Source of the DNA: a virus
Taxonomy: Duplodnaviria > Caudoviricetes
Virus record (IMG/VR): IMGVR_UViG_3300035665_000037
Coordinates: 1 to 61,315 of that record
Direction: 5' to 3' (one strand)
Length of the DNA: 61,315 nt
Part shown: positions 1-61,315 of the stretch, piece after piece
How the letters are laid out: each line of letters opens with the position of its first letter
How positions within the stretch are numbered: the first letter of the stretch is position 1
Notes under the pieces: generated by a model
Told to the model about the DNA's origin: nothing
Databases searched by the model: none
Seen by the model: only the letters and a program-made list of their open reading frames with translations
Made by a program: the position numbers and the translations under genes

Positions 1-54
1 CTGCAGTGGTGTTCACAGCAGTAACGATACCCTTGTTAGAAAGACCTGTAGCGT
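1..54. repeat. Terminal direct repeat (circular assembly overlap), copy 1
   Basis: CTGCAGTGGT...CCTGTAGCGT (54 nt) is identical to 61262-61315. Confidence 0.97.
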
Positions 55-412
55 TGTCAGAAATAAATACAGTCTGACCGGCACGGATAGCAATACCACT
101 TACGTTAGCATCGCTTACAGTGATGGTAGCAGAATCTGCAGCAGCAGCCGCAGAAGAGTCGCAGTTCACATATTTAGTGTGAAGACGTCCTTGTTCAGCC
201 CACTTAATCATGTCTGAGTTAGAAGGCATTTCAGCACCTACCATACGAAGGAAAGATGCGATAGTGCGATTACCATAACGCTCGAACTCCTTCTCGTAAG
301 TATCAGGAAGATACTGATTCAAGAAGTTAAAGTTGGTAATATAGTTTGTCGAAAGGGGCACCTGCTCCGCACTTGGCTGAAGCTGATAACCCGGTGAAGG
401 TAAAACTGCCAT
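1..412 (-). CDS. Major capsid protein, 5' part (continues across the junction to 60252; ~473 aa in total)
   Basis: ATG at 412 gives MAVLPSPGYQLQPSAEQVPLSTNYITNFNFLNQYLPDTYEKEFERYGNR...; joins the 60252..61277 ORF in frame through the overlap (412+1010=1422 nt); directly follows the scaffold-like gene. Confidence 0.85.
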   Translation of the reverse strand, partial: MAVLPSPGYQLQPSAEQVPLSTNYITNFNFLNQYLPDTYEKEFERYGNRTIASFLRMVGAEMPSNSDMIKWAEQGRLHTKYVNCDSSAAAAADSATITVSDANVSGIAIRAGQTVFISDNATGLSNKGIVTAVNTTA

Positions 413-430
413 TTTTGTAAATTTTAAATT

Positions 431-1534
431 TTAGATTTTTTTAATGCTGCGGATTTTGAGACTCCTGCCGGAATCCGGTGCGACCGCTTTCACCTGCACT
501 CCCCCCTTATTTACAACTTCAGGTGCTCTACGCTCTGACATATTTATATTTTTAGTCTTGCGCATTACATCATCTGTCGCATCAGCTTGTCCTTGTTCGT
601 AAAAGAACTTGGCAAACCTATCGGGGTTCATTGCAATTGACAAAGCCCTATGGTATCCTGCTGCATCCTTAATCAAGCCCTGATCATCCAAAAACTTATT
701 AATAAAGTTTGTTGGTGTTGATTGAACCTTTTTTAATTCTGACGCAGAACCGGGAGAAAACAAAATCTTCTTGTCGTCAATGTTGAACTCAAAACCTTTG
801 AACTCTTTACTAAAGACTTCGTCAGACTTTTGGTCAAACCACTTACGCTTCCGGTTGTTTTCTTCATTCAGGGTTTTTGCCTGCTGTGTATATTGACGGT
901 ATGCCTCATACTCCTCATTCTCTTCGGGAGACAAACCATTTGCTCTTGACTCAAGAGGCAGTTTGTACTTCTCCTTCTGTTCGTTGAAGTAATTCTTGGC
1001 TTCCGCAATAGCCTTTTTACGTGCGATCTTTATCTTCTTAATTTTAGACTCATCATCAATGTCTTCATCGTACGAGTAGTCCTCCATTAACACATCAATG
1101 TCTTCTTTGTCAAGACCCTTCTGTGTAGAAGCAAGATATTCACGAAGAACTTGATCAGGCTCCATTTCATCGTAGTCCTTGTTGACTTTAATAAAGTCAT
1201 CAAACCCACGGCCTGTCTCCTTCTTAAATTTCATATAAGCAGCTACGTCTTCAGGGAGAGGATCAGACTCTTGTCGTTCTGATACCAACTCATCAAAAGA
1301 GTTTATCTGCTTATTATAGCGTTTTCCAATATATGAAAGAACTTGTTCTTCTGTTAGTTCAGGCTCATCTTCTTTGGTTTGTTCTGTAGAAGTTTCAAGG
1401 TTTGACGTGTCGATTTTTATATCGTTCGTCTGTTCACCGTTCATTTCCTTCTCATGCTTTTCAAGAAGTTCTTTTTCAACTTCCTGTATGCTTTTACCTT
1501 CTGATGAGTCAAGAGCTCTTACTTTGATTTCCAT
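431..1534 (-). CDS. Putative capsid scaffolding protein
   Basis: Acidic, helical 367-aa ORF between portal and capsid genes. Confidence 0.65.
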   Translation of the reverse strand: MEIKVRALDSSEGKSIQEVEKELLEKHEKEMNGEQTNDIKIDTSNLETSTEQTKEDEPELTEEQVLSYIGKRYNKQINSFDELVSERQESDPLPEDVAAYMKFKKETGRGFDDFIKVNKDYDEMEPDQVLREYLASTQKGLDKEDIDVLMEDYSYDEDIDDESKIKKIKIARKKAIAEAKNYFNEQKEKYKLPLESRANGLSPEENEEYEAYRQYTQQAKTLNEENNRKRKWFDQKSDEVFSKEFKGFEFNIDDKKILFSPGSASELKKVQSTPTNFINKFLDDQGLIKDAAGYHRALSIAMNPDRFAKFFYEQGQADATDDVMRKTKNINMSERRAPEVVNKGGVQVKAVAPDSGRSLKIRSIKKI

Positions 1535-1555
1535 TTAATTAGATTTAATTTGATA

Positions 1556-1563
1556 CAAATTTA
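1556..1563 (-). promoter_or_regulatory. Bacteroidota-type -7 promoter element (TAAATTTG)
   Basis: Matches TAnnTTTG in the intergenic gap upstream of the scaffold/capsid genes. Confidence 0.6.
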
Positions 1564-1582
1564 TACAAAAAAACTATATTTC

Positions 1583-4018
1583 CTATCGAGGTTCAAATTC
1601 TGCTAAATCAAACCCGTCAAGCGTGTCCTCGTTAGACTCGAAGTTCATAGGAGGAAGGTTGTTTTTTCTTTGGTTAATCAGCTTGGATTGCTCCGTATTT
1701 TGCTGACTAATCCTTCTTGCCTTCTCTTTCTCCTTCATATCCTCCCTGCTCATTATAGCGGTCTCCTTAAGACCACCTAACTGCATTTGGTATTGGAACT
1801 CCTCGTTCATGAGCATTCGCTTCATCTCAGCCTCAGCTCTTAGCTTCTCAATATCGAAAGCTACCTCGGCTTGCTTAAGCTGCATCTTGGCCTGAGACTC
1901 AAGCTGAATCTTTTGCATAGCCGTTTGTGCCGCCATCTGCTGAGATTGAAGTTGTTGCTGAGCCATCATGGCCTGCTTCTGCATCTCCATCTTCTCCTGT
2001 CGGTCTTGTTTCTTTACACGTTTAACCTTAAGTAACTGATTAGCAAGCTTTATATTCTTGATTTCCCTGATGTCGATGGCATCCTCAAGGTTGATGTCTC
2101 CCTTAGACAGGGCCATTTGAATGTTGGCCTCAAGCTGAGCTTTCTGCTCTTCATCCGGAGATACCTCGATAAATATACCAAAGTCATATATGTACAAATC
2201 CTTAATCTCATTGAGTAAGGATACATTGTACTTGCCTATCTTATTAGCGAAATCATCTTTAAAGTCTGCGTATTCCAAAATATCTGCAACACGGTAGGTA
2301 AGGGCCTCAGCAAGCGACCTATAAATAAATAAGCCTCCTTCGAGAATGTGGCGTGTAGCCGTATTAGAGTTAAGTGCAGCGAGCTTTTGGACCCCTACCA
2401 ATGCGTTTGGATCAGGCGTTGAGCCATCTCTTACTTCATTCAGACCGGTTACCGACCTGATCATATCAAGGTAGTGATTGTAGTTTGCTATCAGCATCTG
2501 TGTTTTAGAAGCCCCCGAATTAGAGGTAAGCTGCTGAATAGGTATTCTTGCATTGTTGAAATCTCCCTCTTGAGTATAACTACGTCCGATGACGCTACCC
2601 GTTTGGAAGTAAAGACGCAACGCATCTTCAGGATTGTATGCCTGACCTGTACCCAAGTCTACTTCATTGAGACCATCGGCATCAATGAATACACCATCAG
2701 GAACAGTACGAGCAATAACCTGCTGAAGCTTTAAGTGAGTAAGTTGAATTAAGTCAGCGAATGGAACCATTCTACGTACAAGAGATTCAATAACCCCTTT
2801 GTACATTCTTGGTGCAACCGCTATATAATTTGGTAACGCATGTTGAGATGTTGACTTTGGTCTTACCATGTTCTCTGACATCTTCCATTTAAGCAAGATG
2901 TTAGTACCCATAACCATCACACCTTCATACCATACGTCAATAGTCTTTTCTATTTTTTCAAACTTTCCTTCCTCCATCATTTCATAAGGAGGGTTGAACT
3001 GATCATCTTTCTCAATCATTCTTGTTCCACCACCATCAAGAATTTTTTTCTTGTAAACAATTTTCTTGGTGCTCTTATAGTTGAAATAAAGAAGTGTTGC
3101 TGTATCACGATAGAACAAACTGTTCTCATAAAAACGTGCTACGTTGTAGTAGTCATACCAACTCTGAGAGTACATAGATATTTCTTGCAACTGCTCACGT
3201 GTAAGTGTTGGATCAATCTTCAACAACTCTGTAATTGGAAGCGTTTTAATTTCTCCCCAATAAAAACAATCCTGAAAGAATGGATCTTCTGTATAGCTAT
3301 ATACAATATTTGCAGGATCTACATACGAAATTTGAACACCGGCTCCGGGAAGGAACTCGTGCTTTGCACAACCAATACCAAGTACAGTAATATCGTAGTC
3401 AATACGCTTACGTGTATCTTGATAATGATTCTCATCAAATAGTGTATTGATCGCTTCTTCTTCAGCAATCTCAATTGCAGGCTTATAATTAAGCTGCATA
3501 TATAGTGATAATTCTTCGTCAGTTTCAGGAAGCTCATCAGGGTCCATCATAAATGGATTGGCACCCGTTTCTTGTTGAATAGTAGTAAGAACATCTTTCG
3601 CAGCCATCTGTCCCTCGATCATATCTTGGTACTTGCTGCGCTTTGATTGTGACATTGCATCTTGTGCGTATGCTTTCACTTTGAACAAGCGATCTGACAT
3701 ACCATTCACAACAATGTCTACAAACTTTGGTAAAATAGGTACAGGCGTCCAATCTAAATTTAGATATGACAAATCTCCGTCTATTGCAAGTTCATTTTTA
3801 TACTTCTGCACAGACTGTTCACCACGAGCATATAATCTCAGTCTATGGAAATCACGCCATTGACTGTAATATCTGCATTGATTACCATCTTTGCGAAACC
3901 ACTCGTATTGGATCGCTTGACCTACCTGTAGACCAAACGCATCGGAAGCTTTCTCTGCATCAGTTACAAACTGACCCGGAAAGCCTGTTGCGGATATGTT
4001 AACTACTACATCTTTCAT
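1583..4018 (-). CDS. Portal protein
   Basis: 811 aa directly after the terminase; LNLDWTPVPILPKFVDIVVNG motif; Gln-rich coiled-coil C-terminus. Confidence 0.8.
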   Translation of the reverse strand: MKDVVVNISATGFPGQFVTDAEKASDAFGLQVGQAIQYEWFRKDGNQCRYYSQWRDFHRLRLYARGEQSVQKYKNELAIDGDLSYLNLDWTPVPILPKFVDIVVNGMSDRLFKVKAYAQDAMSQSKRSKYQDMIEGQMAAKDVLTTIQQETGANPFMMDPDELPETDEELSLYMQLNYKPAIEIAEEEAINTLFDENHYQDTRKRIDYDITVLGIGCAKHEFLPGAGVQISYVDPANIVYSYTEDPFFQDCFYWGEIKTLPITELLKIDPTLTREQLQEISMYSQSWYDYYNVARFYENSLFYRDTATLLYFNYKSTKKIVYKKKILDGGGTRMIEKDDQFNPPYEMMEEGKFEKIEKTIDVWYEGVMVMGTNILLKWKMSENMVRPKSTSQHALPNYIAVAPRMYKGVIESLVRRMVPFADLIQLTHLKLQQVIARTVPDGVFIDADGLNEVDLGTGQAYNPEDALRLYFQTGSVIGRSYTQEGDFNNARIPIQQLTSNSGASKTQMLIANYNHYLDMIRSVTGLNEVRDGSTPDPNALVGVQKLAALNSNTATRHILEGGLFIYRSLAEALTYRVADILEYADFKDDFANKIGKYNVSLLNEIKDLYIYDFGIFIEVSPDEEQKAQLEANIQMALSKGDINLEDAIDIREIKNIKLANQLLKVKRVKKQDRQEKMEMQKQAMMAQQQLQSQQMAAQTAMQKIQLESQAKMQLKQAEVAFDIEKLRAEAEMKRMLMNEEFQYQMQLGGLKETAIMSREDMKEKEKARRISQQNTEQSKLINQRKNNLPPMNFESNEDTLDGFDLAEFEPR

Positions 4019-6255
4019 TTAATAAGTTCACTTAGTGTTCCACCATTAGTGTACCTTGCGAAATTAATACTAATTTTCGACTCTTTTTTCTCAGGTAAAT
4101 ATACATGTTTTTGGTTTGCCATAATAGCTAAACCTGAACTAATAGAAGCATCATGCTTAGTTCTGTCATTAATATCAAATTTTGCCCAATCTTCAAGAGT
4201 CCTTATGAACGGCATTGCACCCATTTCATCCGGATCTCTATAGGTTCCGGTTAGGTCAATACCGATGTATTTTTCTATGTATGTTTCAATTGCCGAAGCA
4301 TGAGCTTGCTTTACTTCCTCCGAAGAGTTCGGTATACCACCAAGCTCCCTTTCAGTTTTACTCAACTTATTGAGTATCCTGTCAGGTCGGTTCATTGAAA
4401 ACGCACGATACCCTCTGTTCTTAAAGTGGTACAATAAACGAGGCTTGTTGTTCTCGGCAAGCACCGGCATCCCATAAAACACGCAAGCCATTAAAACGTC
4501 CTCAAAAAATATCTCAGCCGTCTGAGGTCTTGCTATGTATTCTAAGAAAAACTGACTAACCGGGGCGTCATCCATGTGGTATTTGGTCATCCCATGTAGC
4601 GATCCGTTAGATCCTCTACCTCCAACCACTGCCGATATATCGTATGGGTCACAGCCAAATGATCCAAGATGCTCGTTCCCGGGGTACTTTACCCCATTCC
4701 TTGTAGCCACATTGTTCTGAATATTAGGTGGTGGAAACCAACTCACAAGGAACCGGCCTCTTTGGTCCGGGGTCCATACCACCTTGGTATCCTTTTCCCC
4801 GTCCTTCCAATGAAAGGTACCACGTGTATAGGTATGCTCAGGAATCTGAGAATCATTATAGTCAATCTGTTGGTATATCTTGGTCAGGTTGAATATAGCA
4901 GACTTGCTCTCGTCACGAAAAGCATGGCTTTCAGTGCGAGGAAACTGACGATAGAACTCATTCAGCGCATCGGCATCACTCTTAAGTGATTCAACCTCAG
5001 CCTCCCAATAGTCTATGGCTCCGTTGGTAATCATCCCCCCATCTACACCACGAATAGGCTCTGTCGGCTTTCTAAATACCGGCATACCGTATATATCAAT
5101 GAACCCTTCCATGTTCCATTCCATAGGAATAAATAGGGAATAGAGTCCGCTTTTAGTCTGCCCGTTAGCGTTCCGATTATTTACGGACGAATCCTCGTAC
5201 AATTTCTTGTAGTTATCTCCCCCTTTGCTTAGAGCGTTTGAGGTAGACCCCATCATACACTTGCCCACAATCTTGCTACCAACCCTAAGACAGGTCTTTG
5301 TTACCCTCCAATTGTTCAGGATATTGTTTGGCTTTACCCACTTTGCGCTCTCATCGTGCGCAAGAAACAGTAGCTTTTCACCGTCATAAGAGTTCTCCTC
5401 AGTGTTCTTCCAATCTATCGTGGTGTCGAGACCATCGACACCGCTTCCTTCGGCAGTGTTGGTCATGTTCTTCTTAGTAATCTTTGAAGCCGGTACTCTG
5501 TAGGCAAGCTCAGTCTTAGGCTTGTCCATACCATCCATGATCGGCCGGAAGAAGAATGGCAGCCTGCTATTGATTGGCACCACCTTGTCTGTGAACATCT
5601 TCTTGGCGTCCGCACCCGTTTTAGACAAGATACCTATCCTTGAGTCCCGGGCAAGAGTGGCTAAATTAACGCACTCTGAGGAAGACATAAAGGAAAAGCC
5701 TGAACGTCTGATCTTTAGGTATATCATACCAAAGCACCTTGGGTCTGCCCGGCACGCCTCCCAAAAGATAAAGAATATCCTGTTGGCCTCCCGGTAATCA
5801 GGATAGCCTACGTCAATACTTGACCATTGTAAGTACATGTAGTGAGATCCGGTAACATAGCATGACTTACCATTATTCATAAACCAAAAGCCATTTTCAC
5901 GATAGTCGAACTCCTGCTCAATGTAATCCACCCACCGGTTCTTAAACTCGGCAGGCATCTCGTTCCATTGGAAGATAGACTGAATCTTAGATAGTTCTTT
6001 TGGTAAATCCCTGCGCTCCCAATACTGCTCAGAAGAAATTGAGTCTCTGCTATAACACTCCTTTGGTACTGCCGGTAGGGCAATAATTAGCCCTTCGATA
6101 TTTATGATCTGTCCAATCTGTCCTGTCTTGGAGATAACCACCATATCGTACTGCTCGTTATACCCATACTTCCAAGACCGTACTCCGTTCTTTTTTGATA
6201 TGGCATTCTGTGGCACATGGTCTTTAACGACCCGATATAGACCTTCGTTCTGCAA
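4015..6255 (-). CDS. terL: Terminase large subunit
   Basis: Walker A-like KIRRSGFS, Walker B LAHDE, GSTSN coupling motif, RNase H-like GCDPYD and C-terminal HDASISSG. Confidence 0.9.
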   Translation of the reverse strand: MQNEGLYRVVKDHVPQNAISKKNGVRSWKYGYNEQYDMVVISKTGQIGQIINIEGLIIALPAVPKECYSRDSISSEQYWERRDLPKELSKIQSIFQWNEMPAEFKNRWVDYIEQEFDYRENGFWFMNNGKSCYVTGSHYMYLQWSSIDVGYPDYREANRIFFIFWEACRADPRCFGMIYLKIRRSGFSFMSSSECVNLATLARDSRIGILSKTGADAKKMFTDKVVPINSRLPFFFRPIMDGMDKPKTELAYRVPASKITKKNMTNTAEGSGVDGLDTTIDWKNTEENSYDGEKLLFLAHDESAKWVKPNNILNNWRVTKTCLRVGSKIVGKCMMGSTSNALSKGGDNYKKLYEDSSVNNRNANGQTKSGLYSLFIPMEWNMEGFIDIYGMPVFRKPTEPIRGVDGGMITNGAIDYWEAEVESLKSDADALNEFYRQFPRTESHAFRDESKSAIFNLTKIYQQIDYNDSQIPEHTYTRGTFHWKDGEKDTKVVWTPDQRGRFLVSWFPPPNIQNNVATRNGVKYPGNEHLGSFGCDPYDISAVVGGRGSNGSLHGMTKYHMDDAPVSQFFLEYIARPQTAEIFFEDVLMACVFYGMPVLAENNKPRLLYHFKNRGYRAFSMNRPDRILNKLSKTERELGGIPNSSEEVKQAHASAIETYIEKYIGIDLTGTYRDPDEMGAMPFIRTLEDWAKFDINDRTKHDASISSGLAIMANQKHVYLPEKKESKISINFARYTNGGTLSELIK

Positions 6256-6517
6256 ATCCTTGTTTTGTATCTGTTCTGTTTACTCCGTTTTCAAGCATCT
6301 CGAGTCCTTCTCGCTCTGCCTCTATTCTGTTTAAAATCTCAAAAGCATCGAAGATGGCAAGCTTCTTAGTTGCTGCTGCATTCTTTAACCTGTCAGCCGC
6401 AAGCTCATCATCCGGATCAGGCTTGATAATATCTTCCTTAGCCACCTTGATGAGCTGCTCAACTGCCCGGTATCCTGCAGCAATTATATCGGTCTTAAGT
6501 TCTTTTACATCTTTCAT
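6224..6517 (-). CDS. Putative terminase small subunit
   Basis: 97-aa helical ORF overlapping the terL start. Confidence 0.5.
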   Translation of the reverse strand: MKDVKELKTDIIAAGYRAVEQLIKVAKEDIIKPDPDDELAADRLKNAAATKKLAIFDAFEILNRIEAEREGLEMLENGVNRTDTKQGFAERRSISGR

Positions 6518-7077
6518 AGCACAATCGTTATTTGATGATCATACATTCTATACAGCTTCTCACCATCTACCTCAAACTCATACTCACTATCAGGCTTGAA
6601 ACAAACCTTGTCGCCCTGACCTACACCTTGTGAAACAAGATATGCGTTAGGGTATACCATCTCTCCCATAAGAGGCTCATGGGTAAATGGCTTTTTGATG
6701 TAGGATTCAGTAGCAGGGATTGGCTTTACAAAGCAGTACCTGTCATAGGTATGCCACTTGCCATCTTGTTTATATAGAAAGAATTGATCGGGATCAATTA
6801 AGAACACGTCATCACGAAAGAAAGAGCGACCGCTTTTCTGCCGGCCTCTCATGTCGTTATAAAACTTGAATACGTTATGATGCACAAGAAGGGTATCACC
6901 TTTCTTAACAGGTCCATCATATTTATAGGGAACCTCTTCCACTATAGCATAGCGGTTAGAGAACTTGTGGTCCTCTTCAGAAGTGTTTATAATTAAGTCG
7001 ATGCCACCTACCTGCTTGGTGTTGGAATACCTTGTTCCTTCTTGTGGCTTTACAATAAAGTTGAATAGAGACTGCAT
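6514..7077 (-). CDS. Tandem GroES-like (two-domain) co-chaperonin-like protein
   Basis: Two repeats with the GroES pattern: FIVKP..GGIDLII..VKKGDTLL and CFVKP..VGQGDKVCF..EFEVDGEKLYRM..ITIVL. Confidence 0.55.
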   Translation of the reverse strand: MQSLFNFIVKPQEGTRYSNTKQVGGIDLIINTSEEDHKFSNRYAIVEEVPYKYDGPVKKGDTLLVHHNVFKFYNDMRGRQKSGRSFFRDDVFLIDPDQFFLYKQDGKWHTYDRYCFVKPIPATESYIKKPFTHEPLMGEMVYPNAYLVSQGVGQGDKVCFKPDSEYEFEVDGEKLYRMYDHQITIVL

Positions 7078-7304
7078 CAGTAGTTTATATTATATTCGAT
7101 GGCAAAAGGAATAGTGTGGTTGAACTCCTTCCACAATAGCACCTCCTGCTTTTCGTTTATAATATAAATTCTAATTGAACCTACTTGTGGTTCAAACTTT
7201 ATGAGGTGTATCTCGTATGTATCATTAAGAACCTTCTGACCAACAAGGTAGTGCATTGCACCTCCCTTGTAGTCGGGCCCTACCGATATTTTCCTTATGT
7301 CCAT
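7077..7304 (-). CDS. Hypothetical phage protein
   Basis: 75 aa, abuts the next gene, A-rich leader. Confidence 0.7.
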   Translation of the reverse strand: MDIRKISVGPDYKGGAMHYLVGQKVLNDTYEIHLIKFEPQVGSIRIYIINEKQEVLLWKEFNHTIPFAIEYNINY

Positions 7305-7331
7305 TCAATTTGATTTAATTTAATTGTAAAG

Positions 7332-7568
7332 TTAGTGAACTACACCGAGATAATCAGTACCTGTTATGCGATAAACATTCCCGGCTACCAACCCTGCAGC
7401 CAATGCGGCAGCGTTATTCGCATACACGGGGACGTTTGGTAATGGAAGAGCAAGTATATCTCCCACTGTAAAATTTTTTGTTTTGTTGCTGTCTTCAGCG
7501 TCTGTGCCGATCAGTTTATCAGCATAGGTTACGTTGTTGTCTGTTGCGTAAGAATTAATGTTTGCCAT
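7332..7568 (-). CDS. Small virion-associated protein sharing its N-terminal module with the 1939-aa fibre
   Basis: MANINSY..DKLIGTDAEDSNKTKNFTVGDI vs MAKISTY..DLLIGTDVENLNNTKNFTISEI. Confidence 0.65.
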   Translation of the reverse strand: MANINSYATDNNVTYADKLIGTDAEDSNKTKNFTVGDILALPLPNVPVYANNAAALAAGLVAGNVYRITGTDYLGVVH

Positions 7569-7579
7569 TTTATTAAATT

Positions 7580-8050
7580 TTAGCAGATAATACTTCCATT
7601 TATAGTAACATAAGCATAGTTAGCTCCTGTAGATATAGTAATAAAATATGAACATCCTCCTGCCGAAGATGGACAACCCGTGCTATCTCCTCCAACTGAC
7701 TCTCCATTTACACCTGAAAGTTCTATGCTATCTCCATTTGATAATCCTGTAATAGTGGCAAAAAATGTACAAGTACCGGAACCAACATTTCCTAAATTTA
7801 CTTTATTACCACCATTTACACTATACGCCAAACTTGCTGATGTACTTACGTACTTAGCATATATAAACAAATCAGTAGATGATGTGCAAGCCTGTACTGC
7901 GGATACAACTCCTGCACCACCTGTAACTGTATACACATTTATTCCATCAGAATACTCACCATTACTTGCAGTAGTAGTAAGTGCTTCATTGGTATATAAC
8001 GTACAACTTGTCGTTATCGGATTACACAAAGTATATATAGTAAGTGCCAT
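7580..8050 (-). CDS. Cys/Gly/Thr-rich putative virion decoration protein
   Basis: LYTNEALTTTASNGEYSDG motif shared with 51679..52938 and 52950..53195. Confidence 0.6.
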   Translation of the reverse strand: MALTIYTLCNPITTSCTLYTNEALTTTASNGEYSDGINVYTVTGGAGVVSAVQACTSSTDLFIYAKYVSTSASLAYSVNGGNKVNLGNVGSGTCTFFATITGLSNGDSIELSGVNGESVGGDSTGCPSSAGGCSYFITISTGANYAYVTINGSIIC

Positions 8051-8059
8051 ATCTATTAA

Positions 8060-8368
8060 TTAACAATCAAAGCATCCGCAATAAGCGTCATAATCTATAC
8101 AAGCCTGACTCTTGCTGCTTGAATCATATCCCATGCAATAAGCCCATGAAGCCTGCAAATCAGATTTCACAACAAGTTGATTGCTTGACTTAGCTGCATA
8201 AGAAGCTTTGTTTGGATTCAAGTATATATAATTAGCTGCTGTAGACTTTGTTATCTCTCTGCCATCAGAAGTAAAGCTACCCTTTTGTTGGAACACGCCA
8301 TTACTAATAGCATTTGATAAATTGCTACGAGACACACACTGATTATTTGCTAAATCATTCCAAGCCAT
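8060..8368 (-). CDS. Putative tail-fibre-associated protein with Cys-rich C-terminus
   Basis: 102 aa in the fibre operon; ends YCMGYDSSSKSQACIDYDAYCGCFDC. Confidence 0.6.
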   Translation of the reverse strand: MAWNDLANNQCVSRSNLSNAISNGVFQQKGSFTSDGREITKSTAANYIYLNPNKASYAAKSSNQLVVKSDLQASWAYCMGYDSSSKSQACIDYDAYCGCFDC

Positions 8369-8370
8369 AA

Positions 8371-8721
8371 TTATGCGTTAGGTTCTGTTATTTCAGGTTG
8401 AGGAGGTTCGGGCTGAGGAGGAGTCGGAGGTACATACTCTCCTGTTATAACAAGATTAAGTTGCTCAGCTACCCAATTGTAAGCATACTCATTTGTATCC
8501 CAATTGTCATAAGCTTCTCCTGTCATGGAGATGTTTCCACCAACAAGCCCCACAACCCTAACAGTAGGATTAGGAATACCATCGTAAACTACTTCTTTCA
8601 TTAATTCATAATTGAACGTAGCTGAAGTTTGAAGATTGTCTCCTGAACAAAAAACATTAAGGATAGTAGCTTCTACTTCCTGTCCACTGTACCATACTTG
8701 AGTAGGTTGAATTGTTTTCAT
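8371..8721 (-). CDS. Putative tail fibre assembly/accessory protein
   Basis: 116 aa immediately downstream of the fibre gene. Confidence 0.55.
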   Translation of the reverse strand: MKTIQPTQVWYSGQEVEATILNVFCSGDNLQTSATFNYELMKEVVYDGIPNPTVRVVGLVGGNISMTGEAYDNWDTNEYAYNWVAEQLNLVITGEYVPPTPPQPEPPQPEITEPNA

Positions 8722-8723
8722 TT

Positions 8724-11700
8724 TTATTTGTTTTTAAGTTGTTGTTCTAATTCTACAATACGTTTTTCGAGCATTGCAATTTTGTATGTATGTACTTGAT
8801 TATAGTCAAGTGTATAAAATTTGTCTTCGCTTCCACTTACGGCATCAGGCAACCATTGCATGACTTCTTGTGCTGCATATCCCCAATGTATTTTATCATC
8901 CCTTCCATCTTTCCACTTATACTCCATAGCATCAAAATGTTGAGATTCGTGTCTATTTAATATTATCTTAAGTCTTAAGTCAGATGACTCAAAGAATCCA
9001 CCCGAAGAATATGTTGCACCACTTACTTGTAAAGGATACGCTCCTGAATCAGTTGTTGTATTAATTAATACTTCTCTGTTATTTGTTACATATATTGCAG
9101 TGCTTACAGATGATATATCATCACTTGTAGCATTTACCCAAATTGCCATACCTCCTGAATAATCATATCCGATACCTCCCCACTTAGTAGCGTTACTGTT
9201 AAATATCAACATTGGGAATGTCGATTGTAAAGTAGCTGTTTTATTCCAACCCCCTGTACCTGAAGGGCCTCCTGTAACATGAAAAGGAGTTGCAGGGCTT
9301 GTATTACCAATTGCAACATATCTTGTTGAAGACGCAATTGTCATTGCAACATTGTCACCACCTGTTGAAAACTGAAGCGCATTATCGGATTGAAGTAGCA
9401 TTGAGCCTGCAAGAGAACCCGACCCATATCCTGTAGCAAAAGTATTGATAACCCATTTACCACCACCTGCTACACCTGCATATCCCTCCATGTGTATTGC
9501 AGGATAATATCCTGACCTTACATAAATACCATTTTCGCCACCAAGATTACTTTGTTGATTAATATATAATTTCCATTGATTACCACCTGCTTGGTTGATA
9601 TTTAACTGCCCATCTGTGAGAAGTCTCATCTTTGTTGTTGCAGCCTGTTGGAATGCTATCTCATGATTTGAGTAAGAGCCAATAGCAAAAGTAGATGACG
9701 TACAAGATATAATTGCCTCTACACCTGAGCCTGAATTTAATATATCAATACTTGGTGATCCAACAGTACTTCCGTCTGTATGAACAGCAAGACCTGTTGC
9801 AGATGATGTTTTTACATCTAACTTATATCCAATTGCTGTATCTGTACCAATTTGAACAGTACCATTTGTATTTACTCTTATACCATTAGTTCCTAATCCA
9901 CCATTAGATGATAACCAAAGATGTTTGCCTGAAGGAGCAATTATGTATCCACTTGTTGAATCCCAAGTCCATCTACCTCCACCACCACCACTTGCACCGA
10001 GATAAAGGATATCACCTGTAGTAACTGTGCTATTTGTAGTTAATCCTCCGTTTATCTGTGTATTACCATTAACAGTTAAAGCCCCACTATTTGCAATAAT
10101 CATCCTTGCAGTAACAGTCATAGCAGCTCCTGCTGTTCCTGCAGGTGCAGTTAAGAAAGCAAACCCTCCTGAATCAAACCTAATCATTGAGGCAAAGTCA
10201 GCAAGAACATAATTATATGTTGTACTTGTGCTTGTATATCCAATATTATAACCAACACTTCCATAATCTCCTCCTGAACCGCCAATCCAAGTATAGTTGT
10301 GCGTTCTTACATAAGTTGCTGTACCTGAAGTTCTGATATAATCACCTGTTATAAGACTTGAACTAAATGTAGCAGCTCCTGTAAATGATAATGAAGAACC
10401 AAGAATTGAAAGAGTTCTATAAGCAGTATTAGCATTATTTACTGCTTGAATCCCTACCCCATTAGTTTCATTAAATATATCTAAGTTGTTATTTGTTGCA
10501 GTTCTAATAGTTGCTCTGTTGATAGCAGATGCACCAACTCCAAAGTTTCCAAAAACTGTTGTATCTCCGTTATAAGCAATAGTAAATCTATCGTTGTAAT
10601 TATTTTGAACTTTAAATAGATTCCCTGTTGTCGCATCAAATTCATTTGTAAACAAAAATGCAGCAGCATTATAACCTGTTATTGCAGCCTGATTTGTTGC
10701 ACGATTTATAATGTAGTACGTCCCAACACTTTCACTTTCACTTAATCCATAAAACATAGGAATCATAGCAGCGCTACCGCCTGATGCTATACCTACATAC
10801 CCATTTGATGAAGCATTTTGAAATGACCTATAGTCTCCTGTAGTACCTACACGCCCATTTACATAAAGAGTATATGTGGTATTTGAAGTATTATTGATGT
10901 TTAAAATGCCACCACCTGTAAGTGTCATCAGTCTTGTTGCACCTTGGTTAGCCCAAAATGATATTTCTCCTGCTGCTGAATTAGAAGATAAAATCAACCT
11001 ATCGCTGTTATTCCCCTGTATTCTTTCATTTGTTGTAACAACACCACTAAATGTGGCACTTGTACCACTTGTCGCTCCTGTTATATTTAATCCATTTAGA
11101 ATATTTACAGATTTATCGCTGTTTCTTAAAAGCATAACAGGACTTGTTCCTGATGTTGTATCAACTACAGTGCTACTATCTACCCAAAAATAAAGTCCAC
11201 TTGTAGATGCTGCTTCATATCCAATACCTGCAAACCTATTTGGTGTTGCAGTACTGTTAAATCCAATAACAGGATATATTGCAGTATTAAGCTGAGTCAT
11301 TTTCCAACCACCTGTAAGAGCAGTACCGGGACCAAGTATGTTTACCCTTTGACCATCGTCAGTTATAATTGAGTTTGTTAAAGAGGTACCACCTCCACTC
11401 CATTTTGCATGATAGTCATTTGTACCCGTTCCTGTTACAGGATTTGTTAAAGCTGCCTGAGCCCCTATATCTGAAAGTACCTGTGCTGCTGTTCTATATT
11501 TAACTACTCCCCCATCTGATACTAAGAATGTATTTGATGCAGTTGCAAGAGCAGCAAACACAGCAGATAGTGAACCTGCTAAAGATGTTGCCTTTGTACT
11601 TCCTACAAACTGAGCAATGGTTGCATTTTTACCATCAGCAATAACAAGATTCCTAAATCTTGTTGTTCCACCATTATATCCAACCCAATTTATGTAACCT

Positions 11701-12959
11701 TCAGAATCATCGTTATGACCAAAATTGAAGTTTAACGTAGATTGAGCTGCAGTAAATATTCCATAAGTACCATCATCAACTTTAAGTGGGAACTGTGTAG
11801 TTGGCCATGTTGTAGATATATTTACCGCACCACTAAAAGTTGCAGTTGTTCCACTAATAGCTTGATTAAAAACGTGTATACCTGTATCTGCATTATACAC
11901 CAAGTTTGTACTATGTTGTATGTATGCAAGCCTTGTTCCTGCAGCATCATTCCATCTAAAGTAAGGAGTAGCTCCTCTTGCCGTAACTATATCAGTTCCT
12001 GTAAGGTTTCCACTTGAATATAATGAAGAAGAAAACTCAGCAGCCCCTGTTGTTGATAGCTTTAGTCCATTGTGAGTTAAAGTTTGATTGGCATTTATGT
12101 AAAAAGTTTTGCCCGAAGCTCCAATTATATAAGCATTGCTTGAATCCCAAGTCCATTCACCACCGCCACCGCCACCTACTCCTACAATTAACTTGTCAGT
12201 TGTTGTCAATGTACTTGCAAATGTAGCAGCACCTGTAGATAGAAACGATAATACATTAGATGAAGCAACATCACTACGCAAAATAAAACTACCATCAAAG
12301 TCTCCAATAAAACGATATTGATTTACCCCGTTTAATCTGAATGACTGATGAGTGTAGCTTCCTGCTGCTGCAACAAAATTTAAAACTAATTGCTCGTTAG
12401 TGCTTCCACTAATAGTTAAACTTTGACTTAAGGAAGCACTTGAACCGGCTATCGCTCCTGAAACATTTAACCCGTAAAGCACATTAACAGAGTAGTCACT
12501 GTTTCTTATATATAATGCAGGATTATTTGCAATTGCGCTTAAAGTAGATGAATTAACCCAAAAATAAAGTCCACTTGTAGATGCTGCTTCGTACCCAATC
12601 CCTGCAAACCTATTTGGTGTTGCAGTACTATTAAATGCAATAACAGGGTATATTGAAGTGTTTAATTGATTTACAGTCCATCCTCCATTAATAGTTGTTC
12701 CGGGGCCAAGTATATTTATTCTACTACCATCATCTGTTATTATAGAATCTGTTAAGGATGTTGAACTCCCCCATTTAGACAAATAATTAGTTGTACCTGT
12801 ACCTGTTACTATGTTTGATGGGGCACCCGTAATCTTTGTCCAAGCCAAAGAAGTTATCCATGCAGGATTAGCATAAGAACCGGTAGACACAATCACATTG
12901 ATGTCATCAATACCACTATCTGCTAATATGTTATTACTTATCGTAGCTAAATTTGCCAT
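8724..12959 (-). CDS. Tail fibre with C-terminal intramolecular chaperone (peptidase S74-like)
   Basis: G/T/S/N-rich beta repeats; C-terminal SSDLRLK...GYAAQEV...P.AV followed by a coiled coil. Confidence 0.8.
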   Translation of the reverse strand: MANLATISNNILADSGIDDINVIVSTGSYANPAWITSLAWTKITGAPSNIVTGTGTTNYLSKWGSSTSLTDSIITDDGSRINILGPGTTINGGWTVNQLNTSIYPVIAFNSTATPNRFAGIGYEAASTSGLYFWVNSSTLSAIANNPALYIRNSDYSVNVLYGLNVSGAIAGSSASLSQSLTISGSTNEQLVLNFVAAAGSYTHQSFRLNGVNQYRFIGDFDGSFILRSDVASSNVLSFLSTGAATFASTLTTTDKLIVGVGGGGGGEWTWDSSNAYIIGASGKTFYINANQTLTHNGLKLSTTGAAEFSSSLYSSGNLTGTDIVTARGATPYFRWNDAAGTRLAYIQHSTNLVYNADTGIHVFNQAISGTTATFSGAVNISTTWPTTQFPLKVDDGTYGIFTAAQSTLNFNFGHNDDSEGYINWVGYNGGTTRFRNLVIADGKNATIAQFVGSTKATSLAGSLSAVFAALATASNTFLVSDGGVVKYRTAAQVLSDIGAQAALTNPVTGTGTNDYHAKWSGGGTSLTNSIITDDGQRVNILGPGTALTGGWKMTQLNTAIYPVIGFNSTATPNRFAGIGYEAASTSGLYFWVDSSTVVDTTSGTSPVMLLRNSDKSVNILNGLNITGATSGTSATFSGVVTTNERIQGNNSDRLILSSNSAAGEISFWANQGATRLMTLTGGGILNINNTSNTTYTLYVNGRVGTTGDYRSFQNASSNGYVGIASGGSAAMIPMFYGLSESESVGTYYIINRATNQAAITGYNAAAFLFTNEFDATTGNLFKVQNNYNDRFTIAYNGDTTVFGNFGVGASAINRATIRTATNNNLDIFNETNGVGIQAVNNANTAYRTLSILGSSLSFTGAATFSSSLITGDYIRTSGTATYVRTHNYTWIGGSGGDYGSVGYNIGYTSTSTTYNYVLADFASMIRFDSGGFAFLTAPAGTAGAAMTVTARMIIANSGALTVNGNTQINGGLTTNSTVTTGDILYLGASGGGGGRWTWDSTSGYIIAPSGKHLWLSSNGGLGTNGIRVNTNGTVQIGTDTAIGYKLDVKTSSATGLAVHTDGSTVGSPSIDILNSGSGVEAIISCTSSTFAIGSYSNHEIAFQQAATTKMRLLTDGQLNINQAGGNQWKLYINQQSNLGGENGIYVRSGYYPAIHMEGYAGVAGGGKWVINTFATGYGSGSLAGSMLLQSDNALQFSTGGDNVAMTIASSTRYVAIGNTSPATPFHVTGGPSGTGGWNKTATLQSTFPMLIFNSNATKWGGIGYDYSGGMAIWVNATSDDISSVSTAIYVTNNREVLINTTTDSGAYPLQVSGATYSSGGFFESSDLRLKIILNRHESQHFDAMEYKWKDGRDDKIHWGYAAQEVMQWLPDAVSGSEDKFYTLDYNQVHTYKIAMLEKRIVELEQQLKNK
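11180..11435 (-). repeat. Internal duplication in the fibre gene, copy 2
   Basis: SIITDDGQRVNILGPGT...FNSTATPNRFAGIGYEAASTSGLYFWV; DNA near-identical over ~75 nt to the copy at ~12555-12810. Confidence 0.85.
12555..12810 (-). repeat. Internal duplication in the fibre gene, copy 1
   Basis: SIITDDGSRINILGPGT...FNSTATPNRFAGIGYEAASTSGLYFWV. Confidence 0.85.
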
Positions 12960-12962
12960 ATC

Positions 12963-15900
12963 TTATACCATTGTGAGTGAACGCCAAGTTCCGTTAGCGT
13001 AAATATACAAACCAATTACCCCATTTGTCTGATAAACTATTAACCCTTCAGGTACAGTTGCTATTGCAGTACGCTGAGCCTGTGTCATACGTGGAGGCAA
13101 GAAGCCCTTTGTAGTGCTATCCATTTGGAATAACGCTGCAGCATTAATAGTTGCTGTACCCAATCCTACTGCTGATCCATTATCATAAAGCAAACTGTCA
13201 CCAATCGCACTTGCTCCGGTAAACTTCGACAAATAATTTGTCGTACCTGTACCGGTAACAGGATTGGTTAACACACTCTGATACTGAGGGATATTTAAGG
13301 TAGCACCCACTAAAGTGGCAGCGCCTGAAGTACCCGTAGTAGTCAGCGTAATAGCGTTCTGTTTATTATTAAAAGTCGTCCAATCGGTAGAGCTCAAATA
13401 TCCATTTGAACTTGCACCTGATTGCGTGATAGCAATTGTCGTTCCAACAAGCGTAATCGGAGCCGTAACTGAAATAGAGCTCTGCTTGTTATTAAATGTA
13501 GTCCAATCCGTTGAGCTTAAATAACCATCCTGTGACCCACTTGACTGAAGGATTCCAACTGTACCTGAGCCTGTGATAGTGCCGCCCGTTAACGGGCCGC
13601 TAAAGGTTATTGAAGTAACAGTTCCTACTGACCAAGTGCGGTTAACACTAAGGTCTTGGCTGAGTCCGTTGATAGTTATCGTTCTTGTATCCGGAACACC
13701 GCCTAAACCACTCAACGTATAGTTAGGTATGTTCAGCGTGTTGCTTACAAAAGTTGAAGAACCGCTATTGCCTGTAGTAGTCAGCGTTATTGTAGCCTGC
13801 TTATTATTGAAAGTGTTCCAATCGGTGCTCGACAAGTATCCATCTGACGAGGTGCCGGACTGCGTAATCCCTATAGTACCTGTACTTGTAATAGTTCCTC
13901 CTGTTATCGGGCCCGAAGTCGCAACGCTTGTAACTGTACCAACAGACCAAGACCTATCTGTACTCAAGTCTTGCGCCAATCCATTGATTGTAATATTACG
14001 AGTTGTTGGAACACCGCCAAGCCCTGCAAGCGTATATTGAGGTACATTAAGAACACCTGTTAAATTGCTGTAAGTAGCAGCTCCGCTTGATCCGGTGGTC
14101 GTTAAGCTAATAGCAGAGCGTGCTCTACTATCTGTAAAATAAAGGTTAGTACCCTCAGAAATATTTGATGTAGTAAGGTTTACTGCGCCGGTAAATCCAT
14201 TTACTGAGGTAACAGACTCTGTATTATCTACTTTTTGCCAAGCAGACCCGTGAAACACAATCCAATCCCCTACCTGCCATCCACTAATACCATCAATAGT
14301 CGTATTACCTGCTACACTTACAATGTAGAAGTACCCATCGGTACCAACACCTGAAGTAATAGTAGGGCTATTCGTTGATGCGTTCCAAGTACCTTGATAC
14401 TGCAACCCACCAATTAAGTCATTTACTTGTCCTTGTAGCTTTCCTAAAGCAGTAAGTATACTGTCAGTAGAAGATATTGTCGTGCCGGTAACAGTAAGAC
14501 CTGTAAGGACTTTACCTGTGACAGCAGAGTTACTGAGCGTGACACTTGCTGCGCCCGGACCACTCGCTGTGGCTTCACCCGTCAGTGAAGTAATATAGTT
14601 ACCCTGAGCTTGGTACTGAGGGATATTTAGCGTATGTGAAGTAAGCGTGGCTGCACCCGAAGTACCTGTAGTTGTCAGAGATGTAATTCGATTATCATAC
14701 GCCTCATCCCATTCAGCTTGAACAGCATTTGTTGGGAGGCTATATCCTGAAGCAAAAGTAAGCGCAAGTGTTCCTGCTCCGGTAACCGGGTTACCGGACA
14801 CAGCAAAACCTGTAGGTACACTCATATCTACAGAAGTCACTGTACCAACACTCCAACTTCTATCTGCACTCAAGTCATAAGCAGTACCGTTAATGGTAAG
14901 TGTTCTTGACTGAGGCGTATAAGCTGTGGTGTCAACTATTAAGGTACCGTTTGAACCTGAAGTTTTAAGAATACCATTGGTAGTGTATCCAATAAGCTGA
15001 ATGCTTAAGTCAGCGTTTAATGACATGGTGTAATTGCCGCCATTGACTTCAATCATTACCTTGCCACCTACATTATAGTTCGCAAGAGTAAGTCTGCTTT
15101 CAGCAGTATTATAATACAAAGCACCACTACCTGCGCCCATATTAGTCAAATAATATGAAGGAGCTGTAGGAGAAGCTGTAAATGTTTTGGCACCACCTAT
15201 TGTTTGAGTGGTAGCATTAATAAATCCTCTTGCTGAAGCTGACGCATCAGGAATATTAAAGGTGTGAACAGTACCTGCACTTACAATATTGAAGTCAGTA
15301 CCTGTTGTTCCGGTAGCAAATGTCTGATTTGAAGACAGTGCAAGACCATTTAATGTCCTTGTAAGAGGAACATATCTAAGATCAAGGTCTACGCTTGCAA
15401 GACCTGTAACGTGGCCAAACGTATCAAGAGATACGTCTTGGATTACAGTTCCCCCTGCATTGTCAACGCTTGTTTGAGATGAAGTATCTGCGTGGCTGAT
15501 AGTGCCTGACGTAGTAATTGTGCCACCATCAAGCCCTGAACCTGCAGTAATTGAAGTAACTGTACCTACGTTCCATGTTCTATTTGCGCTCAGGTCATAC
15601 GTAGTACCATTTATGGTAAGCGTGATAGCCTGATTAGCCGGAGTATATCCAAGAAGCGTAGCAATAGTTGCACTCTTCCAAAGATTTGTTGCAGTGTCAC
15701 GGTAAAGAACGCCATTGTTTATATAAGGAGTTGGGGCGACATCATGGAGCTCCTCGAGCTCATAACCGTTATCCACCTTAACATATATCTTACCATTATT
15801 TGGATGAGCATACTCTACATATCCAATAATTACGGTATGCTGAGGAGCAGCAGGTTTAATATTTGTGATTGCACCCGGTGTAGTTGGACTCAGATAAAGA

Positions 15901-18782
15901 ACATTACCATCAAGCCATGTCTCTCCCTGAAGATTACCTGTAGTATCTACATTGACAATCTGACCAATATTAACAATAAACCCTTCCTGATTGGTTGATA
16001 TGTCTTCACAAACCAATCCAAGAGTAGACGCACTGTTAGGATCATTATTAGCCTGAGCTAAGGCAACGGCAAGTCTTTGCCCCTGCGCACCTGCAACCCT
16101 TACAGCCTGATAAGCTGTTCTTGATAGATTACCACCTGTGCTGTTGCGCACTCTTGCTACAACGCTCTCTCCAATTGGAAGATTATATGTATTTCCTTTT
16201 AGAGAAAGTCTAATTGTTCCCTCAATATTATCCCACCACATAACTCCTGCAGCAGAAGGAATGTTACTGCTTGATAAATTATATCTAACAAAGTCAGTAA
16301 TAAGGCCATACGACCCAAGGTCAACGTCTTGTGTTGCACCTGTATATGGAACATATCCCGTAAGAACAGAACCATAGTCAGGAATATTAAGCACACCTGT
16401 AAGGTTGCTATATGTTGCAGGGCCACTACTACCTAAAGTAGTAAGGCTGATGGCAGAGCGAGCTCTGCTGTCAGTAAAATATAAATTAGTGCCCTCGGTA
16501 ACAAGGGTCGTTGTATAATCGCCCGACTGAGCTATAATTGCCCCTGTCCTTCCGAACACACTTGTCACCGGGGCGGTATCGTAATCAGTCCATGATGCAG
16601 TAATGGTTCCACCATCCTGCTGATTTAATGTTAATGTCTTTGTAGTCGTACCTGTAACTGCAGCAGAAGTAAGACTTCTGTCATAAGCAACGTCCCATTC
16701 TCCTTGACTTGCGTTTGTAGGAAGTGAATACCCTGCAGCAAACGCCACAGCAAGCGTACCACTACCCGTAACAGGGTTACCTGAGATAGTGAACCCTGCA
16801 GGCACACTCATATCTACTGAAGTGACTGTGCCTACGCTCCATGATCTGTCTGCGGACAAGTCGTAGGAGGTGCCGTTAATTGTAAGCTGCCTTGTTGTAG
16901 GAACAGCTCCAATATCTGAAAGCACCTCACTACCTGTCCTATACTTAATAACCCCTGAATCAGACACTAAGAATTTATCTGTGTCAGTGGCTGCGTTTGT
17001 TATAGTCTCAATATAGAGATCTCCCTCTATAGTTAGCTTATGTCCTGTGTCGTTAATGCCATCACCAATAATAGTGTTGCCATTAGCAAATATTTTTGAA
17101 ACCTGTGTAGCACCAATACTCTGAATAACTACTCCATCAGTATAATTATGAACAGTTGACCTTGGTGACCCAAAGTTGTTCATCGTAATAGTGTAAGCAT
17201 ACGCTGTACCATTACTATTTGCAAAAGTTACTACTCCACCTGTAGCAGTATTGTAGTTGAAGGTAAATGTATCTGATGAGTAAGATAGTGGACTATCTGT
17301 AAGCGTAGTCGTTCCACTCCACATTGGTAGGTAATATGCCGTCCCCGTACCCGTAACAGGATTAACAAGCGCATCTTGCTTGTTATTGAAGGTATTCCAA
17401 TCGGTTGAACTCAAGTATCCATTAGAGCTTGCCCCGGATTGCGTAATTCCAATCACTCCTGCCACATAAGTAATAGGAGCAGTAGCACTTAAGTCGTTAA
17501 GTTTATCATTAAACTCGTTCCAATCAGCAGCACTAAGGTAACCATCTGACGTAGGGCCGGCTTGCGTGATACCAATTGTACCCGAACCGGTAATTGTTCC
17601 ACCTGTAAGCGGTCCACTTGTAGCAATGCTCGTTACGGTACCTACATTCCATGTCCTATTCGCTGAAAGATCGTACCCTGTACCGTTAATTGTAAGGGTA
17701 GTAGTATTTAATACGCCATCAGTGATGCCATAACCGGACAATGTAGTGGGCGTTCCTGTAATCTTACTCCAAGCAAGTGAAGTAATCCATGAAGGATTGG
17801 CATAAGACCCATCTGTACGCACATCACCCACTGTCCATGACCTATCTGCACTAAGATCATAGCCTGTTCCGTTGATAGTAAGGGTTCTTGTGGCCGGAGG
17901 AGCACCAACATCGCTATAAGTAAGGACAACTGCCCCAACATACCCATTAACACTTACAACTGCGTCAGTATTATCTACCTTATTCCAAGCCGATCCATTA
18001 AATATAGCCCAATCACCGACTTTCCAATCAGTAATACCGTCCAAATTTGTGTTACCTGCTACGTTTACTACATAGTAGTAGCCCTTTGTACCTACACCAC
18101 TCTGCAAAAACGGGTTATTTGTAGCCGCATTCCACACACCTTGGTAGGTAACGCCGCCAAATAAACCATTTATTTGGTTTTGTACCTTGCCAAACGCCTG
18201 CAAAATGCTATCAGTTGCTACAACAGTACCGCCTGTTACGTTCAATCCACTCAAAACCTTGGCAATTACCGCAGCATTATCAAGTGTAACGGTAGCGTTG
18301 CCCGGTCCTGAAGCTGTTGCTTCACCACTAAGCTGTGTTATGTAGTTTCCCTGCGATTGATACACAGGGATATTTAAAACTTTACCAATATAAGTAGCAG
18401 CTCCACCCGTTCCCGTAGTGGTTAAGCTGTCAATTGTAGGCAGATCCCATGTCCTATCTGCTGACAGGTCATAAGTTGTCCCGTTTATTGTAATTGTTCT
18501 TGCAAATGGAACGTATGATGTTGAATCAAGAGATCCATCAGCCTTGACAAATTGTGATGCAAGACCGCCCGGGACAATAAAAGCAGCGGCTTCAATACTA
18601 AATGCTCCAAGATTTACGTTACCGGTGGCTCCAACATAAGGCACATAGTCTTGCCCGATGAGGTTACCGATCTCACTTATCGTAAAGTTCTTGGTATTAT
18701 TAAGATTCTCTACGTCTGTTCCGATCAACAGATCGTTCAGCGTAGGAGTCGATATTATCGGGTATGTACTTATCTTCGCCAT
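12963..18782 (-). CDS. Long repetitive fibre protein (1939 aa)
   Basis: Many TINGTxYDLSADRxWxVGTVTS and GYLSSTDWNTFNNKQ repeats; two YQGxWNAxTN..GDW..W.KVDNT modules. Confidence 0.8.
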   Translation of the reverse strand: MAKISTYPIISTPTLNDLLIGTDVENLNNTKNFTISEIGNLIGQDYVPYVGATGNVNLGAFSIEAAAFIVPGGLASQFVKADGSLDSTSYVPFARTITINGTTYDLSADRTWDLPTIDSLTTTGTGGAATYIGKVLNIPVYQSQGNYITQLSGEATASGPGNATVTLDNAAVIAKVLSGLNVTGGTVVATDSILQAFGKVQNQINGLFGGVTYQGVWNAATNNPFLQSGVGTKGYYYVVNVAGNTNLDGITDWKVGDWAIFNGSAWNKVDNTDAVVSVNGYVGAVVLTYSDVGAPPATRTLTINGTGYDLSADRSWTVGDVRTDGSYANPSWITSLAWSKITGTPTTLSGYGITDGVLNTTTLTINGTGYDLSANRTWNVGTVTSIATSGPLTGGTITGSGTIGITQAGPTSDGYLSAADWNEFNDKLNDLSATAPITYVAGVIGITQSGASSNGYLSSTDWNTFNNKQDALVNPVTGTGTAYYLPMWSGTTTLTDSPLSYSSDTFTFNYNTATGGVVTFANSNGTAYAYTITMNNFGSPRSTVHNYTDGVVIQSIGATQVSKIFANGNTIIGDGINDTGHKLTIEGDLYIETITNAATDTDKFLVSDSGVIKYRTGSEVLSDIGAVPTTRQLTINGTSYDLSADRSWSVGTVTSVDMSVPAGFTISGNPVTGSGTLAVAFAAGYSLPTNASQGEWDVAYDRSLTSAAVTGTTTKTLTLNQQDGGTITASWTDYDTAPVTSVFGRTGAIIAQSGDYTTTLVTEGTNLYFTDSRARSAISLTTLGSSGPATYSNLTGVLNIPDYGSVLTGYVPYTGATQDVDLGSYGLITDFVRYNLSSSNIPSAAGVMWWDNIEGTIRLSLKGNTYNLPIGESVVARVRNSTGGNLSRTAYQAVRVAGAQGQRLAVALAQANNDPNSASTLGLVCEDISTNQEGFIVNIGQIVNVDTTGNLQGETWLDGNVLYLSPTTPGAITNIKPAAPQHTVIIGYVEYAHPNNGKIYVKVDNGYELEELHDVAPTPYINNGVLYRDTATNLWKSATIATLLGYTPANQAITLTINGTTYDLSANRTWNVGTVTSITAGSGLDGGTITTSGTISHADTSSQTSVDNAGGTVIQDVSLDTFGHVTGLASVDLDLRYVPLTRTLNGLALSSNQTFATGTTGTDFNIVSAGTVHTFNIPDASASARGFINATTQTIGGAKTFTASPTAPSYYLTNMGAGSGALYYNTAESRLTLANYNVGGKVMIEVNGGNYTMSLNADLSIQLIGYTTNGILKTSGSNGTLIVDTTAYTPQSRTLTINGTAYDLSADRSWSVGTVTSVDMSVPTGFAVSGNPVTGAGTLALTFASGYSLPTNAVQAEWDEAYDNRITSLTTTGTSGAATLTSHTLNIPQYQAQGNYITSLTGEATASGPGAASVTLSNSAVTGKVLTGLTVTGTTISSTDSILTALGKLQGQVNDLIGGLQYQGTWNASTNSPTITSGVGTDGYFYIVSVAGNTTIDGISGWQVGDWIVFHGSAWQKVDNTESVTSVNGFTGAVNLTTSNISEGTNLYFTDSRARSAISLTTTGSSGAATYSNLTGVLNVPQYTLAGLGGVPTTRNITINGLAQDLSTDRSWSVGTVTSVATSGPITGGTITSTGTIGITQSGTSSDGYLSSTDWNTFNNKQATITLTTTGNSGSSTFVSNTLNIPNYTLSGLGGVPDTRTITINGLSQDLSVNRTWSVGTVTSITFSGPLTGGTITGSGTVGILQSSGSQDGYLSSTDWTTFNNKQSSISVTAPITLVGTTIAITQSGASSNGYLSSTDWTTFNNKQNAITLTTTGTSGAATLVGATLNIPQYQSVLTNPVTGTGTTNYLSKFTGASAIGDSLLYDNGSAVGLGTATINAAALFQMDSTTKGFLPPRMTQAQRTAIATVPEGLIVYQTNGVIGLYIYANGTWRSLTMV

Positions 18783-18789
18783 TGTTCAA

Positions 18790-18797
18790 CAAATATA
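18790..18797 (-). promoter_or_regulatory. Bacteroidota-type -7 element (TATATTTG)
   Basis: TAnnTTTG in the short gap upstream of the fibre gene. Confidence 0.5.
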
Positions 18798-18798
18798 C

Positions 18799-19254
18799 TC
18801 ATTTTAAGAGATAGCGTCTGACCAACCATACCACTAAAGGTATCAGTAATAGCCACCATAAATTAAAGTAACTCGGCCTTTTATCCACTGCCTTCACAAA
18901 CGTATCCTTCTTCTCCTCTTTCTTAACCTGCGTCTGCTTCTGCTCTGACTTTACAACAGTTATTTTTGTTGTATCAATGACCTCTTTCTTCTTCTTTTTT
19001 ATCTTAACCGTTGCATTAATGTATTCCTTCCCACCAATAACCATTGGTTTTGTGGTATCCAATGGTACTATCTCTACCTCCTCAACGTCTTCTTTTATAC
19101 TAATCGCATTTTGCTGAACTGCTACGCTATCCTTCTTTTCTACTACAACGCTATCCACACGTGTCTCAACCTGTGATTTTGTTATAGCGACCTTTCTCGT
19201 TACACAAGATAACAGTAAGGTACTAAGGAATATTAACGTAAGAAGTCTTGCCAT
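18799..19254 (-). CDS. Putative unimolecular spanin (lipoprotein)
   Basis: N-terminal lipobox LLLSC, C-terminal transmembrane segment LWWLLLIPLVVWLV, follows the endolysin. Confidence 0.7.
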   Translation of the reverse strand: MARLLTLIFLSTLLLSCVTRKVAITKSQVETRVDSVVVEKKDSVAVQQNAISIKEDVEEVEIVPLDTTKPMVIGGKEYINATVKIKKKKKEVIDTTKITVVKSEQKQTQVKKEEKKDTFVKAVDKRPSYFNLWWLLLIPLVVWLVRRYLLK

Positions 19255-19687
19255 TAGTTCGTACAGCTTTTAATTTTTGCTTTCTATTAGGTCCATTAAC
19301 ATAAGAAACGTGAACCCAATCAGGGTTCTTATCTGTACCAAACTCCCAAATCAATTGATCAAACTCAAGATTGTCCTTAATGAAATTGTATACGTCAGCG
19401 TTACTAACTCCATTGCTGCTTCCATCCATATCAATGTCAATCGCTTGACCTTTGCTATGCTGACTTGTTTGGCTTCCACCAATCGCATCATTCAACTCCT
19501 TGCTGCGATAGCCGGAGCTGATATGGATTGGCACACCGAAGTGAGTTCTTATCTTTTCAAATACATTCTCAGCAAGAATCTTGAAATTCTCTAAATGCTC
19601 AGCAGTTGGTGTATTACTAATACCCTTTCGCTTTGCAGTTTCACTTCTTGTTACCTCAGAAAGAGATAGATGATTACTTATTTTCAT
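19223..19687 (-). CDS. Endolysin, peptidase M15 family
   Basis: SSGYRS, SQHSKGQAIDID and WVHVSY zinc-binding motifs; likely start MKISNHLSL at 19687. Confidence 0.9.
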   Translation of the reverse strand: MKISNHLSLSEVTRSETAKRKGISNTPTAEHLENFKILAENVFEKIRTHFGVPIHISSGYRSKELNDAIGGSQTSQHSKGQAIDIDMDGSSNGVSNADVYNFIKDNLEFDQLIWEFGTDKNPDWVHVSYVNGPNRKQKLKAVRTNGKTSYVNIP

Positions 19688-19916
19688 TGTCCGTAGGTTT
19701 CTTAAATATTTTCTCTGCAGCACTGATGCCTAAAGCGGCAGCAGATAATGCAGCTACTGAATAAACTAAAGCTTCTGACGGTTCATTAACTGCGTCATGG
19801 TTTGCGTAAAGAGTCCAACAAAGCACGATTGCGCTGAATACCCCTACGAATCTTTTACTTGAAGCCTCTCCGTTCTCAGAGAGGAATCCTTTTGACCATT
19901 CAAAAAATTTTTTCAT
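19674..19916 (-). CDS. Putative holin
   Basis: 80 aa with two hydrophobic helices, directly upstream of the endolysin. Confidence 0.65.
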   Translation of the reverse strand: MKKFFEWSKGFLSENGEASSKRFVGVFSAIVLCWTLYANHDAVNEPSEALVYSVAALSAAALGISAAEKIFKKPTDNENK

Positions 19917-20035
19917 CTTCCTTGCCCCCTATATTTTTTTGGTTTTGGACTATGTTTGTTGTACGACTTCTTAGCTACACCGGACTTTCTTTTTCCGAAA
20001 CTAATCTTCTTTATATTTGAAACAGACTTCGCCAT
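19913..20035 (-). CDS. Small basic protein (40 aa; not in ORF track)
   Basis: MAKSVSNIKKISFGKRKSGVAKKSYNKHSPKPKKYRGQGR; fills the gap with TAATG and ATGA overlaps. Confidence 0.75.
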   Translation of the reverse strand: MAKSVSNIKKISFGKRKSGVAKKSYNKHSPKPKKYRGQGR

Positions 20036-20322
20036 TATCCTTTCAGTATTTCAATGATTGCCTTTAAAGCCCCAAGTCCAACAAGCGTAACAAGAGCATA
20101 GAAGTAAGCTTTATATTTTTTTATCTCAGCCTTTAGCGTATACACTTCTTTTTTCATTGCACGCAAATCTCCGATCATCCCACTTGAATCTTTATCAATT
20201 GGGTTTCCGGATAAAATATGGTACATGTCTGTAACCATAGCCTTCACATCAGCCATATCTTTTTTCAGCGCATCTAACTCTGCTGCCATATAATCAAGCC
20301 TGTTGTTTTCTTGCGGATTCAT
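20035..20322 (-). CDS. Coiled-coil protein with C-terminal TM helix (possible holin/antiholin)
   Basis: 95 aa; C-terminal YFYALVTLVGLGAL. Confidence 0.6.
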   Translation of the reverse strand: MNPQENNRLDYMAAELDALKKDMADVKAMVTDMYHILSGNPIDKDSSGMIGDLRAMKKEVYTLKAEIKKYKAYFYALVTLVGLGALKAIIEILKG

Positions 20323-20344
20323 TTAACTTGTATTGTAATTGCGA

Positions 20345-20602
20345 TTACCATAATGCAATAATATTATTTGCGTTTGTTGTTGATGCAAACACTCTGATTA
20401 CTTGAACAGGAAGAAAGGTTCCGTTCGCTACGTTTGTAAACGTGATGTCATCGCCTGCTGCAGTAAGTACACGAAGTGTTCCTCCTGTACCAACATACAA
20501 TACGCATCCTTCTACTTCACCATTACCCGGATTCGGAATATCTACTGTGTCACTCTTTGTAACAACAGCAGCTCTCGATGGTTGGAGTTTTTGATATGCC
20601 AT
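20345..20602 (-). CDS. Small beta-rich putative structural protein
   Basis: LYVGTGGTLRV..GDDITF..GTFLPVQVIRV..T.A.NIIALW pattern. Confidence 0.65.
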   Translation of the reverse strand: MAYQKLQPSRAAVVTKSDTVDIPNPGNGEVEGCVLYVGTGGTLRVLTAAGDDITFTNVANGTFLPVQVIRVFASTTNANNIIALW

Positions 20603-20604
20603 GA

Positions 20605-20790
20605 TTAATTTGTTTTTGGTTGTTCGTTATTATTATTATATGGGAATACACGATTTAGTGTATCACGTCTTTTTGCGCAGCCACAATCTTTACCTGTAGC
20701 CTTTGCAACAGTCTCTACTACCTTCTTGATTCCGGTAGCAGTTGTGATCTTTTCAATCGTATCTCCGAGCCCTTTACTTTTTTCTTCCAT
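20605..20790 (-). CDS. Hypothetical protein (GLGDT..CGC motif)
   Basis: Start reassigned to MEEKSKGLGDTIEKIT at 20790. Confidence 0.7.
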   Translation of the reverse strand: MEEKSKGLGDTIEKITTATGIKKVVETVAKATGKDCGCAKRRDTLNRVFPYNNNNEQPKTN

Positions 20791-20923
20791 GACTTGCCAT
20801 TTTTTGAAACTTAGTTTTACCATATTTCTTACGACCTATAGAAGCAACAATGGCATTGGCTCTTTCGGAACCAATGCCTTGCTTCTTTTGTATCTTCTCA
20901 GAAAGTTTACTAAACTTGCTCAT
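20774..20923 (-). CDS. Small basic protein (49 aa; not in ORF track)
   Basis: MSKFSKLSEKIQKKQGIGSERANAIVASIGRKKYGKTKFQKMASHGRKK fills the gap between neighbours. Confidence 0.7.
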   Translation of the reverse strand: MSKFSKLSEKIQKKQGIGSERANAIVASIGRKKYGKTKFQKMASHGRKK

Positions 20924-21317
20924 CTTCCTCTGATGGTTTTTCAGGCTCTATGCCTTCAACCCATCCTGCGAGGAATTTGAAGTCTTCGATGCCTTCTGTT
21001 GAAAATGTAAATTGATAAAAATCAAAAGTGTCATCGAGTAGTTTCTTCATATCTTTTGCCATTGCCTTGATGCCATCCTTAGTGAATTTGTATTCACCTT
21101 TCTCGTTTAGCTCCAACACACCTTTGCTATCTACAAATGCGTGATCAAGACGAATGTCCTCTCTTTTCTCGTTGTACGATTCAAAAAGAGGTTTGATTTT
21201 TTCAGCGATCTTCTTAAGTTTCGCTTCTGTTTTGCTACCCTTTTCTGCCGGAGTCATGTTCAGTGCACGCACTAAATCTAATAACTCTGCGTTTGATTTG
21301 TTAACTTTTGTTGCCAT
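20910..21317 (-). CDS. Hypothetical protein
   Basis: 135 aa, AAATCAAATCAA leader. Confidence 0.7.
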   Translation of the reverse strand: MATKVNKSNAELLDLVRALNMTPAEKGSKTEAKLKKIAEKIKPLFESYNEKREDIRLDHAFVDSKGVLELNEKGEYKFTKDGIKAMAKDMKKLLDDTFDFYQFTFSTEGIEDFKFLAGWVEGIEPEKPSEEDEQV

Positions 21318-21342
21318 TTGATTTGATTTTTAATTTATGAAA

Positions 21343-21350
21343 CAAATATA
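21343..21350 (-). promoter_or_regulatory. Bacteroidota-type -7 element (TATATTTG)
   Basis: TAnnTTTG upstream of 21317. Confidence 0.55.
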
Positions 21351-21689
21351 CTAAACTTTGGAAACTCTTTTACCCATTCCAACTCTACTTTTCTCAGCTT
21401 TTTTCGCTGCGAGCTTTGATGAACTAATCTCACTCTTCGTCTTTGGTGTCTCAGAGGAAACTCGCTTGGTTGGTCGGCAGTATTCATTCTTGCCACCGGC
21501 TCCACATGCCTTACCACTCTTGGTATCAACCCACTTCTCAGATTGCCATCTTTTCAATGCAGTGCCCTGTTCACTTTTGCGAACAGTACCCGATTGTTTC
21601 CTACACTTAGCAATAGCCTGTGAGGCCCTTGCAGACGGAAACACATCGTAGCTTGCCTTTACTTTTTTATAGCATGCGTCCTTTGGCAT
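21351..21689 (-). CDS. Basic Cys-containing phage protein
   Basis: MPKDACYKKVK..FPSARAS..LKRWQSEKWVD..CG..YCRPTKRVS. Confidence 0.7.
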   Translation of the reverse strand: MPKDACYKKVKASYDVFPSARASQAIAKCRKQSGTVRKSEQGTALKRWQSEKWVDTKSGKACGAGGKNEYCRPTKRVSSETPKTKSEISSSKLAAKKAEKSRVGMGKRVSKV

Positions 21690-21690
21690 C

Positions 21691-21897
21691 TTAGTAAGAT
21701 TTACCTATGCTTGTGCGCTTGCCATCAATTTTCTCTACGCTCTTGTAGCCACGCTTGTTGACAACTTCTTTGCCAACTCTTGTAGAGCCATCCTCTAACG
21801 TAGTGATTCTTTTGCTCACTATTCTGTTTGGGCCTTCTTTTCTTTTTGTGATCACGTCAATATCTCTATTGCGGAATGGTATGCTGTTATAATCCAT
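21691..21897 (-). CDS. Small hypothetical protein
   Basis: Start reassigned to MDYNSIPFRNRD at 21897, just after the previous stop. Confidence 0.55.
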   Translation of the reverse strand: MDYNSIPFRNRDIDVITKRKEGPNRIVSKRITTLEDGSTRVGKEVVNKRGYKSVEKIDGKRTSIGKSY

Positions 21898-21901
21898 GAT
21901 C

Positions 21902-22192
21902 TTAATATTTTCCTTTTTTCGATTTCGGTGAAGATTGTGTCGATCCCCCCGGACCTGCCCACAAATTTTTACAAGCCCAATACCTCGCAGATAACTTATC
22001 GTTGGCTGACGAGCACTTGTGCCTCGCTTTAAATGAAGACCGTGCCGCAGCACTGTAGTTATGGCCGTAGCCCTCGGCACCGAAGTGAATAAGTTTCTCT
22101 TGCCCATTTGCACAGGCCTTCACCATCCGCTTCTTGCCGGGCCTATCAGAAGCCACGACACGGTTACATTTCATTTTGCTTTTAGTTGCCAT
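21902..22192 (-). CDS. Basic phage protein
   Basis: KLIHFGAEGY..SFKARHKC..ARYWACKNLW. Confidence 0.7.
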   Translation of the reverse strand: MATKSKMKCNRVVASDRPGKKRMVKACANGQEKLIHFGAEGYGHNYSAAARSSFKARHKCSSANDKLSARYWACKNLWAGPGGSTQSSPKSKKGKY

Positions 22193-22770
22193 TACTTCTT
22201 CTTCTTTGCAGCTTTCTTCATAACGGCTTTAACAACTTTCTTTGCAGCAGCCTTCTTTACCATTCCTTTGCCGGAAGATACAGGTGGCTGAAGCATAGAA
22301 GAAGCAGGCAAATTTGGTTTTGCTTTTTTCATTGCTTTTGATTTTTGAGGGTTAGAAATTATTTCTTTGGTTTTTTTGGCTTTGGCATCGTGATGCCCTG
22401 AACCTTCTTTGTGCACGGTGTGTCCATGTTCTTTTGTTTTATTGGTGATAATATCTTTGCCTTTGGATACAGTAACTCTACCATTCTCAACATCAACCTT
22501 CATTGGTTCTGTTTTGTCTTTCGATACTTCAGTAATCAACTCTTTGATGATAGTTATCTCAGGTTTGTCTTCTTTGTCTTTCGCTCCAACAATGTGTTGA
22601 AGTATTCCAATCAAAGCCATTGAACTCGTAGCAACAAGTCCAATCACTGCAGGAAGAACACCGCTATCCAAAAACATAGAACTGACAACACCGATCAACA
22701 CAAGAAGTGTGATGTAGTTGATAGCATTTTTGCCCAAATGCTTGGAAGCTATTTCTTTTGCAGATTCCAT
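22192..22770 (-). CDS. Membrane protein with Lys/Ala-rich tail (possible internal start at 22332)
   Basis: Two N-terminal TM helices; C-terminal KKAAAKKVVKAVMKKAAKKKK. Confidence 0.6.
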   Translation of the reverse strand: MESAKEIASKHLGKNAINYITLLVLIGVVSSMFLDSGVLPAVIGLVATSSMALIGILQHIVGAKDKEDKPEITIIKELITEVSKDKTEPMKVDVENGRVTVSKGKDIITNKTKEHGHTVHKEGSGHHDAKAKKTKEIISNPQKSKAMKKAKPNLPASSMLQPPVSSGKGMVKKAAAKKVVKAVMKKAAKKKK

Positions 22771-22774
22771 GTTC

Positions 22775-22794
22775 TATCTTTGTACACAAATGTA
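22775..22794. promoter_or_regulatory. Overlapping divergent -7 promoter elements
   Basis: TATCTTTG (+, 22775-22782) and TACATTTG (-, 22787-22794) in a 29-bp gap between divergent genes. Confidence 0.6.
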
Positions 22795-22799
22795 ATAAA

Positions 22800-23252
22800 A
22801 TGAAATCAGATTATTTAAAATATTGGAGAGTTGTTTGTCAATATACTAAAACTCGGTACAATTTGAGCCAATCAGATCTTGATATGCTCCTTTTCTTGTA
22901 CTCAGAGCCATATTTCAAAATCAGTAAATTCAGGGAGTTTGAAGAAATAATCCCTTGGGACCGGGGAAGATTCGGTCGATTACTCAAAGATGGATGGATC
23001 GAGAACTTTAGACCGGGCACAAAAGGCCAACGAGCTATCTACAACCTATCGTTCAAGGCTAAGCGAATGATCGCCTCAATATACAAGAAACTGAACGGGG
23101 AAGAGATACCCGAAACAGTATGCAATAACCCTATGTTCAAAAAGAACGTAAGCTATACCGATAAGATGTACCGGGAGTTTATCAAGAATATGAACAAAGC
23201 AAACAGAGAAGCCCGGGCTACAGGACAACTACAACATCACGTTCCTGAATAA
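22800..23252 (+). CDS. Putative winged-helix DNA-binding protein
   Basis: Start MKSDYLKYW at 22800; LSQSDLDMLLFLY...LLKDGWIE...IYNLSFKAK resembles a MarR-like wHTH; only + strand gene in this block. Confidence 0.55.
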   Translation: MKSDYLKYWRVVCQYTKTRYNLSQSDLDMLLFLYSEPYFKISKFREFEEIIPWDRGRFGRLLKDGWIENFRPGTKGQRAIYNLSFKAKRMIASIYKKLNGEEIPETVCNNPMFKKNVSYTDKMYREFIKNMNKANREARATGQLQHHVPE

Positions 23253-23475
23253 TCGTGAAAGGCTCGTCACCAATGATCATGGTATAGCTCTGCGCCTTGT
23301 CGTAGTACACATTATCTCCTTCAGAGATGGAGAGGACCTCAGTGCCGGGAGTCACTACTACGCCACGCTTGTAGCGTAGCTGATTGGTGTCCTCACCTGA
23401 CAGGACAAGCCCTGACGCTGTCTTGATCTCCTCGTCTACTTGCCTGATTACTATGTTTTTTCCTATTGCCTTCAT
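23218..23475 (-). CDS. groES: Co-chaperonin GroES
   Basis: KTASGLVL mobile loop, GVVVTPG, EGDNVYY, ERDVVVVL. Confidence 0.85.
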   Translation of the reverse strand: MKAIGKNIVIRQVDEEIKTASGLVLSGEDTNQLRYKRGVVVTPGTEVLSISEGDNVYYDKAQSYTMIIGDEPFTIIQERDVVVVL

Positions 23476-23485
23476 AAGTTTTGCT

Positions 23486-23668
23486 TTAGTTATCTCTATC
23501 TATTTCGCTCCAATGCCCACACTTAGGGCACTCAAGCAAATCGCCATGGTGCAGTTCCACATGAAACTCCGTCCACTCAATCTTGCCGGCCTCGACCATA
23601 GCAAGCCACTTATAGTTGCACTGCTCGCACTCCATCGGATATGCTACGTTCTCAGTCCCTACTTGCAT
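23486..23668 (-). CDS. Zinc-ribbon protein
   Basis: CEQC...CPKC. Confidence 0.6.
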   Translation of the reverse strand: MQVGTENVAYPMECEQCNYKWLAMVEAGKIEWTEFHVELHHGDLLECPKCGHWSEIDRDN

Positions 23669-23900
23669 AAGTATTTACGAATAATGGGGTTTGCTCGCCA
23701 ACATAGGCTCCAACAATATTAAACTCGTAGTACTCAATCGCCTCATCATGGTCCATTCCCTGATCCATCAGTATCTCAATCACCTTGTCAATGTTATACA
23801 CCACCCTCATGGTCATAGGCTCAATCCCAATGACAGCGTCATCAAACCCATCAGCAATTAACACGTCCTCGTAATCCTCGAGTATCTTACTTAGTTTCAT
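23652..23900 (-). CDS. Acidic hypothetical phage protein
   Basis: Start MKLSKIL at 23900; ADGFDDAVIG..VVY..EAIEYYEFNIVGAYVGEQTP. Confidence 0.7.
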   Translation of the reverse strand: MKLSKILEDYEDVLIADGFDDAVIGIEPMTMRVVYNIDKVIEILMDQGMDHDEAIEYYEFNIVGAYVGEQTPLFVNTYASRD

Positions 23901-25485
23901 AACTTCTTGCCATTGTGATGATCGCATTGGTTGAAAGGATGGTAGTAGCCACACTCACTGCATTCTGTAGTGCTGAGCGTGTCACCTTAAGTGGATCAAT
24001 GACACCCATCTTGATGAGGTCTCCGACCTCCTTAGTCTTCACATTCAGACCGATGCCATCGGAGATGTCAACGGTATAATGGTCCTCGACCTTCAGCCCT
24101 GCGTTTGTCAGTATCTGAGTAAGCGGAGCCTTGAGTGCCGCATCCAAAATTGAAGCAGCGATGTCCTGCTCTTCGGAGGTTACTTCGCCAACGAGATCGT
24201 AGACTTGTACTTCATACAAGGCTTTGCCACCACCGGGAAGGATCCCTTCCTCAAGTGCAGACCTTACCGCACACACCGCATCGTCAACCCTATCATACAA
24301 CTCCTTCTGCTCAAGGTCAGTGTTACCACCTACGTAGATCACACCAATACCTCCCGTTAGAGACGCTATACGTTCTAACAGATGATCTTTGTCAGCCTTC
24401 CTCTTTGCTACCTTATGCGCATCCCAAAGTTGGTTTACTCTCTCCTCGATCTTGGTTTCGTCTATCCTCAAATCAGATTTTAGGATGATGGTCTTATCTT
24501 TCGACACCACCACCTTAGCCGCATGGCCGAGGTCGGTATAACTTATCTGCGATAAGTCATCACCGGTCTTCTCGCTGAAGTATGTCGCTCCGACACTCAC
24601 CGCAAGATCCTGCATCAGCTCGTGCTGCTTGTACCCAAAGCTCGGTGGTTGAACCACGCAAAGCTTCAAGTTGTTCTTCATCACATTAGCCGCAAGCGTA
24701 TTCACCACATTCACGTGGCAGTTCGATACGATCAGAAGCTTCTTACCCTCTTGGATAATTGGTTTCAATACGTTCTCGATCTGCAAAATGTTCCCAATCT
24801 CAATGTCAGCCACAAGTACCATCACGTCCTCAAAAACACACTCGTCCCTACCCTGATCGTTTATAAACAATGGGCTCAAATAACCCCTGTCGATCTTCAA
24901 CCCTTTGGTGGTCTCAGCATAGGTGTCCTGAGTTTGACTGCGCTCCACAGTGACAATGCCACTGCGCCCCACGTCTTTATACACTTCGGCGATGATCCTA
25001 CCGATCTCCCGGTCATTGTTAGCCGAGATAGTAGCCACATCGTTCAGCATGCTGCCCGATACTTTCTTACTGCGCCTGCGCAGCTTATCCACCACCTTGT
25101 TACTTATTTCCACCATATTGCGAAGGACCTCGGTCCTGTTATGGTGTGGCTTAATACCATTCATACCCCCCTCAACCAACGCCTCCGTTAAGACAATAGC
25201 CGTGGTCGTACCATCACCGGCTGATGTAGCCGTACGGTCTGCCGCCTCCTTCATCATCTTAACCGCAAGGTTCTCGACAGGATCAAGTAGGTCAACCGCC
25301 TTGGCAACCGTCACGCCATCTTTGGTGACGGTGATGCCATGCGTATGTTGGGGGGATTCAATAAGTACTGTATTACCGGATGGACCAAGTGTGCTCTTAA
25401 CAGCACTTGAAATCTTCTTTATGCCGGAAATTAATTTAACTCTGCCGACTTCGTCAAAGACCAATTCTTTAGGTGAGTATTCCAT
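23887..25485 (-). CDS. groEL: Chaperonin GroEL (phage-encoded)
   Basis: TLGPSG, VTKDGVTVA, AGDGTTTA, EEGILPGGG and GVIDPLKVTRSAL motifs; no C-terminal GGM repeats. Confidence 0.97.
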   Translation of the reverse strand: MEYSPKELVFDEVGRVKLISGIKKISSAVKSTLGPSGNTVLIESPQHTHGITVTKDGVTVAKAVDLLDPVENLAVKMMKEAADRTATSAGDGTTTAIVLTEALVEGGMNGIKPHHNRTEVLRNMVEISNKVVDKLRRRSKKVSGSMLNDVATISANNDREIGRIIAEVYKDVGRSGIVTVERSQTQDTYAETTKGLKIDRGYLSPLFINDQGRDECVFEDVMVLVADIEIGNILQIENVLKPIIQEGKKLLIVSNCHVNVVNTLAANVMKNNLKLCVVQPPSFGYKQHELMQDLAVSVGATYFSEKTGDDLSQISYTDLGHAAKVVVSKDKTIILKSDLRIDETKIEERVNQLWDAHKVAKRKADKDHLLERIASLTGGIGVIYVGGNTDLEQKELYDRVDDAVCAVRSALEEGILPGGGKALYEVQVYDLVGEVTSEEQDIAASILDAALKAPLTQILTNAGLKVEDHYTVDISDGIGLNVKTKEVGDLIKMGVIDPLKVTRSALQNAVSVATTILSTNAIITMARSYETK

Positions 25486-25499
25486 TTGATTCGATTTAG

Positions 25500-25522
25500 T
25501 TCACAATGGTAACCATTGTGAA
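25500..25522. promoter_or_regulatory. Perfect inverted repeat (candidate operator) in the groEL leader
   Basis: TTCACAATGGT-A-ACCATTGTGAA. Confidence 0.6.
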
Positions 25523-25523
25523 G

Positions 25524-25531
25524 CAAATATA
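25524..25531 (-). promoter_or_regulatory. Bacteroidota-type -7 element for the groEL operon
   Basis: TATATTTG. Confidence 0.55.
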
Positions 25532-25596
25532 AAACGATTCCTTCTATAAAAACAAGAATATTTATTTATTGTTCAATTTACGTATAACCCCAACTA

Positions 25597-25768
25597 CGAC
25601 ATGCTATATGTCGAGTTCTTCTCCCCTATTATATATATATATATTCCTCCTTTTATATAGATTTTTCCCATTAGAAAGTAAAGTTAAAATCGACATAATC
25701 TATCAGTAAATTGAAAATCAAATAGTTAGAAAATAGAAATCGACATAAAAACGACACAGCAATGACAG
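25597..25768. repeat. Origin-like element A (YGACAT iterons, AT-rich core, IHF-like sites)
   Basis: CGACAT at 25597, 25691, 25741; inverted ATGTCG at 25608; (TA)n core; AATCAAATAGTTA. Confidence 0.6.
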
Positions 25769-25851
25769 ATAATCGGGTATTTAAAAGAGTGAAGGGGAAA
25801 AACCACAACTGTGATCCCTCCCCTTCTTAAGTAGACCTGTACAATTTTTGT

Positions 25852-26049
25852 CTAATAACGCTTTCCTTCCTTCAAAGACTCACTCAAATCGGACATCTTA
25901 TCTCCACGATAAACAGCTTCAGCCATCATCTGAATCTTCTGTTCACGCTTCAAGTCCTTTTTAATCTGAGCAGCCTGTTGAATACCGGTAACACTATTAG
26001 GACGATTGTTAATAAGCCTACCGTTCCTAACCGTTAAATCGTTGTACAT
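25852..26049 (-). CDS. Hypothetical protein
   Basis: 65-aa ORF, first gene of the leftward arm. Confidence 0.65.
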   Translation of the reverse strand: MYNDLTVRNGRLINNRPNSVTGIQQAAQIKKDLKREQKIQMMAEAVYRGDKMSDLSESLKEGKRY

Positions 26050-26203
26050 GGTATAAAGTTAATAAAAGTTTAGATAAGTACAGTGTCGGGGTTATACCCC
26101 GGTTTGACGCAGCCGCCCCGGTTTCCGAAACGGATTTTTTTTGCAGGGGTGGGGGTGCAAGTTGTCCCGGCTTCGTGCAACTTTTTGGCTTTTCCCTTTG
26201 CTA

Positions 26204-26300
26204 CATGATCCCGGCATGATCCCGGCCCATGATCCCGGACCGGGTACCCGGTCCCGGACCTTCACCGGATCCCGGACGTCCCTTCTTTTCCGTCCCGGCT
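26204..26300. repeat. CATGATCCCGG tandem repeats and palindrome cluster
   Basis: CATGATCCCGG at 26204, 26215, 26228; palindrome GGACCGGGTACCCGGTCC at 26237-26254. Confidence 0.85.
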
Positions 26301-26473
26301 CCCGTCCCTTGCTTCGATCCTATTTCAAAGCATACATGAACAGAAAGGCGGGGTTATACCCGTCCCGTTGTAATGATCCCGGATAACCTGAAAAAAACTT
26401 TTACCCATAACTCATTGATAATCAGCGTGTTTATTACTCGTTCAAAAAAATATCAAAAAAAGTTTAAAATAAA

Positions 26474-26506
26474 TTTGGAATTAAACATGAATTGAACGTA
26501 TATTGC
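26474..26506 (+). promoter_or_regulatory. Putative early promoter
   Basis: TTTG (26474) ... TATATTGC (26499), near match to the Bacteroidota -33/-7 consensus. Confidence 0.5.
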
Positions 26507-26544
26507 ACTCGAATTGATCAACTAACAAACAAAATTTAAACATC

Positions 26545-26805
26545 ATGACAAAATTTGAACACGCTATTCAGCAAGTAAACGAAGGTACGTTGCAGGCTCC
26601 TTCTGTTAATTATCAAGGTAAGGCCGTTAATTATTTCGCTTATCAATTAAGCGTTCATCACTTTTATTTAAAACTTATGGCAAAGGGTATCGGCAACAGA
26701 CAAATAAAACTGAAGGATCTTAAGGAATATTATGGCCTGAAGGGTAAAACGGCTTCGGACGTTCTTATTCAGTTTGAAGCATTAAGGGAAAGGGTATTAG
26801 GTTAA
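26545..26805 (+). CDS. First early protein, hypothetical
   Basis: 86 aa, A-rich leader. Confidence 0.75.
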   Translation: MTKFEHAIQQVNEGTLQAPSVNYQGKAVNYFAYQLSVHHFYLKLMAKGIGNRQIKLKDLKEYYGLKGKTASDVLIQFEALRERVLG

Positions 26806-26851
26806 CTGAAGAGACTTTAGTAGTCGAAACGGGCTTCGGCCCGTCTTAACC
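26800..26851 (+). ncRNA. Type I hammerhead ribozyme
   Basis: GGUUAA CUGAAGA GACU-uuagu-AGUC GAAA CGGGC-uucg-GCCCG UC UUAACC: complete core plus three stems. Confidence 0.9.
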
Positions 26852-26867
26852 AATTAAATTAAATATC

Positions 26868-27047
26868 ATGAAAAAAATGATCTGTTTATTCGCTACAATT
26901 TATTTGGCCTTCATGACCTTCATGATCCCGGCCATGTTCTTCATGTTTACGGATCCAACGGCCGTGAATTTATGTATGGCTTCGATCCTTACGGCCGTTT
27001 GCGGCCTTGCTTCTTATAATTATTTTCTAACCTACAAATCAAAGTAA
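26868..27047 (+). CDS. Small membrane protein (59 aa; not in ORF track)
   Basis: MKKMICLFATIYLAFMTFMIPAMFFMFTDPTAVNLCMASILTAVCGLASYNYFLTYKSK; fills the gap up to 27049. Confidence 0.65.
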   Translation: MKKMICLFATIYLAFMTFMIPAMFFMFTDPTAVNLCMASILTAVCGLASYNYFLTYKSK

Positions 27048-27048
27048 A

Positions 27049-27909
27049 ATGAAAAAAGTATTCAGTTCAAATTCACAACTTGCACACGTTTGGGCAAATC
27101 AGTTGCAACACGAAGGCCGTGCTTCAAGCATGTTCTTTTATGGCCCGGTTATTTATAGTTACGGGCATCATTACGAAATAGCCCGTTTTTTAGAAACGGA
27201 CGGCGGCCAAAAAGTTTGCTTCGTGAATGCCAACGGGTATTCAAATTCAACGGCCAAACATACGGCGCACGTTTGGGCCGCAATACCGGACGGGATACCA
27301 ACTTTTAAGGTACCCTTTGCAACGGGATCAACTTATTCGTACAATCGTCAACACTATATCAGTGTAGACATTTTGCCCGGAATAATTGCCGCAATGCTTG
27401 TGGAATGTAAAAATTTATGCCATGATCAAATCAAGGCCCGGACCAACTTTTATTCATTCAGTCAAGCGGCCGGACGTTATGAAACGATCGTTGAAATATG
27501 CCAACTTTTTAACATTGAGATCCCGGCCCGTCCTGAAAATTACGAAGCGGCCCGGATCAAGGCCGAACATTTGCGAAATACACAAGGTGAACGCCAACGG
27601 GCAAAAGAACAGAAGGAACTTGAAAAGGCCAAAGAATTATTGGCAAAGTGGCTTCAGCATGAATACAACGGCCAACTTTACAATATCCCGGTACATTTGC
27701 GAATATCAAGGGACGGCCGCTTAATTGAGACAACGAAAGGAGCAAAGGTAGATCTTCAGGCCGGGCTTCGTTTATTGGCAAAATTGCGCAACGGATCAGA
27801 CGTGAAAGGTGAAAAGATAGACGGCTTTACATTGATCGAGAATACTCTCGATCATGTAAAAATTGGATGCCATACTATTTCATGGCCGGTAATTAATCAA
27901 TTATTTTAA
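27049..27909 (+). CDS. Early hypothetical protein
   Basis: 286-aa ORF in the early operon. Confidence 0.8.
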   Translation: MKKVFSSNSQLAHVWANQLQHEGRASSMFFYGPVIYSYGHHYEIARFLETDGGQKVCFVNANGYSNSTAKHTAHVWAAIPDGIPTFKVPFATGSTYSYNRQHYISVDILPGIIAAMLVECKNLCHDQIKARTNFYSFSQAAGRYETIVEICQLFNIEIPARPENYEAARIKAEHLRNTQGERQRAKEQKELEKAKELLAKWLQHEYNGQLYNIPVHLRISRDGRLIETTKGAKVDLQAGLRLLAKLRNGSDVKGEKIDGFTLIENTLDHVKIGCHTISWPVINQLF

Positions 27910-27915
27910 ATAACC

Positions 27916-27945
27916 GGGACCGGTTACGGCCGGTCCCTATTTTAA
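27916..27945 (+). terminator. Hairpin / putative intrinsic terminator or processing site
   Basis: GGGACCGG-loop-CCGGTCCC followed by TATTTT. Confidence 0.5.
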
Positions 27946-27965
27946 ACCTACAAAAAAATAAAATT

Positions 27966-28424
27966 ATGGGACGTTCAGTAGATTATTTAAACAGATCAGA
28001 AAGGGTAAATTATTTTCAGTGGCCAACATTATGGGTATACGATGAAGATACCGATACAGACGTTGAAACGGACGAATTATGGGATGCTTCGGACGTTATA
28101 TCAGACATTCAGGAATATATAACGGACAAATATCCCGGCTTCGATAAGTGTAGCCGTTGGGACGGCCGGGAAACGCATATAATTTTAGAAGGATACGGGA
28201 CCGAAATTGGCCTTTCTGAATATTGCGGCCTTGCTACCTTGTCGATCCGTGTTGATGAAGGCCCGTTGGAATATAGCATGGACGATCAGGAATACGAAAC
28301 AGACAGACAGAAGGCACTAAATTGGATCCGGGATAATTGGGATCAGGCTTCTGAATATTGGAACCAATACAGAAAAATAGGGACCTTCAGCAACGGCGAA
28401 TCAGTATACGAAAAAGCAAATTAA
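27966..28424 (+). CDS. Acidic early protein
   Basis: 152 aa, D/E-rich, ends GTFSNGESVYEK. Confidence 0.75.
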   Translation: MGRSVDYLNRSERVNYFQWPTLWVYDEDTDTDVETDELWDASDVISDIQEYITDKYPGFDKCSRWDGRETHIILEGYGTEIGLSEYCGLATLSIRVDEGPLEYSMDDQEYETDRQKALNWIRDNWDQASEYWNQYRKIGTFSNGESVYEKAN

Positions 28425-28468
28425 TTAACCGGGAGCCGGGATCAGTCCCGGCCCCATAAAATTATCTT

Positions 28469-28693
28469 ATGGATAATTACGAACTATTAGCAAGGGTAAA
28501 ACATGAAGCCGGTACAAAGTTGCTTAACATTGGATCCGTTTTAAGAAATATTGATCAGGCCCTGAAAAGAAACGGCCATGAAAATTTAATGATCAGCGAA
28601 AAGTATAATGTTAGTGCATTGGATAGTATTGAAACGGCCATGAATAACCTTGAAGAAATTCATGAAATTTTTATTAAATACGAAAAATTATAA
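28469..28693 (+). CDS. Early hypothetical protein
   Basis: Operon packing. Confidence 0.65.
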   Translation: MDNYELLARVKHEAGTKLLNIGSVLRNIDQALKRNGHENLMISEKYNVSALDSIETAMNNLEEIHEIFIKYEKL

Positions 28694-28697
28694 TCAA

Positions 28698-28895
28698 ATG
28701 AACGACAAAATTTTGCAGTATGCAATGAACAACATTGCAAATATTACAACGGACGAAAAATTTTACGTAAGTGACAATAACATATACATAGAATTTAAAG
28801 ACGGACGTAACCTAAAAATATCAGAAGATGAAGTAAGGTATCAAGCAACTGAATACCTACAGAGTGAAATATCATACATAAAAAATAAATTTTAA
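28698..28895 (+). CDS. Early hypothetical protein
   Basis: Likely start MNDKILQY after the previous stop. Confidence 0.6.
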   Translation: MNDKILQYAMNNIANITTDEKFYVSDNNIYIEFKDGRNLKISEDEVRYQATEYLQSEISYIKNKF

Positions 28896-28900
28896 TCAGC

Positions 28901-29152
28901 ATGAACAAAACAGATTTCTTTATCAAACATGGGCATCAACTTGTAAAAGTAAACAATGACGATGCAGAAACGGGAGACTATCAATTATTTGCTCCTGAAG
29001 AAAGTAACCGGGCCAACGAATACATGAAGGCCGGGTACATGATTGCGTCCATATACGAAGATACGGACGGGACCGAACGGGTTGCATTGGATAACGATGC
29101 CGGAACATCGTTTCATAAGATCGGATATTTAGTATTAACAAATAAAATTTAA
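28901..29152 (+). CDS. Early hypothetical protein
   Basis: Operon packing. Confidence 0.65.
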   Translation: MNKTDFFIKHGHQLVKVNNDDAETGDYQLFAPEESNRANEYMKAGYMIASIYEDTDGTERVALDNDAGTSFHKIGYLVLTNKI

Positions 29153-29158
29153 TCAGGC

Positions 29159-29356
29159 ATGAACGCAAAACAACTTTACGAATTTCTGCATGAAATTACA
29201 GAGACGGGCATTGACTTATCAAAAGTTACCCTGAATTATCGTTACGATGATGATTCAGACGTGGAAATAATTACGTCCGTTGACGAGGATCTATTCGATC
29301 CTGAAACCAATAACATATTAACCTCAATCATTTTTAAAACTATCAGCGATGAGTAA
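29159..29356 (+). CDS. Early acidic protein
   Basis: Operon packing. Confidence 0.65.
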   Translation: MNAKQLYEFLHEITETGIDLSKVTLNYRYDDDSDVEIITSVDEDLFDPETNNILTSIIFKTISDE

Positions 29357-29546
29357 AATTTATTTAGGTATTGCCGGTATTGTTTCACATGATGAACATA
29401 CCACTACAGAATATAACAAATTGTTGAAAGTTTTAGGGACCGAAGGAATGCTTATGCAATTTGAAAGATGGGCAGATACGGATACGATAAGAGAAATAAT
29501 CGAATACGCAAAGGATAATCTATTTGAAAACAACATTAAAATTTAA
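29349..29546 (+). CDS. Early hypothetical protein
   Basis: Overlaps the previous stop. Confidence 0.65.
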   Translation: MSKIYLGIAGIVSHDEHTTTEYNKLLKVLGTEGMLMQFERWADTDTIREIIEYAKDNLFENNIKI

Positions 29547-29551
29547 ACGCC

Positions 29552-29980
29552 ATGACTAAAGAAGAAAAATTTTTAAAAGCAATTATCGAAGAAATAAATT
29601 GCTTCGATAGTGATCAGTTAGTACAACTGAATAACACGTATTGCGACAACGTAAATTATCCGGACGATCAGATCTATTCAAACGATGCCAACTTTTTTGC
29701 GGACAATTTCAGCGACATGATGGAGGCCGTCCGGGCCGTATCTTATGGAGACTACAACTATACCCATGATTGGGTAACGTACAACGGATACGGGAACCTT
29801 GTAACGATGAGTAGTGTAGGCACGGACGATCTATGTGAAAACATTGAGATCATTGCAGAGAATGTTTCTGAAAACTTTTCAGATTATGACTACTTGTTCG
29901 ACATTGACGAGGATGATTTCGAGGACGATGAAGAAGAAGAAGAAACGGACGAGGACGATGATACCCATTTGGAACCTTAA
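29552..29980 (+). CDS. Highly acidic early protein (possible DNA mimic)
   Basis: Very D/E-rich with few basic residues; YNGYGNL motif; poly-acidic tail. Confidence 0.7.
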   Translation: MTKEEKFLKAIIEEINCFDSDQLVQLNNTYCDNVNYPDDQIYSNDANFFADNFSDMMEAVRAVSYGDYNYTHDWVTYNGYGNLVTMSSVGTDDLCENIEIIAENVSENFSDYDYLFDIDEDDFEDDEEEEETDEDDDTHLEP

Positions 29981-29991
29981 AAATTTATGCC

Positions 29992-30261
29992 ATGAGTATT
30001 GACAAACTAATTGAGTTATCAGAGAAGCAGACCAAACTACTGAAGGAGTTAAAAGAATCCTTGCACTACGAATCATGCACCTACGATGTCCGGGAGATAC
30101 CCGGATATGACGTTGCTTCAATGCAAAAGAAGTACATGATTTTTGAAATAGCAACGGGCAAGGAAGTTACGTTTGGATACAGAGAGGGATTGCTTCGTTG
30201 GTTTGATCTTCGCAACATACCACAACATAAAATACATAACATTCAAATTTTAATCAAATGA
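29992..30261 (+). CDS. Early hypothetical protein
   Basis: Operon packing. Confidence 0.65.
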   Translation: MSIDKLIELSEKQTKLLKELKESLHYESCTYDVREIPGYDVASMQKKYMIFEIATGKEVTFGYREGLLRWFDLRNIPQHKIHNIQILIK

Positions 30262-30704
30262 CAAACGAACAAAAGATGCGGACATTATTCAGAGTGTACT
30301 ATGATCAATGCCCGGACGAACGAATTGAGTACACGGCAGAAAGTGATACTCAAGTATGGATCGTGATGAGAGGAATTGAGTTAACCTACATGGAGTATCA
30401 GGGTGAGCATCAGCCTATCTTTTTATGCGGACGACTTGATGACATTTATTATTTCAAGACGTATGATGAATGCGAAAAGGTTTGGTGCATGGGAGAGGAT
30501 GAAGTCCTTGCCTACAAAAAGTCCTTAGAGGAGCCGAGCCGGGAGGAGATGATCCGGGCATTGACAAGGTATGAATTGGATTATTTTTTAGGTGAACCTT
30601 CGTTGGTCAGGGAACTTACAAAGTTTTTCAGCGAAGGAGGATTCATTCATTATACGGACAACGGGATAAAAGAATTGTATAACGATAAAATTTTAGGACA
30701 ATGA
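30258..30704 (+). CDS. Early hypothetical protein
   Basis: ATGA overlap. Confidence 0.7.
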   Translation: MTNEQKMRTLFRVYYDQCPDERIEYTAESDTQVWIVMRGIELTYMEYQGEHQPIFLCGRLDDIYYFKTYDECEKVWCMGEDEVLAYKKSLEEPSREEMIRALTRYELDYFLGEPSLVRELTKFFSEGGFIHYTDNGIKELYNDKILGQ

Positions 30705-30895
30705 AAACAAGAGTATACGCTATTGATCTGTACGAACTTGATACAGAGATCCCGGTATGGGACCTTGATGACGATAACTTTATGGACCTTGCCGAGCAGC
30801 AGGGTAAAGTATGGACGCTTCAGGGATTCGAGAACGCATTTAATAACGAACAAATATCAGACACTTGGATAATCAGAATTATTAATCACAATTAA
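30701..30895 (+). CDS. Early acidic protein
   Basis: ATGA overlap; FMDLAEQQGKVWTLQGFENAFN. Confidence 0.7.
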   Translation: MKTRVYAIDLYELDTEIPVWDLDDDNFMDLAEQQGKVWTLQGFENAFNNEQISDTWIIRIINHN

Positions 30896-30906
30896 AATTA
30901 AATCAA

Positions 30907-31374
30907 ATGTTAAACGAACAACAAAGAAAGGACCTTGTAGATGAAATCTACGATTGGATTATGTCAAACGATGAGATGGGATTAGGAGAGATGGGGGATG
31001 CCGTTGATGAAGCCGAGAGAATAGTAAACAAATGGGAGAAGCGGACAGAGAAACCGGATCTTGAAGCCCGGTATTCACAACTTGCTTATGATTCAACACA
31101 AGAGTTGAGGCAGTTGGTTAGCGAAGGCGTTGTGTTATGGCCCCACGACACAGATGAGGACGATGATATGAATGTTATCTATGATTTGCCAATAACATAT
31201 TGGGTTGGTAAGCATGGGGATTATACAGAGTATGCCATCGTTCGAGTAGAAAAAGGACTTAAATTTATAGGACGATCCTTAAGTGATGGCGTTGATGACG
31301 AGATGACTTTTGGATTAGGGGACTTAAATCTGTCTGTAATTATTGACATAATAAATGAAATCAAATCAAAATGA
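30907..31374 (+). CDS. Early acidic protein
   Basis: 155 aa, AAATCAA leader. Confidence 0.7.
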   Translation: MLNEQQRKDLVDEIYDWIMSNDEMGLGEMGDAVDEAERIVNKWEKRTEKPDLEARYSQLAYDSTQELRQLVSEGVVLWPHDTDEDDDMNVIYDLPITYWVGKHGDYTEYAIVRVEKGLKFIGRSLSDGVDDEMTFGLGDLNLSVIIDIINEIKSK

Positions 31375-31598
31375 ACAAGTATTTAACAATTCTATTGGCG
31401 GTAACGCCAACGTACGTATCGGTATTTTGTACGCCGGTATGGGCAACTATTGTCATGGCGGTAGCCACGATCATTGCGGTAATCATTACCGGGAAGATAG
31501 AGGAGGACGAGTGGCTGACTAAATTGATGCGCCTTGTATGGGCTATTCACCTGACGGGTATCTTATTATCAATCACCATTCATAATACAATACTATGA
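31371..31598 (+). CDS. Small membrane protein
   Basis: Hydrophobic helices; ATGA overlap. Confidence 0.65.
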   Translation: MNKYLTILLAVTPTYVSVFCTPVWATIVMAVATIIAVIITGKIEEDEWLTKLMRLVWAIHLTGILLSITIHNTIL

Positions 31599-31783
31599 CA
31601 CATGATGAGAGAATCGTCCTCATTCAGGGACTGAATGATCGACTACTTTATTTAAGCGAGGAGGATCGCAAACAATTTCTTGCCTACCTTGATGCACTAT
31701 ACGATGTGTACCCGGTACCACGAGTAGTGTACTATGGCAAGGATATAAAACACGAACAACATGGAGAGAGAATTTCTTTTTAA
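31595..31783 (+). CDS. Hypothetical protein
   Basis: ATGA overlap. Confidence 0.6.
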   Translation: MTHDERIVLIQGLNDRLLYLSEEDRKQFLAYLDALYDVYPVPRVVYYGKDIKHEQHGERISF

Positions 31784-31919
31784 GGTATACTACGGGAACA
31801 TACTTATCAGGACCATCGTGGCCCATACAAAGTGGGAAGCGGTTGAGAAGGTATATAGCCGCTACAACCTTGACTATCCGGGTATGATCAGAAGTAAACT
31901 TAAAGCAATAAAATCATGA
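31761..31919 (+). CDS. Hypothetical protein (52 aa; not in ORF track)
   Basis: MEREFLFKVYYGNILIRTIVAHTKWEAVEKVYSRY...; ends in ATGA overlap with 31916. Confidence 0.6.
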   Translation: MEREFLFKVYYGNILIRTIVAHTKWEAVEKVYSRYNLDYPGMIRSKLKAIKS

Positions 31920-32110
31920 CAGAAATAATAATCAGAGGACACGAGATCGACCGAAGGGTTGAGGTCCACATCGAAGGTGAGTTGAAGGACATCGTAACCA
32001 CGTTGGCGGCAGCCATTATGAACGATCAAAATTTTGGGACCTTGATCATCACGGCCCTTGCGTTTCTTGCAGAGGAGAAAACAAAATTTCCTGACATCAA
32101 TCCCAACTAA
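31916..32110 (+). CDS. Hypothetical protein
   Basis: 64 aa, operon packing. Confidence 0.6.
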   Translation: MTEIIIRGHEIDRRVEVHIEGELKDIVTTLAAAIMNDQNFGTLIITALAFLAEEKTKFPDINPN

Positions 32111-32111
32111 A

Positions 32112-32264
32112 ATGAAAGAGAGAATAAAGATCCTCATGGAGTTTTTTTACTTCATATTTATTGCGACACCAATCTTTGTGATCGTGATCAGTAGCGTGTA
32201 TATCTTTTTCTTTTTCTATGATTGTTACAACCTTATAAAAAAGTTATATGCAAAAGTTTTTTAA
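32112..32264 (+). CDS. Small membrane protein
   Basis: Start MKERIKIL at 32112; hydrophobic core. Confidence 0.55.
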   Translation: MKERIKILMEFFYFIFIATPIFVIVISSVYIFFFFYDCYNLIKKLYAKVF

Positions 32265-32544
32265 ATCACCGGACGGAATGTATTACATGGACGTATCAAG
32301 TAAGGCGTTCGTTATCTATGACACCAAGATCTTTGATCTGTATGCGGTATGGCAGAAGGAAGGAACGACCTACCGGATACCAATCACAGAGAGATCGGAT
32401 ATTCAGGTGGCCTTCGACTACCAAAAATACGTGTGCATTGAGGTCCCCTACCAATGCCAATGCAATGTGGATAAGTGGGCAGAAGCGGACAAGATACTCC
32501 ATAACGGATACATCTACGTAAGATACTCAGATATTAAACCATAA
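32248..32544 (+). CDS. Hypothetical protein
   Basis: 98 aa, last gene of the early block. Confidence 0.6.
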   Translation: MQKFFKSPDGMYYMDVSSKAFVIYDTKIFDLYAVWQKEGTTYRIPITERSDIQVAFDYQKYVCIEVPYQCQCNVDKWAEADKILHNGYIYVRYSDIKP

Positions 32545-32610
32545 TTATACATGTTCACATATCATAAACCTTGTTTATGATAGTATTCATAGGGAAAATG
32601 TGTAAAAAAA

Positions 32611-32643
32611 TTTGACGAGTATTGAACATATTCACTATCTTTG
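32611..32643 (+). promoter_or_regulatory. Bacteroidota-type promoter for the recombination/replication operon
   Basis: TTTG (32611) ... TATCTTTG (32636-32643). Confidence 0.7.
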
Positions 32644-32665
32644 ACGTCCAATTAAATCAAATCAA

Positions 32666-32968
32666 ATGAAAGTTGACATCTTTAATCAGTATGTGGAAAG
32701 AGTTACAGAACTCTTTGGAATAAACAAGGAAAAATTATTCTCTAAAACAAAGGAGAGAGAACTCGTTGACGCAAGATACTTACTCTACTATCTATGCTAC
32801 AAGCGTCCAATGGGATTGAATTACATTCAGAAATACATGGCCGACAATGGCTACGAGATCAAGCATTCTACATTGATCTACGGAATTGGCAATGTTGAGA
32901 AACGTGTCAAGGAAGATGCTGACTATATGCAAATAGTCAAGGATATTCAGAAAGCAGTATTCATTTAA
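32666..32968 (+). CDS. DnaA domain IV-like HTH protein
   Basis: LFSKTKERELVDARYLLYYL...IKHSTLIYGIGNVE. Confidence 0.65.
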   Translation: MKVDIFNQYVERVTELFGINKEKLFSKTKERELVDARYLLYYLCYKRPMGLNYIQKYMADNGYEIKHSTLIYGIGNVEKRVKEDADYMQIVKDIQKAVFI

Positions 32969-32988
32969 TCACTTATAAACCTACAATT

Positions 32989-33645
32989 ATGTCAGAAAAA
33001 AAACTGACGGTCTTCGAGAGACTGTCAAGCATCAACGTCAATGACCATGTCGAAAAGAAGGACGGCCTCACTTATTTATCGTGGGCTTGGGCATGGTCTG
33101 TAACCAAGAAGGAATGCCCGGACGCATCCTACACTATTCTTCCAACCGATTACGATGAGGACTTGGGATTCATGTGCCACACTTCCGTAACCATCGAAGG
33201 ACAGACACTTGAGATGTGGCTGCCGGTAATGGATGGGAAGAACAAGAGCATGAAGAAGAAGGCTTACTCCTATTCAACAAAGTATGGGGACAAGAGTGTC
33301 GAGGCCGCTACAACCTTTGACATCAACAAAACCATGATGCGTTGTCTTGTTAAGAACCTTGCCATGTTTGGACTTGGGATCTACATCTATGCAGGAGAAG
33401 ATCTTCCTGAATCTGAATCTCAGGAGAAAGCGAAGGCACCTGCAACTCCACCGGCTGCAGCCCAACCAAAGAAAACAGAGGGAGACTTGATCGAACTCAA
33501 GAAGGGTACAGATAATTGGAACAATGTAGTCAAGTATGTTACGGCCAACAAGGCTCAAGGCATTGAGGCTATTGGTAAGCAGCTAACTCGTAAGTATAAA
33601 ATTTCACCGGCACTTAAAAAAGAAATAGCAGAACTATGCAAGTAA
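32989..33645 (+). CDS. Sak/Rad52-like single-strand annealing protein (DUF1071-like)
   Basis: GLTYLSWAWAW, MWLPVMD, INKTMMRCLVKNLAMFGLGIYIYAGEDLP. Confidence 0.85.
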   Translation: MSEKKLTVFERLSSINVNDHVEKKDGLTYLSWAWAWSVTKKECPDASYTILPTDYDEDLGFMCHTSVTIEGQTLEMWLPVMDGKNKSMKKKAYSYSTKYGDKSVEAATTFDINKTMMRCLVKNLAMFGLGIYIYAGEDLPESESQEKAKAPATPPAAAQPKKTEGDLIELKKGTDNWNNVVKYVTANKAQGIEAIGKQLTRKYKISPALKKEIAELCK

Positions 33646-34367
33646 TTGATAAACTACGAGATGACCACGAGTATTATCGTGGCATTGGGAAGAACTACCT
33701 TTCCAACTCTGACATCGGAGCATTGTTAACCAACCCCAAATCCTTCAGGGAAGAAAGGGAGGACAATAAAAGTTTTGCTGAAGGTAGACTCTTTCATCAG
33801 TTGATCTTGGAACCTGAAAAGGTTGACAAGGTCGTAAGTGTGGACGTCAGCACCCGGAACACAAAGGAGTATAAGGCTTTTTGTGCGGATAACAACCTTG
33901 ATTTTGCTCTCTTAACCAAAGAGGTAGAGGAGATCCATAAACTTGTGGGTGTGATCAAAGCCAACATTGTATTCTACGATGACATCTACCGGGAAGGTAA
34001 CGTGTACGAGGAGCCGGCCATTGGTACCATCAAGGGTATGCAATGGAAGGGTAAAGCGGACATCATTACTCCTGACTATATTATTGACCTGAAGACTACT
34101 TCGGACATCAACAAGTTCAAGTGGTCAGCCAAAGCGTATAACTACGATTCGCAGTGCTACATCTACGAGCAGTTGTTCGGTAAGCCCTTGTACTTCTACG
34201 TGATCGACAAGGAGACGGCGCAGCTTGGTGTATTCAGACCATCAGAAAACTTTGTTACCAATGGCGAAGCGAAGGTTGAGAGAGCCATTCAGGTATACGA
34301 AAAATACTTCGGGCCGAGTGCTACGGAGGACATAGACAATCATTTTATTAACGAAACATTAGATTAA
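33636..34367 (+). CDS. PD-(D/E)XK exonuclease (RecE/ExoVIII-like)
   Basis: LSNSDI, KGKADII...IIDLKTT, YDSQCYIY. Confidence 0.8.
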   Translation: MQVIDKLRDDHEYYRGIGKNYLSNSDIGALLTNPKSFREEREDNKSFAEGRLFHQLILEPEKVDKVVSVDVSTRNTKEYKAFCADNNLDFALLTKEVEEIHKLVGVIKANIVFYDDIYREGNVYEEPAIGTIKGMQWKGKADIITPDYIIDLKTTSDINKFKWSAKAYNYDSQCYIYEQLFGKPLYFYVIDKETAQLGVFRPSENFVTNGEAKVERAIQVYEKYFGPSATEDIDNHFINETLD

Positions 34368-34369
34368 TC

Positions 34370-34654
34370 ATGGAAAATCAAGAACGCATCTTTGCAGACG
34401 GCTTTATCTTCAAACGTAATGAGAAAGCCCCCGAGTTTGTAATCGGAAGTATTTCAGTAAAGGTTGACGAGGCCATCACCTTTCTCAAGAACAACGAGAA
34501 GAAGGGATGGGTGAACCTTCAGATCAAGAAGGGACGCAGTGGAAACCCTTACATAGAGCTTGACACCTTTGAACCGAAGGCGAAGACTGAGGCCAAGCCT
34601 AAAGAGGCACCGGCTCCGGAACCGGAGGAAGAAGATGGTGATCTACCGTTTTAA
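34370..34654 (+). CDS. Putative single-stranded DNA-binding protein
   Basis: Small beta-rich protein with acidic DGDLPF tail. Confidence 0.65.
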   Translation: MENQERIFADGFIFKRNEKAPEFVIGSISVKVDEAITFLKNNEKKGWVNLQIKKGRSGNPYIELDTFEPKAKTEAKPKEAPAPEPEEEDGDLPF

Positions 34655-34672
34655 GTCCCATAGCTAATCGAA

Positions 34673-34700
34673 TGGGGGGTTTCTACCCCCTTTCTTTTTC
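34673..34700 (+). terminator. Intrinsic terminator
   Basis: GGGGGT-ttct-ACCCCC followed by TTTCTTTTT. Confidence 0.7.
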
Positions 34701-34867
34701 TGTCAGCAATGTCGTTTTTATCCTTCCCTATCTCTCTATATATATTTTATATATTATTATTATTCTATAGAATATAGAGTAAAGTTAAAATTGACATAAT
34801 CGACATCGACTTAATAATCAATTAGTTAGACGACATATTTTCGACATAACCTTGACATTTATGACAT
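34700..34867. repeat. Origin-like element B upstream of the primase-helicase
   Basis: YGACAT at 34792, 34801, 34831, 34842, 34853, 34862; inverted ATGTCG at 34709; AT-rich core; AATCAATTAGTTA. Confidence 0.7.
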
Positions 34868-37275
34868 ACAATATAACAATCTTCCAAAACATCAAGGAGA
34901 CAAGCACTCCCTTCTTCAGGGACGTAAGGGTAATCCTTGATAGGATTAAGGAAGGAGCAACGAAGGAGCTTGTAAAAAAGATCCGCTTAGAGAAGAAGAA
35001 GCCTGAGAGGAACGAACTGAAGAAACAACTCCCGGCTATCTGCTTTAGCGGTACGTTCAATAAGAGGGCCGATACTGCCCTGATTGAGCATAGTGGACTA
35101 ATATGCTTGGACTTTGACGGATACGTCAAACAGAAGGAGCTATTGCAGGATAAAGAAAATCTGAGTAAGAACAAGTATGTATACTCAGTATTCATCTCCC
35201 CTTCAGGCAATGGCCTGAAAGTGTTGGTCAAGATCCCGGCCGATGCCGAGAACCATACCAACTACTTCAATAGCCTTGAAAAGTATTTCAACTCCCCTTA
35301 CTTTGACAAGACTTCCAAGAACCTAAGCAGGGTATGCTACGAGTCTTACGACCCGTTGATCTACGTCAACGAGAACTCCTCGATATGGGATACCATTGAG
35401 GAGCCTGAGTATACGGAGGTGAATAAGCTACGGGACCAAGCTACCATACCCATCACCGATGAGAATAAGATCGTTGAGATCCTTGTCAAGTGGTGGCAGA
35501 AGAAGTACCCGATGACAGAAGGACAACGCAATCAGAACTGCTTTGTCTTGGCAATGGCGTTCAATGACTTCGGGATCAACAAGAGTTTAGCGAGTTACGT
35601 ATTGAACCAATACGCTACTGCCGACTTCCCGATCAAAGAGATTCAGAGGACTATTGACTCTGCTTATCAGAACACGTCTAATTTTGGTACAAAATACTAC
35701 GAGGATGAGGAGAGAGTGAATCAGATCAAGGCAAAGCTAAGACGTGGCGTATCAAAAAAAGAGGTGCGTATCCAACTGCAGGACTCCAACTTGGATACAG
35801 ACACGATAGAAGCGGTGCTTGCGAAGGTCGAGGAGGAGAACGCCAAACAGACCTTTTGGAGCAAGAACGACAAGGGAGTCATAAGGATAATACACATTCA
35901 GTTTAAGCAGTTCCTTGAGGACTCAGGGTTCTATAAGTATTGCCCGGAGGGTGGGAAGAACTATGTATTCGTGAAGGTTACGAACAACCTGATCGACCAT
36001 ACATCAGAGAAAGAAATCAAGGACTTCGTCCTGAACCACCTGCTTGAGCTTGATGACATTCAGGTATACAACTACTTCGCTGACAATACCCGGTTCTTCA
36101 AGGAGGAGTTCTTATCAATGCTATCAACGATTGAGATCTACTTCATTGAGGATACCAAAGATGCAGCGTACTTGTACTACAAAAACTGTGCGGTGCAGAT
36201 AACAAAGGATGAGGTCAAGCCGATCGACTACCTTGATCTTGGAGGATACGTTTGGAAGGACCACGTGATAGATCGTAATCTTACTATGTGCGAGATCACA
36301 AGTAGATGTGATTACAAGCGGTTCATTCGTAACATCTGCGGTGATGATGACGGAAGGGTATCAAGCATGGAGAGTACCATTGGGTTCCTGCTGCATGGGT
36401 ATAAGAACCTATCCTTCTGTCCGGCCGTGATCCTGAATGACGAGGTCATCAGCGACAACCCGGAGGGTGGAACCGGTAAGGGACTATTCATGAATGCTCT
36501 ATCCAAGATGAAGAAGGTGGTAACGATTGACGGCAAGAGCTTCACCTTTGAAAGAAGCTTCGCTTATCAGTTGGTGTCTGCCGACACGCAGATTCTTGTG
36601 TTCGATGACGTCAAGAAACACTTTGACTTCGAGCGACTCTTCAGCGTAGTGACCGAAGGTCTCACGCTCGAGAAGAAGAACAAGGATGCCATCAAGATAC
36701 CATTCAGTAAGAGTCCTAAGATTGCGATCACTACCAACTATGCCATCAAAGGATCGGGCAACTCATTCGCAAGACGTAAGTGGGAGTTGGAGCTACATCA
36801 ATACTACTCGAAAGCGTACACGCCACTCGATGAGTTCGGTAAGTTGATGTTCGGGGATTGGAGCGATGATGATTGGTGCGAGTTCGACAATTACATGATC
36901 GGATGCCTGAAGGGATACCTGAGAACCGGACTTGTGAAGAGTAAGTTTGTCAACCTTAAGATCAGACAACTGAGTGCAGAGACTACGCATGACTTCATTG
37001 AATGGTGCGGACTTGTTGATGGGCAGCCACGCAACACGGCACTTGAGGTAGGAGTAAGACTCTACAAGAATGAATTGTACAACGACTTCATCAGCGAGTA
37101 TCCTGACTATGGACCGAAGGCAAAGATGACTATCAGCAGAACCAAGTTTTACAAGTGGTTAGTTTCATACGGACTATTCAAAGAAGGTATCATCCCGGAG
37201 GAAGGAAGAGATCTCAATGGCCGGTGGATAATTATTCACAGAAAGAAACAGGAAGATGCAGATAGTGGAGCGTAG
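34861..37275 (+). CDS. Primase-helicase (VirE-N/BT4734-like, PriCT and P-loop helicase domains)
   Basis: LPAICFSGTF..HSGLICLDFD, FISPSGNGLK, EGQRN, Walker A GGTGKG, VFDD, ITTN. Confidence 0.8.
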   Translation: MTYNITIFQNIKETSTPFFRDVRVILDRIKEGATKELVKKIRLEKKKPERNELKKQLPAICFSGTFNKRADTALIEHSGLICLDFDGYVKQKELLQDKENLSKNKYVYSVFISPSGNGLKVLVKIPADAENHTNYFNSLEKYFNSPYFDKTSKNLSRVCYESYDPLIYVNENSSIWDTIEEPEYTEVNKLRDQATIPITDENKIVEILVKWWQKKYPMTEGQRNQNCFVLAMAFNDFGINKSLASYVLNQYATADFPIKEIQRTIDSAYQNTSNFGTKYYEDEERVNQIKAKLRRGVSKKEVRIQLQDSNLDTDTIEAVLAKVEEENAKQTFWSKNDKGVIRIIHIQFKQFLEDSGFYKYCPEGGKNYVFVKVTNNLIDHTSEKEIKDFVLNHLLELDDIQVYNYFADNTRFFKEEFLSMLSTIEIYFIEDTKDAAYLYYKNCAVQITKDEVKPIDYLDLGGYVWKDHVIDRNLTMCEITSRCDYKRFIRNICGDDDGRVSSMESTIGFLLHGYKNLSFCPAVILNDEVISDNPEGGTGKGLFMNALSKMKKVVTIDGKSFTFERSFAYQLVSADTQILVFDDVKKHFDFERLFSVVTEGLTLEKKNKDAIKIPFSKSPKIAITTNYAIKGSGNSFARRKWELELHQYYSKAYTPLDEFGKLMFGDWSDDDWCEFDNYMIGCLKGYLRTGLVKSKFVNLKIRQLSAETTHDFIEWCGLVDGQPRNTALEVGVRLYKNELYNDFISEYPDYGPKAKMTISRTKFYKWLVSYGLFKEGIIPEEGRDLNGRWIIIHRKKQEDADSGA

Positions 37276-38710
37276 GCCCGGATACTCTGACTACTCAATG
37301 TTTAAATACTGCGAGTTGTTATGCAGGGTTATGGGTCAAATGAAAGAAGTAAAGACGGGAAGAGGAAAGAGTATCGAGACAAGCTTTGTATACAAGTACA
37401 AGGATGCTCCCGATATTCTTCCTCGACTTCAAAAGAGTAGGGACTATTACAAAAGTTTACACGAACAAAAAGGAAGGCAGGTGGAATTTAGAGACTATCA
37501 AAAAGATATAATCAATTCAGGATCCACGATCCTAAGAGCGCATGGGTTTCTTTACTTGGCAATGGAGGTAAGAACCGGCAAGACGCTAACAAGTCTTGGA
37601 ATTGCCGAGTCTGTCATGGCTGAGCATGTGTTATTCGTAACCAAGAAGAAGGCCATAAGTAGCATTGAGGAAGACTATGCTATGTTTCAGCCATCATACA
37701 AGATGACAATCATTAACTATGAGAGCCTTCATCATGTGATGGATGATGAGATATGGGACCTGATCATTCTTGATGAGGCACATGGCTTGGGAGCTTTCGC
37801 TAAGCCAAGCGAGAGGGCTATCATGGTTAAGGATCTTATTGATAAGTGTAGACCAATGGTGATACTGCTTAGCGGTACGCCTACTCCGGAGAGCTACTCT
37901 CAGATGTACCATCAGGTGTATGGCATACCGGGCAATCCATTCAGTAGATACAAAACTTTCTACAAGTTTGCAGAGGATCATGTTAAGGTAACGAAGAAGA
38001 AGATCAATGGCCTATATGTGAATGACTATAGCGGTGGCAGGGAATCAATCCTTGAGGCAATGAAACCATATACGATCAACTATTCTCAGCAGGAAGCAGG
38101 GTTCGTTACTCAGGTAACTGAAGAGATACTTGAGGTAGATTTAAAAGAAAGTACGAAGGCACTGATCAAGAAGTTGCAGAAGGAGTTGGTTGTGGAGGGG
38201 AAGGAAGAGACTATTCTTGCTGACACACCGGCCAAACTAATGATGAAGGTGCATCAACTTTGTAGTGGGACTATCAAGTTTGAGAGTGGTAATAGCATGG
38301 TGCTTGATACGAGTAAGGCTGAGTTCATCAAAGAATACTTTGCCGGATGCAAGATTGGAATCTTCTATAAGTTTAAGGAAGAGTTGTCTGCGCTTAAACA
38401 AGTATTCGGAGATAGCTTATGCACTGAGCTTAGTCAGTTTGAGAATGGAGATAAGCATATAGCTTTGCAGATAGTTAGTGGAAGAGAAGGAATTAGTTTG
38501 CGCCAAGCAGACTACTTAGTCTACTACAACATTGATTTCAGTGCCACGAGTTATTGGCAAAGTAAAGACAGGATGACTACCAAAGAACGTGCATTCAATC
38601 ATGTGTATTGGGTGTTCAGTAAGGGAGGCATTGAGTATGACATCTACAAGGCTGTAACTAAAAAGAAAGACTATACTGTTAACCATTTTAAAAAAGACTT
38701 TTACTTATGA
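37256..38710 (+). CDS. SNF2/SF2-family helicase
   Basis: RDYQ, MEVRTGKT, ILDEAH, LSGTP, GREGISL, QSKDR. Confidence 0.85.
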   Translation: MQIVERRPGYSDYSMFKYCELLCRVMGQMKEVKTGRGKSIETSFVYKYKDAPDILPRLQKSRDYYKSLHEQKGRQVEFRDYQKDIINSGSTILRAHGFLYLAMEVRTGKTLTSLGIAESVMAEHVLFVTKKKAISSIEEDYAMFQPSYKMTIINYESLHHVMDDEIWDLIILDEAHGLGAFAKPSERAIMVKDLIDKCRPMVILLSGTPTPESYSQMYHQVYGIPGNPFSRYKTFYKFAEDHVKVTKKKINGLYVNDYSGGRESILEAMKPYTINYSQQEAGFVTQVTEEILEVDLKESTKALIKKLQKELVVEGKEETILADTPAKLMMKVHQLCSGTIKFESGNSMVLDTSKAEFIKEYFAGCKIGIFYKFKEELSALKQVFGDSLCTELSQFENGDKHIALQIVSGREGISLRQADYLVYYNIDFSATSYWQSKDRMTTKERAFNHVYWVFSKGGIEYDIYKAVTKKKDYTVNHFKKDFYL

Positions 38711-38907
38711 AACAACAATCATGGTACAAGATTACCAATCAAGGTGAGTTCCTAAGAAAGGAAACCATATCTGATGAACCACTCGAAGAAGTCGTAACGA
38801 TACACGCAGCTTTCTTTAAGAAGCCGGCACACAAACAACGCTTCGTACTTCGCCTACTGATATGGTGGAGTGTTAAGCATTACTTTAAAATACTATTTAA
38901 GAAGTGA
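38707..38907 (+). CDS. Hypothetical protein
   Basis: ATGA overlap. Confidence 0.55.
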   Translation: MKQQSWYKITNQGEFLRKETISDEPLEEVVTIHAAFFKKPAHKQRFVLRLLIWWSVKHYFKILFKK

Positions 38908-39152
38908 CCGAACAACAGATACAGAGTAAATTAATTAAAGAGCTTGAGAAGAAGGGATACTATGTAATCAAGTTGGTGAAGACCAATAAGAATGGCATCC
39001 CGGATCTTATAGCTATCCCTCCGGGATCTGACGTTGAGTTCATCGAGGTTAAGCGTCCGGATGGTAAGTTATCAAAGCTTCAAGAGTACAGAATAAAAGA
39101 GTTAATTAAACACGGAGTGAAAGCAATTATATATTATGGAGACAAAGAGTGA
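38904..39152 (+). CDS. VRR-NUC domain nuclease
   Basis: EQQIQ..GIPDL..FIEVK..GKLSKLQ. Confidence 0.85.
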   Translation: MTEQQIQSKLIKELEKKGYYVIKLVKTNKNGIPDLIAIPPGSDVEFIEVKRPDGKLSKLQEYRIKELIKHGVKAIIYYGDKE

Positions 39153-39663
39153 TTTTGATTTTGTTAAGCAAGTTGTTGAGATGGTAATGGGATATGGCAT
39201 CTTTGACAACAATAGAAAGCGTAGAGTCGTAGAGACACGCATGATGTTTGGCCTTCTTATGGTTGAACTTAATTATCCATTGACACAGATAGGAGAGTTT
39301 ATGGATAAAGATCATACAACAGTGATACACTATAAACGCACAATGCGTGGGCTACTCGACACCGACAATGAGATGCTAAGACGCTATCTAAAGTGTAAGG
39401 AGATCATCATTTCTGAGAAACAACCCGTAAATTTATTATCTGATGAAGACTTTAAGGTAAGATCAATAAGACTTCAGAATCAGGTTGATGTACTGAGAAT
39501 AGAAAAGCAGTTGCTTCAAGAAGAAATAAGTGTGCTTGAATCTAAGATTGAATTGATGGAAGATAAAAGACTTACTAAGATATTCGAGCTCATTAAAGAC
39601 AATACACCTATTGGTAATGAGCTTATTGTTGAACGCAAAACAAGAAAGATGTTCGATGACTGA
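39136..39663 (+). CDS. DnaA domain IV-like HTH protein with coiled coil
   Basis: RKRRVVETRMM..PLTQIGEFMDKDHTTVIHY. Confidence 0.7.
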   Translation: METKSDFDFVKQVVEMVMGYGIFDNNRKRRVVETRMMFGLLMVELNYPLTQIGEFMDKDHTTVIHYKRTMRGLLDTDNEMLRRYLKCKEIIISEKQPVNLLSDEDFKVRSIRLQNQVDVLRIEKQLLQEEISVLESKIELMEDKRLTKIFELIKDNTPIGNELIVERKTRKMFDD

Positions 39664-39841
39664 TCAGGAAAACGAGAGGGCCTACCGGATAGCCTACATG
39701 ACAAAAGGATACCACGAGAGTATAACCAATATCTATGAAAAGTTAGTGGACCGGGAATACCACCTCGCAACTGAAGACATCAAAGAACTTATGCGTGATC
39801 TTAGAGCAACCATTAAATTAATTGAGGATGACGATTTTTGA
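39656..39841 (+). CDS. Hypothetical protein
   Basis: Start MTDQENER at 39656. Confidence 0.6.
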   Translation: MTDQENERAYRIAYMTKGYHESITNIYEKLVDREYHLATEDIKELMRDLRATIKLIEDDDF

Positions 39842-40244
39842 AACAGAACAAGACTTAATAAGGGAGAAGAAAGCCATCGAAACATTCGTTAAGATATTCG
39901 GTGGATCATTTAAAAAGCTTGCACCACTTGACATTGACTACAAAGTATTTGACAAAGATGGTACACTCATAGCCTACGCAGAAGTAAAAGGTAGGCTTAA
40001 GACTATGAAGACTGCATACCCACTTCCGGTCGCACTCAGCAAGCTGAGTAAGCTTATTGAGAAGAGATTAAACCCGGTCCTGATATGGGCCTGCGATGAT
40101 GGTATTATTTACGGCAAAGTATTCTCACTTGTCGGTGAAGTAAAAATCGGTGGCCGCCCACCGAGAGATGGGTCGACCAATGATGTAGAGATGATGGTAT
40201 ACTTTGACTCTCAAAGATCACTCAAGTATGTTAGGTTTACCTGA
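39828..40244 (+). CDS. Putative PD-(D/E)XK nuclease
   Basis: DIDY...AYAEVKGR motif. Confidence 0.6.
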   Translation: MTIFETEQDLIREKKAIETFVKIFGGSFKKLAPLDIDYKVFDKDGTLIAYAEVKGRLKTMKTAYPLPVALSKLSKLIEKRLNPVLIWACDDGIIYGKVFSLVGEVKIGGRPPRDGSTNDVEMMVYFDSQRSLKYVRFT

Positions 40245-43200
40245 TCGACTCAGAGTCTCTTTTGTACTTTGATTTGAAAGACTTCAATCTGTTGCGATAC
40301 TTTAGTCTGCGTTTCTGTGCAGGAGTATAGCCTCTCTCTTCGTCTTCCATTTCCTGAAGCTTCTTATTCAGTTCCTTCTCTACCTCCATCTCTGCTTTGT
40401 TCTCTAAATAGTATTGACTATTCTCTCCAAAGGTTTGCTCATAGAGTTCAGGATCGTAACGCTTCATGTCAGTCTTGTTATCATATCCCTGAAGAAGCTC
40501 CTTCATCTTTTCATCCTTCTCTACTTTCATCTTTTTCTTTTCAGACTGAATGGCCTTCTTTTCTTCGTCACTCATGCTTAGTTCATCAATCATATCTTCA
40601 ATGGCCTTGATCTTATCAGCATCTACCTCATCGTTTTTAAGTTGTTCAAGTGCGTTGATCTTATCTTGTTTACCCTGCTCCAACTTCTCTTTTCTTTCTC
40701 CTGAAATTCCTTCTGCTCTTTTTTCTAACTCAACATCTTCTCTTGTCTTACCGCCCTCAACAGTAGATGCAGATCTCTTAGCATCAGCAAGTGATGAACG
40801 AACAATACTGTTAACCTCTGATGGAGTAAGTCCAAGATTGGATACGATTGCAATAGGAATCAACATACCGATAGCATCTCTGTCTTCTTCAGATAGATAC
40901 TTCTTACGTCCATAGTCATCCTCGTATGGAAGGCCGGCAGAAAGCTTAGACATCTCATATAATTGGTTGATACGAGAAGCTGAGATACCGAGAAGGCCTA
41001 AGCTTTGGAAGAAGTCCTGTTTGTTACCTGAATAAATCTCAAGCCTTTCTTCTTCGTCAATGTCAAGAGCATCTTGTGTTGCATCTAATACTGCAGATGC
41101 TCCCATCTGTACGGCCTTATCAAGTAGCGGAGCAGGAGAGAATACATCGGCTACTGTACTTGTAAGCTGACCTTTCATGATGGCATCTATCTTCTTCTTA
41201 TCTTTCTCCTCATCGTCTTCTCTACCCATAAATTCTTTTACAACTTCTGCAATGAGTAAAGCTGAACCGGCAGACAATGCTCTGAATGTAACCATCTCCG
41301 CAGCGAAACCACCAAGAGATCGAGCAGCTATCTTCTTATCCTCAATAGTTGATGTCTTGTCGGTAAGCGTAGCAAGATCGGAACCAAGCCTTGCAGATTG
41401 GTTCATCCTGAACGATGCGAATGGCATAAGAACCTTTACAAACAATTGCTTGCTTGCATCTTTACTTGATAGAAGCGCACCGGCAAGATCAGAATCAGAC
41501 ACGTTCTGCTGACGGTCAACCTGACGCTGAGCGTAGTCAGCAGCCTTCTGATTAATCTTATGGTTATTGTAGTCTATTGTTTTTGTATCAATACCCTGCT
41601 TCTCAAGAGACTGCTCGTAGTACGTCATCCAAGATGCACGAGCAATGGCCACGTCAAAACGAACAAGTAAATTCTTAAGCCACCAATTGTTTACTTTCTC
41701 GATAGCCCTGAATGCTTGTTCGGGTTTGCTTTTTGCAGCCTCGTCAATCATTTTATTGAGGGACTCAATCTGAGCTTGTGATTCTACGCCACGATTTGCA
41801 ATGGCGTATCCTGATTTGTTAATGAAGTTTTGTTTTGCTGTATCAAATGTTGACCTTATGTCCAAGCCTCCTGCGTTGATAAACGTGTTCATGGCGATAG
41901 GAACAACTTGTTTGATTGGCTGAAGCACACCACCAAGAGCCTGACCAACACCGATAGATGCAAGTCTGTTAAGTCCTTTCACTGCTTTAGAGAACTCATC
42001 GTTTGAGAATGGGTTCTTGTTACGGATATTCTTTATGTATAAATCAATCCTGTTTCTAAGAAGCTTCTCGTCTCCGGTACCTTTCATTATTCTACTGAAG
42101 GCATCAGAGTTAAGAGCAGATTGTACCTGACGAATAGGTGCTGCAGTGTTGATGTCAACAAGTGCATCATACATTGCGTTTGAGTTATTCTTATCAAACG
42201 ATAGGTCGATGTATCTATTTGGCTTCTCTGTCTTTGAGTTTTGTGGAAGCGACTCAGGACGAGTAGCAGCCATCAATACCCCTGTTTCTTTTTTGTACAA
42301 CGGAGCAGTACCACTATTGACAAGGAATCCCATGTCTTCTGCAGTGATGTCAACCTCTCCGGGATCAGAGCTAAGCTTAGTGAATCTATCAGGAGTATAG
42401 TTAATATCCTTATCCAACACTTTGTTATACACACCAAGAGCTACATCTGATAGTTCTTCATAAGATTCAGCCCATTGCTGCTGCCAAAAGTTTACTGCTT
42501 CCAAGTTTTCTTCTGCAGCTTTTTCTTGTACTTGATCAATACTATCTGAATCTTTTAGGATCTTATCATATACCTCTTGATAAGTATTGGCTTTCTCTAT
42601 CTCTTGATCATTACCTTTCTCGAGTTCTGTTATTGACTCTTCAATTAATTTCTTTCTTCTCTGAAACTCTGCCTGCATTTCGGCTTCCGTTCCAATAATA
42701 TTTCTTGACATGAACGCAACCATACCACGCTCCACATTGTTAGCGGCAGTATTAAACGCCTGTCCATTAGGCTTCATCTTGTAGAACTTATCTACGTATT
42801 GCTTAACAATACTATTGGATTTGTTCTGAGCTTTTGACTTCCCACTTTCTACTTGGCTCACACCCATTGCATCTTCAACCATACCACCTTTGGTAAAGCC
42901 TCCGAACATACGCTCGAACACAATATTAAGGTTCGCTGTCTGCTCAAGTAGAAGTCTTCCAAGACCTTTAGACCAATACTTACTGATTGGCTTAGCCTTG
43001 ATACCTTTCTTTTCCAAAGCTTTCATCTCAGCCTCACCTTTATACTTGGAAAGAACTGACTCCATCTTTGCGATGGATTTGTTTTGGAAGAAGTTCATCA
43101 GTGCATCTACCGCTTCAAGTGCCTGCTTTGGTTTGAGTACGTTCAGGTCCATATCCATGAACTCTTTGACTACTCTTTTCTGATTAGCAGTATACTCTAC

Positions 43201-46200
43201 ATCTTCACCGGTAAATAAATCCTTGCCTGTTTTAAGAGATCCTTCTATCAGAGATGAGTATATATCAAACGCCTTATTGATAGCTGAACGAACCAATGCT
43301 TCGTTATCTTTTGTCAATGGCTTATCACTCTCAAGCATCTGCATGAGCTGATCGTATGTAAGCTCTGAAGCATCTACACCCAACAGTTCCTGAACCTCAG
43401 CAACCTTAAGATCGAACAACTTCTTACGCTGCTCCTCCATTGTCTTATTGATGTAATCTGTAGCGTCAGCCTCTCTTACCATATTAGTAAACTTCACATC
43501 AGCACCACGAGTAGTAGACCCTTTGATAGAGTCCTTGATGATAGCAGCTACCTTATTGTATTCGTCAATATTATCCACCATTGATGGATCAATCTCAGCG
43601 AACTTAGAACCTAAGTCACGAAGGTTCGCAAACTTGTCCTTGTTCTTTGAAAGCTTGCGTATCTGTGTGCGCATAGTATTTGCTGCGCCTAACTTATTGG
43701 CGTACTCAGCGTCTGCAAACAGCTTACCTGCATAGTCAAGAAGTCTTTCTACAGACTCATTGCTATCAAGGTTAACCTTGCCTATTCTATTTACAAGAGC
43801 AGCTACCCTGTTGGCAGCAATCTTTCCTGTAGATGCCATCCTACGAATGGCGTCAGTAAGCATCTTTCTTTTTGTATTGAGATCACCTTTGGCTTCACGG
43901 GCAGCACGAGCTTCAAGTTTTATTTGATTGACCATCATTTTGTAATCGTCAACCGTTACCATAGTTTTCTCCTGACCTAATATTTTCTTTACGCTTGGCG
44001 CACGCTTCTCTCTCTTTTTAAATCTGCTTCTGATGTCACGAACAAGGGCCTCACGTTGTACGTCAGTAGCATTCTCATAAGCCTTTGACTTCTTCATGTA
44101 CTCCATGACATTGTCCATGATCTTATTGAATGGCACCCCTCTGTTCTCAGATTTCTTTATCACACCTTCGATCTCGCCCATCATCCTGTCGTATCCGGGC
44201 AGGTCTGCCTCAGTCAACTCTTGACTAATCTCTTCCATAACCTCAGCTTCAGGGATACGATCAGCATCTCCCAAGTCGTTCTCGTCAATCTGATAGAACT
44301 CTTCAGGTAGAAGACCAACCTTCTGATCTGCAAATGAAATCTGATCGTAGATCTCTTCAACCTTCTTCCTTGCCTGAGCAAACAGTCCTTCTTCACGAAG
44401 TGCTCTTGCTTGCTCTCTTAATTCATTAACTCTATCGTTAACTCCTGAGAAGTTTACAAATGAGTTCTGACCACGAGTCTCTGTAGTCATAGCCTTGCGT
44501 GCTTCGGGCGAGAACATACGAGCGTGTACGTTCCATGCGTTCTCTTCCCCTTTGGGACCGAATGAGTTGCCGAGTTCAGCGTGTCCATAGAAATCATGGA
44601 TCGCACGAAACACGTCATTGATTAGTAGTGGTTTTCCATTAATATCTTTTATGCCTGAATCACGTAGTAGTGGATTCTCGGCTCTTTGTTTGTCTGTTAT
44701 TTTGCTATCACCGAAGCCTGATTCAGTAGAGAAGATCTTCATTCTCTTATTGTTTCTCAGGTCGTCAATCATTTCCTGAGAGTTGTTGTATGGCTCGTTG
44801 TTGTTTATCTCAACCTTGTATCCGGCTTTAGCAAACTCATTGTATTGATCAAGCGTTTCTTTAGCAAGAGCTTCGTATGCAGCTTTAACCTCCGGGTTAT
44901 TGGGGTCGTGCTTCATTGCATCGAACGCATCAGAGATACGCTTGGCTCTCGCTTCGTCTAAGCTTTTTGACCCATAGTATGGGGGCCTTGGCCTTCCGAA
45001 AACTCTTTGGAAATATCTATTCGCAATTTCTGCAACTGCCTCGATGGGCTTATTGAAAAGTCTGTTTCCTGCTCTTGGTTTGAAGTAGTCATCAACTTCG
45101 ACTCCTTGGAACTCGGCATCTCTTCTAACGGCCTCCTCGAGGGACGGTAGAATGTTTTCCCTGCCTTGGACAGGTCCGGCCCCTGTGCCTTTAATGCGTC
45201 CAAGAATTGCTTTCCTTTTTGCCTTGCCAACTCTTGTCGAGTTAAGGGGCTTGTAGACTTGTTGTTCATAATTTATTCCTTTAGATTCTAATTCAATTAA
45301 AAAGTTACCAATGTTTTCCTGTAATTGTGGATCTGTAAAGTCAAGTACATCAATGAACGAGATCTCCCCGTTCTTCTCATTAATGCTGAAGTCTGTGATT
45401 CCTGCAGCCTTGAGGGCGTCAATAGCTCCATCAACATCTGATACCACTACGGTATATTCATTGGCCTTATGATCAGTGCCTCCCTCTTGATTTAGATATT
45501 GAGCTGCTATTGTAGCCTCTTGTACTTGTGGTGCCAATGCTCCGGCAAGTGCAGCAAACTCTTCGGCCTGCTCCATAGTTGCGTTCTCAAGATCAACATC
45601 GTTTGAGATCTCTACAATTCTTTCGCCTTTCTCATTCTCGTACCCACCAATAGTTTCAAGTGGCGTAACCTTTATACCAAGCTTAGCCCCTATATCATTA
45701 AGAGACTGCAGGTAACCCTGATATTCAGGTGACTGCCTGAGTTGAGCAGCTTCCTGAGTTGTAGCAATCTGAGTATTGAAGAAAGGTGCAACTTTAACTC
45801 TTGTAACAGCAGGTGCTACCTCTTCAACTTTAATAGGTTTGGTTTCAAGCAATGTTCCTTGTTCAGTAATCTGAGTAGCCAAGTCTATTGGCACAAGATT
45901 ACCTGTCTCTAAGTCTATTGTAGCCTGATCAGTTACTTCGTACTTCTTACCATCAAGCTCAAATACTTTTACTTCTTTTGCTTGGACTTTACCTTCTTCG
46001 GTAACGCCTTGAGGTTCTGCTTTGGTGACTCCTTGCGCCACTTCTTGGCCACTTCCGGTTGTTGGCTGTACAGGTACTTCACCTGCTGCTTGCTTTTGAA
46101 CGGCATTTTCTTGTATGGTTTTAATTTGTGAACGAATCTGCGCAGCTTTGTCTTTGCCAATCTGCGTAGTATTACCCTCTAATTTTCTTAATTCTTTTTC

Positions 46201-47727
46201 AAGATTTGTTACCTCATCCAATTGCTCTTCTGTAAGATTTGGATTAGCTTCTCTCGCTTGCTCCTTAATAGAAGAAGTAACAATCTTATCTTGTAGTTTT
46301 ACTTTAAGCTCAGGGTCATTGGTGATTTCAATATTGGCCATTGATAAATCAGCAGCACTCATATTGTCAATCATGCTTTCAATTACCTTACGAGGTTCCT
46401 GAATACCTTCTTCTGTTTCTATTGGCTGTATCTTAATACCATTGAAACTATAAGATGAAGGACCACCTCTTTCTGCTTGCGTCTCAAGTTCTTTTATCTG
46501 ATCCTCTACAACCTTAGCTTCTTCATTCTTTCCTTGCTTTCTAAGCAGCTTAGCATTGGCACCCATTGCGTTGAGCAAAAAGCCTACGCCAAAACCTACG
46601 CCACCTGATGAACCAACGCCCTCAAATATTTCTTGGTTTGCATTGTAAATATCTTGAGCAGTTTTGTTTGCATAGATCTGTTGCAGTACCTCAGTAGTCA
46701 TCTCTTCCAATCCACCCGTTACACCTGCTACACCTTTGGTCTTAAGATAGTTTGCGATACCACCTGCTGAAGCTTTATTGAATCGCTTCATGAATTGCAT
46801 GACAGGAATCTTTTCTAATATGGAACCCACTGCAGCATTCTTCCAAAAAGCTTCAAAGGCCTCATCATCTGTGGCACCTGCTTCTTTCGCTCTATCAAAT
46901 TCAGCCTGACCCATAGTAAGACCGGCACTAACTGCAACAGGGCTTGCCAATTCTGAAGCAAGACCTTTAACTGCTGTGCCAACAGTTACAACTTTTGGTG
47001 CAGTCTGTGCAGCCATAGCTGCCGTAGCTGCCTTCGCTGCCGTAGTACCTGTTCCTGCTGCACCTAAAGCAGCAGCCCCCTTACCAACAGCAGCAGCTCC
47101 ACCTGCTGTCAAAGCTAATGAAGCTAATTGCCCAAAGGCTTGAGAGAATTGATCGGTTAAGCTTCCTTTAAACTCTTCATCCATTGGAGCAAGCTCATCA
47201 ATGGTATTATTAAAGTAGTCTCCAAACTTAATTAAGGCATCACTGATAGGACCTTTCTTTACTTTACCAAAGGTCATATATTCAGTACCCTTTTCAATAA
47301 GAGTACCCAACCCTTTCACAGGACTACCAATAAGGTTTTTATAAAAGCCTCTGTCAATCGCAGAGACTGTATTCATTAACCAACCCTGACCATCATCTGT
47401 CTTCTTATCTTCTTCAGTAAGAGGAGCAATCATCCGTGGCTTAACAGCCGTTGACTCAGCAACTGCAGTCTTTGGTAAGGCCAAAGAACCATCTTCCAAA
47501 GCAGATACCGTATCGAACTTTTTTTTTTGAGGTACCTGTCCTCCAACGCCCATCAATAACTTGAAGTCGTCAACAGTTTTTTTGTATCCATTTTCAGCAA
47601 ACAAAGAATATGAATCTTGTAATGCCTGTGGATTAGATGCTATTAACTTCTTGTATTCATCAAGAGATTTAGTATACCCATTCTGTACAAACAGATTATA
47701 TGCGTCCAATATTGCTTGCTCGTTCAT
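40237..47727 (-). CDS. Giant putative internal virion/ejection protein (2496 aa)
   Basis: Mostly helical; Ala/Gly-rich membrane-like N-terminal segment; last gene of the tail operon; internal HDFYGH..GEENAW domain. Confidence 0.7.
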   Translation of the reverse strand: MNEQAILDAYNLFVQNGYTKSLDEYKKLIASNPQALQDSYSLFAENGYKKTVDDFKLLMGVGGQVPQKKKFDTVSALEDGSLALPKTAVAESTAVKPRMIAPLTEEDKKTDDGQGWLMNTVSAIDRGFYKNLIGSPVKGLGTLIEKGTEYMTFGKVKKGPISDALIKFGDYFNNTIDELAPMDEEFKGSLTDQFSQAFGQLASLALTAGGAAAVGKGAAALGAAGTGTTAAKAATAAMAAQTAPKVVTVGTAVKGLASELASPVAVSAGLTMGQAEFDRAKEAGATDDEAFEAFWKNAAVGSILEKIPVMQFMKRFNKASAGGIANYLKTKGVAGVTGGLEEMTTEVLQQIYANKTAQDIYNANQEIFEGVGSSGGVGFGVGFLLNAMGANAKLLRKQGKNEEAKVVEDQIKELETQAERGGPSSYSFNGIKIQPIETEEGIQEPRKVIESMIDNMSAADLSMANIEITNDPELKVKLQDKIVTSSIKEQAREANPNLTEEQLDEVTNLEKELRKLEGNTTQIGKDKAAQIRSQIKTIQENAVQKQAAGEVPVQPTTGSGQEVAQGVTKAEPQGVTEEGKVQAKEVKVFELDGKKYEVTDQATIDLETGNLVPIDLATQITEQGTLLETKPIKVEEVAPAVTRVKVAPFFNTQIATTQEAAQLRQSPEYQGYLQSLNDIGAKLGIKVTPLETIGGYENEKGERIVEISNDVDLENATMEQAEEFAALAGALAPQVQEATIAAQYLNQEGGTDHKANEYTVVVSDVDGAIDALKAAGITDFSINEKNGEISFIDVLDFTDPQLQENIGNFLIELESKGINYEQQVYKPLNSTRVGKAKRKAILGRIKGTGAGPVQGRENILPSLEEAVRRDAEFQGVEVDDYFKPRAGNRLFNKPIEAVAEIANRYFQRVFGRPRPPYYGSKSLDEARAKRISDAFDAMKHDPNNPEVKAAYEALAKETLDQYNEFAKAGYKVEINNNEPYNNSQEMIDDLRNNKRMKIFSTESGFGDSKITDKQRAENPLLRDSGIKDINGKPLLINDVFRAIHDFYGHAELGNSFGPKGEENAWNVHARMFSPEARKAMTTETRGQNSFVNFSGVNDRVNELREQARALREEGLFAQARKKVEEIYDQISFADQKVGLLPEEFYQIDENDLGDADRIPEAEVMEEISQELTEADLPGYDRMMGEIEGVIKKSENRGVPFNKIMDNVMEYMKKSKAYENATDVQREALVRDIRSRFKKREKRAPSVKKILGQEKTMVTVDDYKMMVNQIKLEARAAREAKGDLNTKRKMLTDAIRRMASTGKIAANRVAALVNRIGKVNLDSNESVERLLDYAGKLFADAEYANKLGAANTMRTQIRKLSKNKDKFANLRDLGSKFAEIDPSMVDNIDEYNKVAAIIKDSIKGSTTRGADVKFTNMVREADATDYINKTMEEQRKKLFDLKVAEVQELLGVDASELTYDQLMQMLESDKPLTKDNEALVRSAINKAFDIYSSLIEGSLKTGKDLFTGEDVEYTANQKRVVKEFMDMDLNVLKPKQALEAVDALMNFFQNKSIAKMESVLSKYKGEAEMKALEKKGIKAKPISKYWSKGLGRLLLEQTANLNIVFERMFGGFTKGGMVEDAMGVSQVESGKSKAQNKSNSIVKQYVDKFYKMKPNGQAFNTAANNVERGMVAFMSRNIIGTEAEMQAEFQRRKKLIEESITELEKGNDQEIEKANTYQEVYDKILKDSDSIDQVQEKAAEENLEAVNFWQQQWAESYEELSDVALGVYNKVLDKDINYTPDRFTKLSSDPGEVDITAEDMGFLVNSGTAPLYKKETGVLMAATRPESLPQNSKTEKPNRYIDLSFDKNNSNAMYDALVDINTAAPIRQVQSALNSDAFSRIMKGTGDEKLLRNRIDLYIKNIRNKNPFSNDEFSKAVKGLNRLASIGVGQALGGVLQPIKQVVPIAMNTFINAGGLDIRSTFDTAKQNFINKSGYAIANRGVESQAQIESLNKMIDEAAKSKPEQAFRAIEKVNNWWLKNLLVRFDVAIARASWMTYYEQSLEKQGIDTKTIDYNNHKINQKAADYAQRQVDRQQNVSDSDLAGALLSSKDASKQLFVKVLMPFASFRMNQSARLGSDLATLTDKTSTIEDKKIAARSLGGFAAEMVTFRALSAGSALLIAEVVKEFMGREDDEEKDKKKIDAIMKGQLTSTVADVFSPAPLLDKAVQMGASAVLDATQDALDIDEEERLEIYSGNKQDFFQSLGLLGISASRINQLYEMSKLSAGLPYEDDYGRKKYLSEEDRDAIGMLIPIAIVSNLGLTPSEVNSIVRSSLADAKRSASTVEGGKTREDVELEKRAEGISGERKEKLEQGKQDKINALEQLKNDEVDADKIKAIEDMIDELSMSDEEKKAIQSEKKKMKVEKDEKMKELLQGYDNKTDMKRYDPELYEQTFGENSQYYLENKAEMEVEKELNKKLQEMEDEERGYTPAQKRRLKYRNRLKSFKSKYKRDSESIR
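44958..45269 (-). CDS. Candidate nested gene 2 (+1 frame within the giant gene)
   Basis: 103 codons, ATG start, A-rich leader AATCTAAAGGAATAAATT. Confidence 0.4.
   Translation of the reverse strand: MNNKSTSPLTRQELARQKGKQFLDALKAQGPDLSKAGKTFYRPSRRPLEEMPSSKESKLMTTSNQEQETDFSISPSRQLQKLRIDISKEFSEGQGPHTMGQKA
45969..46106 (-). CDS. Nested small basic protein (MPFKS type), +1 frame within the giant gene
   Basis: MPFKSKQQVKYLYSQQPEVAKKWRKESPKQNLKALPKKVKSKQKK; leader AAATTAAAACCATACAAGAAA. Confidence 0.7.
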   Translation of the reverse strand: MPFKSKQQVKYLYSQQPEVAKKWRKESPKQNLKALPKKVKSKQKK

Positions 47728-47743
47728 TATTCAAATTTAAACA

Positions 47744-49564
47744 TTAATAGCCACTCACTCTTGTTTGTATGTTACCACCGCTTCCACTACCTGAAACTTT
47801 ACTTCCAAATATTGCTTCAGCTTTTTTATCGTCACGATTGTCTCTGATAAAGTTAGCTATTTCTGTAGTCTTAGAAAGGTCATCAATATTAAATTCCTTA
47901 CTCTTCCCGTTAGGAGCTGATACAGTAACAAAATCGTCTCTCGTTATTCCACGAGTACCACCTGAGAAACTAAACCCAAGGCTTCCAAACTTAGCTTTAA
48001 GATTGTTTACTGTAGCTGTAGGATTATCTTCAACTACTGATTTCGGTACTTCTGTTGAAGCTAATGTACCAACCTCTGAAGCGTAATCTGTTGCTATTCC
48101 TCCTATTCTTCCTACTTTATCTTTAGTGATAGTATTACCAAGGAAGTTTTTCTTCATTGCCTTGATGATTATATCCTCACTTAAGCCTTCTTTGTTAAGC
48201 TTCTTAACAATAGCACGACCTAATTCTTCAGGAGTAGATTCTTTCCCTCCAACAGTAAAGTCAAACGGAAGTCCTGTTGCACCTTCATATATATTAATTC
48301 CGGTAGCAGTTGGCTCAATACCACTGATGCCCTTAACTGAAGCAAAGTATCTTGCCGCTTGCGCTTTCTGTGCAGCATTACCTGTTGTAAGTAGTGCAAG
48401 ATTTCTACCAAAGTTTTGTGCCTCCTGCTCCATGTCTTCACGAGCCATTTCACCCTCTGTCTTAGCTCTACGTTCTTGAAGTTGTGCTTGAGGAGTAGCC
48501 TTAATCTCAACCTTCTTATCATATTGCAAACGAGCTTCAAGGCGTAAACGCTCAAGAGCTGTTTTCTTTTGCTCTTCAGTAAACTCAGGAACCGGTGTAC
48601 CCGTATCGGAGTTTCTTAAAAGTATTTTATTTGGGTTTCTGTTTCTATCTTCTTCGCTAAAAGTAAATGTATACTCTTTACCGTTTGGAGCAAATCCAAC
48701 GGTATTCGTAAGAATAGATGATGTATTATATGGGTTCTCGAGCTGAGCCTGTAACATCTTGGTTTCAGCTTGTTCAAACTGCATAATAATTCCTTGTGCA
48801 TCAGCAGGAAGATTCTTTCTTTTGGTAATATCAAGTGTTTCAGTGATACTACCTGTTTGGTAAAGTGTTCCTAATTGTTGAACAGAATTTATCTCTACAC
48901 CAAGACTATCAACCAATGCACCTACGTTTGCTGTTGCATCGTACTTGTCAAATGTTCCTTTAATTCTATTGCGAAGTGCGTTAACTGTTGTATAACTATT
49001 TGGATCTTCATCCATAACGTATACTTCTTTTCCGTCAACGATCTGCTTTTTCTTCATTGCAACACTCACACGGAAGTCAGTAGGATTGATGTAAAGTTTT
49101 GACTTCTCAAAGTTTCCAAATCCTTCAGCCTGCTCCATGAGCCACGCTTCCAAGTCCTGAGATTTGCCTTCTTTCAAACGCTTCATCTTCTCCCCGTATT
49201 CTGCTTGGTATTCTTTTACAAGATTGAAAGCTTGTGCCGTACCGTCATTAATATTCTGACGCATCACTGTATAATCTTTCACTTTAAGTCTTCCTGACTT
49301 AAGCAATCTATCCTGCATCAAACGAGCTTCTTGTGCATCAGCAGCATACTCCAATGCCCACTGATTCATTTCTTTGTTTTCTCCTTGTGGAGCATTGGCA
49401 AGTGTCTCACCAAATTTACGAGACGCTTCATCAAGAGCACCCCTTTTATCCTCACGGATCTTTTCTTGCTCGACAAGCATGTTGGAAATATCACTTCCAA
49501 TCTTGCCCCAATTTATGTAACTATCGGCCTCTCGTTCTGCGTACTTGTAAAATGTCTTTGCCAT
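47744..49564 (-). CDS. Putative internal virion/ejection protein
   Basis: 606 aa, helical, precedes the giant gene. Confidence 0.6.
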   Translation of the reverse strand: MAKTFYKYAEREADSYINWGKIGSDISNMLVEQEKIREDKRGALDEASRKFGETLANAPQGENKEMNQWALEYAADAQEARLMQDRLLKSGRLKVKDYTVMRQNINDGTAQAFNLVKEYQAEYGEKMKRLKEGKSQDLEAWLMEQAEGFGNFEKSKLYINPTDFRVSVAMKKKQIVDGKEVYVMDEDPNSYTTVNALRNRIKGTFDKYDATANVGALVDSLGVEINSVQQLGTLYQTGSITETLDITKRKNLPADAQGIIMQFEQAETKMLQAQLENPYNTSSILTNTVGFAPNGKEYTFTFSEEDRNRNPNKILLRNSDTGTPVPEFTEEQKKTALERLRLEARLQYDKKVEIKATPQAQLQERRAKTEGEMAREDMEQEAQNFGRNLALLTTGNAAQKAQAARYFASVKGISGIEPTATGINIYEGATGLPFDFTVGGKESTPEELGRAIVKKLNKEGLSEDIIIKAMKKNFLGNTITKDKVGRIGGIATDYASEVGTLASTEVPKSVVEDNPTATVNNLKAKFGSLGFSFSGGTRGITRDDFVTVSAPNGKSKEFNIDDLSKTTEIANFIRDNRDDKKAEAIFGSKVSGSGSGGNIQTRVSGY

Positions 49565-49576
49565 TTCTTAGTTGGT

Positions 49577-50437
49577 TTATCTTCCTCCAATTCCCGGTAT
49601 AGCAAATGGATTATAGAAATTTGGTTGTGTTGTTGGTAATGCGTATTGAGCAGGTCTAAACGACTGTAATGTGTTAGGCAGATTCTGCTTTATCTGCTGC
49701 AAAGTATTCAAGTCAACCTTTCCCATAAAATCTTGGTATTGCATCGGAGTCATTGAAGCCACTTTACTAAAGTCAATATTGTTAACTGTCCCTAAAGAAG
49801 CAATACTCTTCTGTGTATCCATTTGATTTAAACCAAAATCTTTAGAAGCAATTTGATCAATTTTAGCAGCTTCTGCTGAGCTTCCGCTTTTCCCATACAG
49901 AGGAGCAGTTTGCATAATCTGCTGTCCTAATCCTTGCAATCCCTGAAACGCCTGCGTAGTTGCTGCCGCTGCTGCTTGTTGAGCATCACGTTCAGCAAGT
50001 TGAGCTCCGGCTACTTCTCCAAGATCAAGTTGTACCCCCATATCACGAAGCCTTGTATCTTCACCAACTATTGCTTTCTCAATTCCTGCCATCTCCTGAC
50101 CCATTGCTGCAGCTATTTGACGCTGACCTGCTTGTTGCCCCATCTGTACACGGCCTGCTGTTGCTGCTGCACCACGCTCGCTCTCTACTCCTGCTTCAAT
50201 AATTTGTGCGCCTGTAGAAAGAAGTGCTTCACGTTCAAGTTCGTATGGTTCCTTTTGAATACCCAATTGCTCGTAATAATTTACTTCAAGCTTTTGACGA
50301 GCTTCTTGCATTGCTTTTTGAGCTTCTGCCTGAGCTTCTCTTTGAAGCCTTCTTTGCTTTCCTGCCTGAGCAAATGATGCACCGGTTGCTGCTGCAGATA
50401 TGCCTAAGCCTATTGCGGTTGCTGTTGCTATTGCCAT
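49577..50437 (-). CDS. Putative ejection/pilot protein
   Basis: Ala/Gly hydrophobic N-terminus followed by Gln/Ala-rich helices. Confidence 0.6.
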   Translation of the reverse strand: MAIATATAIGLGISAAATGASFAQAGKQRRLQREAQAEAQKAMQEARQKLEVNYYEQLGIQKEPYELEREALLSTGAQIIEAGVESERGAAATAGRVQMGQQAGQRQIAAAMGQEMAGIEKAIVGEDTRLRDMGVQLDLGEVAGAQLAERDAQQAAAAATTQAFQGLQGLGQQIMQTAPLYGKSGSSAEAAKIDQIASKDFGLNQMDTQKSIASLGTVNNIDFSKVASMTPMQYQDFMGKVDLNTLQQIKQNLPNTLQSFRPAQYALPTTQPNFYNPFAIPGIGGR

Positions 50438-50438
50438 A

Positions 50439-50849
50439 TTATAATACTTTAATCATTTCACTTGAATAACTGTCACCTTTTTCATACCCCAAATCCTCAT
50501 AAATATTTACGAGGGATTGGTTTTTTATTAGAGCATAGCTGTATTTGTGTCCTGTGTTTCTACAAATATTAGTCAATGTCTCTATCAATAATTTTATCGC
50601 ATCTCTTCGTTGTGGCTTTTTCCTATAAGACTCACTTGAGATGATCCAATCCACCCAAGCCACCTTTGAGTTAGTGGTATATATATACCCTGCACAAACC
50701 GGCTCTTCACCATCAAATACTATAAGACCACCTTTGCCATTATCCGGTAAGAAATCTCTCTCTACCGGTTCCCACCCCCAATTGCGCCACCAATCACAAA
50801 GTATGGTGTCGTAATCATTCTCGTTCAACGGTCGTATAATAAGTGCCAT
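50439..50849 (-). CDS. GNAT-fold acetyltransferase-like protein
   Basis: IRPLNENDY..VCAGYIY..IKLLIETL..YEDLGY; typical position before ejection genes. Confidence 0.55.
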   Translation of the reverse strand: MALIIRPLNENDYDTILCDWWRNWGWEPVERDFLPDNGKGGLIVFDGEEPVCAGYIYTTNSKVAWVDWIISSESYRKKPQRRDAIKLLIETLTNICRNTGHKYSYALIKNQSLVNIYEDLGYEKGDSYSSEMIKVL

Positions 50850-50855
50850 CCTTCA

Positions 50856-50863
50856 CAAATTTA
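50856..50863 (-). promoter_or_regulatory. Bacteroidota-type -7 element (TAAATTTG)
   Basis: TAnnTTTG upstream of 50849. Confidence 0.45.
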
Positions 50864-51667
50864 AGGATAACTTTTCATAACTTCTGACTCTGCTGCAAAC
50901 AACTCCACCTTACTTGTGTTATCATTCTCAAGAGTGAAAACACAGTAGTGACCAAGCACACCATGAGACTCTGCTACAGCATTCTTGATGTACATAATGT
51001 ATGGGTTCTGTATACCCGGAATTGTTGCCCCGGAAATAGTAGTATCCACAGTTATCCTATTTAAGTTTGACGGGTAGTTTACCTGAATGTTGGTAACTTG
51101 TCCAAAAAGAACAGGCGTATTATAGCTTGGAGGTAAGCTGTAGTACAGATAGTCTCCTATGCTTATAATGTTTCCAATAGATATTGGGCTTGCTCCGATC
51201 GCAAAGTTAACCTGAACGGCAGCTCCGGTACCCGTAATGGTAGTGCTTCTTCCAATACCATTAACCGATCTAAGCGCATACTCTGATGGCTGAGCCGGTA
51301 CGGTACCTTCGTTTCTTACAAAACCATACCAAGAAGCCTCCTTCTTTTCAAACCAATTAGCCTCAATAAATCCGCTATCTTGAATGTCAGTATCCATTGT
51401 GGCATCCCAACTATCATCACCCTCCAAGTTTAATGTCTTGAATAGTTTGTTCTCAAGTGGAGATACATTGAATACGCTTTTCAGAATAGAGTTATACTGA
51501 GCACCATAAAAGTTATTACGAACCTCATTCACATTGTGCCTGTACAGATTCCCACCTTTGAAGGTGTAGAAAAAGTTGTTCATCCCGATCATGTAATCGG
51601 GATTGAACGAGTAGAATGATGGCCATCCTTGCGCTGATTCGCTATATGTAAGTGTATAGTTAGGCAT
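50861..51667 (-). CDS. Tail protein (possibly the distal part of a split nozzle/stabilisation protein)
   Basis: TLTYSESAQGWPSFYSF, FKTLNLEG, FEKKEASW, KVELFAAESEV. Confidence 0.55.
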   Translation of the reverse strand: MPNYTLTYSESAQGWPSFYSFNPDYMIGMNNFFYTFKGGNLYRHNVNEVRNNFYGAQYNSILKSVFNVSPLENKLFKTLNLEGDDSWDATMDTDIQDSGFIEANWFEKKEASWYGFVRNEGTVPAQPSEYALRSVNGIGRSTTITGTGAAVQVNFAIGASPISIGNIISIGDYLYYSLPPSYNTPVLFGQVTNIQVNYPSNLNRITVDTTISGATIPGIQNPYIMYIKNAVAESHGVLGHYCVFTLENDNTSKVELFAAESEVMKSYP

Positions 51668-51678
51668 AGTTATTTACT

Positions 51679-52938
51679 TTATAGACATGCTGATTCGCAA
51701 GTAGAAAATGAATTTAAGGTTAATGTGTTACCTATGTCTCCGCTTACTACAGTATAAACAGCCGTAAAAATACTCGCTACTCCATTGTTTTGACAAGCAG
51801 CATCAACTATAATACCGGTACAGTATGCGTTTGCATAAGTATTCGGAGAAGATGTACATTGATCACAAACTACCTCAACATTAATTGTGTCACCTACTCC
51901 AACATTAAATGTACCGTTTGATGTACTACTTCTGCTTTCAATAACTGAACCATTTACATACAAGTCCATGTTACCGCTTATGCCTGACATTGTATAATTC
52001 CAATTCAATGTAGCAAATCCCGGAGAATCACAAGTTCCAAATCCAATAATCACACCATTGGCATCTACCTGAAACCAATCATTAGCTCCTGCTGCAGTTG
52101 TTTTGTAGTATCCTGCAGCTAACTTGAACTCTCCATTAGCATCACTAAAAACTAAGTCATACAATCCAAGAGTACCTGCTGACCCATTGACATAAGCCAC
52201 ATAGTAAGTTTGGGTTATAGAAAGAGCACAAGCCAATGTATCACTCGCAGCCATAGAAGACGAAGCAAATGATGGTAGAGCAGCAGGACAAGCAACCGAT
52301 AAATCAAATGCTGTACCTACACATGGCCCTATAAACTGCAAGTCAAGTATTGATGGAGATGCAAATGTTTTTGGTATTACCATTACGCAATTTCCGGGGC
52401 CACCTGCGGTTAAATCCATCTGACCGGATAATACAGTTACTGAAGTTGTGGTTCCTAACGAAACAAAAGAAGTTCCATTATATTCATACTCATTAAGCGT
52501 ATAAGGAGAGTTTGCAACAATACCACAATCTGCACCATTGGTTCCTATATAGGTAGGCAAACCTGCACTACCTTGTAGCCATCCGTATGCAGGAGAAGAT
52601 AGACCATTGTAAGATATGCTATTAAGCACACCTAACACACCATCAGGTACGCTATATGGGTCAAACGTAACCACAACTGCTCCTAAGTCAGTGCCCAAGT
52701 CTATCCCAACATAGTATATTCCTTGCTGTCCTGATGCTGATATTGAACCACCACACGGAACTCCGCAAGATGGGCAAGATGTTTGTGGTAATAGAGCACC
52801 TGATACTTGCTCACGGGATATAACCCCATCAGAATAGAATCCATCAGGAGCGACTGTGGTCAAGTTAACATCAGTGTAAATAATTGTAGCCGATCCAAGA
52901 GAAGGTGCGTCTACATAAAAAGTTCCTTGTGTTGCCAT
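51679..52938 (-). CDS. Cys-rich putative tail decoration protein
   Basis: N-terminus paralogous to 52950..53195; multiple Cys-flanked beta modules. Confidence 0.65.
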   Translation of the reverse strand: MATQGTFYVDAPSLGSATIIYTDVNLTTVAPDGFYSDGVISREQVSGALLPQTSCPSCGVPCGGSISASGQQGIYYVGIDLGTDLGAVVVTFDPYSVPDGVLGVLNSISYNGLSSPAYGWLQGSAGLPTYIGTNGADCGIVANSPYTLNEYEYNGTSFVSLGTTTSVTVLSGQMDLTAGGPGNCVMVIPKTFASPSILDLQFIGPCVGTAFDLSVACPAALPSFASSSMAASDTLACALSITQTYYVAYVNGSAGTLGLYDLVFSDANGEFKLAAGYYKTTAAGANDWFQVDANGVIIGFGTCDSPGFATLNWNYTMSGISGNMDLYVNGSVIESRSSTSNGTFNVGVGDTINVEVVCDQCTSSPNTYANAYCTGIIVDAACQNNGVASIFTAVYTVVSGDIGNTLTLNSFSTCESACL

Positions 52939-52949
52939 TTGATTTTATT

Positions 52950-53195
52950 TTATGGGAATATACAATTACAACATACATCAAGAGCACTGACTGTAGAATA
53001 ACAAAGGGTAACCTCTGTTCCACAACCGGGACAAGCTGACTGTGCTTGAAGGACGCCACTAACTTGTTCTCTGACAATACTATTGTCAGAATAGAATCCA
53101 TCAGGAGCAAGAGTTGTAAGCCCTACATTTGTATAAACTGCAGTTGCCGTAGCAAGTGACGCAGCGTTTAAGTAATAAGTTCCTTGTGTTGCCAT
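52950..53195 (-). CDS. Small Cys-rich module protein
   Basis: MATQGTYY..APDGFYSD..REQVSG..CPGC..LCYS..CC. Confidence 0.7.
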   Translation of the reverse strand: MATQGTYYLNAASLATATAVYTNVGLTTLAPDGFYSDNSIVREQVSGVLQAQSACPGCGTEVTLCYSTVSALDVCCNCIFP

Positions 53196-53207
53196 TTTAT
53201 TTTTCTT

Positions 53208-56200
53208 TTAATCATTACAACCGCAGCAAACATCTAACACACCTATAGTTGAGTAGCATAAATTAAATGCAGGAATAGGTACGTCACACCCACAACAAGC
53301 GTTGTTTATGTCTACATTAGAGTAGCACAACTCAAGTGGGAGAGAGCTTCTGTAATCCCATATCAAATATAAATATTGTCCGCTGCTTGGGACGGTAAAA
53401 TTTCCTGTATAATATCCTGATGCCCCTGTTGGACTAACAACAGTAGCTGCTGCAAGTAAGTTAGCTATACCAACTTGAGTGTTCGGGTAAAGCGTATTAC
53501 TTCTTAAGTATCTAAATTTATTGTAAGCCGGATTAAAATCAAATGTATCAAATCCTTGCTTGTTTGAAATAATCTCCATCGTAGCTCCTGAAGGAGGGAA
53601 TCCTCCTGTACCTTGAGGGCCAATGATAATATTGTACTCGGATACCACAGGGCTTTGAGGTGAAGAATCAAATGTTACAAGTGTAGACTGAAGCGGTGAA
53701 ATAAATCCTGCATCTGTATACCTATATTCGTTATGGATAAACTTGCCGGAATCGGCATTGCTTGTTAAGCATACGTTGACAATCCCAATCTCGTTTGCCT
53801 CCACGCAGTTTACAAGTACACTTACATTTACATTATCTGTAGCAATGATTTCAACCGAAAGTTCGTTTATGGCATTGCTATTTTTTGCAATTGTTAGTGA
53901 TCCTGATGTAGTTACAACACCTGACGTTACGGTAGTTAATCCATACGTAATCACAATCTCAAACTCTGCAGTTGATGATGGGTCTACGGTATATGTAATA
54001 ACACAATCGCCTACAGAAGTATTTTCAAATAACACTCCGTACTCTCTGTTTGATCCTGCTTCAATAGTAAAGTCCTGCTCAATACCACAGCTATAAATAA
54101 TAGGAGGTATAGGCACGGTATTGCTATTGGTGGTAAGAACATACTCATTCATGTAAGGATCAAAACCACCAATCTTCTGCGTGTTGAAAGATTCAATAAA
54201 GTTATCTCTAAACCAAGTACGCATACCCTGCTCAGATACCACCTTTAATTGATCTGAACTATAAGAGTTTCCGATTAGTTGGAGGACTGCTCCACGCTTT
54301 ACGTCTGTAAAGTATCTGTAGTACCCCCACTGCACATAGCTCTCAGGATGAAAACTAATACCATACTTTTCAACTCTTGCAATCTGCGTACCTAATACTT
54401 CAGGGACTGAAGTGATGGCACCACCGGCTGCCGCATCTGATAGTAAGTTCTTACCTGCAAGTACGTATGAAATCTTATCTTCTTGTAAAACAAGAACGTC
54501 AGTTTCACGTCCATCCATTTTGTAGATTGGACCAAATGATACTTCTAAATACTTATAGTTAAGGAGTCCTAAATTGAACTCGTTTAATTTATTAACATTT
54601 GACTCAAAGTTATACACGCCACTATAAGTGATGTCAGCAAAACGCCTTACTTGCTTATAGTCTTGAGCTGATACTGATGTTACACGATTACCAAGATTGA
54701 ATGTCCTTCCTACAATTGAGTCACGAATCTTATAACTCTCTGCTCCATTTCCGAAACAGAAACAGTTAAAGAACTCTGTATCTATTATAGCCGGCAAAGA
54801 CGCCGTTTGATTCTGTACATTACCTAAGTGTCTACCGTTGGCATCAATGCCAAATGATAGATGATTCTCAAAGAATACATCAGGTAAAGCATCGCTTGGC
54901 TCTGTCTCAAATATAATAGTAGTCTCTGCTCTAAATACCTCGATGTTTGCTATAATTGATGACCTGCGCTTTTCTCTTGATAGAACACCTCCACAACGAA
55001 GCGTACCACTCATGATCAGCGTCAATTGATTATTAGCCGGATTACGATAGAATCTATAGTAGTTAGTACAAAGATCTGTTGGTATATCAGTGTTGTTTGC
55101 CGCAAGTGTTGATATATATACGTTATCAGCCTCACACTGACCTCCACCAATATCTTGAACACCATCATTAAGTATCTGCTCTACGTTGTCACCATTAAAC
55201 CAATCCTGCATATTATCATAGTTCGCAGAAGCAACCAATGTTTTTTGTAACGTATAGATACGCTTTTCGCAAGCCGCACCACCTGATCCCACGCCAAGAC
55301 GTTGAAACTTTAAGTCAAGCTTAATACGACTTCCGGCAGGAACTGTATAGTCAACCCATGCTGATGTAGCAGTGTCATACCTATTCATTGGATAATTCAA
55401 AATAGGATACTCTCCTGCTTCATTTTGATCTACTTGTTCTGTACCCGGGGCAATAACAGAAAGTTCATCCTGAACAACAGCAAAGCTGTTAGGGTTAATT
55501 TTCATATATACTCCGGAAGGAACAGGAATATTTACACTCGGATCAAGTACACTTGGTATCTCAATAAACCCTGCCTGCTTAACTTCTTTCTCAAGAACCG
55601 TAGCATATACGCAATTATTTGTAGGTCCACTTGTGTCAGCTTTTACTATAAACCTATCACCTTGCTCCACCTTACGTGCATTTTCTCCTTCAAGAAGAAA
55701 GAATGCGTTATTGCTTAAAGGATCATTAAAGAATATGCTACTGTAAATAGTATCGTAATTCTCCTCATCAGGCTTTATAACAAACTTATATCGCTTTGCC
55801 CAAGCCGGAGCTATTTGTGTAGTAGGGATTGTTACCCTAATTGAGTTCTTGGTATCGGATGCAGAACAAGGGATCTGTACTGTATTTCTTGGACTAACCA
55901 ACGCTGTGGTTGATCGGCCAAAGTCGTCCATATACACGATACCAATCTCGTATCCACGATTGCTATGCAAGCTACGTGGTGAATTGATTTTTTGATAAAA
56001 AGATTCAGCAAAGTTTACTGAATAATATTCATATACATTAACTGTAGGAGTTGTAGTATTGTCAACATACCTCATCGCAGGGAATTGCAATCCAATTAAC
56101 TGACTTGCAGGGGTAGTGATAATACTAATAGGCTGACCTGCAGAAGAGATACCACTCTGAAATTTTATTAACGCATCCAAGTTGTTTGGTAACGCACAAT

Positions 56201-57680
56201 TAAATTGATCAGTAAATGTAGTGCCATTACAAGAGTTTGCTACAGGTTGAATATTTGCGATTGTTCCAATAACGTCTTGAAACGCTACACTTGTAGCCAT
56301 CTGATAAACAGAAGTATAATTCGTTGGAAGAGTAAAAGTAAGCGTAAGATTAATATTCTCACTCGTCTCTGTAGGGAATGGCGTACTTCCTGCAAATAAA
56401 TTATGCGTAAGCCTTACCTCTAAAGTGATTGAAGATCCTGAAATAAGTTGTATTCCTGTAAGATCAAAATAGACAGTAGCATTTGGAATTGTTTGAGCAC
56501 TACCAAAACTATATACACCTGTTCCTGTAGTATCCGTCAAACTTTCTGTTCCTACTAATTCAGAAACAGGAGAAGCAACATACTCAAGCTTAGTTACGTT
56601 TCCATTTTTGTCAACCAAATCGTAACCTTCAACATAGTTACCATACATCAAGCGATTACCCATAATTGTTTGAGCTCTTGCAAGAAGTGGTACATTGTCA
56701 AATAACCTGAGTAATTCAGATTCAAGAAGAACAGTAAATATTTTACTGTTGTTAAATGTATAAGTATAGTTAGTGTTATTGGCAAGACCAAGCTCAGCTT
56801 TGTCAAGCTTCTCAATAACTTTTATAATATTCGTTCCGGCTTCCTTAAACAACAAATCAATACCAACAACAAGCGGTCCCCCTGCATTATATGTAACTAT
56901 TGCCGTGTTGTTAATATTAACCATCCCCTCATTGAGGTAACTGTTGATGCTAAACTCAAATGGGTTTGGTGTAAACGCAGGAGCTGACCACAATGAAGTA
57001 GCAGAATACTCTCCATCTTGATAGCGATAACGATATGCAAAACAAATAAATCTTGTTTCCATAAAATTATCTTGCTGCCCTGTTCTTATTTCACGAACTC
57101 CGGGTGCTTCAACAGGAGGCTTCTTAATGACAAGTAAAGATTCTGCGCTAAATTGGTCTATGTTTCCAACAGGGTTAGGATAGTTTCTCGTTATGTTGAA
57201 TACCCTTGGAGGGTTATAGTTGTCGGTAAAAAATATTAACTGATCAATAAGATCTACGCCTGTAATTAAAAACTCAGGGTTAAAGTTTAGTGTGGTATTA
57301 GTCCCACCACCATCGTTAATACTTATTACGTGATATGTTAAACTGTTTTGTATCGTGTTGTACGATACGATCATATCAAGCTTGCCTGTAGCTCCTACAG
57401 GAAAATTTGGGTCATGAACAAACCAAAATATTCTTTCGTTTGCACTATCGTCAATCGCTCCAATGCACCTTGCGTTTGCACTAAGCGGTGTATTATTTAT
57501 ATACCTAAGCTGAGTAAGAGATACATTTCCTTTTGTATTCTCAATGACACCAATCTCAGATTGCTCTGTTGAGCCCATGCGAACATTAAGAGCATCTATG
57601 TACTCGCCATCAGGAATAAGTCGTTCATCAACGACTTTATTCATTTTACCTGCTGTAAAGTTTCTTGTTATATTCGCCAT
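53208..57680 (-). CDS. Tail nozzle/stabilisation-like protein
   Basis: GKMNKVVDERLIPDGEYIDALNVR, FAYRYRY, GNRLMYGNY, YFTDVKRG beta-rich motifs; follows two ring-protein genes. Confidence 0.65.
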   Translation of the reverse strand: MANITRNFTAGKMNKVVDERLIPDGEYIDALNVRMGSTEQSEIGVIENTKGNVSLTQLRYINNTPLSANARCIGAIDDSANERIFWFVHDPNFPVGATGKLDMIVSYNTIQNSLTYHVISINDGGGTNTTLNFNPEFLITGVDLIDQLIFFTDNYNPPRVFNITRNYPNPVGNIDQFSAESLLVIKKPPVEAPGVREIRTGQQDNFMETRFICFAYRYRYQDGEYSATSLWSAPAFTPNPFEFSINSYLNEGMVNINNTAIVTYNAGGPLVVGIDLLFKEAGTNIIKVIEKLDKAELGLANNTNYTYTFNNSKIFTVLLESELLRLFDNVPLLARAQTIMGNRLMYGNYVEGYDLVDKNGNVTKLEYVASPVSELVGTESLTDTTGTGVYSFGSAQTIPNATVYFDLTGIQLISGSSITLEVRLTHNLFAGSTPFPTETSENINLTLTFTLPTNYTSVYQMATSVAFQDVIGTIANIQPVANSCNGTTFTDQFNCALPNNLDALIKFQSGISSAGQPISIITTPASQLIGLQFPAMRYVDNTTTPTVNVYEYYSVNFAESFYQKINSPRSLHSNRGYEIGIVYMDDFGRSTTALVSPRNTVQIPCSASDTKNSIRVTIPTTQIAPAWAKRYKFVIKPDEENYDTIYSSIFFNDPLSNNAFFLLEGENARKVEQGDRFIVKADTSGPTNNCVYATVLEKEVKQAGFIEIPSVLDPSVNIPVPSGVYMKINPNSFAVVQDELSVIAPGTEQVDQNEAGEYPILNYPMNRYDTATSAWVDYTVPAGSRIKLDLKFQRLGVGSGGAACEKRIYTLQKTLVASANYDNMQDWFNGDNVEQILNDGVQDIGGGQCEADNVYISTLAANNTDIPTDLCTNYYRFYRNPANNQLTLIMSGTLRCGGVLSREKRRSSIIANIEVFRAETTIIFETEPSDALPDVFFENHLSFGIDANGRHLGNVQNQTASLPAIIDTEFFNCFCFGNGAESYKIRDSIVGRTFNLGNRVTSVSAQDYKQVRRFADITYSGVYNFESNVNKLNEFNLGLLNYKYLEVSFGPIYKMDGRETDVLVLQEDKISYVLAGKNLLSDAAAGGAITSVPEVLGTQIARVEKYGISFHPESYVQWGYYRYFTDVKRGAVLQLIGNSYSSDQLKVVSEQGMRTWFRDNFIESFNTQKIGGFDPYMNEYVLTTNSNTVPIPPIIYSCGIEQDFTIEAGSNREYGVLFENTSVGDCVITYTVDPSSTAEFEIVITYGLTTVTSGVVTTSGSLTIAKNSNAINELSVEIIATDNVNVSVLVNCVEANEIGIVNVCLTSNADSGKFIHNEYRYTDAGFISPLQSTLVTFDSSPQSPVVSEYNIIIGPQGTGGFPPSGATMEIISNKQGFDTFDFNPAYNKFRYLRSNTLYPNTQVGIANLLAAATVVSPTGASGYYTGNFTVPSSGQYLYLIWDYRSSLPLELCYSNVDINNACCGCDVPIPAFNLCYSTIGVLDVCCGCND

Positions 57681-57681
57681 A

Positions 57682-58605
57682 TTATTTTAACCACTTGTCC
57701 ATCCCACGTAGGTTCATAAGAAGTCTACCCGGATGAATGTTACTCATTCTTATTTTAGCATTACGAAGCAGTGCTGCTTTTTCTTTACGAGCACGAGCCA
57801 CAATGTACTCTTGTACACCAAGCTTTGAATTAAGTATCTCGTATTGAACGTATGCGTAAATATATTTTTCAAATAGTTTGTTAACACTAACCAATGCGTC
57901 ATTGCCATTCTCCATACCATCAGAGATGTATTCAAGAATAACAGACTGACCATACATGTCAGCGTTAAAGTTTATCACACCTGATCTTGTGTCAATCGCA
58001 AATGTTGGATTGAAGTTTGCAGTCTCTGTGTTGAGACCATAACGCTCACCAAGACCATATTCAAAATACCAAACACCATCAATATCCCATCCCTCTTGTC
58101 CATAGTATTGGCTTTGTGGATTAAGGTAAATGCTTTTCTTAATACCCTCTAAACGCTGCAAATCAATTTGAGAAAATTGAGGAGATAGTGCGTTGCCATC
58201 TTGGTCAAATAAAATTTTTCCGGTTTGATCTTGCAAGTATGCAAGTGATGATAGTATCTGAATATTTTCTGTAAGTGGTCTAAGGTAACCGTCTTTATAC
58301 AAGTTTACTCTTACCCAATTAACGTAGTCTGAAGGTAGAATATACCTAAGTGTATCATCAACTGTAAGCTCTAATACTTTTATCTGCTTGAACGCATCAT
58401 AGTTAAGTTCTTGCACAGCACGCTTAGCGTGAAATAATATCTTGAATCTTTCTTCATTATTTACGAGCGAGTGGTTTCCTGCATACATCAACATAAAGTT
58501 GTTGACAATGTCAAATAGACTCACATATTGATATGAGCCCCAATTGGCATCTGTGGGTTGATTGCCACCGTTTTCGTAGTATTGATATTGACTAATATAC
58601 GACAT
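57682..58605 (-). CDS. Putative tail ring/adaptor protein
   Basis: LPSDYVNWVR, ILEYISDG. Confidence 0.6.
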   Translation of the reverse strand: MSYISQYQYYENGGNQPTDANWGSYQYVSLFDIVNNFMLMYAGNHSLVNNEERFKILFHAKRAVQELNYDAFKQIKVLELTVDDTLRYILPSDYVNWVRVNLYKDGYLRPLTENIQILSSLAYLQDQTGKILFDQDGNALSPQFSQIDLQRLEGIKKSIYLNPQSQYYGQEGWDIDGVWYFEYGLGERYGLNTETANFNPTFAIDTRSGVINFNADMYGQSVILEYISDGMENGNDALVSVNKLFEKYIYAYVQYEILNSKLGVQEYIVARARKEKAALLRNAKIRMSNIHPGRLLMNLRGMDKWLK

Positions 58606-58607
58606 GA

Positions 58608-59348
58608 TTATACTGATTGTTTTTGTTCTTCAGTTGCCCCAAATTGAACAGCGGCTATCTCACGAATAGACATTCCTGCGTATTGAAGAATCTTTGTCAC
58701 AAGTTTAAACTCATCTTCATAAGGAACTTCAAAATCTTGATAGTCAGGCTGAGACTGATCAAATACCGGCTCACCATTTGTTAACGAAATATAGGTCCAC
58801 TTAGGATCTTTTGGATACCTAAAATAATTTGCTTCAACTTCATTCGGTAGATTGATAGTTGATGGATAAACTGTCATAATACCATTCTCTTGCGTATACG
58901 CAGGGTACTGTTCTGTTGGAGCAGTAAGGTTTGACGTATTAAGCATTGTGATTTTGGTATGCGTTATCTTCTCTGCTTCTCCTTTAAATACTCGTGGGCT
59001 TACTGATGCGTCATAACAAAGCACCTTATTGATCATGAAATAATCAAACCCTGTAGTAGTAGGAGAAGGAAGATAAAATCTGTTTGTGGCAGGAGCAACT
59101 TGCGATAGTGTTGATGTTACTGAAAATAATTCCATTGCTTCTTCAATCGCTTTGCGTATGTCGGCATATCCTGTTCCTGATGTACGAAGGTTCTCCATAT
59201 TTAAGATCTTATTGTACTCAGAAAAATACTCTTCAAAGGTCTCAAGCTGAGCCTGTTTGGCGTACAGATTGAAATCGGATGGGGATATGTATCCGTAGTT
59301 ATTCTTGTTCAGAATAGATAAGACTGTATTTCTTACGGAATTTATCAT
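58608..59348 (-). CDS. Putative tail ring/adaptor protein
   Basis: NKNNYGYISPSDFN..AQ, YFRYPKDPKW. Confidence 0.6.
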   Translation of the reverse strand: MINSVRNTVLSILNKNNYGYISPSDFNLYAKQAQLETFEEYFSEYNKILNMENLRTSGTGYADIRKAIEEAMELFSVTSTLSQVAPATNRFYLPSPTTTGFDYFMINKVLCYDASVSPRVFKGEAEKITHTKITMLNTSNLTAPTEQYPAYTQENGIMTVYPSTINLPNEVEANYFRYPKDPKWTYISLTNGEPVFDQSQPDYQDFEVPYEDEFKLVTKILQYAGMSIREIAAVQFGATEEQKQSV

Positions 59349-59361
59349 TATTCGCTTTTTA

Positions 59362-59369
59362 CAAAGATA
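59362..59369 (-). promoter_or_regulatory. Bacteroidota-type -7 element (TATCTTTG) for the tail operon
   Basis: TAnnTTTG upstream of 59348. Confidence 0.55.
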
Positions 59370-59372
59370 AAC

Positions 59373-59402
59373 AAAAAAAAGAGGGAGAATTAAATCCCCC
59401 TC
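59373..59402 (-). terminator. Intrinsic terminator
   Basis: GAGGGGGA-loop-TCTCCCTC followed by a T8 tract on the minus strand. Confidence 0.7.
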
Positions 59403-59429
59403 TAAGCTACAATTTATATCACTTAAAAC

Positions 59430-60176
59430 CTACTGTAAATTATTTTCAAGCATTTTTAAAGCGTCAATTCCATCGTCAGTCTTTAAGAACTCGGCAATTG
59501 TAAAGTATGGGTCCTGACCATAAGGAACAGTTAACATCTTTTTCTTATTGGAAACAGTATTAAACCACACCTCTTTTTGGCCATTTCTGAACGTCAAAAG
59601 CTTGTTTTCAAAGAACACGTGTACATTGGATTGAAGCTTAAGCATTGGATCGCTAAGCATATTTATAAACCCAACAGGGTCTTTTTTGGCATAAACCAAA
59701 ACATCACGCTTTAATTCTGCTGTTGTAAATCTTGAAGGATCTTTACCGAACAGAACCCTTGCTGCTGTTTCAAGCTGCTCTACAGATAGCTGACGAGCCT
59801 GAACCAAAGCATCTACTTCGGCACTCAAACTTTCAACTTCTTTAGCTGCATCTTTCTCAGTATCAACCTCTACGAAGGTACGCCCATTAAGGGGGTGGTA
59901 GTAGAGGAACTGTTGTAGGACCGGGTTGTTTTTAGGAACCTGAAGGAATCCATTCTCAAATATAATAGGCTCAACAATGGCGTTTCCATCTTGCTCATCC
60001 TCAAAAGGGGTCTTTTGATTAACGGCATATCTGAGTGGTCTATTGACATTGTTTTCCTCATCAAACCACAATAGTGGGAATCGTCTTGTATTTCGAGAAG
60101 GGATAGTGTAAGATAGAGGAGCAGAATCTCCTTTTAGTTTATATATCCTGTCAGCAGGAACTATATTCTTTTTCAT
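59430..60176 (-). CDS. Hypothetical protein downstream of the capsid gene
   Basis: 248 aa, AATC-repeat leader. Confidence 0.75.
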   Translation of the reverse strand: MKKNIVPADRIYKLKGDSAPLSYTIPSRNTRRFPLLWFDEENNVNRPLRYAVNQKTPFEDEQDGNAIVEPIIFENGFLQVPKNNPVLQQFLYYHPLNGRTFVEVDTEKDAAKEVESLSAEVDALVQARQLSVEQLETAARVLFGKDPSRFTTAELKRDVLVYAKKDPVGFINMLSDPMLKLQSNVHVFFENKLLTFRNGQKEVWFNTVSNKKKMLTVPYGQDPYFTIAEFLKTDDGIDALKMLENNLQ

Positions 60177-60200
60177 TAAATTTTAATTTGATTAGATTTT

Positions 60201-60241
60201 TAAAATAAGGGGGAGTGCCGTTTGGCACCCCACCCTTTATT
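60201..60241 (-). terminator. Putative terminator after the capsid gene
   Basis: GGGGTGCC-aaac-GGCACTCC hairpin followed by TTATTTT. Confidence 0.6.
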
Positions 60242-60251
60242 GATTGCTTGC

Positions 60252-61315
60252 TTATGAACCGTAACGGAACAACACGAAGTTGTTAGCACCCAAAGTACAA
60301 ACGCAACGCTCAGAAAGGAAGTTAACCTCCATTGCATCGAGATCGCTTGTTTGAGCACCACCGGCAGAACCTGTGATCCAAGTCTTGTAACGGCGGTCTT
60401 CAGTCTCAGAAGCACGGTAGCGAACGTGTAAGAACGGACGCTTAGCGTTCTTGCCAAGGATTTGGTCGTATACAGATGTAGAACCTGCAGGAACCAAAAG
60501 ACCTGTTACAGTACCTGCGGCTTGAGCACCTGTAGGAAGACCACCACGCATGGTAGGATCGTTCAAGTACTTCCAATCAGACTTGTAGAAGTCGTAACCT
60601 CTGCGGAAGCCTGTGAAGCCAAGGTTTAATGCCATGTCTTTGTCGTTGTCGAACAAACCGTAAGATGTACCGTTTGCTCCGTAGCTGTTTTGAGCAGCCA
60701 ACATATCGTCAATGTCAAAGCTGAAGGCACGGTTTACGAAGATTACGTTCTCTTCGATTGCACCTTGCTTGTCAAGACGAGAGATGATGCTGTCAAAGTC
60801 TACAAGGGTAGTTGGGTTACCACCGCCCCATACGTTACCACGATCGTTAACAACGTAGAAGATACCTTCTGAACCTTTGTTACCGTAAAGTGGGTTAAGT
60901 GAAGCGTTAGCAGCACCTGAACCTGACTCAGCAGGAACAGCCTCGATCATTGCAGTCTCAAGGTAGTCCTCAAAACGCAAGCGAGTTTCGTGCTCACTCT
61001 TCAAATACCAAAGGTATCCGGTAGCACCGTTCTCGGTTGTTACTTCTACCCATCCAATCTGAGCCATGTCAGAACCGCTTACAGCGTATTTGTCCTTGAT
61101 GATGATTGGAGAGTTGTCGAAGATCTCATCTTCTGCTTCCAAAGAACCGATCATTCCAACAGTTCCTTTCTTGAACTCAGAACCGTAGATCCATACAGAA
61201 AGAACGGCTGTGCCTGAGAAAGTTTGACCACCGGCTTCGTAGTAAGCAACATCGAAAGTACCTGCAGTGGTGTTCACAGCAGTAACGATACCCTTGTTAG
61301 AAAGACCTGTAGCGT
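60252..61315 (-). CDS. Major capsid protein, 3' part
   Basis: In-frame continuation of the 412..1 ORF. Confidence 0.85.
   Translation of the reverse strand, partial: ATGLSNKGIVTAVNTTAGTFDVAYYEAGGQTFSGTAVLSVWIYGSEFKKGTVGMIGSLEAEDEIFDNSPIIIKDKYAVSGSDMAQIGWVEVTTENGATGYLWYLKSEHETRLRFEDYLETAMIEAVPAESGSGAANASLNPLYGNKGSEGIFYVVNDRGNVWGGGNPTTLVDFDSIISRLDKQGAIEENVIFVNRAFSFDIDDMLAAQNSYGANGTSYGLFDNDKDMALNLGFTGFRRGYDFYKSDWKYLNDPTMRGGLPTGAQAAGTVTGLLVPAGSTSVYDQILGKNAKRPFLHVRYRASETEDRRYKTWITGSAGGAQTSDLDAMEVNFLSERCVCTLGANNFVLFRYGS
61262..61315. repeat. Terminal direct repeat, copy 2
   Basis: Identical to 1-54. Confidence 0.97.

Follow-up and report, generated by a model that had tools for sequence, protein, structure and literature searches.

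The window analysed here, i.e. the whole stretch of 61,315 bp, is a complete virus record with direct terminal repeats, in which a hammerhead motif lies at 26800-26851 on the plus strand. Structural genes (portal, TerL, GroEL and others) occupy the minus strand up to position 25485, small ORFs run on the plus strand from 26545 onwards, and genes for an exonuclease, a primase/helicase and a helicase follow them. The GenBank relatives of the window's TerL come from 68 Flavobacterium (elemo), 15 Cellulophaga, 2 Tenacibaculum and 1 Maribacter phages, the best match being the uncultured podovirus MW202828.1 (78%), and judged by its sequence the host phage appears to be a podophage of the Flavobacteriia type. 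The minus strand also encodes a full-length GroEL-type chaperonin (23887-25485; PHROG 5725, E 7.5e-128), and since homologs with 62-88% identity were found in 22 of the viral loci examined, this gene marks a whole group of related phages. Moreover, four giant minus-strand ORFs (12963-18782, 8724-12959, 40237-47727 and 53208-57680) encode proteins of 1939, 1411, 2496 and 1490 aa; for the largest of them no Pfam match was found, and we take a virion or RNA-polymerase-like role of these ORFs, as in other Bacteroidota podophages, to be a possibility. The features at and around the hammerhead, all on the plus strand, are the following.

26470-26477 (+): TAAATTTG, regular-expression hit for the -7 promoter motif of Bacteroidota type, 68 nt upstream of the first plus-strand ORF; weak
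26545-26805 (+): upstream ORF of 86 aa, no Pfam or PHROG family
26797-26854 (+): segment matched over the full length of the family covariance model: ribozyme, conserved unpaired A at -1 (26799) and AA at +1/+2 (26852-26853)
26800-26805 (+): 5' strand of stem I, GGUUAA, pairing with 26846-26851 over exactly 6 bp
26806-26812 (+): core CUGAAGA (C3-U4-G5-A6-A7-G8-A9)
26813-26816 / 26822-26825 (+): stem II, GACU/AGUC, 4 bp, with the closing pair G10.1-C11.1 (G26813-C26825)
Between the two strands of stem II (+): loop II, UUAGU, fitting the family pattern U-N-A-N-U
26826-26828 (+): core G12-A13-A14
26829-26834 / 26839-26844 (+): stem III, A-CGGGC/GCCCG-U, 6 bp, with the pair A15.1-U16.1 (A26829-U26844) and a UUCG tetraloop
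26845 (+): C17, last letter of the cleavage triplet GUC (G26843-U26844-C26845), which follows the N-U-H rule
26845/26846 (+): predicted scissile bond, 3' of C17, from hammerhead chemistry applied to the sequence
26846-26851 (+): 3' strand of stem I, UUAACC
26852-26867 (+): A/T-rich leader without Shine-Dalgarno sequence, AAUUAAAUUAAAUAUC, resembling other leaders in the genome (19 ORFs listed)
26868-27047 (+): downstream ORF of 59 aa, hydrophobic, no family

Upon re-reading the sequence, every hammerhead element that the initial annotation had claimed for this segment was found base for base, and the core that it called canonical for type I was borne out by the sequence and by the Rfam alignment, with no core position altered and GUC as the cleavage triplet. 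The site combines the conserved core with three helices of 6, 4 and 6 bp, the closing pairs G10.1-C11.1 and A15.1-U16.1 and an NUH triplet. Hammerhead ribozymes cut 3' of C17, and the expected products would be an RNA ending in GUC with a 2',3'-cyclic phosphate and a second RNA beginning with 5'-OH-UUAACCAA. The last codon (GGT) and the stop codon (TAA, 26803-26805) of the 86-aa ORF make up positions 1-6 of stem I, the TAA taking positions 4-6, while the ATG of the next ORF (26868) lies 22 nt after the predicted cut. Start codons in the window lack Shine-Dalgarno sequences and are preceded by A/T-rich leaders, both of which are typical of Bacteroidota. An A/T-rich leader of the AAUUAAA(U) type, like the one behind the ribozyme, is common to many plus-strand genes (30885-30906, 32644-32665 and others) and may be a translation-initiation signal of this phage group.

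Both ends of the transcript have candidates. The octamer at 26470-26477 conforms to TAnnTTTG, presumably the -7 promoter motif of Bacteroidota; no -33 TTTG was found at the right spacing from it, and we regard it as a weak candidate for the start of the ribozyme-bearing transcript. Weak matches to sigma-70-like hexamers lie nearby. At the other end, a perfect GC-rich palindrome (GGGACCGG...CCGGTCCC; 27916-27937, both strands) directly 3' of an ORF of 286 aa was flagged as terminator-like and is possibly the real end of this transcript. A search for related loci with the 286-aa protein yielded one weak, partial match. The apparent 1-kb non-coding gap before the plus-strand genes contains a region of small minus-strand ORFs (25860-26200) with protein-level conservation in two relatives (L096 and L108), beside which a 16-bp hairpin with a T tail is located (25791-25826, minus strand). 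The 86-aa ORF had been named the first early gene, and it is indeed the first plus-strand ORF after the strand switch; the accompanying designation of its message as the earliest transcript goes further than this position supports.

We then asked how exceptional the site is. A descriptor made of CUGANGA, GAAA, three stems and U-H matches exactly one site when both strands of the window are scanned, while 300 dinucleotide-preserving shuffled genomes gave 4 loose sites (0.013 per genome) and none under the strict setting with stems of at least 6/4/5 bp. The Rfam search suggested along with the original claim gave a divided answer: RF00163 (Hammerhead_1) aligns with the site end to end (model positions 1-45), but its 22.3 bits (E 0.0032 in a search of 251 nt) fall short of the gathering score of 34, and at gathering thresholds Rfam returned no match in the whole window. 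Searched against the whole genome, RF00163 gives E 1.8e-4 for the site, with a second match at 10.1 bits that is noise; because RF00163-type signals below the cut-off also occur in 13 of 14 control genomes, this match by itself is weak evidence. RF03152 (RAGATH-1 hammerhead) likewise stays under its threshold, with 24.3 bits against a gathering score of 56.3. A far clearer result came from covariance models built on the relatives described below. The leave-one-out model R2, which was built from an alignment of 26 members without the window (A2), gave the site 79.2 bits (E 2.9e-16, filters off), and since nothing else in the genome exceeds 16.1 bits, the element is present there as a single copy. 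The model R1, with the window included, gave 80 bits and the same genome-wide picture. A chance occurrence of the hammerhead at 26800-26851 is unlikely. When GenBank phages were searched by blastn with the surrounding 4 kb or with the element itself (81 nt), no match resulted, the query being too short or too divergent, and three metatranscriptome runs (shares 0.05-0.08) contributed seven contigs of 155-247 nt, all of which lie outside 26793-27470.

Relatives of the element were collected from IMG/VR by three pattern scans differing in the letters held fixed. Scan 1, in which the core letters, some of stem II and the beginning of stem III were fixed, yielded 7 viral loci; each is a type I hammerhead placed after a stop codon and ahead of the next ATG, and their stems I and II differ in sequence and are complementary. 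Fixing only the stem I and core letters (scan 2) returned at least 120 stretches with up to 5 matches per locus; although pairing was not imposed, stem II of at least 4 bp together with stem III of at least 5 bp forms in 129 of 152 sites among the matches listed, compared with 8 of 3040 controls with shuffled interiors, and the variable stem positions of the listed matches show all four Watson-Crick pairs. Scan 3, in which only the core and stem-loop II were fixed, also returned at least 120 stretches, and among the matches listed 130 of 131 distinct sites form a complete type I hammerhead. The architecture of the latter is strict: among these listed matches stem I is exactly 6 bp long in 129 of 130 and is flanked by A(-1) in 129, by A(+1) in all 130 and by A(+2) in 100, while roughly 40 different, perfectly complementary stem I sequences occur, the commonest being that of the window (GGUUAA/UUAACC, 32 sites). 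Loop II follows the pattern U-N-A-N-U across the family; N7 is A in 13 and position 17 is C in 167 of 179 family sites among the matches listed. A looser descriptor counted 291 distinct elements in the viral loci examined, and single loci hold up to 6 copies, in some cases within a few kb. The window carries every feature of this family, namely the 6-bp stem I, A(-1), AA(+1/+2), the U-N-A-N-U loop II and an ATG at 22 nt.

Covariation is heavy in all three stems, and the compensatory changes support the helices, as those scored come from scans 2 and 3, in which pairing was not imposed on them. An alignment of 27 gap-free members including the window (A1) shows changes on both sides in 11 of 16 pairs, a score reached by none of 500 shuffles; its rows had been pre-selected for pairing, so that the 100% pairing in A1 is there by construction. 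A search for a pseudoknot, or for covariation linking loop II to the flanks, brought nothing convincing (maximum mutual information 0.22 bit); the conserved unpaired A(-1), A(+1) and A(+2), the U-N-A-N-U loop and the fixed 6-bp/4-bp geometry would fit a putative tertiary contact between stem I and loop II, of the kind that allows fast cleavage at physiological Mg. In 15 related loci (143 kb), Rfam at gathering thresholds reported no hammerheads, compared with 45 matches of R1; standard annotation misses this phage hammerhead family. One related viral contig (L077) carries a match to the Rfam DUF805b RNA motif above its gathering score (250-282, minus strand, 38.9 bits).

The predicted energetics of the window's own copy raise the question of whether it is a relic or a purely structural element, which would fold without useful cleavage in vivo and whose GC-rich stem III would serve as a hairpin stabilising or terminating the transcript. 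In the minimum free energy structure (-18.9 kcal/mol), stem II is lost to an alternative fold in which the CUGAAG core pairs with the stem II region; this fold is 0.8 kcal/mol better than the hammerhead fold (-18.1 kcal/mol) in a nearest-neighbour calculation that leaves tertiary contacts out of account. The hammerhead helices hold an ensemble share of 0.115 in the window, the lowest of 27 family members (range 0.115-0.68), and the sub-threshold Rfam score and the single copy in the genome would also suit a relic. On the other hand, the core is intact also at those nucleotides for which a plain hairpin would have no use, it is invariant across hundreds of relatives whose stems covary, and the unpaired A residues specific to the family have been kept. 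Moreover, stem III is not followed by a T run and was not flagged in the terminator scan, on which grounds it was rejected as a terminator. Thus, we consider a relic very improbable.

The position of the family relative to genes is likewise fixed. Among the matches listed, 107 of 148 sites have their first ATG 18-24 nt downstream of the cut, 126 of the 131 with enough flank are preceded by a reading frame in the same orientation that stays open for at least 40 codons and stops at the element, and 109 of 130 precede an ATG-initiated ORF of at least 40 codons. The downstream ORFs are small (median 71 aa for the 269 complete ones in the viral loci examined) and mutually unrelated; any Pfam match was found for at most 9 of 149 downstream proteins (a random sample of 213 unique ones), spread over 7 unrelated families. 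A functional tie to the downstream gene was rejected on account of this diversity, and together with the context counts the small, unrelated ORFs indicate that the element is tied to gene boundaries and not to a gene. Type I hammerheads of the same layout were also seen in high-GC viral contigs that bear Shine-Dalgarno sequences (L005 with three sites, and L007, L008 and L010), with other stem I sequences of 4-6 bp and 30-40 nt upstream of an ATG that has GGAG in front of it; the hammerhead-before-gene layout is thus not confined to Bacteroidota-type phages.

At the 5' side, the upstream stop falls within -9 to +7 in 116 of 126 sites among the matches listed. In 81 of these 126 sites it overlaps or abuts the beginning of the ribozyme: 43 have it at +3 (TAA, stem I), 17 at +7 (the TGA within CUGA) and 21 at -2 (TAG). 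From the TAA in stem I the initial annotation had derived the idea that a terminating ribosome could gate the folding of this stem, which is physically plausible, the stop lying inside stem I. Developed further, cleavage would be regulated by translation: ribosomes terminating at the stem I stop would control folding, and the cut/uncut ratio and downstream expression would report translation of the upstream ORF. The fixed places of the stop in these 81 sites and the TAA of the window, in the second half of the stem I strand, agree with such a control; so does the established footprint of the ribosome, which means that a ribosome sitting at that stop necessarily occludes both stem I and the core, and a competing fold of close energy is available in the window. 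However, an overlap with stops is expected from compact packing alone, since the commonest stem I/core sequence holds both TAA and TGA and ORFs entering it end there in two of three frames. Furthermore, stems without TAA are common in scan 3, where GGTTAA accounts for only 32+2 of 130 among the matches listed. We therefore regard translation-gated cleavage as a minority possibility, although not a negligible one.

Carriage of the element is patchy. A model search of whole records detected 1-3 copies in each of five IMG/VR relatives that share the phage GroEL. Among named phages, Flavobacterium phage elemoA_7-9A has one copy (52.3 bits) with stem I GGCAAA/UUUGUC, the same A flanks and the loop UUAAU, and Cellulophaga phage phi19:3 has one (41.9 bits; KC821608.1, 21766-21820, minus strand), unannotated, between gp051 and gp050. 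The elemoA_7-9A site (MT497017.1, 17287-17350, minus strand) is annotated only with a small CDS on the opposite strand. That CDS, elemo79Aphanotate_43 (17275-17382, plus strand), is a 35-aa 'hypothetical protein' running antisense over the hammerhead and is probably a spurious gene call. The same search found no copy in MW202828.1, phi13:2, phi38:1, Calle_2 and Gundel_1; the element is hence missing from the closest named relative, MW202828.1, and from four of five Cellulophaga/Tenacibaculum relatives, and judged by these genomes it is dispensable. Among 185,579 species genomes, only 10 stretches match the stem I pattern; most are short MAG contigs, and the two long records are both from Bacteroidota, namely Paraflavitalea (a complete chromosome) and Niabella. 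This scarcity and the patchy carriage by phages mark the family as overwhelmingly viral and sporadic. Six of the short MAG contigs (L133, L134, L135, L137, L138 and L142), labelled Aliivibrio and beta- or gamma-proteobacteria, contain 1-3 GGUUAA-type hammerheads each and look like mis-binned phage contigs.

Synteny was considered as further support and was set aside. In one relative (L108, GroEL 79%), the ORF directly before the hammerhead encodes a protein with weak homology to the 86-aa one (31% identity over 61 aa, pairwise E 3e-5), and this ORF is also the first past the strand switch. This homolog is weak and precedes the hammerhead in only one of the five relatives searched (G002/L108), and the closest IMG/VR relative by GroEL (L096, 88%) has its hammerhead elsewhere, after a gene resembling window positions 31347-31586. 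Such a change of position between close relatives would suit a different explanation, by which the roughly 50-nt ribozyme and its leader form the boundary of a mobile or recombining cassette, i.e. a shared patch of homology or an RNA ligation/cleavage device for the exchange of small genes, with mRNA processing as a secondary effect. The element and leader are conserved and the flanking genes are not, and the clustering of several copies within a few kb, up to 6 per locus, points the same way; ligation, circular or spliced products were considered for clustered phage hammerheads in the account of Perreault et al. (2011; PMC3088659), and none were found there. Against a cassette speak the stem sequences, which differ so widely between copies that uninterrupted identity is mostly limited to about 10-20 nt of core and stem I, and the tight spacing of 18-24 nt to the ATG combined with the co-orientation of genes, which argues for a role at the mRNA level. 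We consider a cassette boundary improbable as the main function.

Comparison with known hammerheads places the element within a recognised class. It shares with RF00163 the catalytic core, the three-helix junction, an open stem I, closed stems II and III and the GUC triplet, and differs from it in its short stems, the missing stem I bulge and the phage mRNA context; eukaryotic repeats and satellites are the usual type I sources named in PMC3088659. The earlier statement that hammerheads occur in phage intergenic regions is borne out by the same article, in which hammerheads flanking phage genes and the hypothesis of polycistronic mRNA processing were already published in 2011. As described there, tandem prophage hammerheads cleave polycistronic transcripts of about 2 kb in vitro, one set also in E. 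coli, and like the present family the prophage and phage hammerheads are intergenic, lie in runs of co-oriented genes, occur in several copies per element in many genomes, have variable neighbours and were proposed to cut mRNA into gene-length pieces. The examples given there differ in that they come from Clostridium, Azorhizobium, Agrobacterium and Legionella and from the Pseudomonas and Burkholderia phages, with an emphasis on type II hammerheads with a pseudoknot. The present subfamily, with its 6-bp stem I flanked by A, the U-N-A-N-U loop II and hosts without Shine-Dalgarno sequences, does not figure in the account that PMC3088659 gives of these examples; Dataset S1 of that article could contain members. 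Literature on hammerheads of Flavobacterium or other Bacteroidetes phages, with few subscription journals covered, gave no description of the subfamily. The purpose of bacterial and phage hammerheads was still described as open in a 2019 review (PMC6765202), with a processing role listed as unproven.

The closest parallel in position is HHphage of the haloviruses HF1 and HF2, which in the account of PMC3088659 lies 13 nt upstream of the start of an early-region ORF of a lytic virus; it precedes the first ORF of the early transcript, and a 5' end was mapped within 3 nt of its cut site. HHphage differs by a core insertion, a need for very high salt or Mg and an archaeal host, whereas the window's element has the consensus core. 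With RAGATH-1 (RF03152) the element has in common a similar layout of stems I and III and the letters GAGACUU ... CGAAAC around the core, while the upstream hairpin of RAGATH-1 aligns poorly and the window has a normal stem II of 4 bp instead of the single pair of that model. Synthetic insulators of the RiboJ type, which derive by engineering from a satellite ribozyme of type III, carry an extra hairpin and are used in E. coli, also place a hammerhead just before a coding sequence and thereby yield a defined short leader independent of what lies upstream; the fixed spacing of the family suggests likewise. Unlike RiboJ, the window's element is natural, of type I and would leave almost no ribozyme sequence on the downstream RNA.

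On this evidence we consider it highly probable that 26800-26851 is a functional type I hammerhead acting as a processing module in a polycistronic plus-strand message of a Flavobacteriia-type podophage. The motif, its statistical significance, its place in the family, the covariation and the fixed position between stop and start codons are results; that the RNA cleaves itself in vivo, which ends it leaves and how expression is affected is what we infer. Once transcribed and free of ribosomes, the RNA would form three helices around the core and cut itself after C26845. Because the cut is 3' of the upstream stop codon, the upstream fragment would keep the 86-aa ORF intact with its stop; its 3' part would consist of the hairpins of stems II and III and carry a terminal 2',3'-cyclic phosphate, stem III becoming the 3'-terminal hairpin and the end lying two nt past this GC-rich UUCG hairpin. 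By type I topology, the whole ribozyme would stay with the upstream product. The downstream fragment would start with a 5'-OH and retain only UUAACC, within an unstructured, A/T-rich leader of 22 nt without Shine-Dalgarno sequence, followed by the 59-aa ORF. The element could hence be pictured as a portable module meaning 'cut here' plus a standard leader, by which adjacent members of a mosaic of small genes would become independent of one another in stability and translation; the layout given by the topology, the fixed spacing to the ATG and the diverse neighbours together suggest a module that both processes and insulates. The initial proposal of a self-processed transcript with a 5'-OH on the downstream mRNA remains the best reading, given the constant placement of the family at 18-24 nt upstream of start codons, once the qualifier 'earliest' is dropped. 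In some bacteria, 5'-OH mRNA ends are associated with faster degradation.

A more ambitious version of the processing reading can be formulated, which we put forward tentatively and deem doubtful: the elements would be a distinct subclass specialised for Bacteroidota phages, whose mRNAs lack Shine-Dalgarno sequences, and would act as a natural 'insulator cassette' in which stop-timed cleavage is an obligatory, translation-coupled step of expression. All structure would then stay with the upstream RNA and protect its 3' end, cleavage would create the 5'-OH, A-rich leader of about 20 nt needed for efficient initiation on the next small gene, and the stop codon inside stem I would time the cut by termination of the preceding ORF.

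Through the window's hammerhead, a phage subfamily comes to light that is large, sharply defined, missing from annotation and represented in culture. The hundreds of relatives on viral contigs have a strict architecture and a fixed distance to the start codon, and current Rfam thresholds miss them. As two cultured phage-host pairs carry members (elemoA_7-9A with Flavobacterium sp. BAL314, and phi19:3 with Cellulophaga baltica #19), a bench test of function is possible. A dedicated model would remove false small ORFs from the annotation of Flavobacteriia phages and would mark transcript boundaries in it.

Follow-up and report, generated by a model that had tools for sequence, protein, structure and literature searches.

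The window, a 61,315-nt Caudoviricetes stretch (IMG/VR record IMGVR_UViG_3300035665_000037), carries on its minus strand the gene for a 2496-aa giant virion protein (40237..47727), annotated only as 'structural protein' in GenBank relatives. The giant protein matches PHROG 3170 at aa 1025–1095 only and has no Pfam match. Within this gene lies a small open reading frame on the same strand (45969..46106), 45 codons plus a stop, whose ATG at 46106 stands 1621 nt into the giant gene and whose stop codon occupies 45971–45969. The small ORF is thus in the +1 frame and lies wholly inside the giant gene in a different frame, an embedded-gene architecture. The exact 45-aa translation of 46106..45969(-) is MPFKSKQQVKYLYSQQPEVAKKWRKESPKQNLKALPKKVKSKQKK. 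A first-pass annotation had pointed to a 45-aa ORF in the +1 frame here; peptide and frame prove exact, with the strand to be read as minus, and both the leader and the main-frame residues that it quoted, ENAVQKQAAGEVPVQPTTGSGQEV, are found in the sequence. The peptide is basic with a Lys-rich tail, and we detected in it no Cys, no hydrophobic stretch and no lipoprotein signal. The overlap corresponds to giant codons 541–586; this variable segment follows a mosaic N-terminal part and precedes a conserved core (~aa 1200–2200).

By length, the small ORF is unexceptional; its leader and its conservation, both described below, lie well outside chance expectation. When the two alternative sense frames of the giant gene were counted, three ATG-started ORFs of at least 45 aa were found against 3.69 ± 1.64 in 300 codon shuffles, as a chance open frame without function would predict. 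The main frame also carries a conserved NAVQKQ motif over the small-ORF start, so that similarity at the locus could in principle be conservation of the giant's own sequence. Against this, when the first 2728 nt of the giant gene were compared by blastn with 50,697 phage records, a sole conserved stretch emerged, query 1614–1741, equivalent to window 46114–45987, which is the small ORF; the flanking giant-protein sequence showed no DNA-level conservation in the same search. The stretch is present in 69 records, comprising 68 Flavobacterium Elemovirus phages and one Manatee Spring podovirus. The two representative loci (L001 and L002) both encode an MPFKSK... ORF of 42–43 aa in the +1 frame.

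In a search that did not use the small ORF itself, 80 giant-gene loci were fetched with the distant giant aa 1201–1401. Of these 80, 64 carry an intact homologue that starts with ATG and lies in the same +1 frame (37–56 aa; 56 distinct peptides), a proportion that may favour lineages carrying the small ORF, since the fetch alignment was built from giants first found through it and is open to ascertainment bias. As judged from these alignments, the ATG, frame and length of the small ORF are conserved across deeply diverged phages. Six of the 16 giant loci without the small ORF are 5′-truncated. The 10 giant genes with complete 5′ ends have no small gene in any of six frames, and the full records of five non-carrier giants (four rated 100% complete) gave no small-gene match in a search whose positive control worked. 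Some relatives can thus do without the small gene.

The peptide belongs to a very large family. At E ≤ 1e-3 the MPFKS family comprises 5160 clusters (50% identity), and 793 at E ≤ 1e-10, nearly all of which match from residue 1; a word search matched 25 small database proteins to the window peptide (E 2.4e-14 to 1.7e-2). A family profile (A1, which includes the window sequence itself) gave a single match in the whole window genome, the window ORF (E = 4.6e-25). In IMG/VR, members occupy at least 388 tblastn-confirmed places, 80 of which were kept for reading; at 25 of 79 loci no same-strand ORF spans the small gene, and several copies stand in tight gene arrays. Streptomyces phage FlowerPower has a stand-alone homologue that is annotated, and tblastn of a stand-alone member against isolate phages recovered only seven Streptomyces phage records at E ≤ 1e-3, a search of low power given the short query. 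PHROG 1375, likewise made up of small phage proteins, is matched by 23 of 37 family members (best E 3.6e-7) and weakly by the window peptide (E = 0.14); it differs in giving no function and no hint of nested copies. The first-pass annotation had pointed to a family of stand-alone small phage ORFs, and these clusters, PHROG matches and stand-alone loci bear it out. Searches of Pfam and NCBIfam, run with the peptide, 37 or 62 family members, the giant protein and the ~400-aa hosts described below, yielded no consistent match.

In family alignment A1 (26 sequences including the window), M-P-F-K-S and Q8 are invariant; in the 62-sequence alignment A4, M1, P2 and Q8 are invariant, with F3, K4 and S5 at 90% or more. 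The window peptide follows the family layout of helix, Pro17 and helix, and also has A20, an aromatic side chain at position 23 and L35-P36 ahead of the Lys/Arg tail. An AlphaFold2 model (mean pLDDT 88.8) predicts a helical hairpin (helices 6–15 and 17–26) followed by the tail. Its closest structure matches in BFVD are 44-aa uncharacterised phage proteins (TM 0.77–0.80), and a Foldseek search of the PDB with the 45-aa model found nothing meaningful. We rejected membership of Pfam DUF3008 (PF11450), which matched neither the 37 members at E ≤ 1 nor the window peptide at E ≤ 10. In the ESM Atlas, the nearest cluster with any Pfam family has DUF3008 in 15% of its members (score 0.86), a lead only.

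The small gene is also nested, again in the +1 frame, in an unrelated gene of ~400 aa beside the portal gene, and nesting at the 5′ end of the gene following the portal gene was seen at 18 loci. The ~400-aa host resembles the giant only across the overlap. Nested copies are limited to these two host families and two singletons. The window itself encodes a 367-aa homologue of the ~400-aa host (431..1534, minus strand; 38% identity to the L053 host over aa 17–362), which comes after genes with PHROG matches to terminase (4015–6255) and portal (1583–4018) and has neither the N-terminal extension nor a nested ORF. The giant core matched none of five records of the ~400-aa host lineage, an absence that is uninformative because all five records are incomplete (37–83%).

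We compared substitutions in the two frames across the overlap. At identical main-frame codons, synonymous change between the window and L083 affects 0 of 29 codons in the overlap versus 748 of 1706 elsewhere (44%; p = 8e-8). The corresponding values against the rest of the giant gene are 1/30 versus 531/1038 for L086 and 0/29 versus 207/459 for L149, and main-frame synonymous suppression was seen in all seven relatives tested. Differences per main codon position 1/2/3 amount to 0.31/0.13/0.07 in the overlap and 0.44/0.34/0.60 elsewhere, so that the main-frame third position is the least variable precisely where the small ORF lies. Across 32 distinct nested copies, entropy is highest at the third position of the small frame (1.04), compared with 0.55 at that of the main frame. 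Comparison of the window with 50 relatives whose peptide begins with MPFKS, the set to which the periodicity analysis was also confined, gave 1034 differences; 517 are silent only in the small frame and 149 only in the main frame, although the possible changes number 46 and 68, respectively. These pairwise counts, like those of synonymous change above, share phylogeny and are not independent events. As read from these substitution patterns, selection in the overlap acts on the small frame, not on the host frame, and the host linker frame evolves almost freely across it. A conserved ATG and purifying selection in the small frame, the check that the first-pass annotation had proposed, are thus both found among the giant-gene homologues. 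A functionless chance frame would produce neither the position-specific pattern, nor the excess of small-frame silent change, nor the confinement of similarity between two unrelated hosts to the overlap, nor stand-alone homologues, and we regard it as exceedingly improbable.

Strong synonymous suppression would equally be expected if the conserved island were a nucleic-acid element (an RNA structure, internal promoter or packaging signal) and the ORF incidental to it. Contigs of relatives from RNA libraries match the window only in this ~140-nt island, a pattern that such an element could also give; the contigs bear on neither transcription nor translation, and the parts of the window that they leave uncovered carry no meaning. 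Yet variation follows a clean 3-nt periodicity in the small frame, all 64 carriers keep both ATG and stop at 37–56 aa, and the subfamilies, though diverged in DNA, differ by conservative amino-acid substitutions. The same protein is, moreover, an ordinary gene in unrelated genomic contexts, and its alignment yields a confident AlphaFold2 fold. These features make an element with an incidental ORF highly improbable.

The start of the small gene is preceded by an A-rich leader (46107..46131, minus strand), a putative internal translation-initiation region that lies inside the host coding sequence and has no Shine-Dalgarno motif. A makes up 65% of positions -20 to -1 of the ATG, placing it in the top 1% of 153 internal ATGs of the giant gene; mean leader A is 47% at real gene starts of the window genome versus 33% at internal ATGs. 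Across 80 distinct nested starts the mean leader A fraction is 0.57 against a background of 0.35 (p = 1.8e-42), and SD-like motifs are not enriched upstream (5/80 versus 7% background). A conserved A-rich, SD-less leader fits a Bacteroidota-type host, in line with the Flavobacterium hosts of the relatives. We infer that the leader acts as the initiation site of the small gene, whose protein would be translated by independent internal initiation at its own ATG.

Alternatively, the peptide could be the alternative C-terminal tail of a truncated giant, made by programmed +1 frameshifting. One metagenomic protein (P0087, 1075 aa) has just this form, with a giant-like N-terminal part running in frame into an MPFKS module and ending at the module's stop, and the module is C-terminal in 6 of 120 longer proteins. 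However, going upstream from the ATG, the +1 frame closes after 1–14 codons at nearly all nested loci (1 in several; up to 30 in L040), so that a conserved shift site would not fit. Neither the Met nor the MPFKS N-terminus varies, stand-alone genes included; among the 120 longer proteins the module sits at residue 1 in 107, as it does in almost all of the 150 best representatives, and even internal and C-terminal modules keep the M, except in P0120. We therefore consider frameshifting very unlikely. It is the comparison across relatives, with length alone no more than chance, that leads us to regard 46106..45969(-) as probably (roughly 85%) a real coding gene that lies nested, in the +1 frame, within the giant virion-protein gene.

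The first-pass annotation had presented the locus as overprinting. In the sense of a young gene arising within an older one this is not supported, as the small frame is the widespread and strongly constrained one and the host linker is nearly free. A de novo overprinted gene is likewise disfavoured as a description, given that the embedded frame is not narrower than its host, with 5160 clusters and stand-alone copies in varied contexts. Because the family is huge, has stand-alone members and is nested in a second, unrelated host gene, the small gene looks older than the overlap. We infer that it was the older partner and that neighbouring virion genes extended their reading frames across it, namely the giant protein gene in the window lineage and, in another lineage, the ~400-aa gene beside the portal gene. 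Of the alternative frames of such Lys/Gln-rich sequence, a single one stays open, which would explain why the overlap is always +1. The annotation had also proposed a dual-frame system together with an ORF at 45269. That 103-aa companion (44958..45269) is open only in the closest relative and was discarded as a conserved gene: it is filled with stops in three other relatives and shows no consistent synonymous constraint.

Embedded genes of this kind have precedents. In phage lambda, the spanin gene Rz1 has its own start and is embedded in Rz, whose +1 frame it occupies. The arrangement described here is alike in that a larger phage gene contains the whole of a small one, again at +1, and in occurring in both embedded and separate architectures across phages; it differs in its hosts, which are a giant virion protein gene and a portal-adjacent gene rather than a lysis gene. 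An o-spanin (Rz1-like) identity was rejected, as the window peptide has neither a lipobox Cys nor a signal sequence. Gene E within D of phiX174 is an overprinted gene of a small virus. Overprinted genes are among the subjects of two reviews (PMC8227390, PMC3494269). As with such genes of small viruses, two proteins would share a single piece of DNA here, and synonymous change in the host frame is suppressed. In contrast to them, the embedded frame is widespread, with many stand-alone members among its clusters, and constrained, and the host frame is loose, the reverse of the usual pattern of a new gene within an old one. In listings and abstracts, outside subscription journals and supplements, we found no description of this nested gene.

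Genomic context offers partial clues to function. Stand-alone copies recur by portal, scaffold and terminase genes: one locus (L038) reads portal, small gene, scaffold, major head protein, another type (L051) reads portal, c6, small gene, and terminase is nearby in other loci. A 99-aa neighbour protein matches part of a PHROG described as 'minor head protein and DNA pilot'. Two of the longer proteins that carry the module at their N-terminus are Phage_Mu_F proteins (P0065 and P0069). Genes of the gp7 type (MuF/SPP1) are usually located after the portal gene. The MPFKS family is similar in that its module heads two Phage_Mu_F proteins and its stand-alone copies follow the portal gene; it differs in that the small protein itself has no MuF domain and the giant host has no Pfam match of any kind. 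On the strength of these recurrent positions and MuF-type fusions, we tentatively suggest that the product may be a small basic protein located inside the head or near the portal, or may serve as a handle in assembling heads or delivering DNA. When the small protein was modelled in complex with the window portal protein, the score was 0.00, which is evidence neither way.

A real gene with a role unrelated to head or portal is a serious possibility, which we place somewhat short of even odds; the product might be a nucleic-acid-binding regulator, or a host-takeover or anti-defence peptide travelling with late genes. Stand-alone copies also adjoin primase/helicase, ligase, ribonucleotide-reductase and tail-fibre/endolysin genes. 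Fusion partners are heterogeneous (DUF5661, DUF6321, EncFtn-like, LigD_N + ligase, NUDIX) and include nucleic-acid enzymes, and the Lys-rich tail would suit nucleic-acid binding. The recurrence at portal, scaffold and terminase positions, the virion-module identity of both nesting hosts and the fusion to Phage_Mu_F minor head proteins count against such a role. A broader and rather doubtful proposal would join these observations: MPFKS may be a ~40-aa module, ancient and mobile, that binds to the inside of the head or to the portal and serves as a 'delivery handle' at the N-terminus. In its free form it would be a small basic protein of the head, and in fusions it would bring MuF proteins and enzymes (ligase/phosphoesterase, NUDIX, lysozyme, ferritin-like) inside the capsid. 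It would have been engulfed at least twice in Bacteroidota podoviruses, with the giant's linker written over the ancestral small frame, a case of 'overprinting in reverse'.

The first-pass annotation's central claim, a functional gene nested in the giant gene and missed by annotation, is supported by the 69 matching GenBank phage records, in which the giant CDS is the sole feature listed under the match. Gene callers discard ORFs inside longer ones, which would account for the omission. A conserved protein-coding gene is thus probably missing from at least 69 deposited phage genomes and from many metagenomic viral contigs. It belongs to a large uncharacterised family of 5160 clusters without a Pfam entry, for which cultured Flavobacterium phages and their hosts exist. 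Because it recurs beside portal, scaffold and terminase genes and heads MuF-type proteins, it is a candidate module for head assembly or protein delivery. With selection readable in two frames and the embedded gene apparently the older, the locus offers a clean case that bears on how overlapping genes originate in large dsDNA phages.

The small ORF opens with an ATG at 46106 and closes with a stop codon at 45971-45969 on the minus strand, encoding a 45-aa peptide. Its start lies 1621 nt inside the 2496-aa virion-protein gene at 40237..47727 (minus strand; the giant gene), in the +1 frame. The peptide given in the first-pass annotation exactly matches the translation of the window's minus strand, and the leader and main-frame residues quoted there are both correct. 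By length alone the ORF is unremarkable: the giant gene's alternative sense frames hold 3 ATG-initiated ORFs of at least 45 aa, versus 3.69 ± 1.64 in codon shuffles. Its leader is unusual, with 65% A in the 20 nt before the ATG, in the top 1% among the giant gene's 153 internal ATGs; mean A content is 47% before the starts of real genes of this genome and 33% before internal ATGs. Many gene starts in the window have A/T-rich motifs (AAATTAAA...ATCAA) immediately 5′ of the ATG without a Shine-Dalgarno (SD) sequence, for example upstream of 30907, 32666, 59430-60176 and 51679-52938, and the nested leader includes AAATTAAAAC.

Selection in the overlap acts on the small frame. Synonymous change was scored at main-frame codons whose residue is identical between the window and a relative. 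Against locus L083, none of 29 such codons changed in the overlap versus 748 of 1706 (44%) in the rest of the gene (p=8e-8); the values were 1/30 versus 51% for L086 and 0/29 versus 45% for L149, and the same pattern held in 7 of 7 relatives tested. Differences per main-frame codon position 1, 2 and 3 were 0.31, 0.13 and 0.07 inside the overlap versus 0.44, 0.34 and 0.60 outside. The third-position peak is therefore shifted to the small frame's third position, as it is when entropy is profiled over 32 distinct nested copies. Comparison of the window with 50 relatives whose peptide starts MPFKS yielded 1034 differences, which are linked by phylogeny and do not count as independent events: 517 are silent in the small frame only (46 possible changes), 149 in the main frame only (68 possible) and 368 in neither (153 possible). 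Per possible change, substitutions that leave only the host protein intact are thus no more frequent than those altering both proteins. In the overlap, the small protein is conserved and host residues drift. Together, the synonymous suppression and codon-position shift show purifying selection on a conserved coding frame embedded at +1, in keeping with the functional nested gene that the first-pass annotation had proposed.

The same annotation had joined this gene in a dual-frame system with a companion ORF at 44958..45269 (minus strand, 103 aa, +1 frame of the giant gene), a proposal that found no support. Only L083, the closest relative, keeps the companion open, and in L086, L149 and L084 it is interrupted by many stops; synonymous change across it is lower against L083 (0.27 versus 0.45, p=0.005) and is not lower against the other three. 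It is either a chance ORF or a very young, lineage-specific one.

Conservation among relatives centers on the small gene. A blastn search of 50,697 phage records with the giant gene's first 2728 nt returned one conserved stretch (query 1614-1741), which corresponds to window 46114-45987, the small ORF itself. It occurs in 69 records (68 Flavobacterium Elemovirus phages plus a spring podovirus), where the annotation under the match is the giant CDS only; in two representative loci, translation in the +1 frame gives MPFKSK... and reaches a stop after 42-43 aa. In RNA-library contigs of relatives, similarity to the window is likewise confined to the ORF, ending at 46105/46106 and 45970, which fits a conservation island and has no bearing on expression. 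Each of 16 lake-water or freshwater DNA runs contained at least half of the sampled words from window 45000-47000, and 9 of these runs are possible sources of the window DNA itself.

A second fetch omitted the small ORF as query and used an alignment of giant residues 1201-1401, itself made from giants originally found via the small ORF; it returned 80 IMG/VR loci. An ATG-started +1 homologue of 37-56 aa lies in the giant ORF of 64 (56 distinct peptides), bearing out the conserved start. Of the remaining 16, six have 5′-truncated giant ORFs and ten have complete 5′ ends; in those ten, all six frames lack a small-ORF match. A profile search of five full records (G001-G005; L089, L095, L096, L100, L104), all with complete giant genes and four rated 100% complete, found no MPFKS homologue anywhere, while the same profile recovered the window copy at E=4.6e-25. 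The small gene is thus common in the giant-gene lineage and not universal; in these five phages it is therefore dispensable, or replaced by something unrecognisable. One nested subfamily, MPFK[SN]K..KACY...PKWDC.KW (L088, L091, L105, L133, L135, L150, L158; also L001 and L002), has two conserved cysteines that the window version lacks, a possible disulfide or metal site.

Beyond this lineage the family is widespread. A scan confirmed 388 IMG/VR places of the small ORF, and a profile run against 1.84 billion representatives matched 5160 clusters at E<=1e-3 (793 at E<=1e-10); the matched proteins span 45 to 980 aa, and almost every match begins at residue 1. The 25 small proteins found with the window peptide (41-62 aa) share an invariant MPFKS, Q8, A20 and L35-P36. 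Pfam and NCBIfam searches with the peptide and family members gave no fitting family; 23 of 37 members match PHROG 1375, of unknown function, and the window peptide does so weakly (E=0.14). AlphaFold2 with the family alignment predicts helices at 6-15 and 17-26 and an extended Lys-rich tail (mean pLDDT 88.8). In structure the model comes closest to uncharacterised phage proteins of 44 aa, and a PDB search gave nothing useful.

Among 79 loci, window included, the small gene is nested in giant ORFs in 33 and in ORFs of about 385-440 aa in 18, at +1 in both classes; three are ambiguous, and 25 have no spanning same-strand ORF, confirming that stand-alone homologues exist. The latter sit in tight gene arrays with varied neighbours: portal, small gene, scaffold and major head protein in L038; portal, a 99-aa protein and then the small gene in four L051-type loci; elsewhere terminase or virion structural genes, or tail-fibre/endolysin, primase/helicase, ligase and ribonucleotide-reductase genes. 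In Streptomyces phage FlowerPower, an annotated 72-aa hypothetical protein of the family adjoins 'peptidase' and 'holin' genes. ORFs of 68-318 aa antisense to the small gene (cluster c7: L034, L041, L044, L046, L054, L066) are probably spurious, held open by conserved Lys-rich sequence on the opposite strand.

Once the overlap is masked, the hosts sort into two unrelated families and two singletons, and the ~400-aa hosts resemble the giants across the overlap only. The ~400-aa host belongs to a conserved module of terminase, portal, host gene and then virion structural proteins. This terminase/portal/host-gene module is also present in the window (terminase 4015-6255, portal 1583-4018, host homologue 431-1534), where the host homologue lacks the N-terminal extension and the nested ORF. 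The window's 61,315 bp make up a whole virus record carrying direct terminal repeats, a podovirus-like genome that is complete and circularly permuted; within 1-6255 and 57682-61315, a minus-strand 'virion structural protein' gene is divided across the window's ends (60252-61277 and 2-412), and both pieces hit one cluster of related loci, c3.

The architecture is shared with known embedded phage genes, among them Rz1 inside Rz and phiX174 E inside D, and an abstract-level literature search returned no description of a nested MPFKS gene. With neither a lipobox nor a hydrophobic segment, the peptide is not a spanin. Nor does it resemble a gene overprinted de novo, the embedded frame being both widespread and under the tighter constraint; the partners would stand the opposite way round from the overprinting read by the first-pass annotation.

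The small protein would be translated from its own ATG. Production by frameshifting is disfavoured because, in nearly all nested loci, the +1 frame upstream of the ATG meets a stop within 1-14 codons (30 in L040). The leader A fraction over 80 distinct nested starts is 0.57 versus 0.35 (p=1.8e-42), and SD motifs are not enriched (5/80), a pattern that would suit Bacteroidota-type initiation; such hosts initiate translation without SD.

The module is N-terminal in 107 of 120 longer proteins, with partners including Phage_Mu_F (2 proteins), DUF5661, DUF6321, an EncFtn-like domain and LigD_N plus ligase. P0097, P0080, P0065 and P0069 begin with it and carry EncFtn-like/rubrerythrin, LigD 3′-phosphoesterase plus ligase, or Phage_Mu_F domains. 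Such a range of partners would be consistent with a handle for targeting or delivery. In the 1075-aa metagenomic protein P0087, a giant-like N-terminal part continues in frame into the module, and the protein ends at the module's stop codon; it may be a natural split/fused variant or an assembly frameshift, and could be an intermediate in the origin of the overlap.

From gene position and the MuF fusions, we tentatively propose, at roughly one chance in three, a basic protein or handle of the head interior or portal vicinity; some other role is a serious contender, at a little under even odds. As these genomes read, the small gene would be older than its overlaps, neighbouring virion genes having extended across it.
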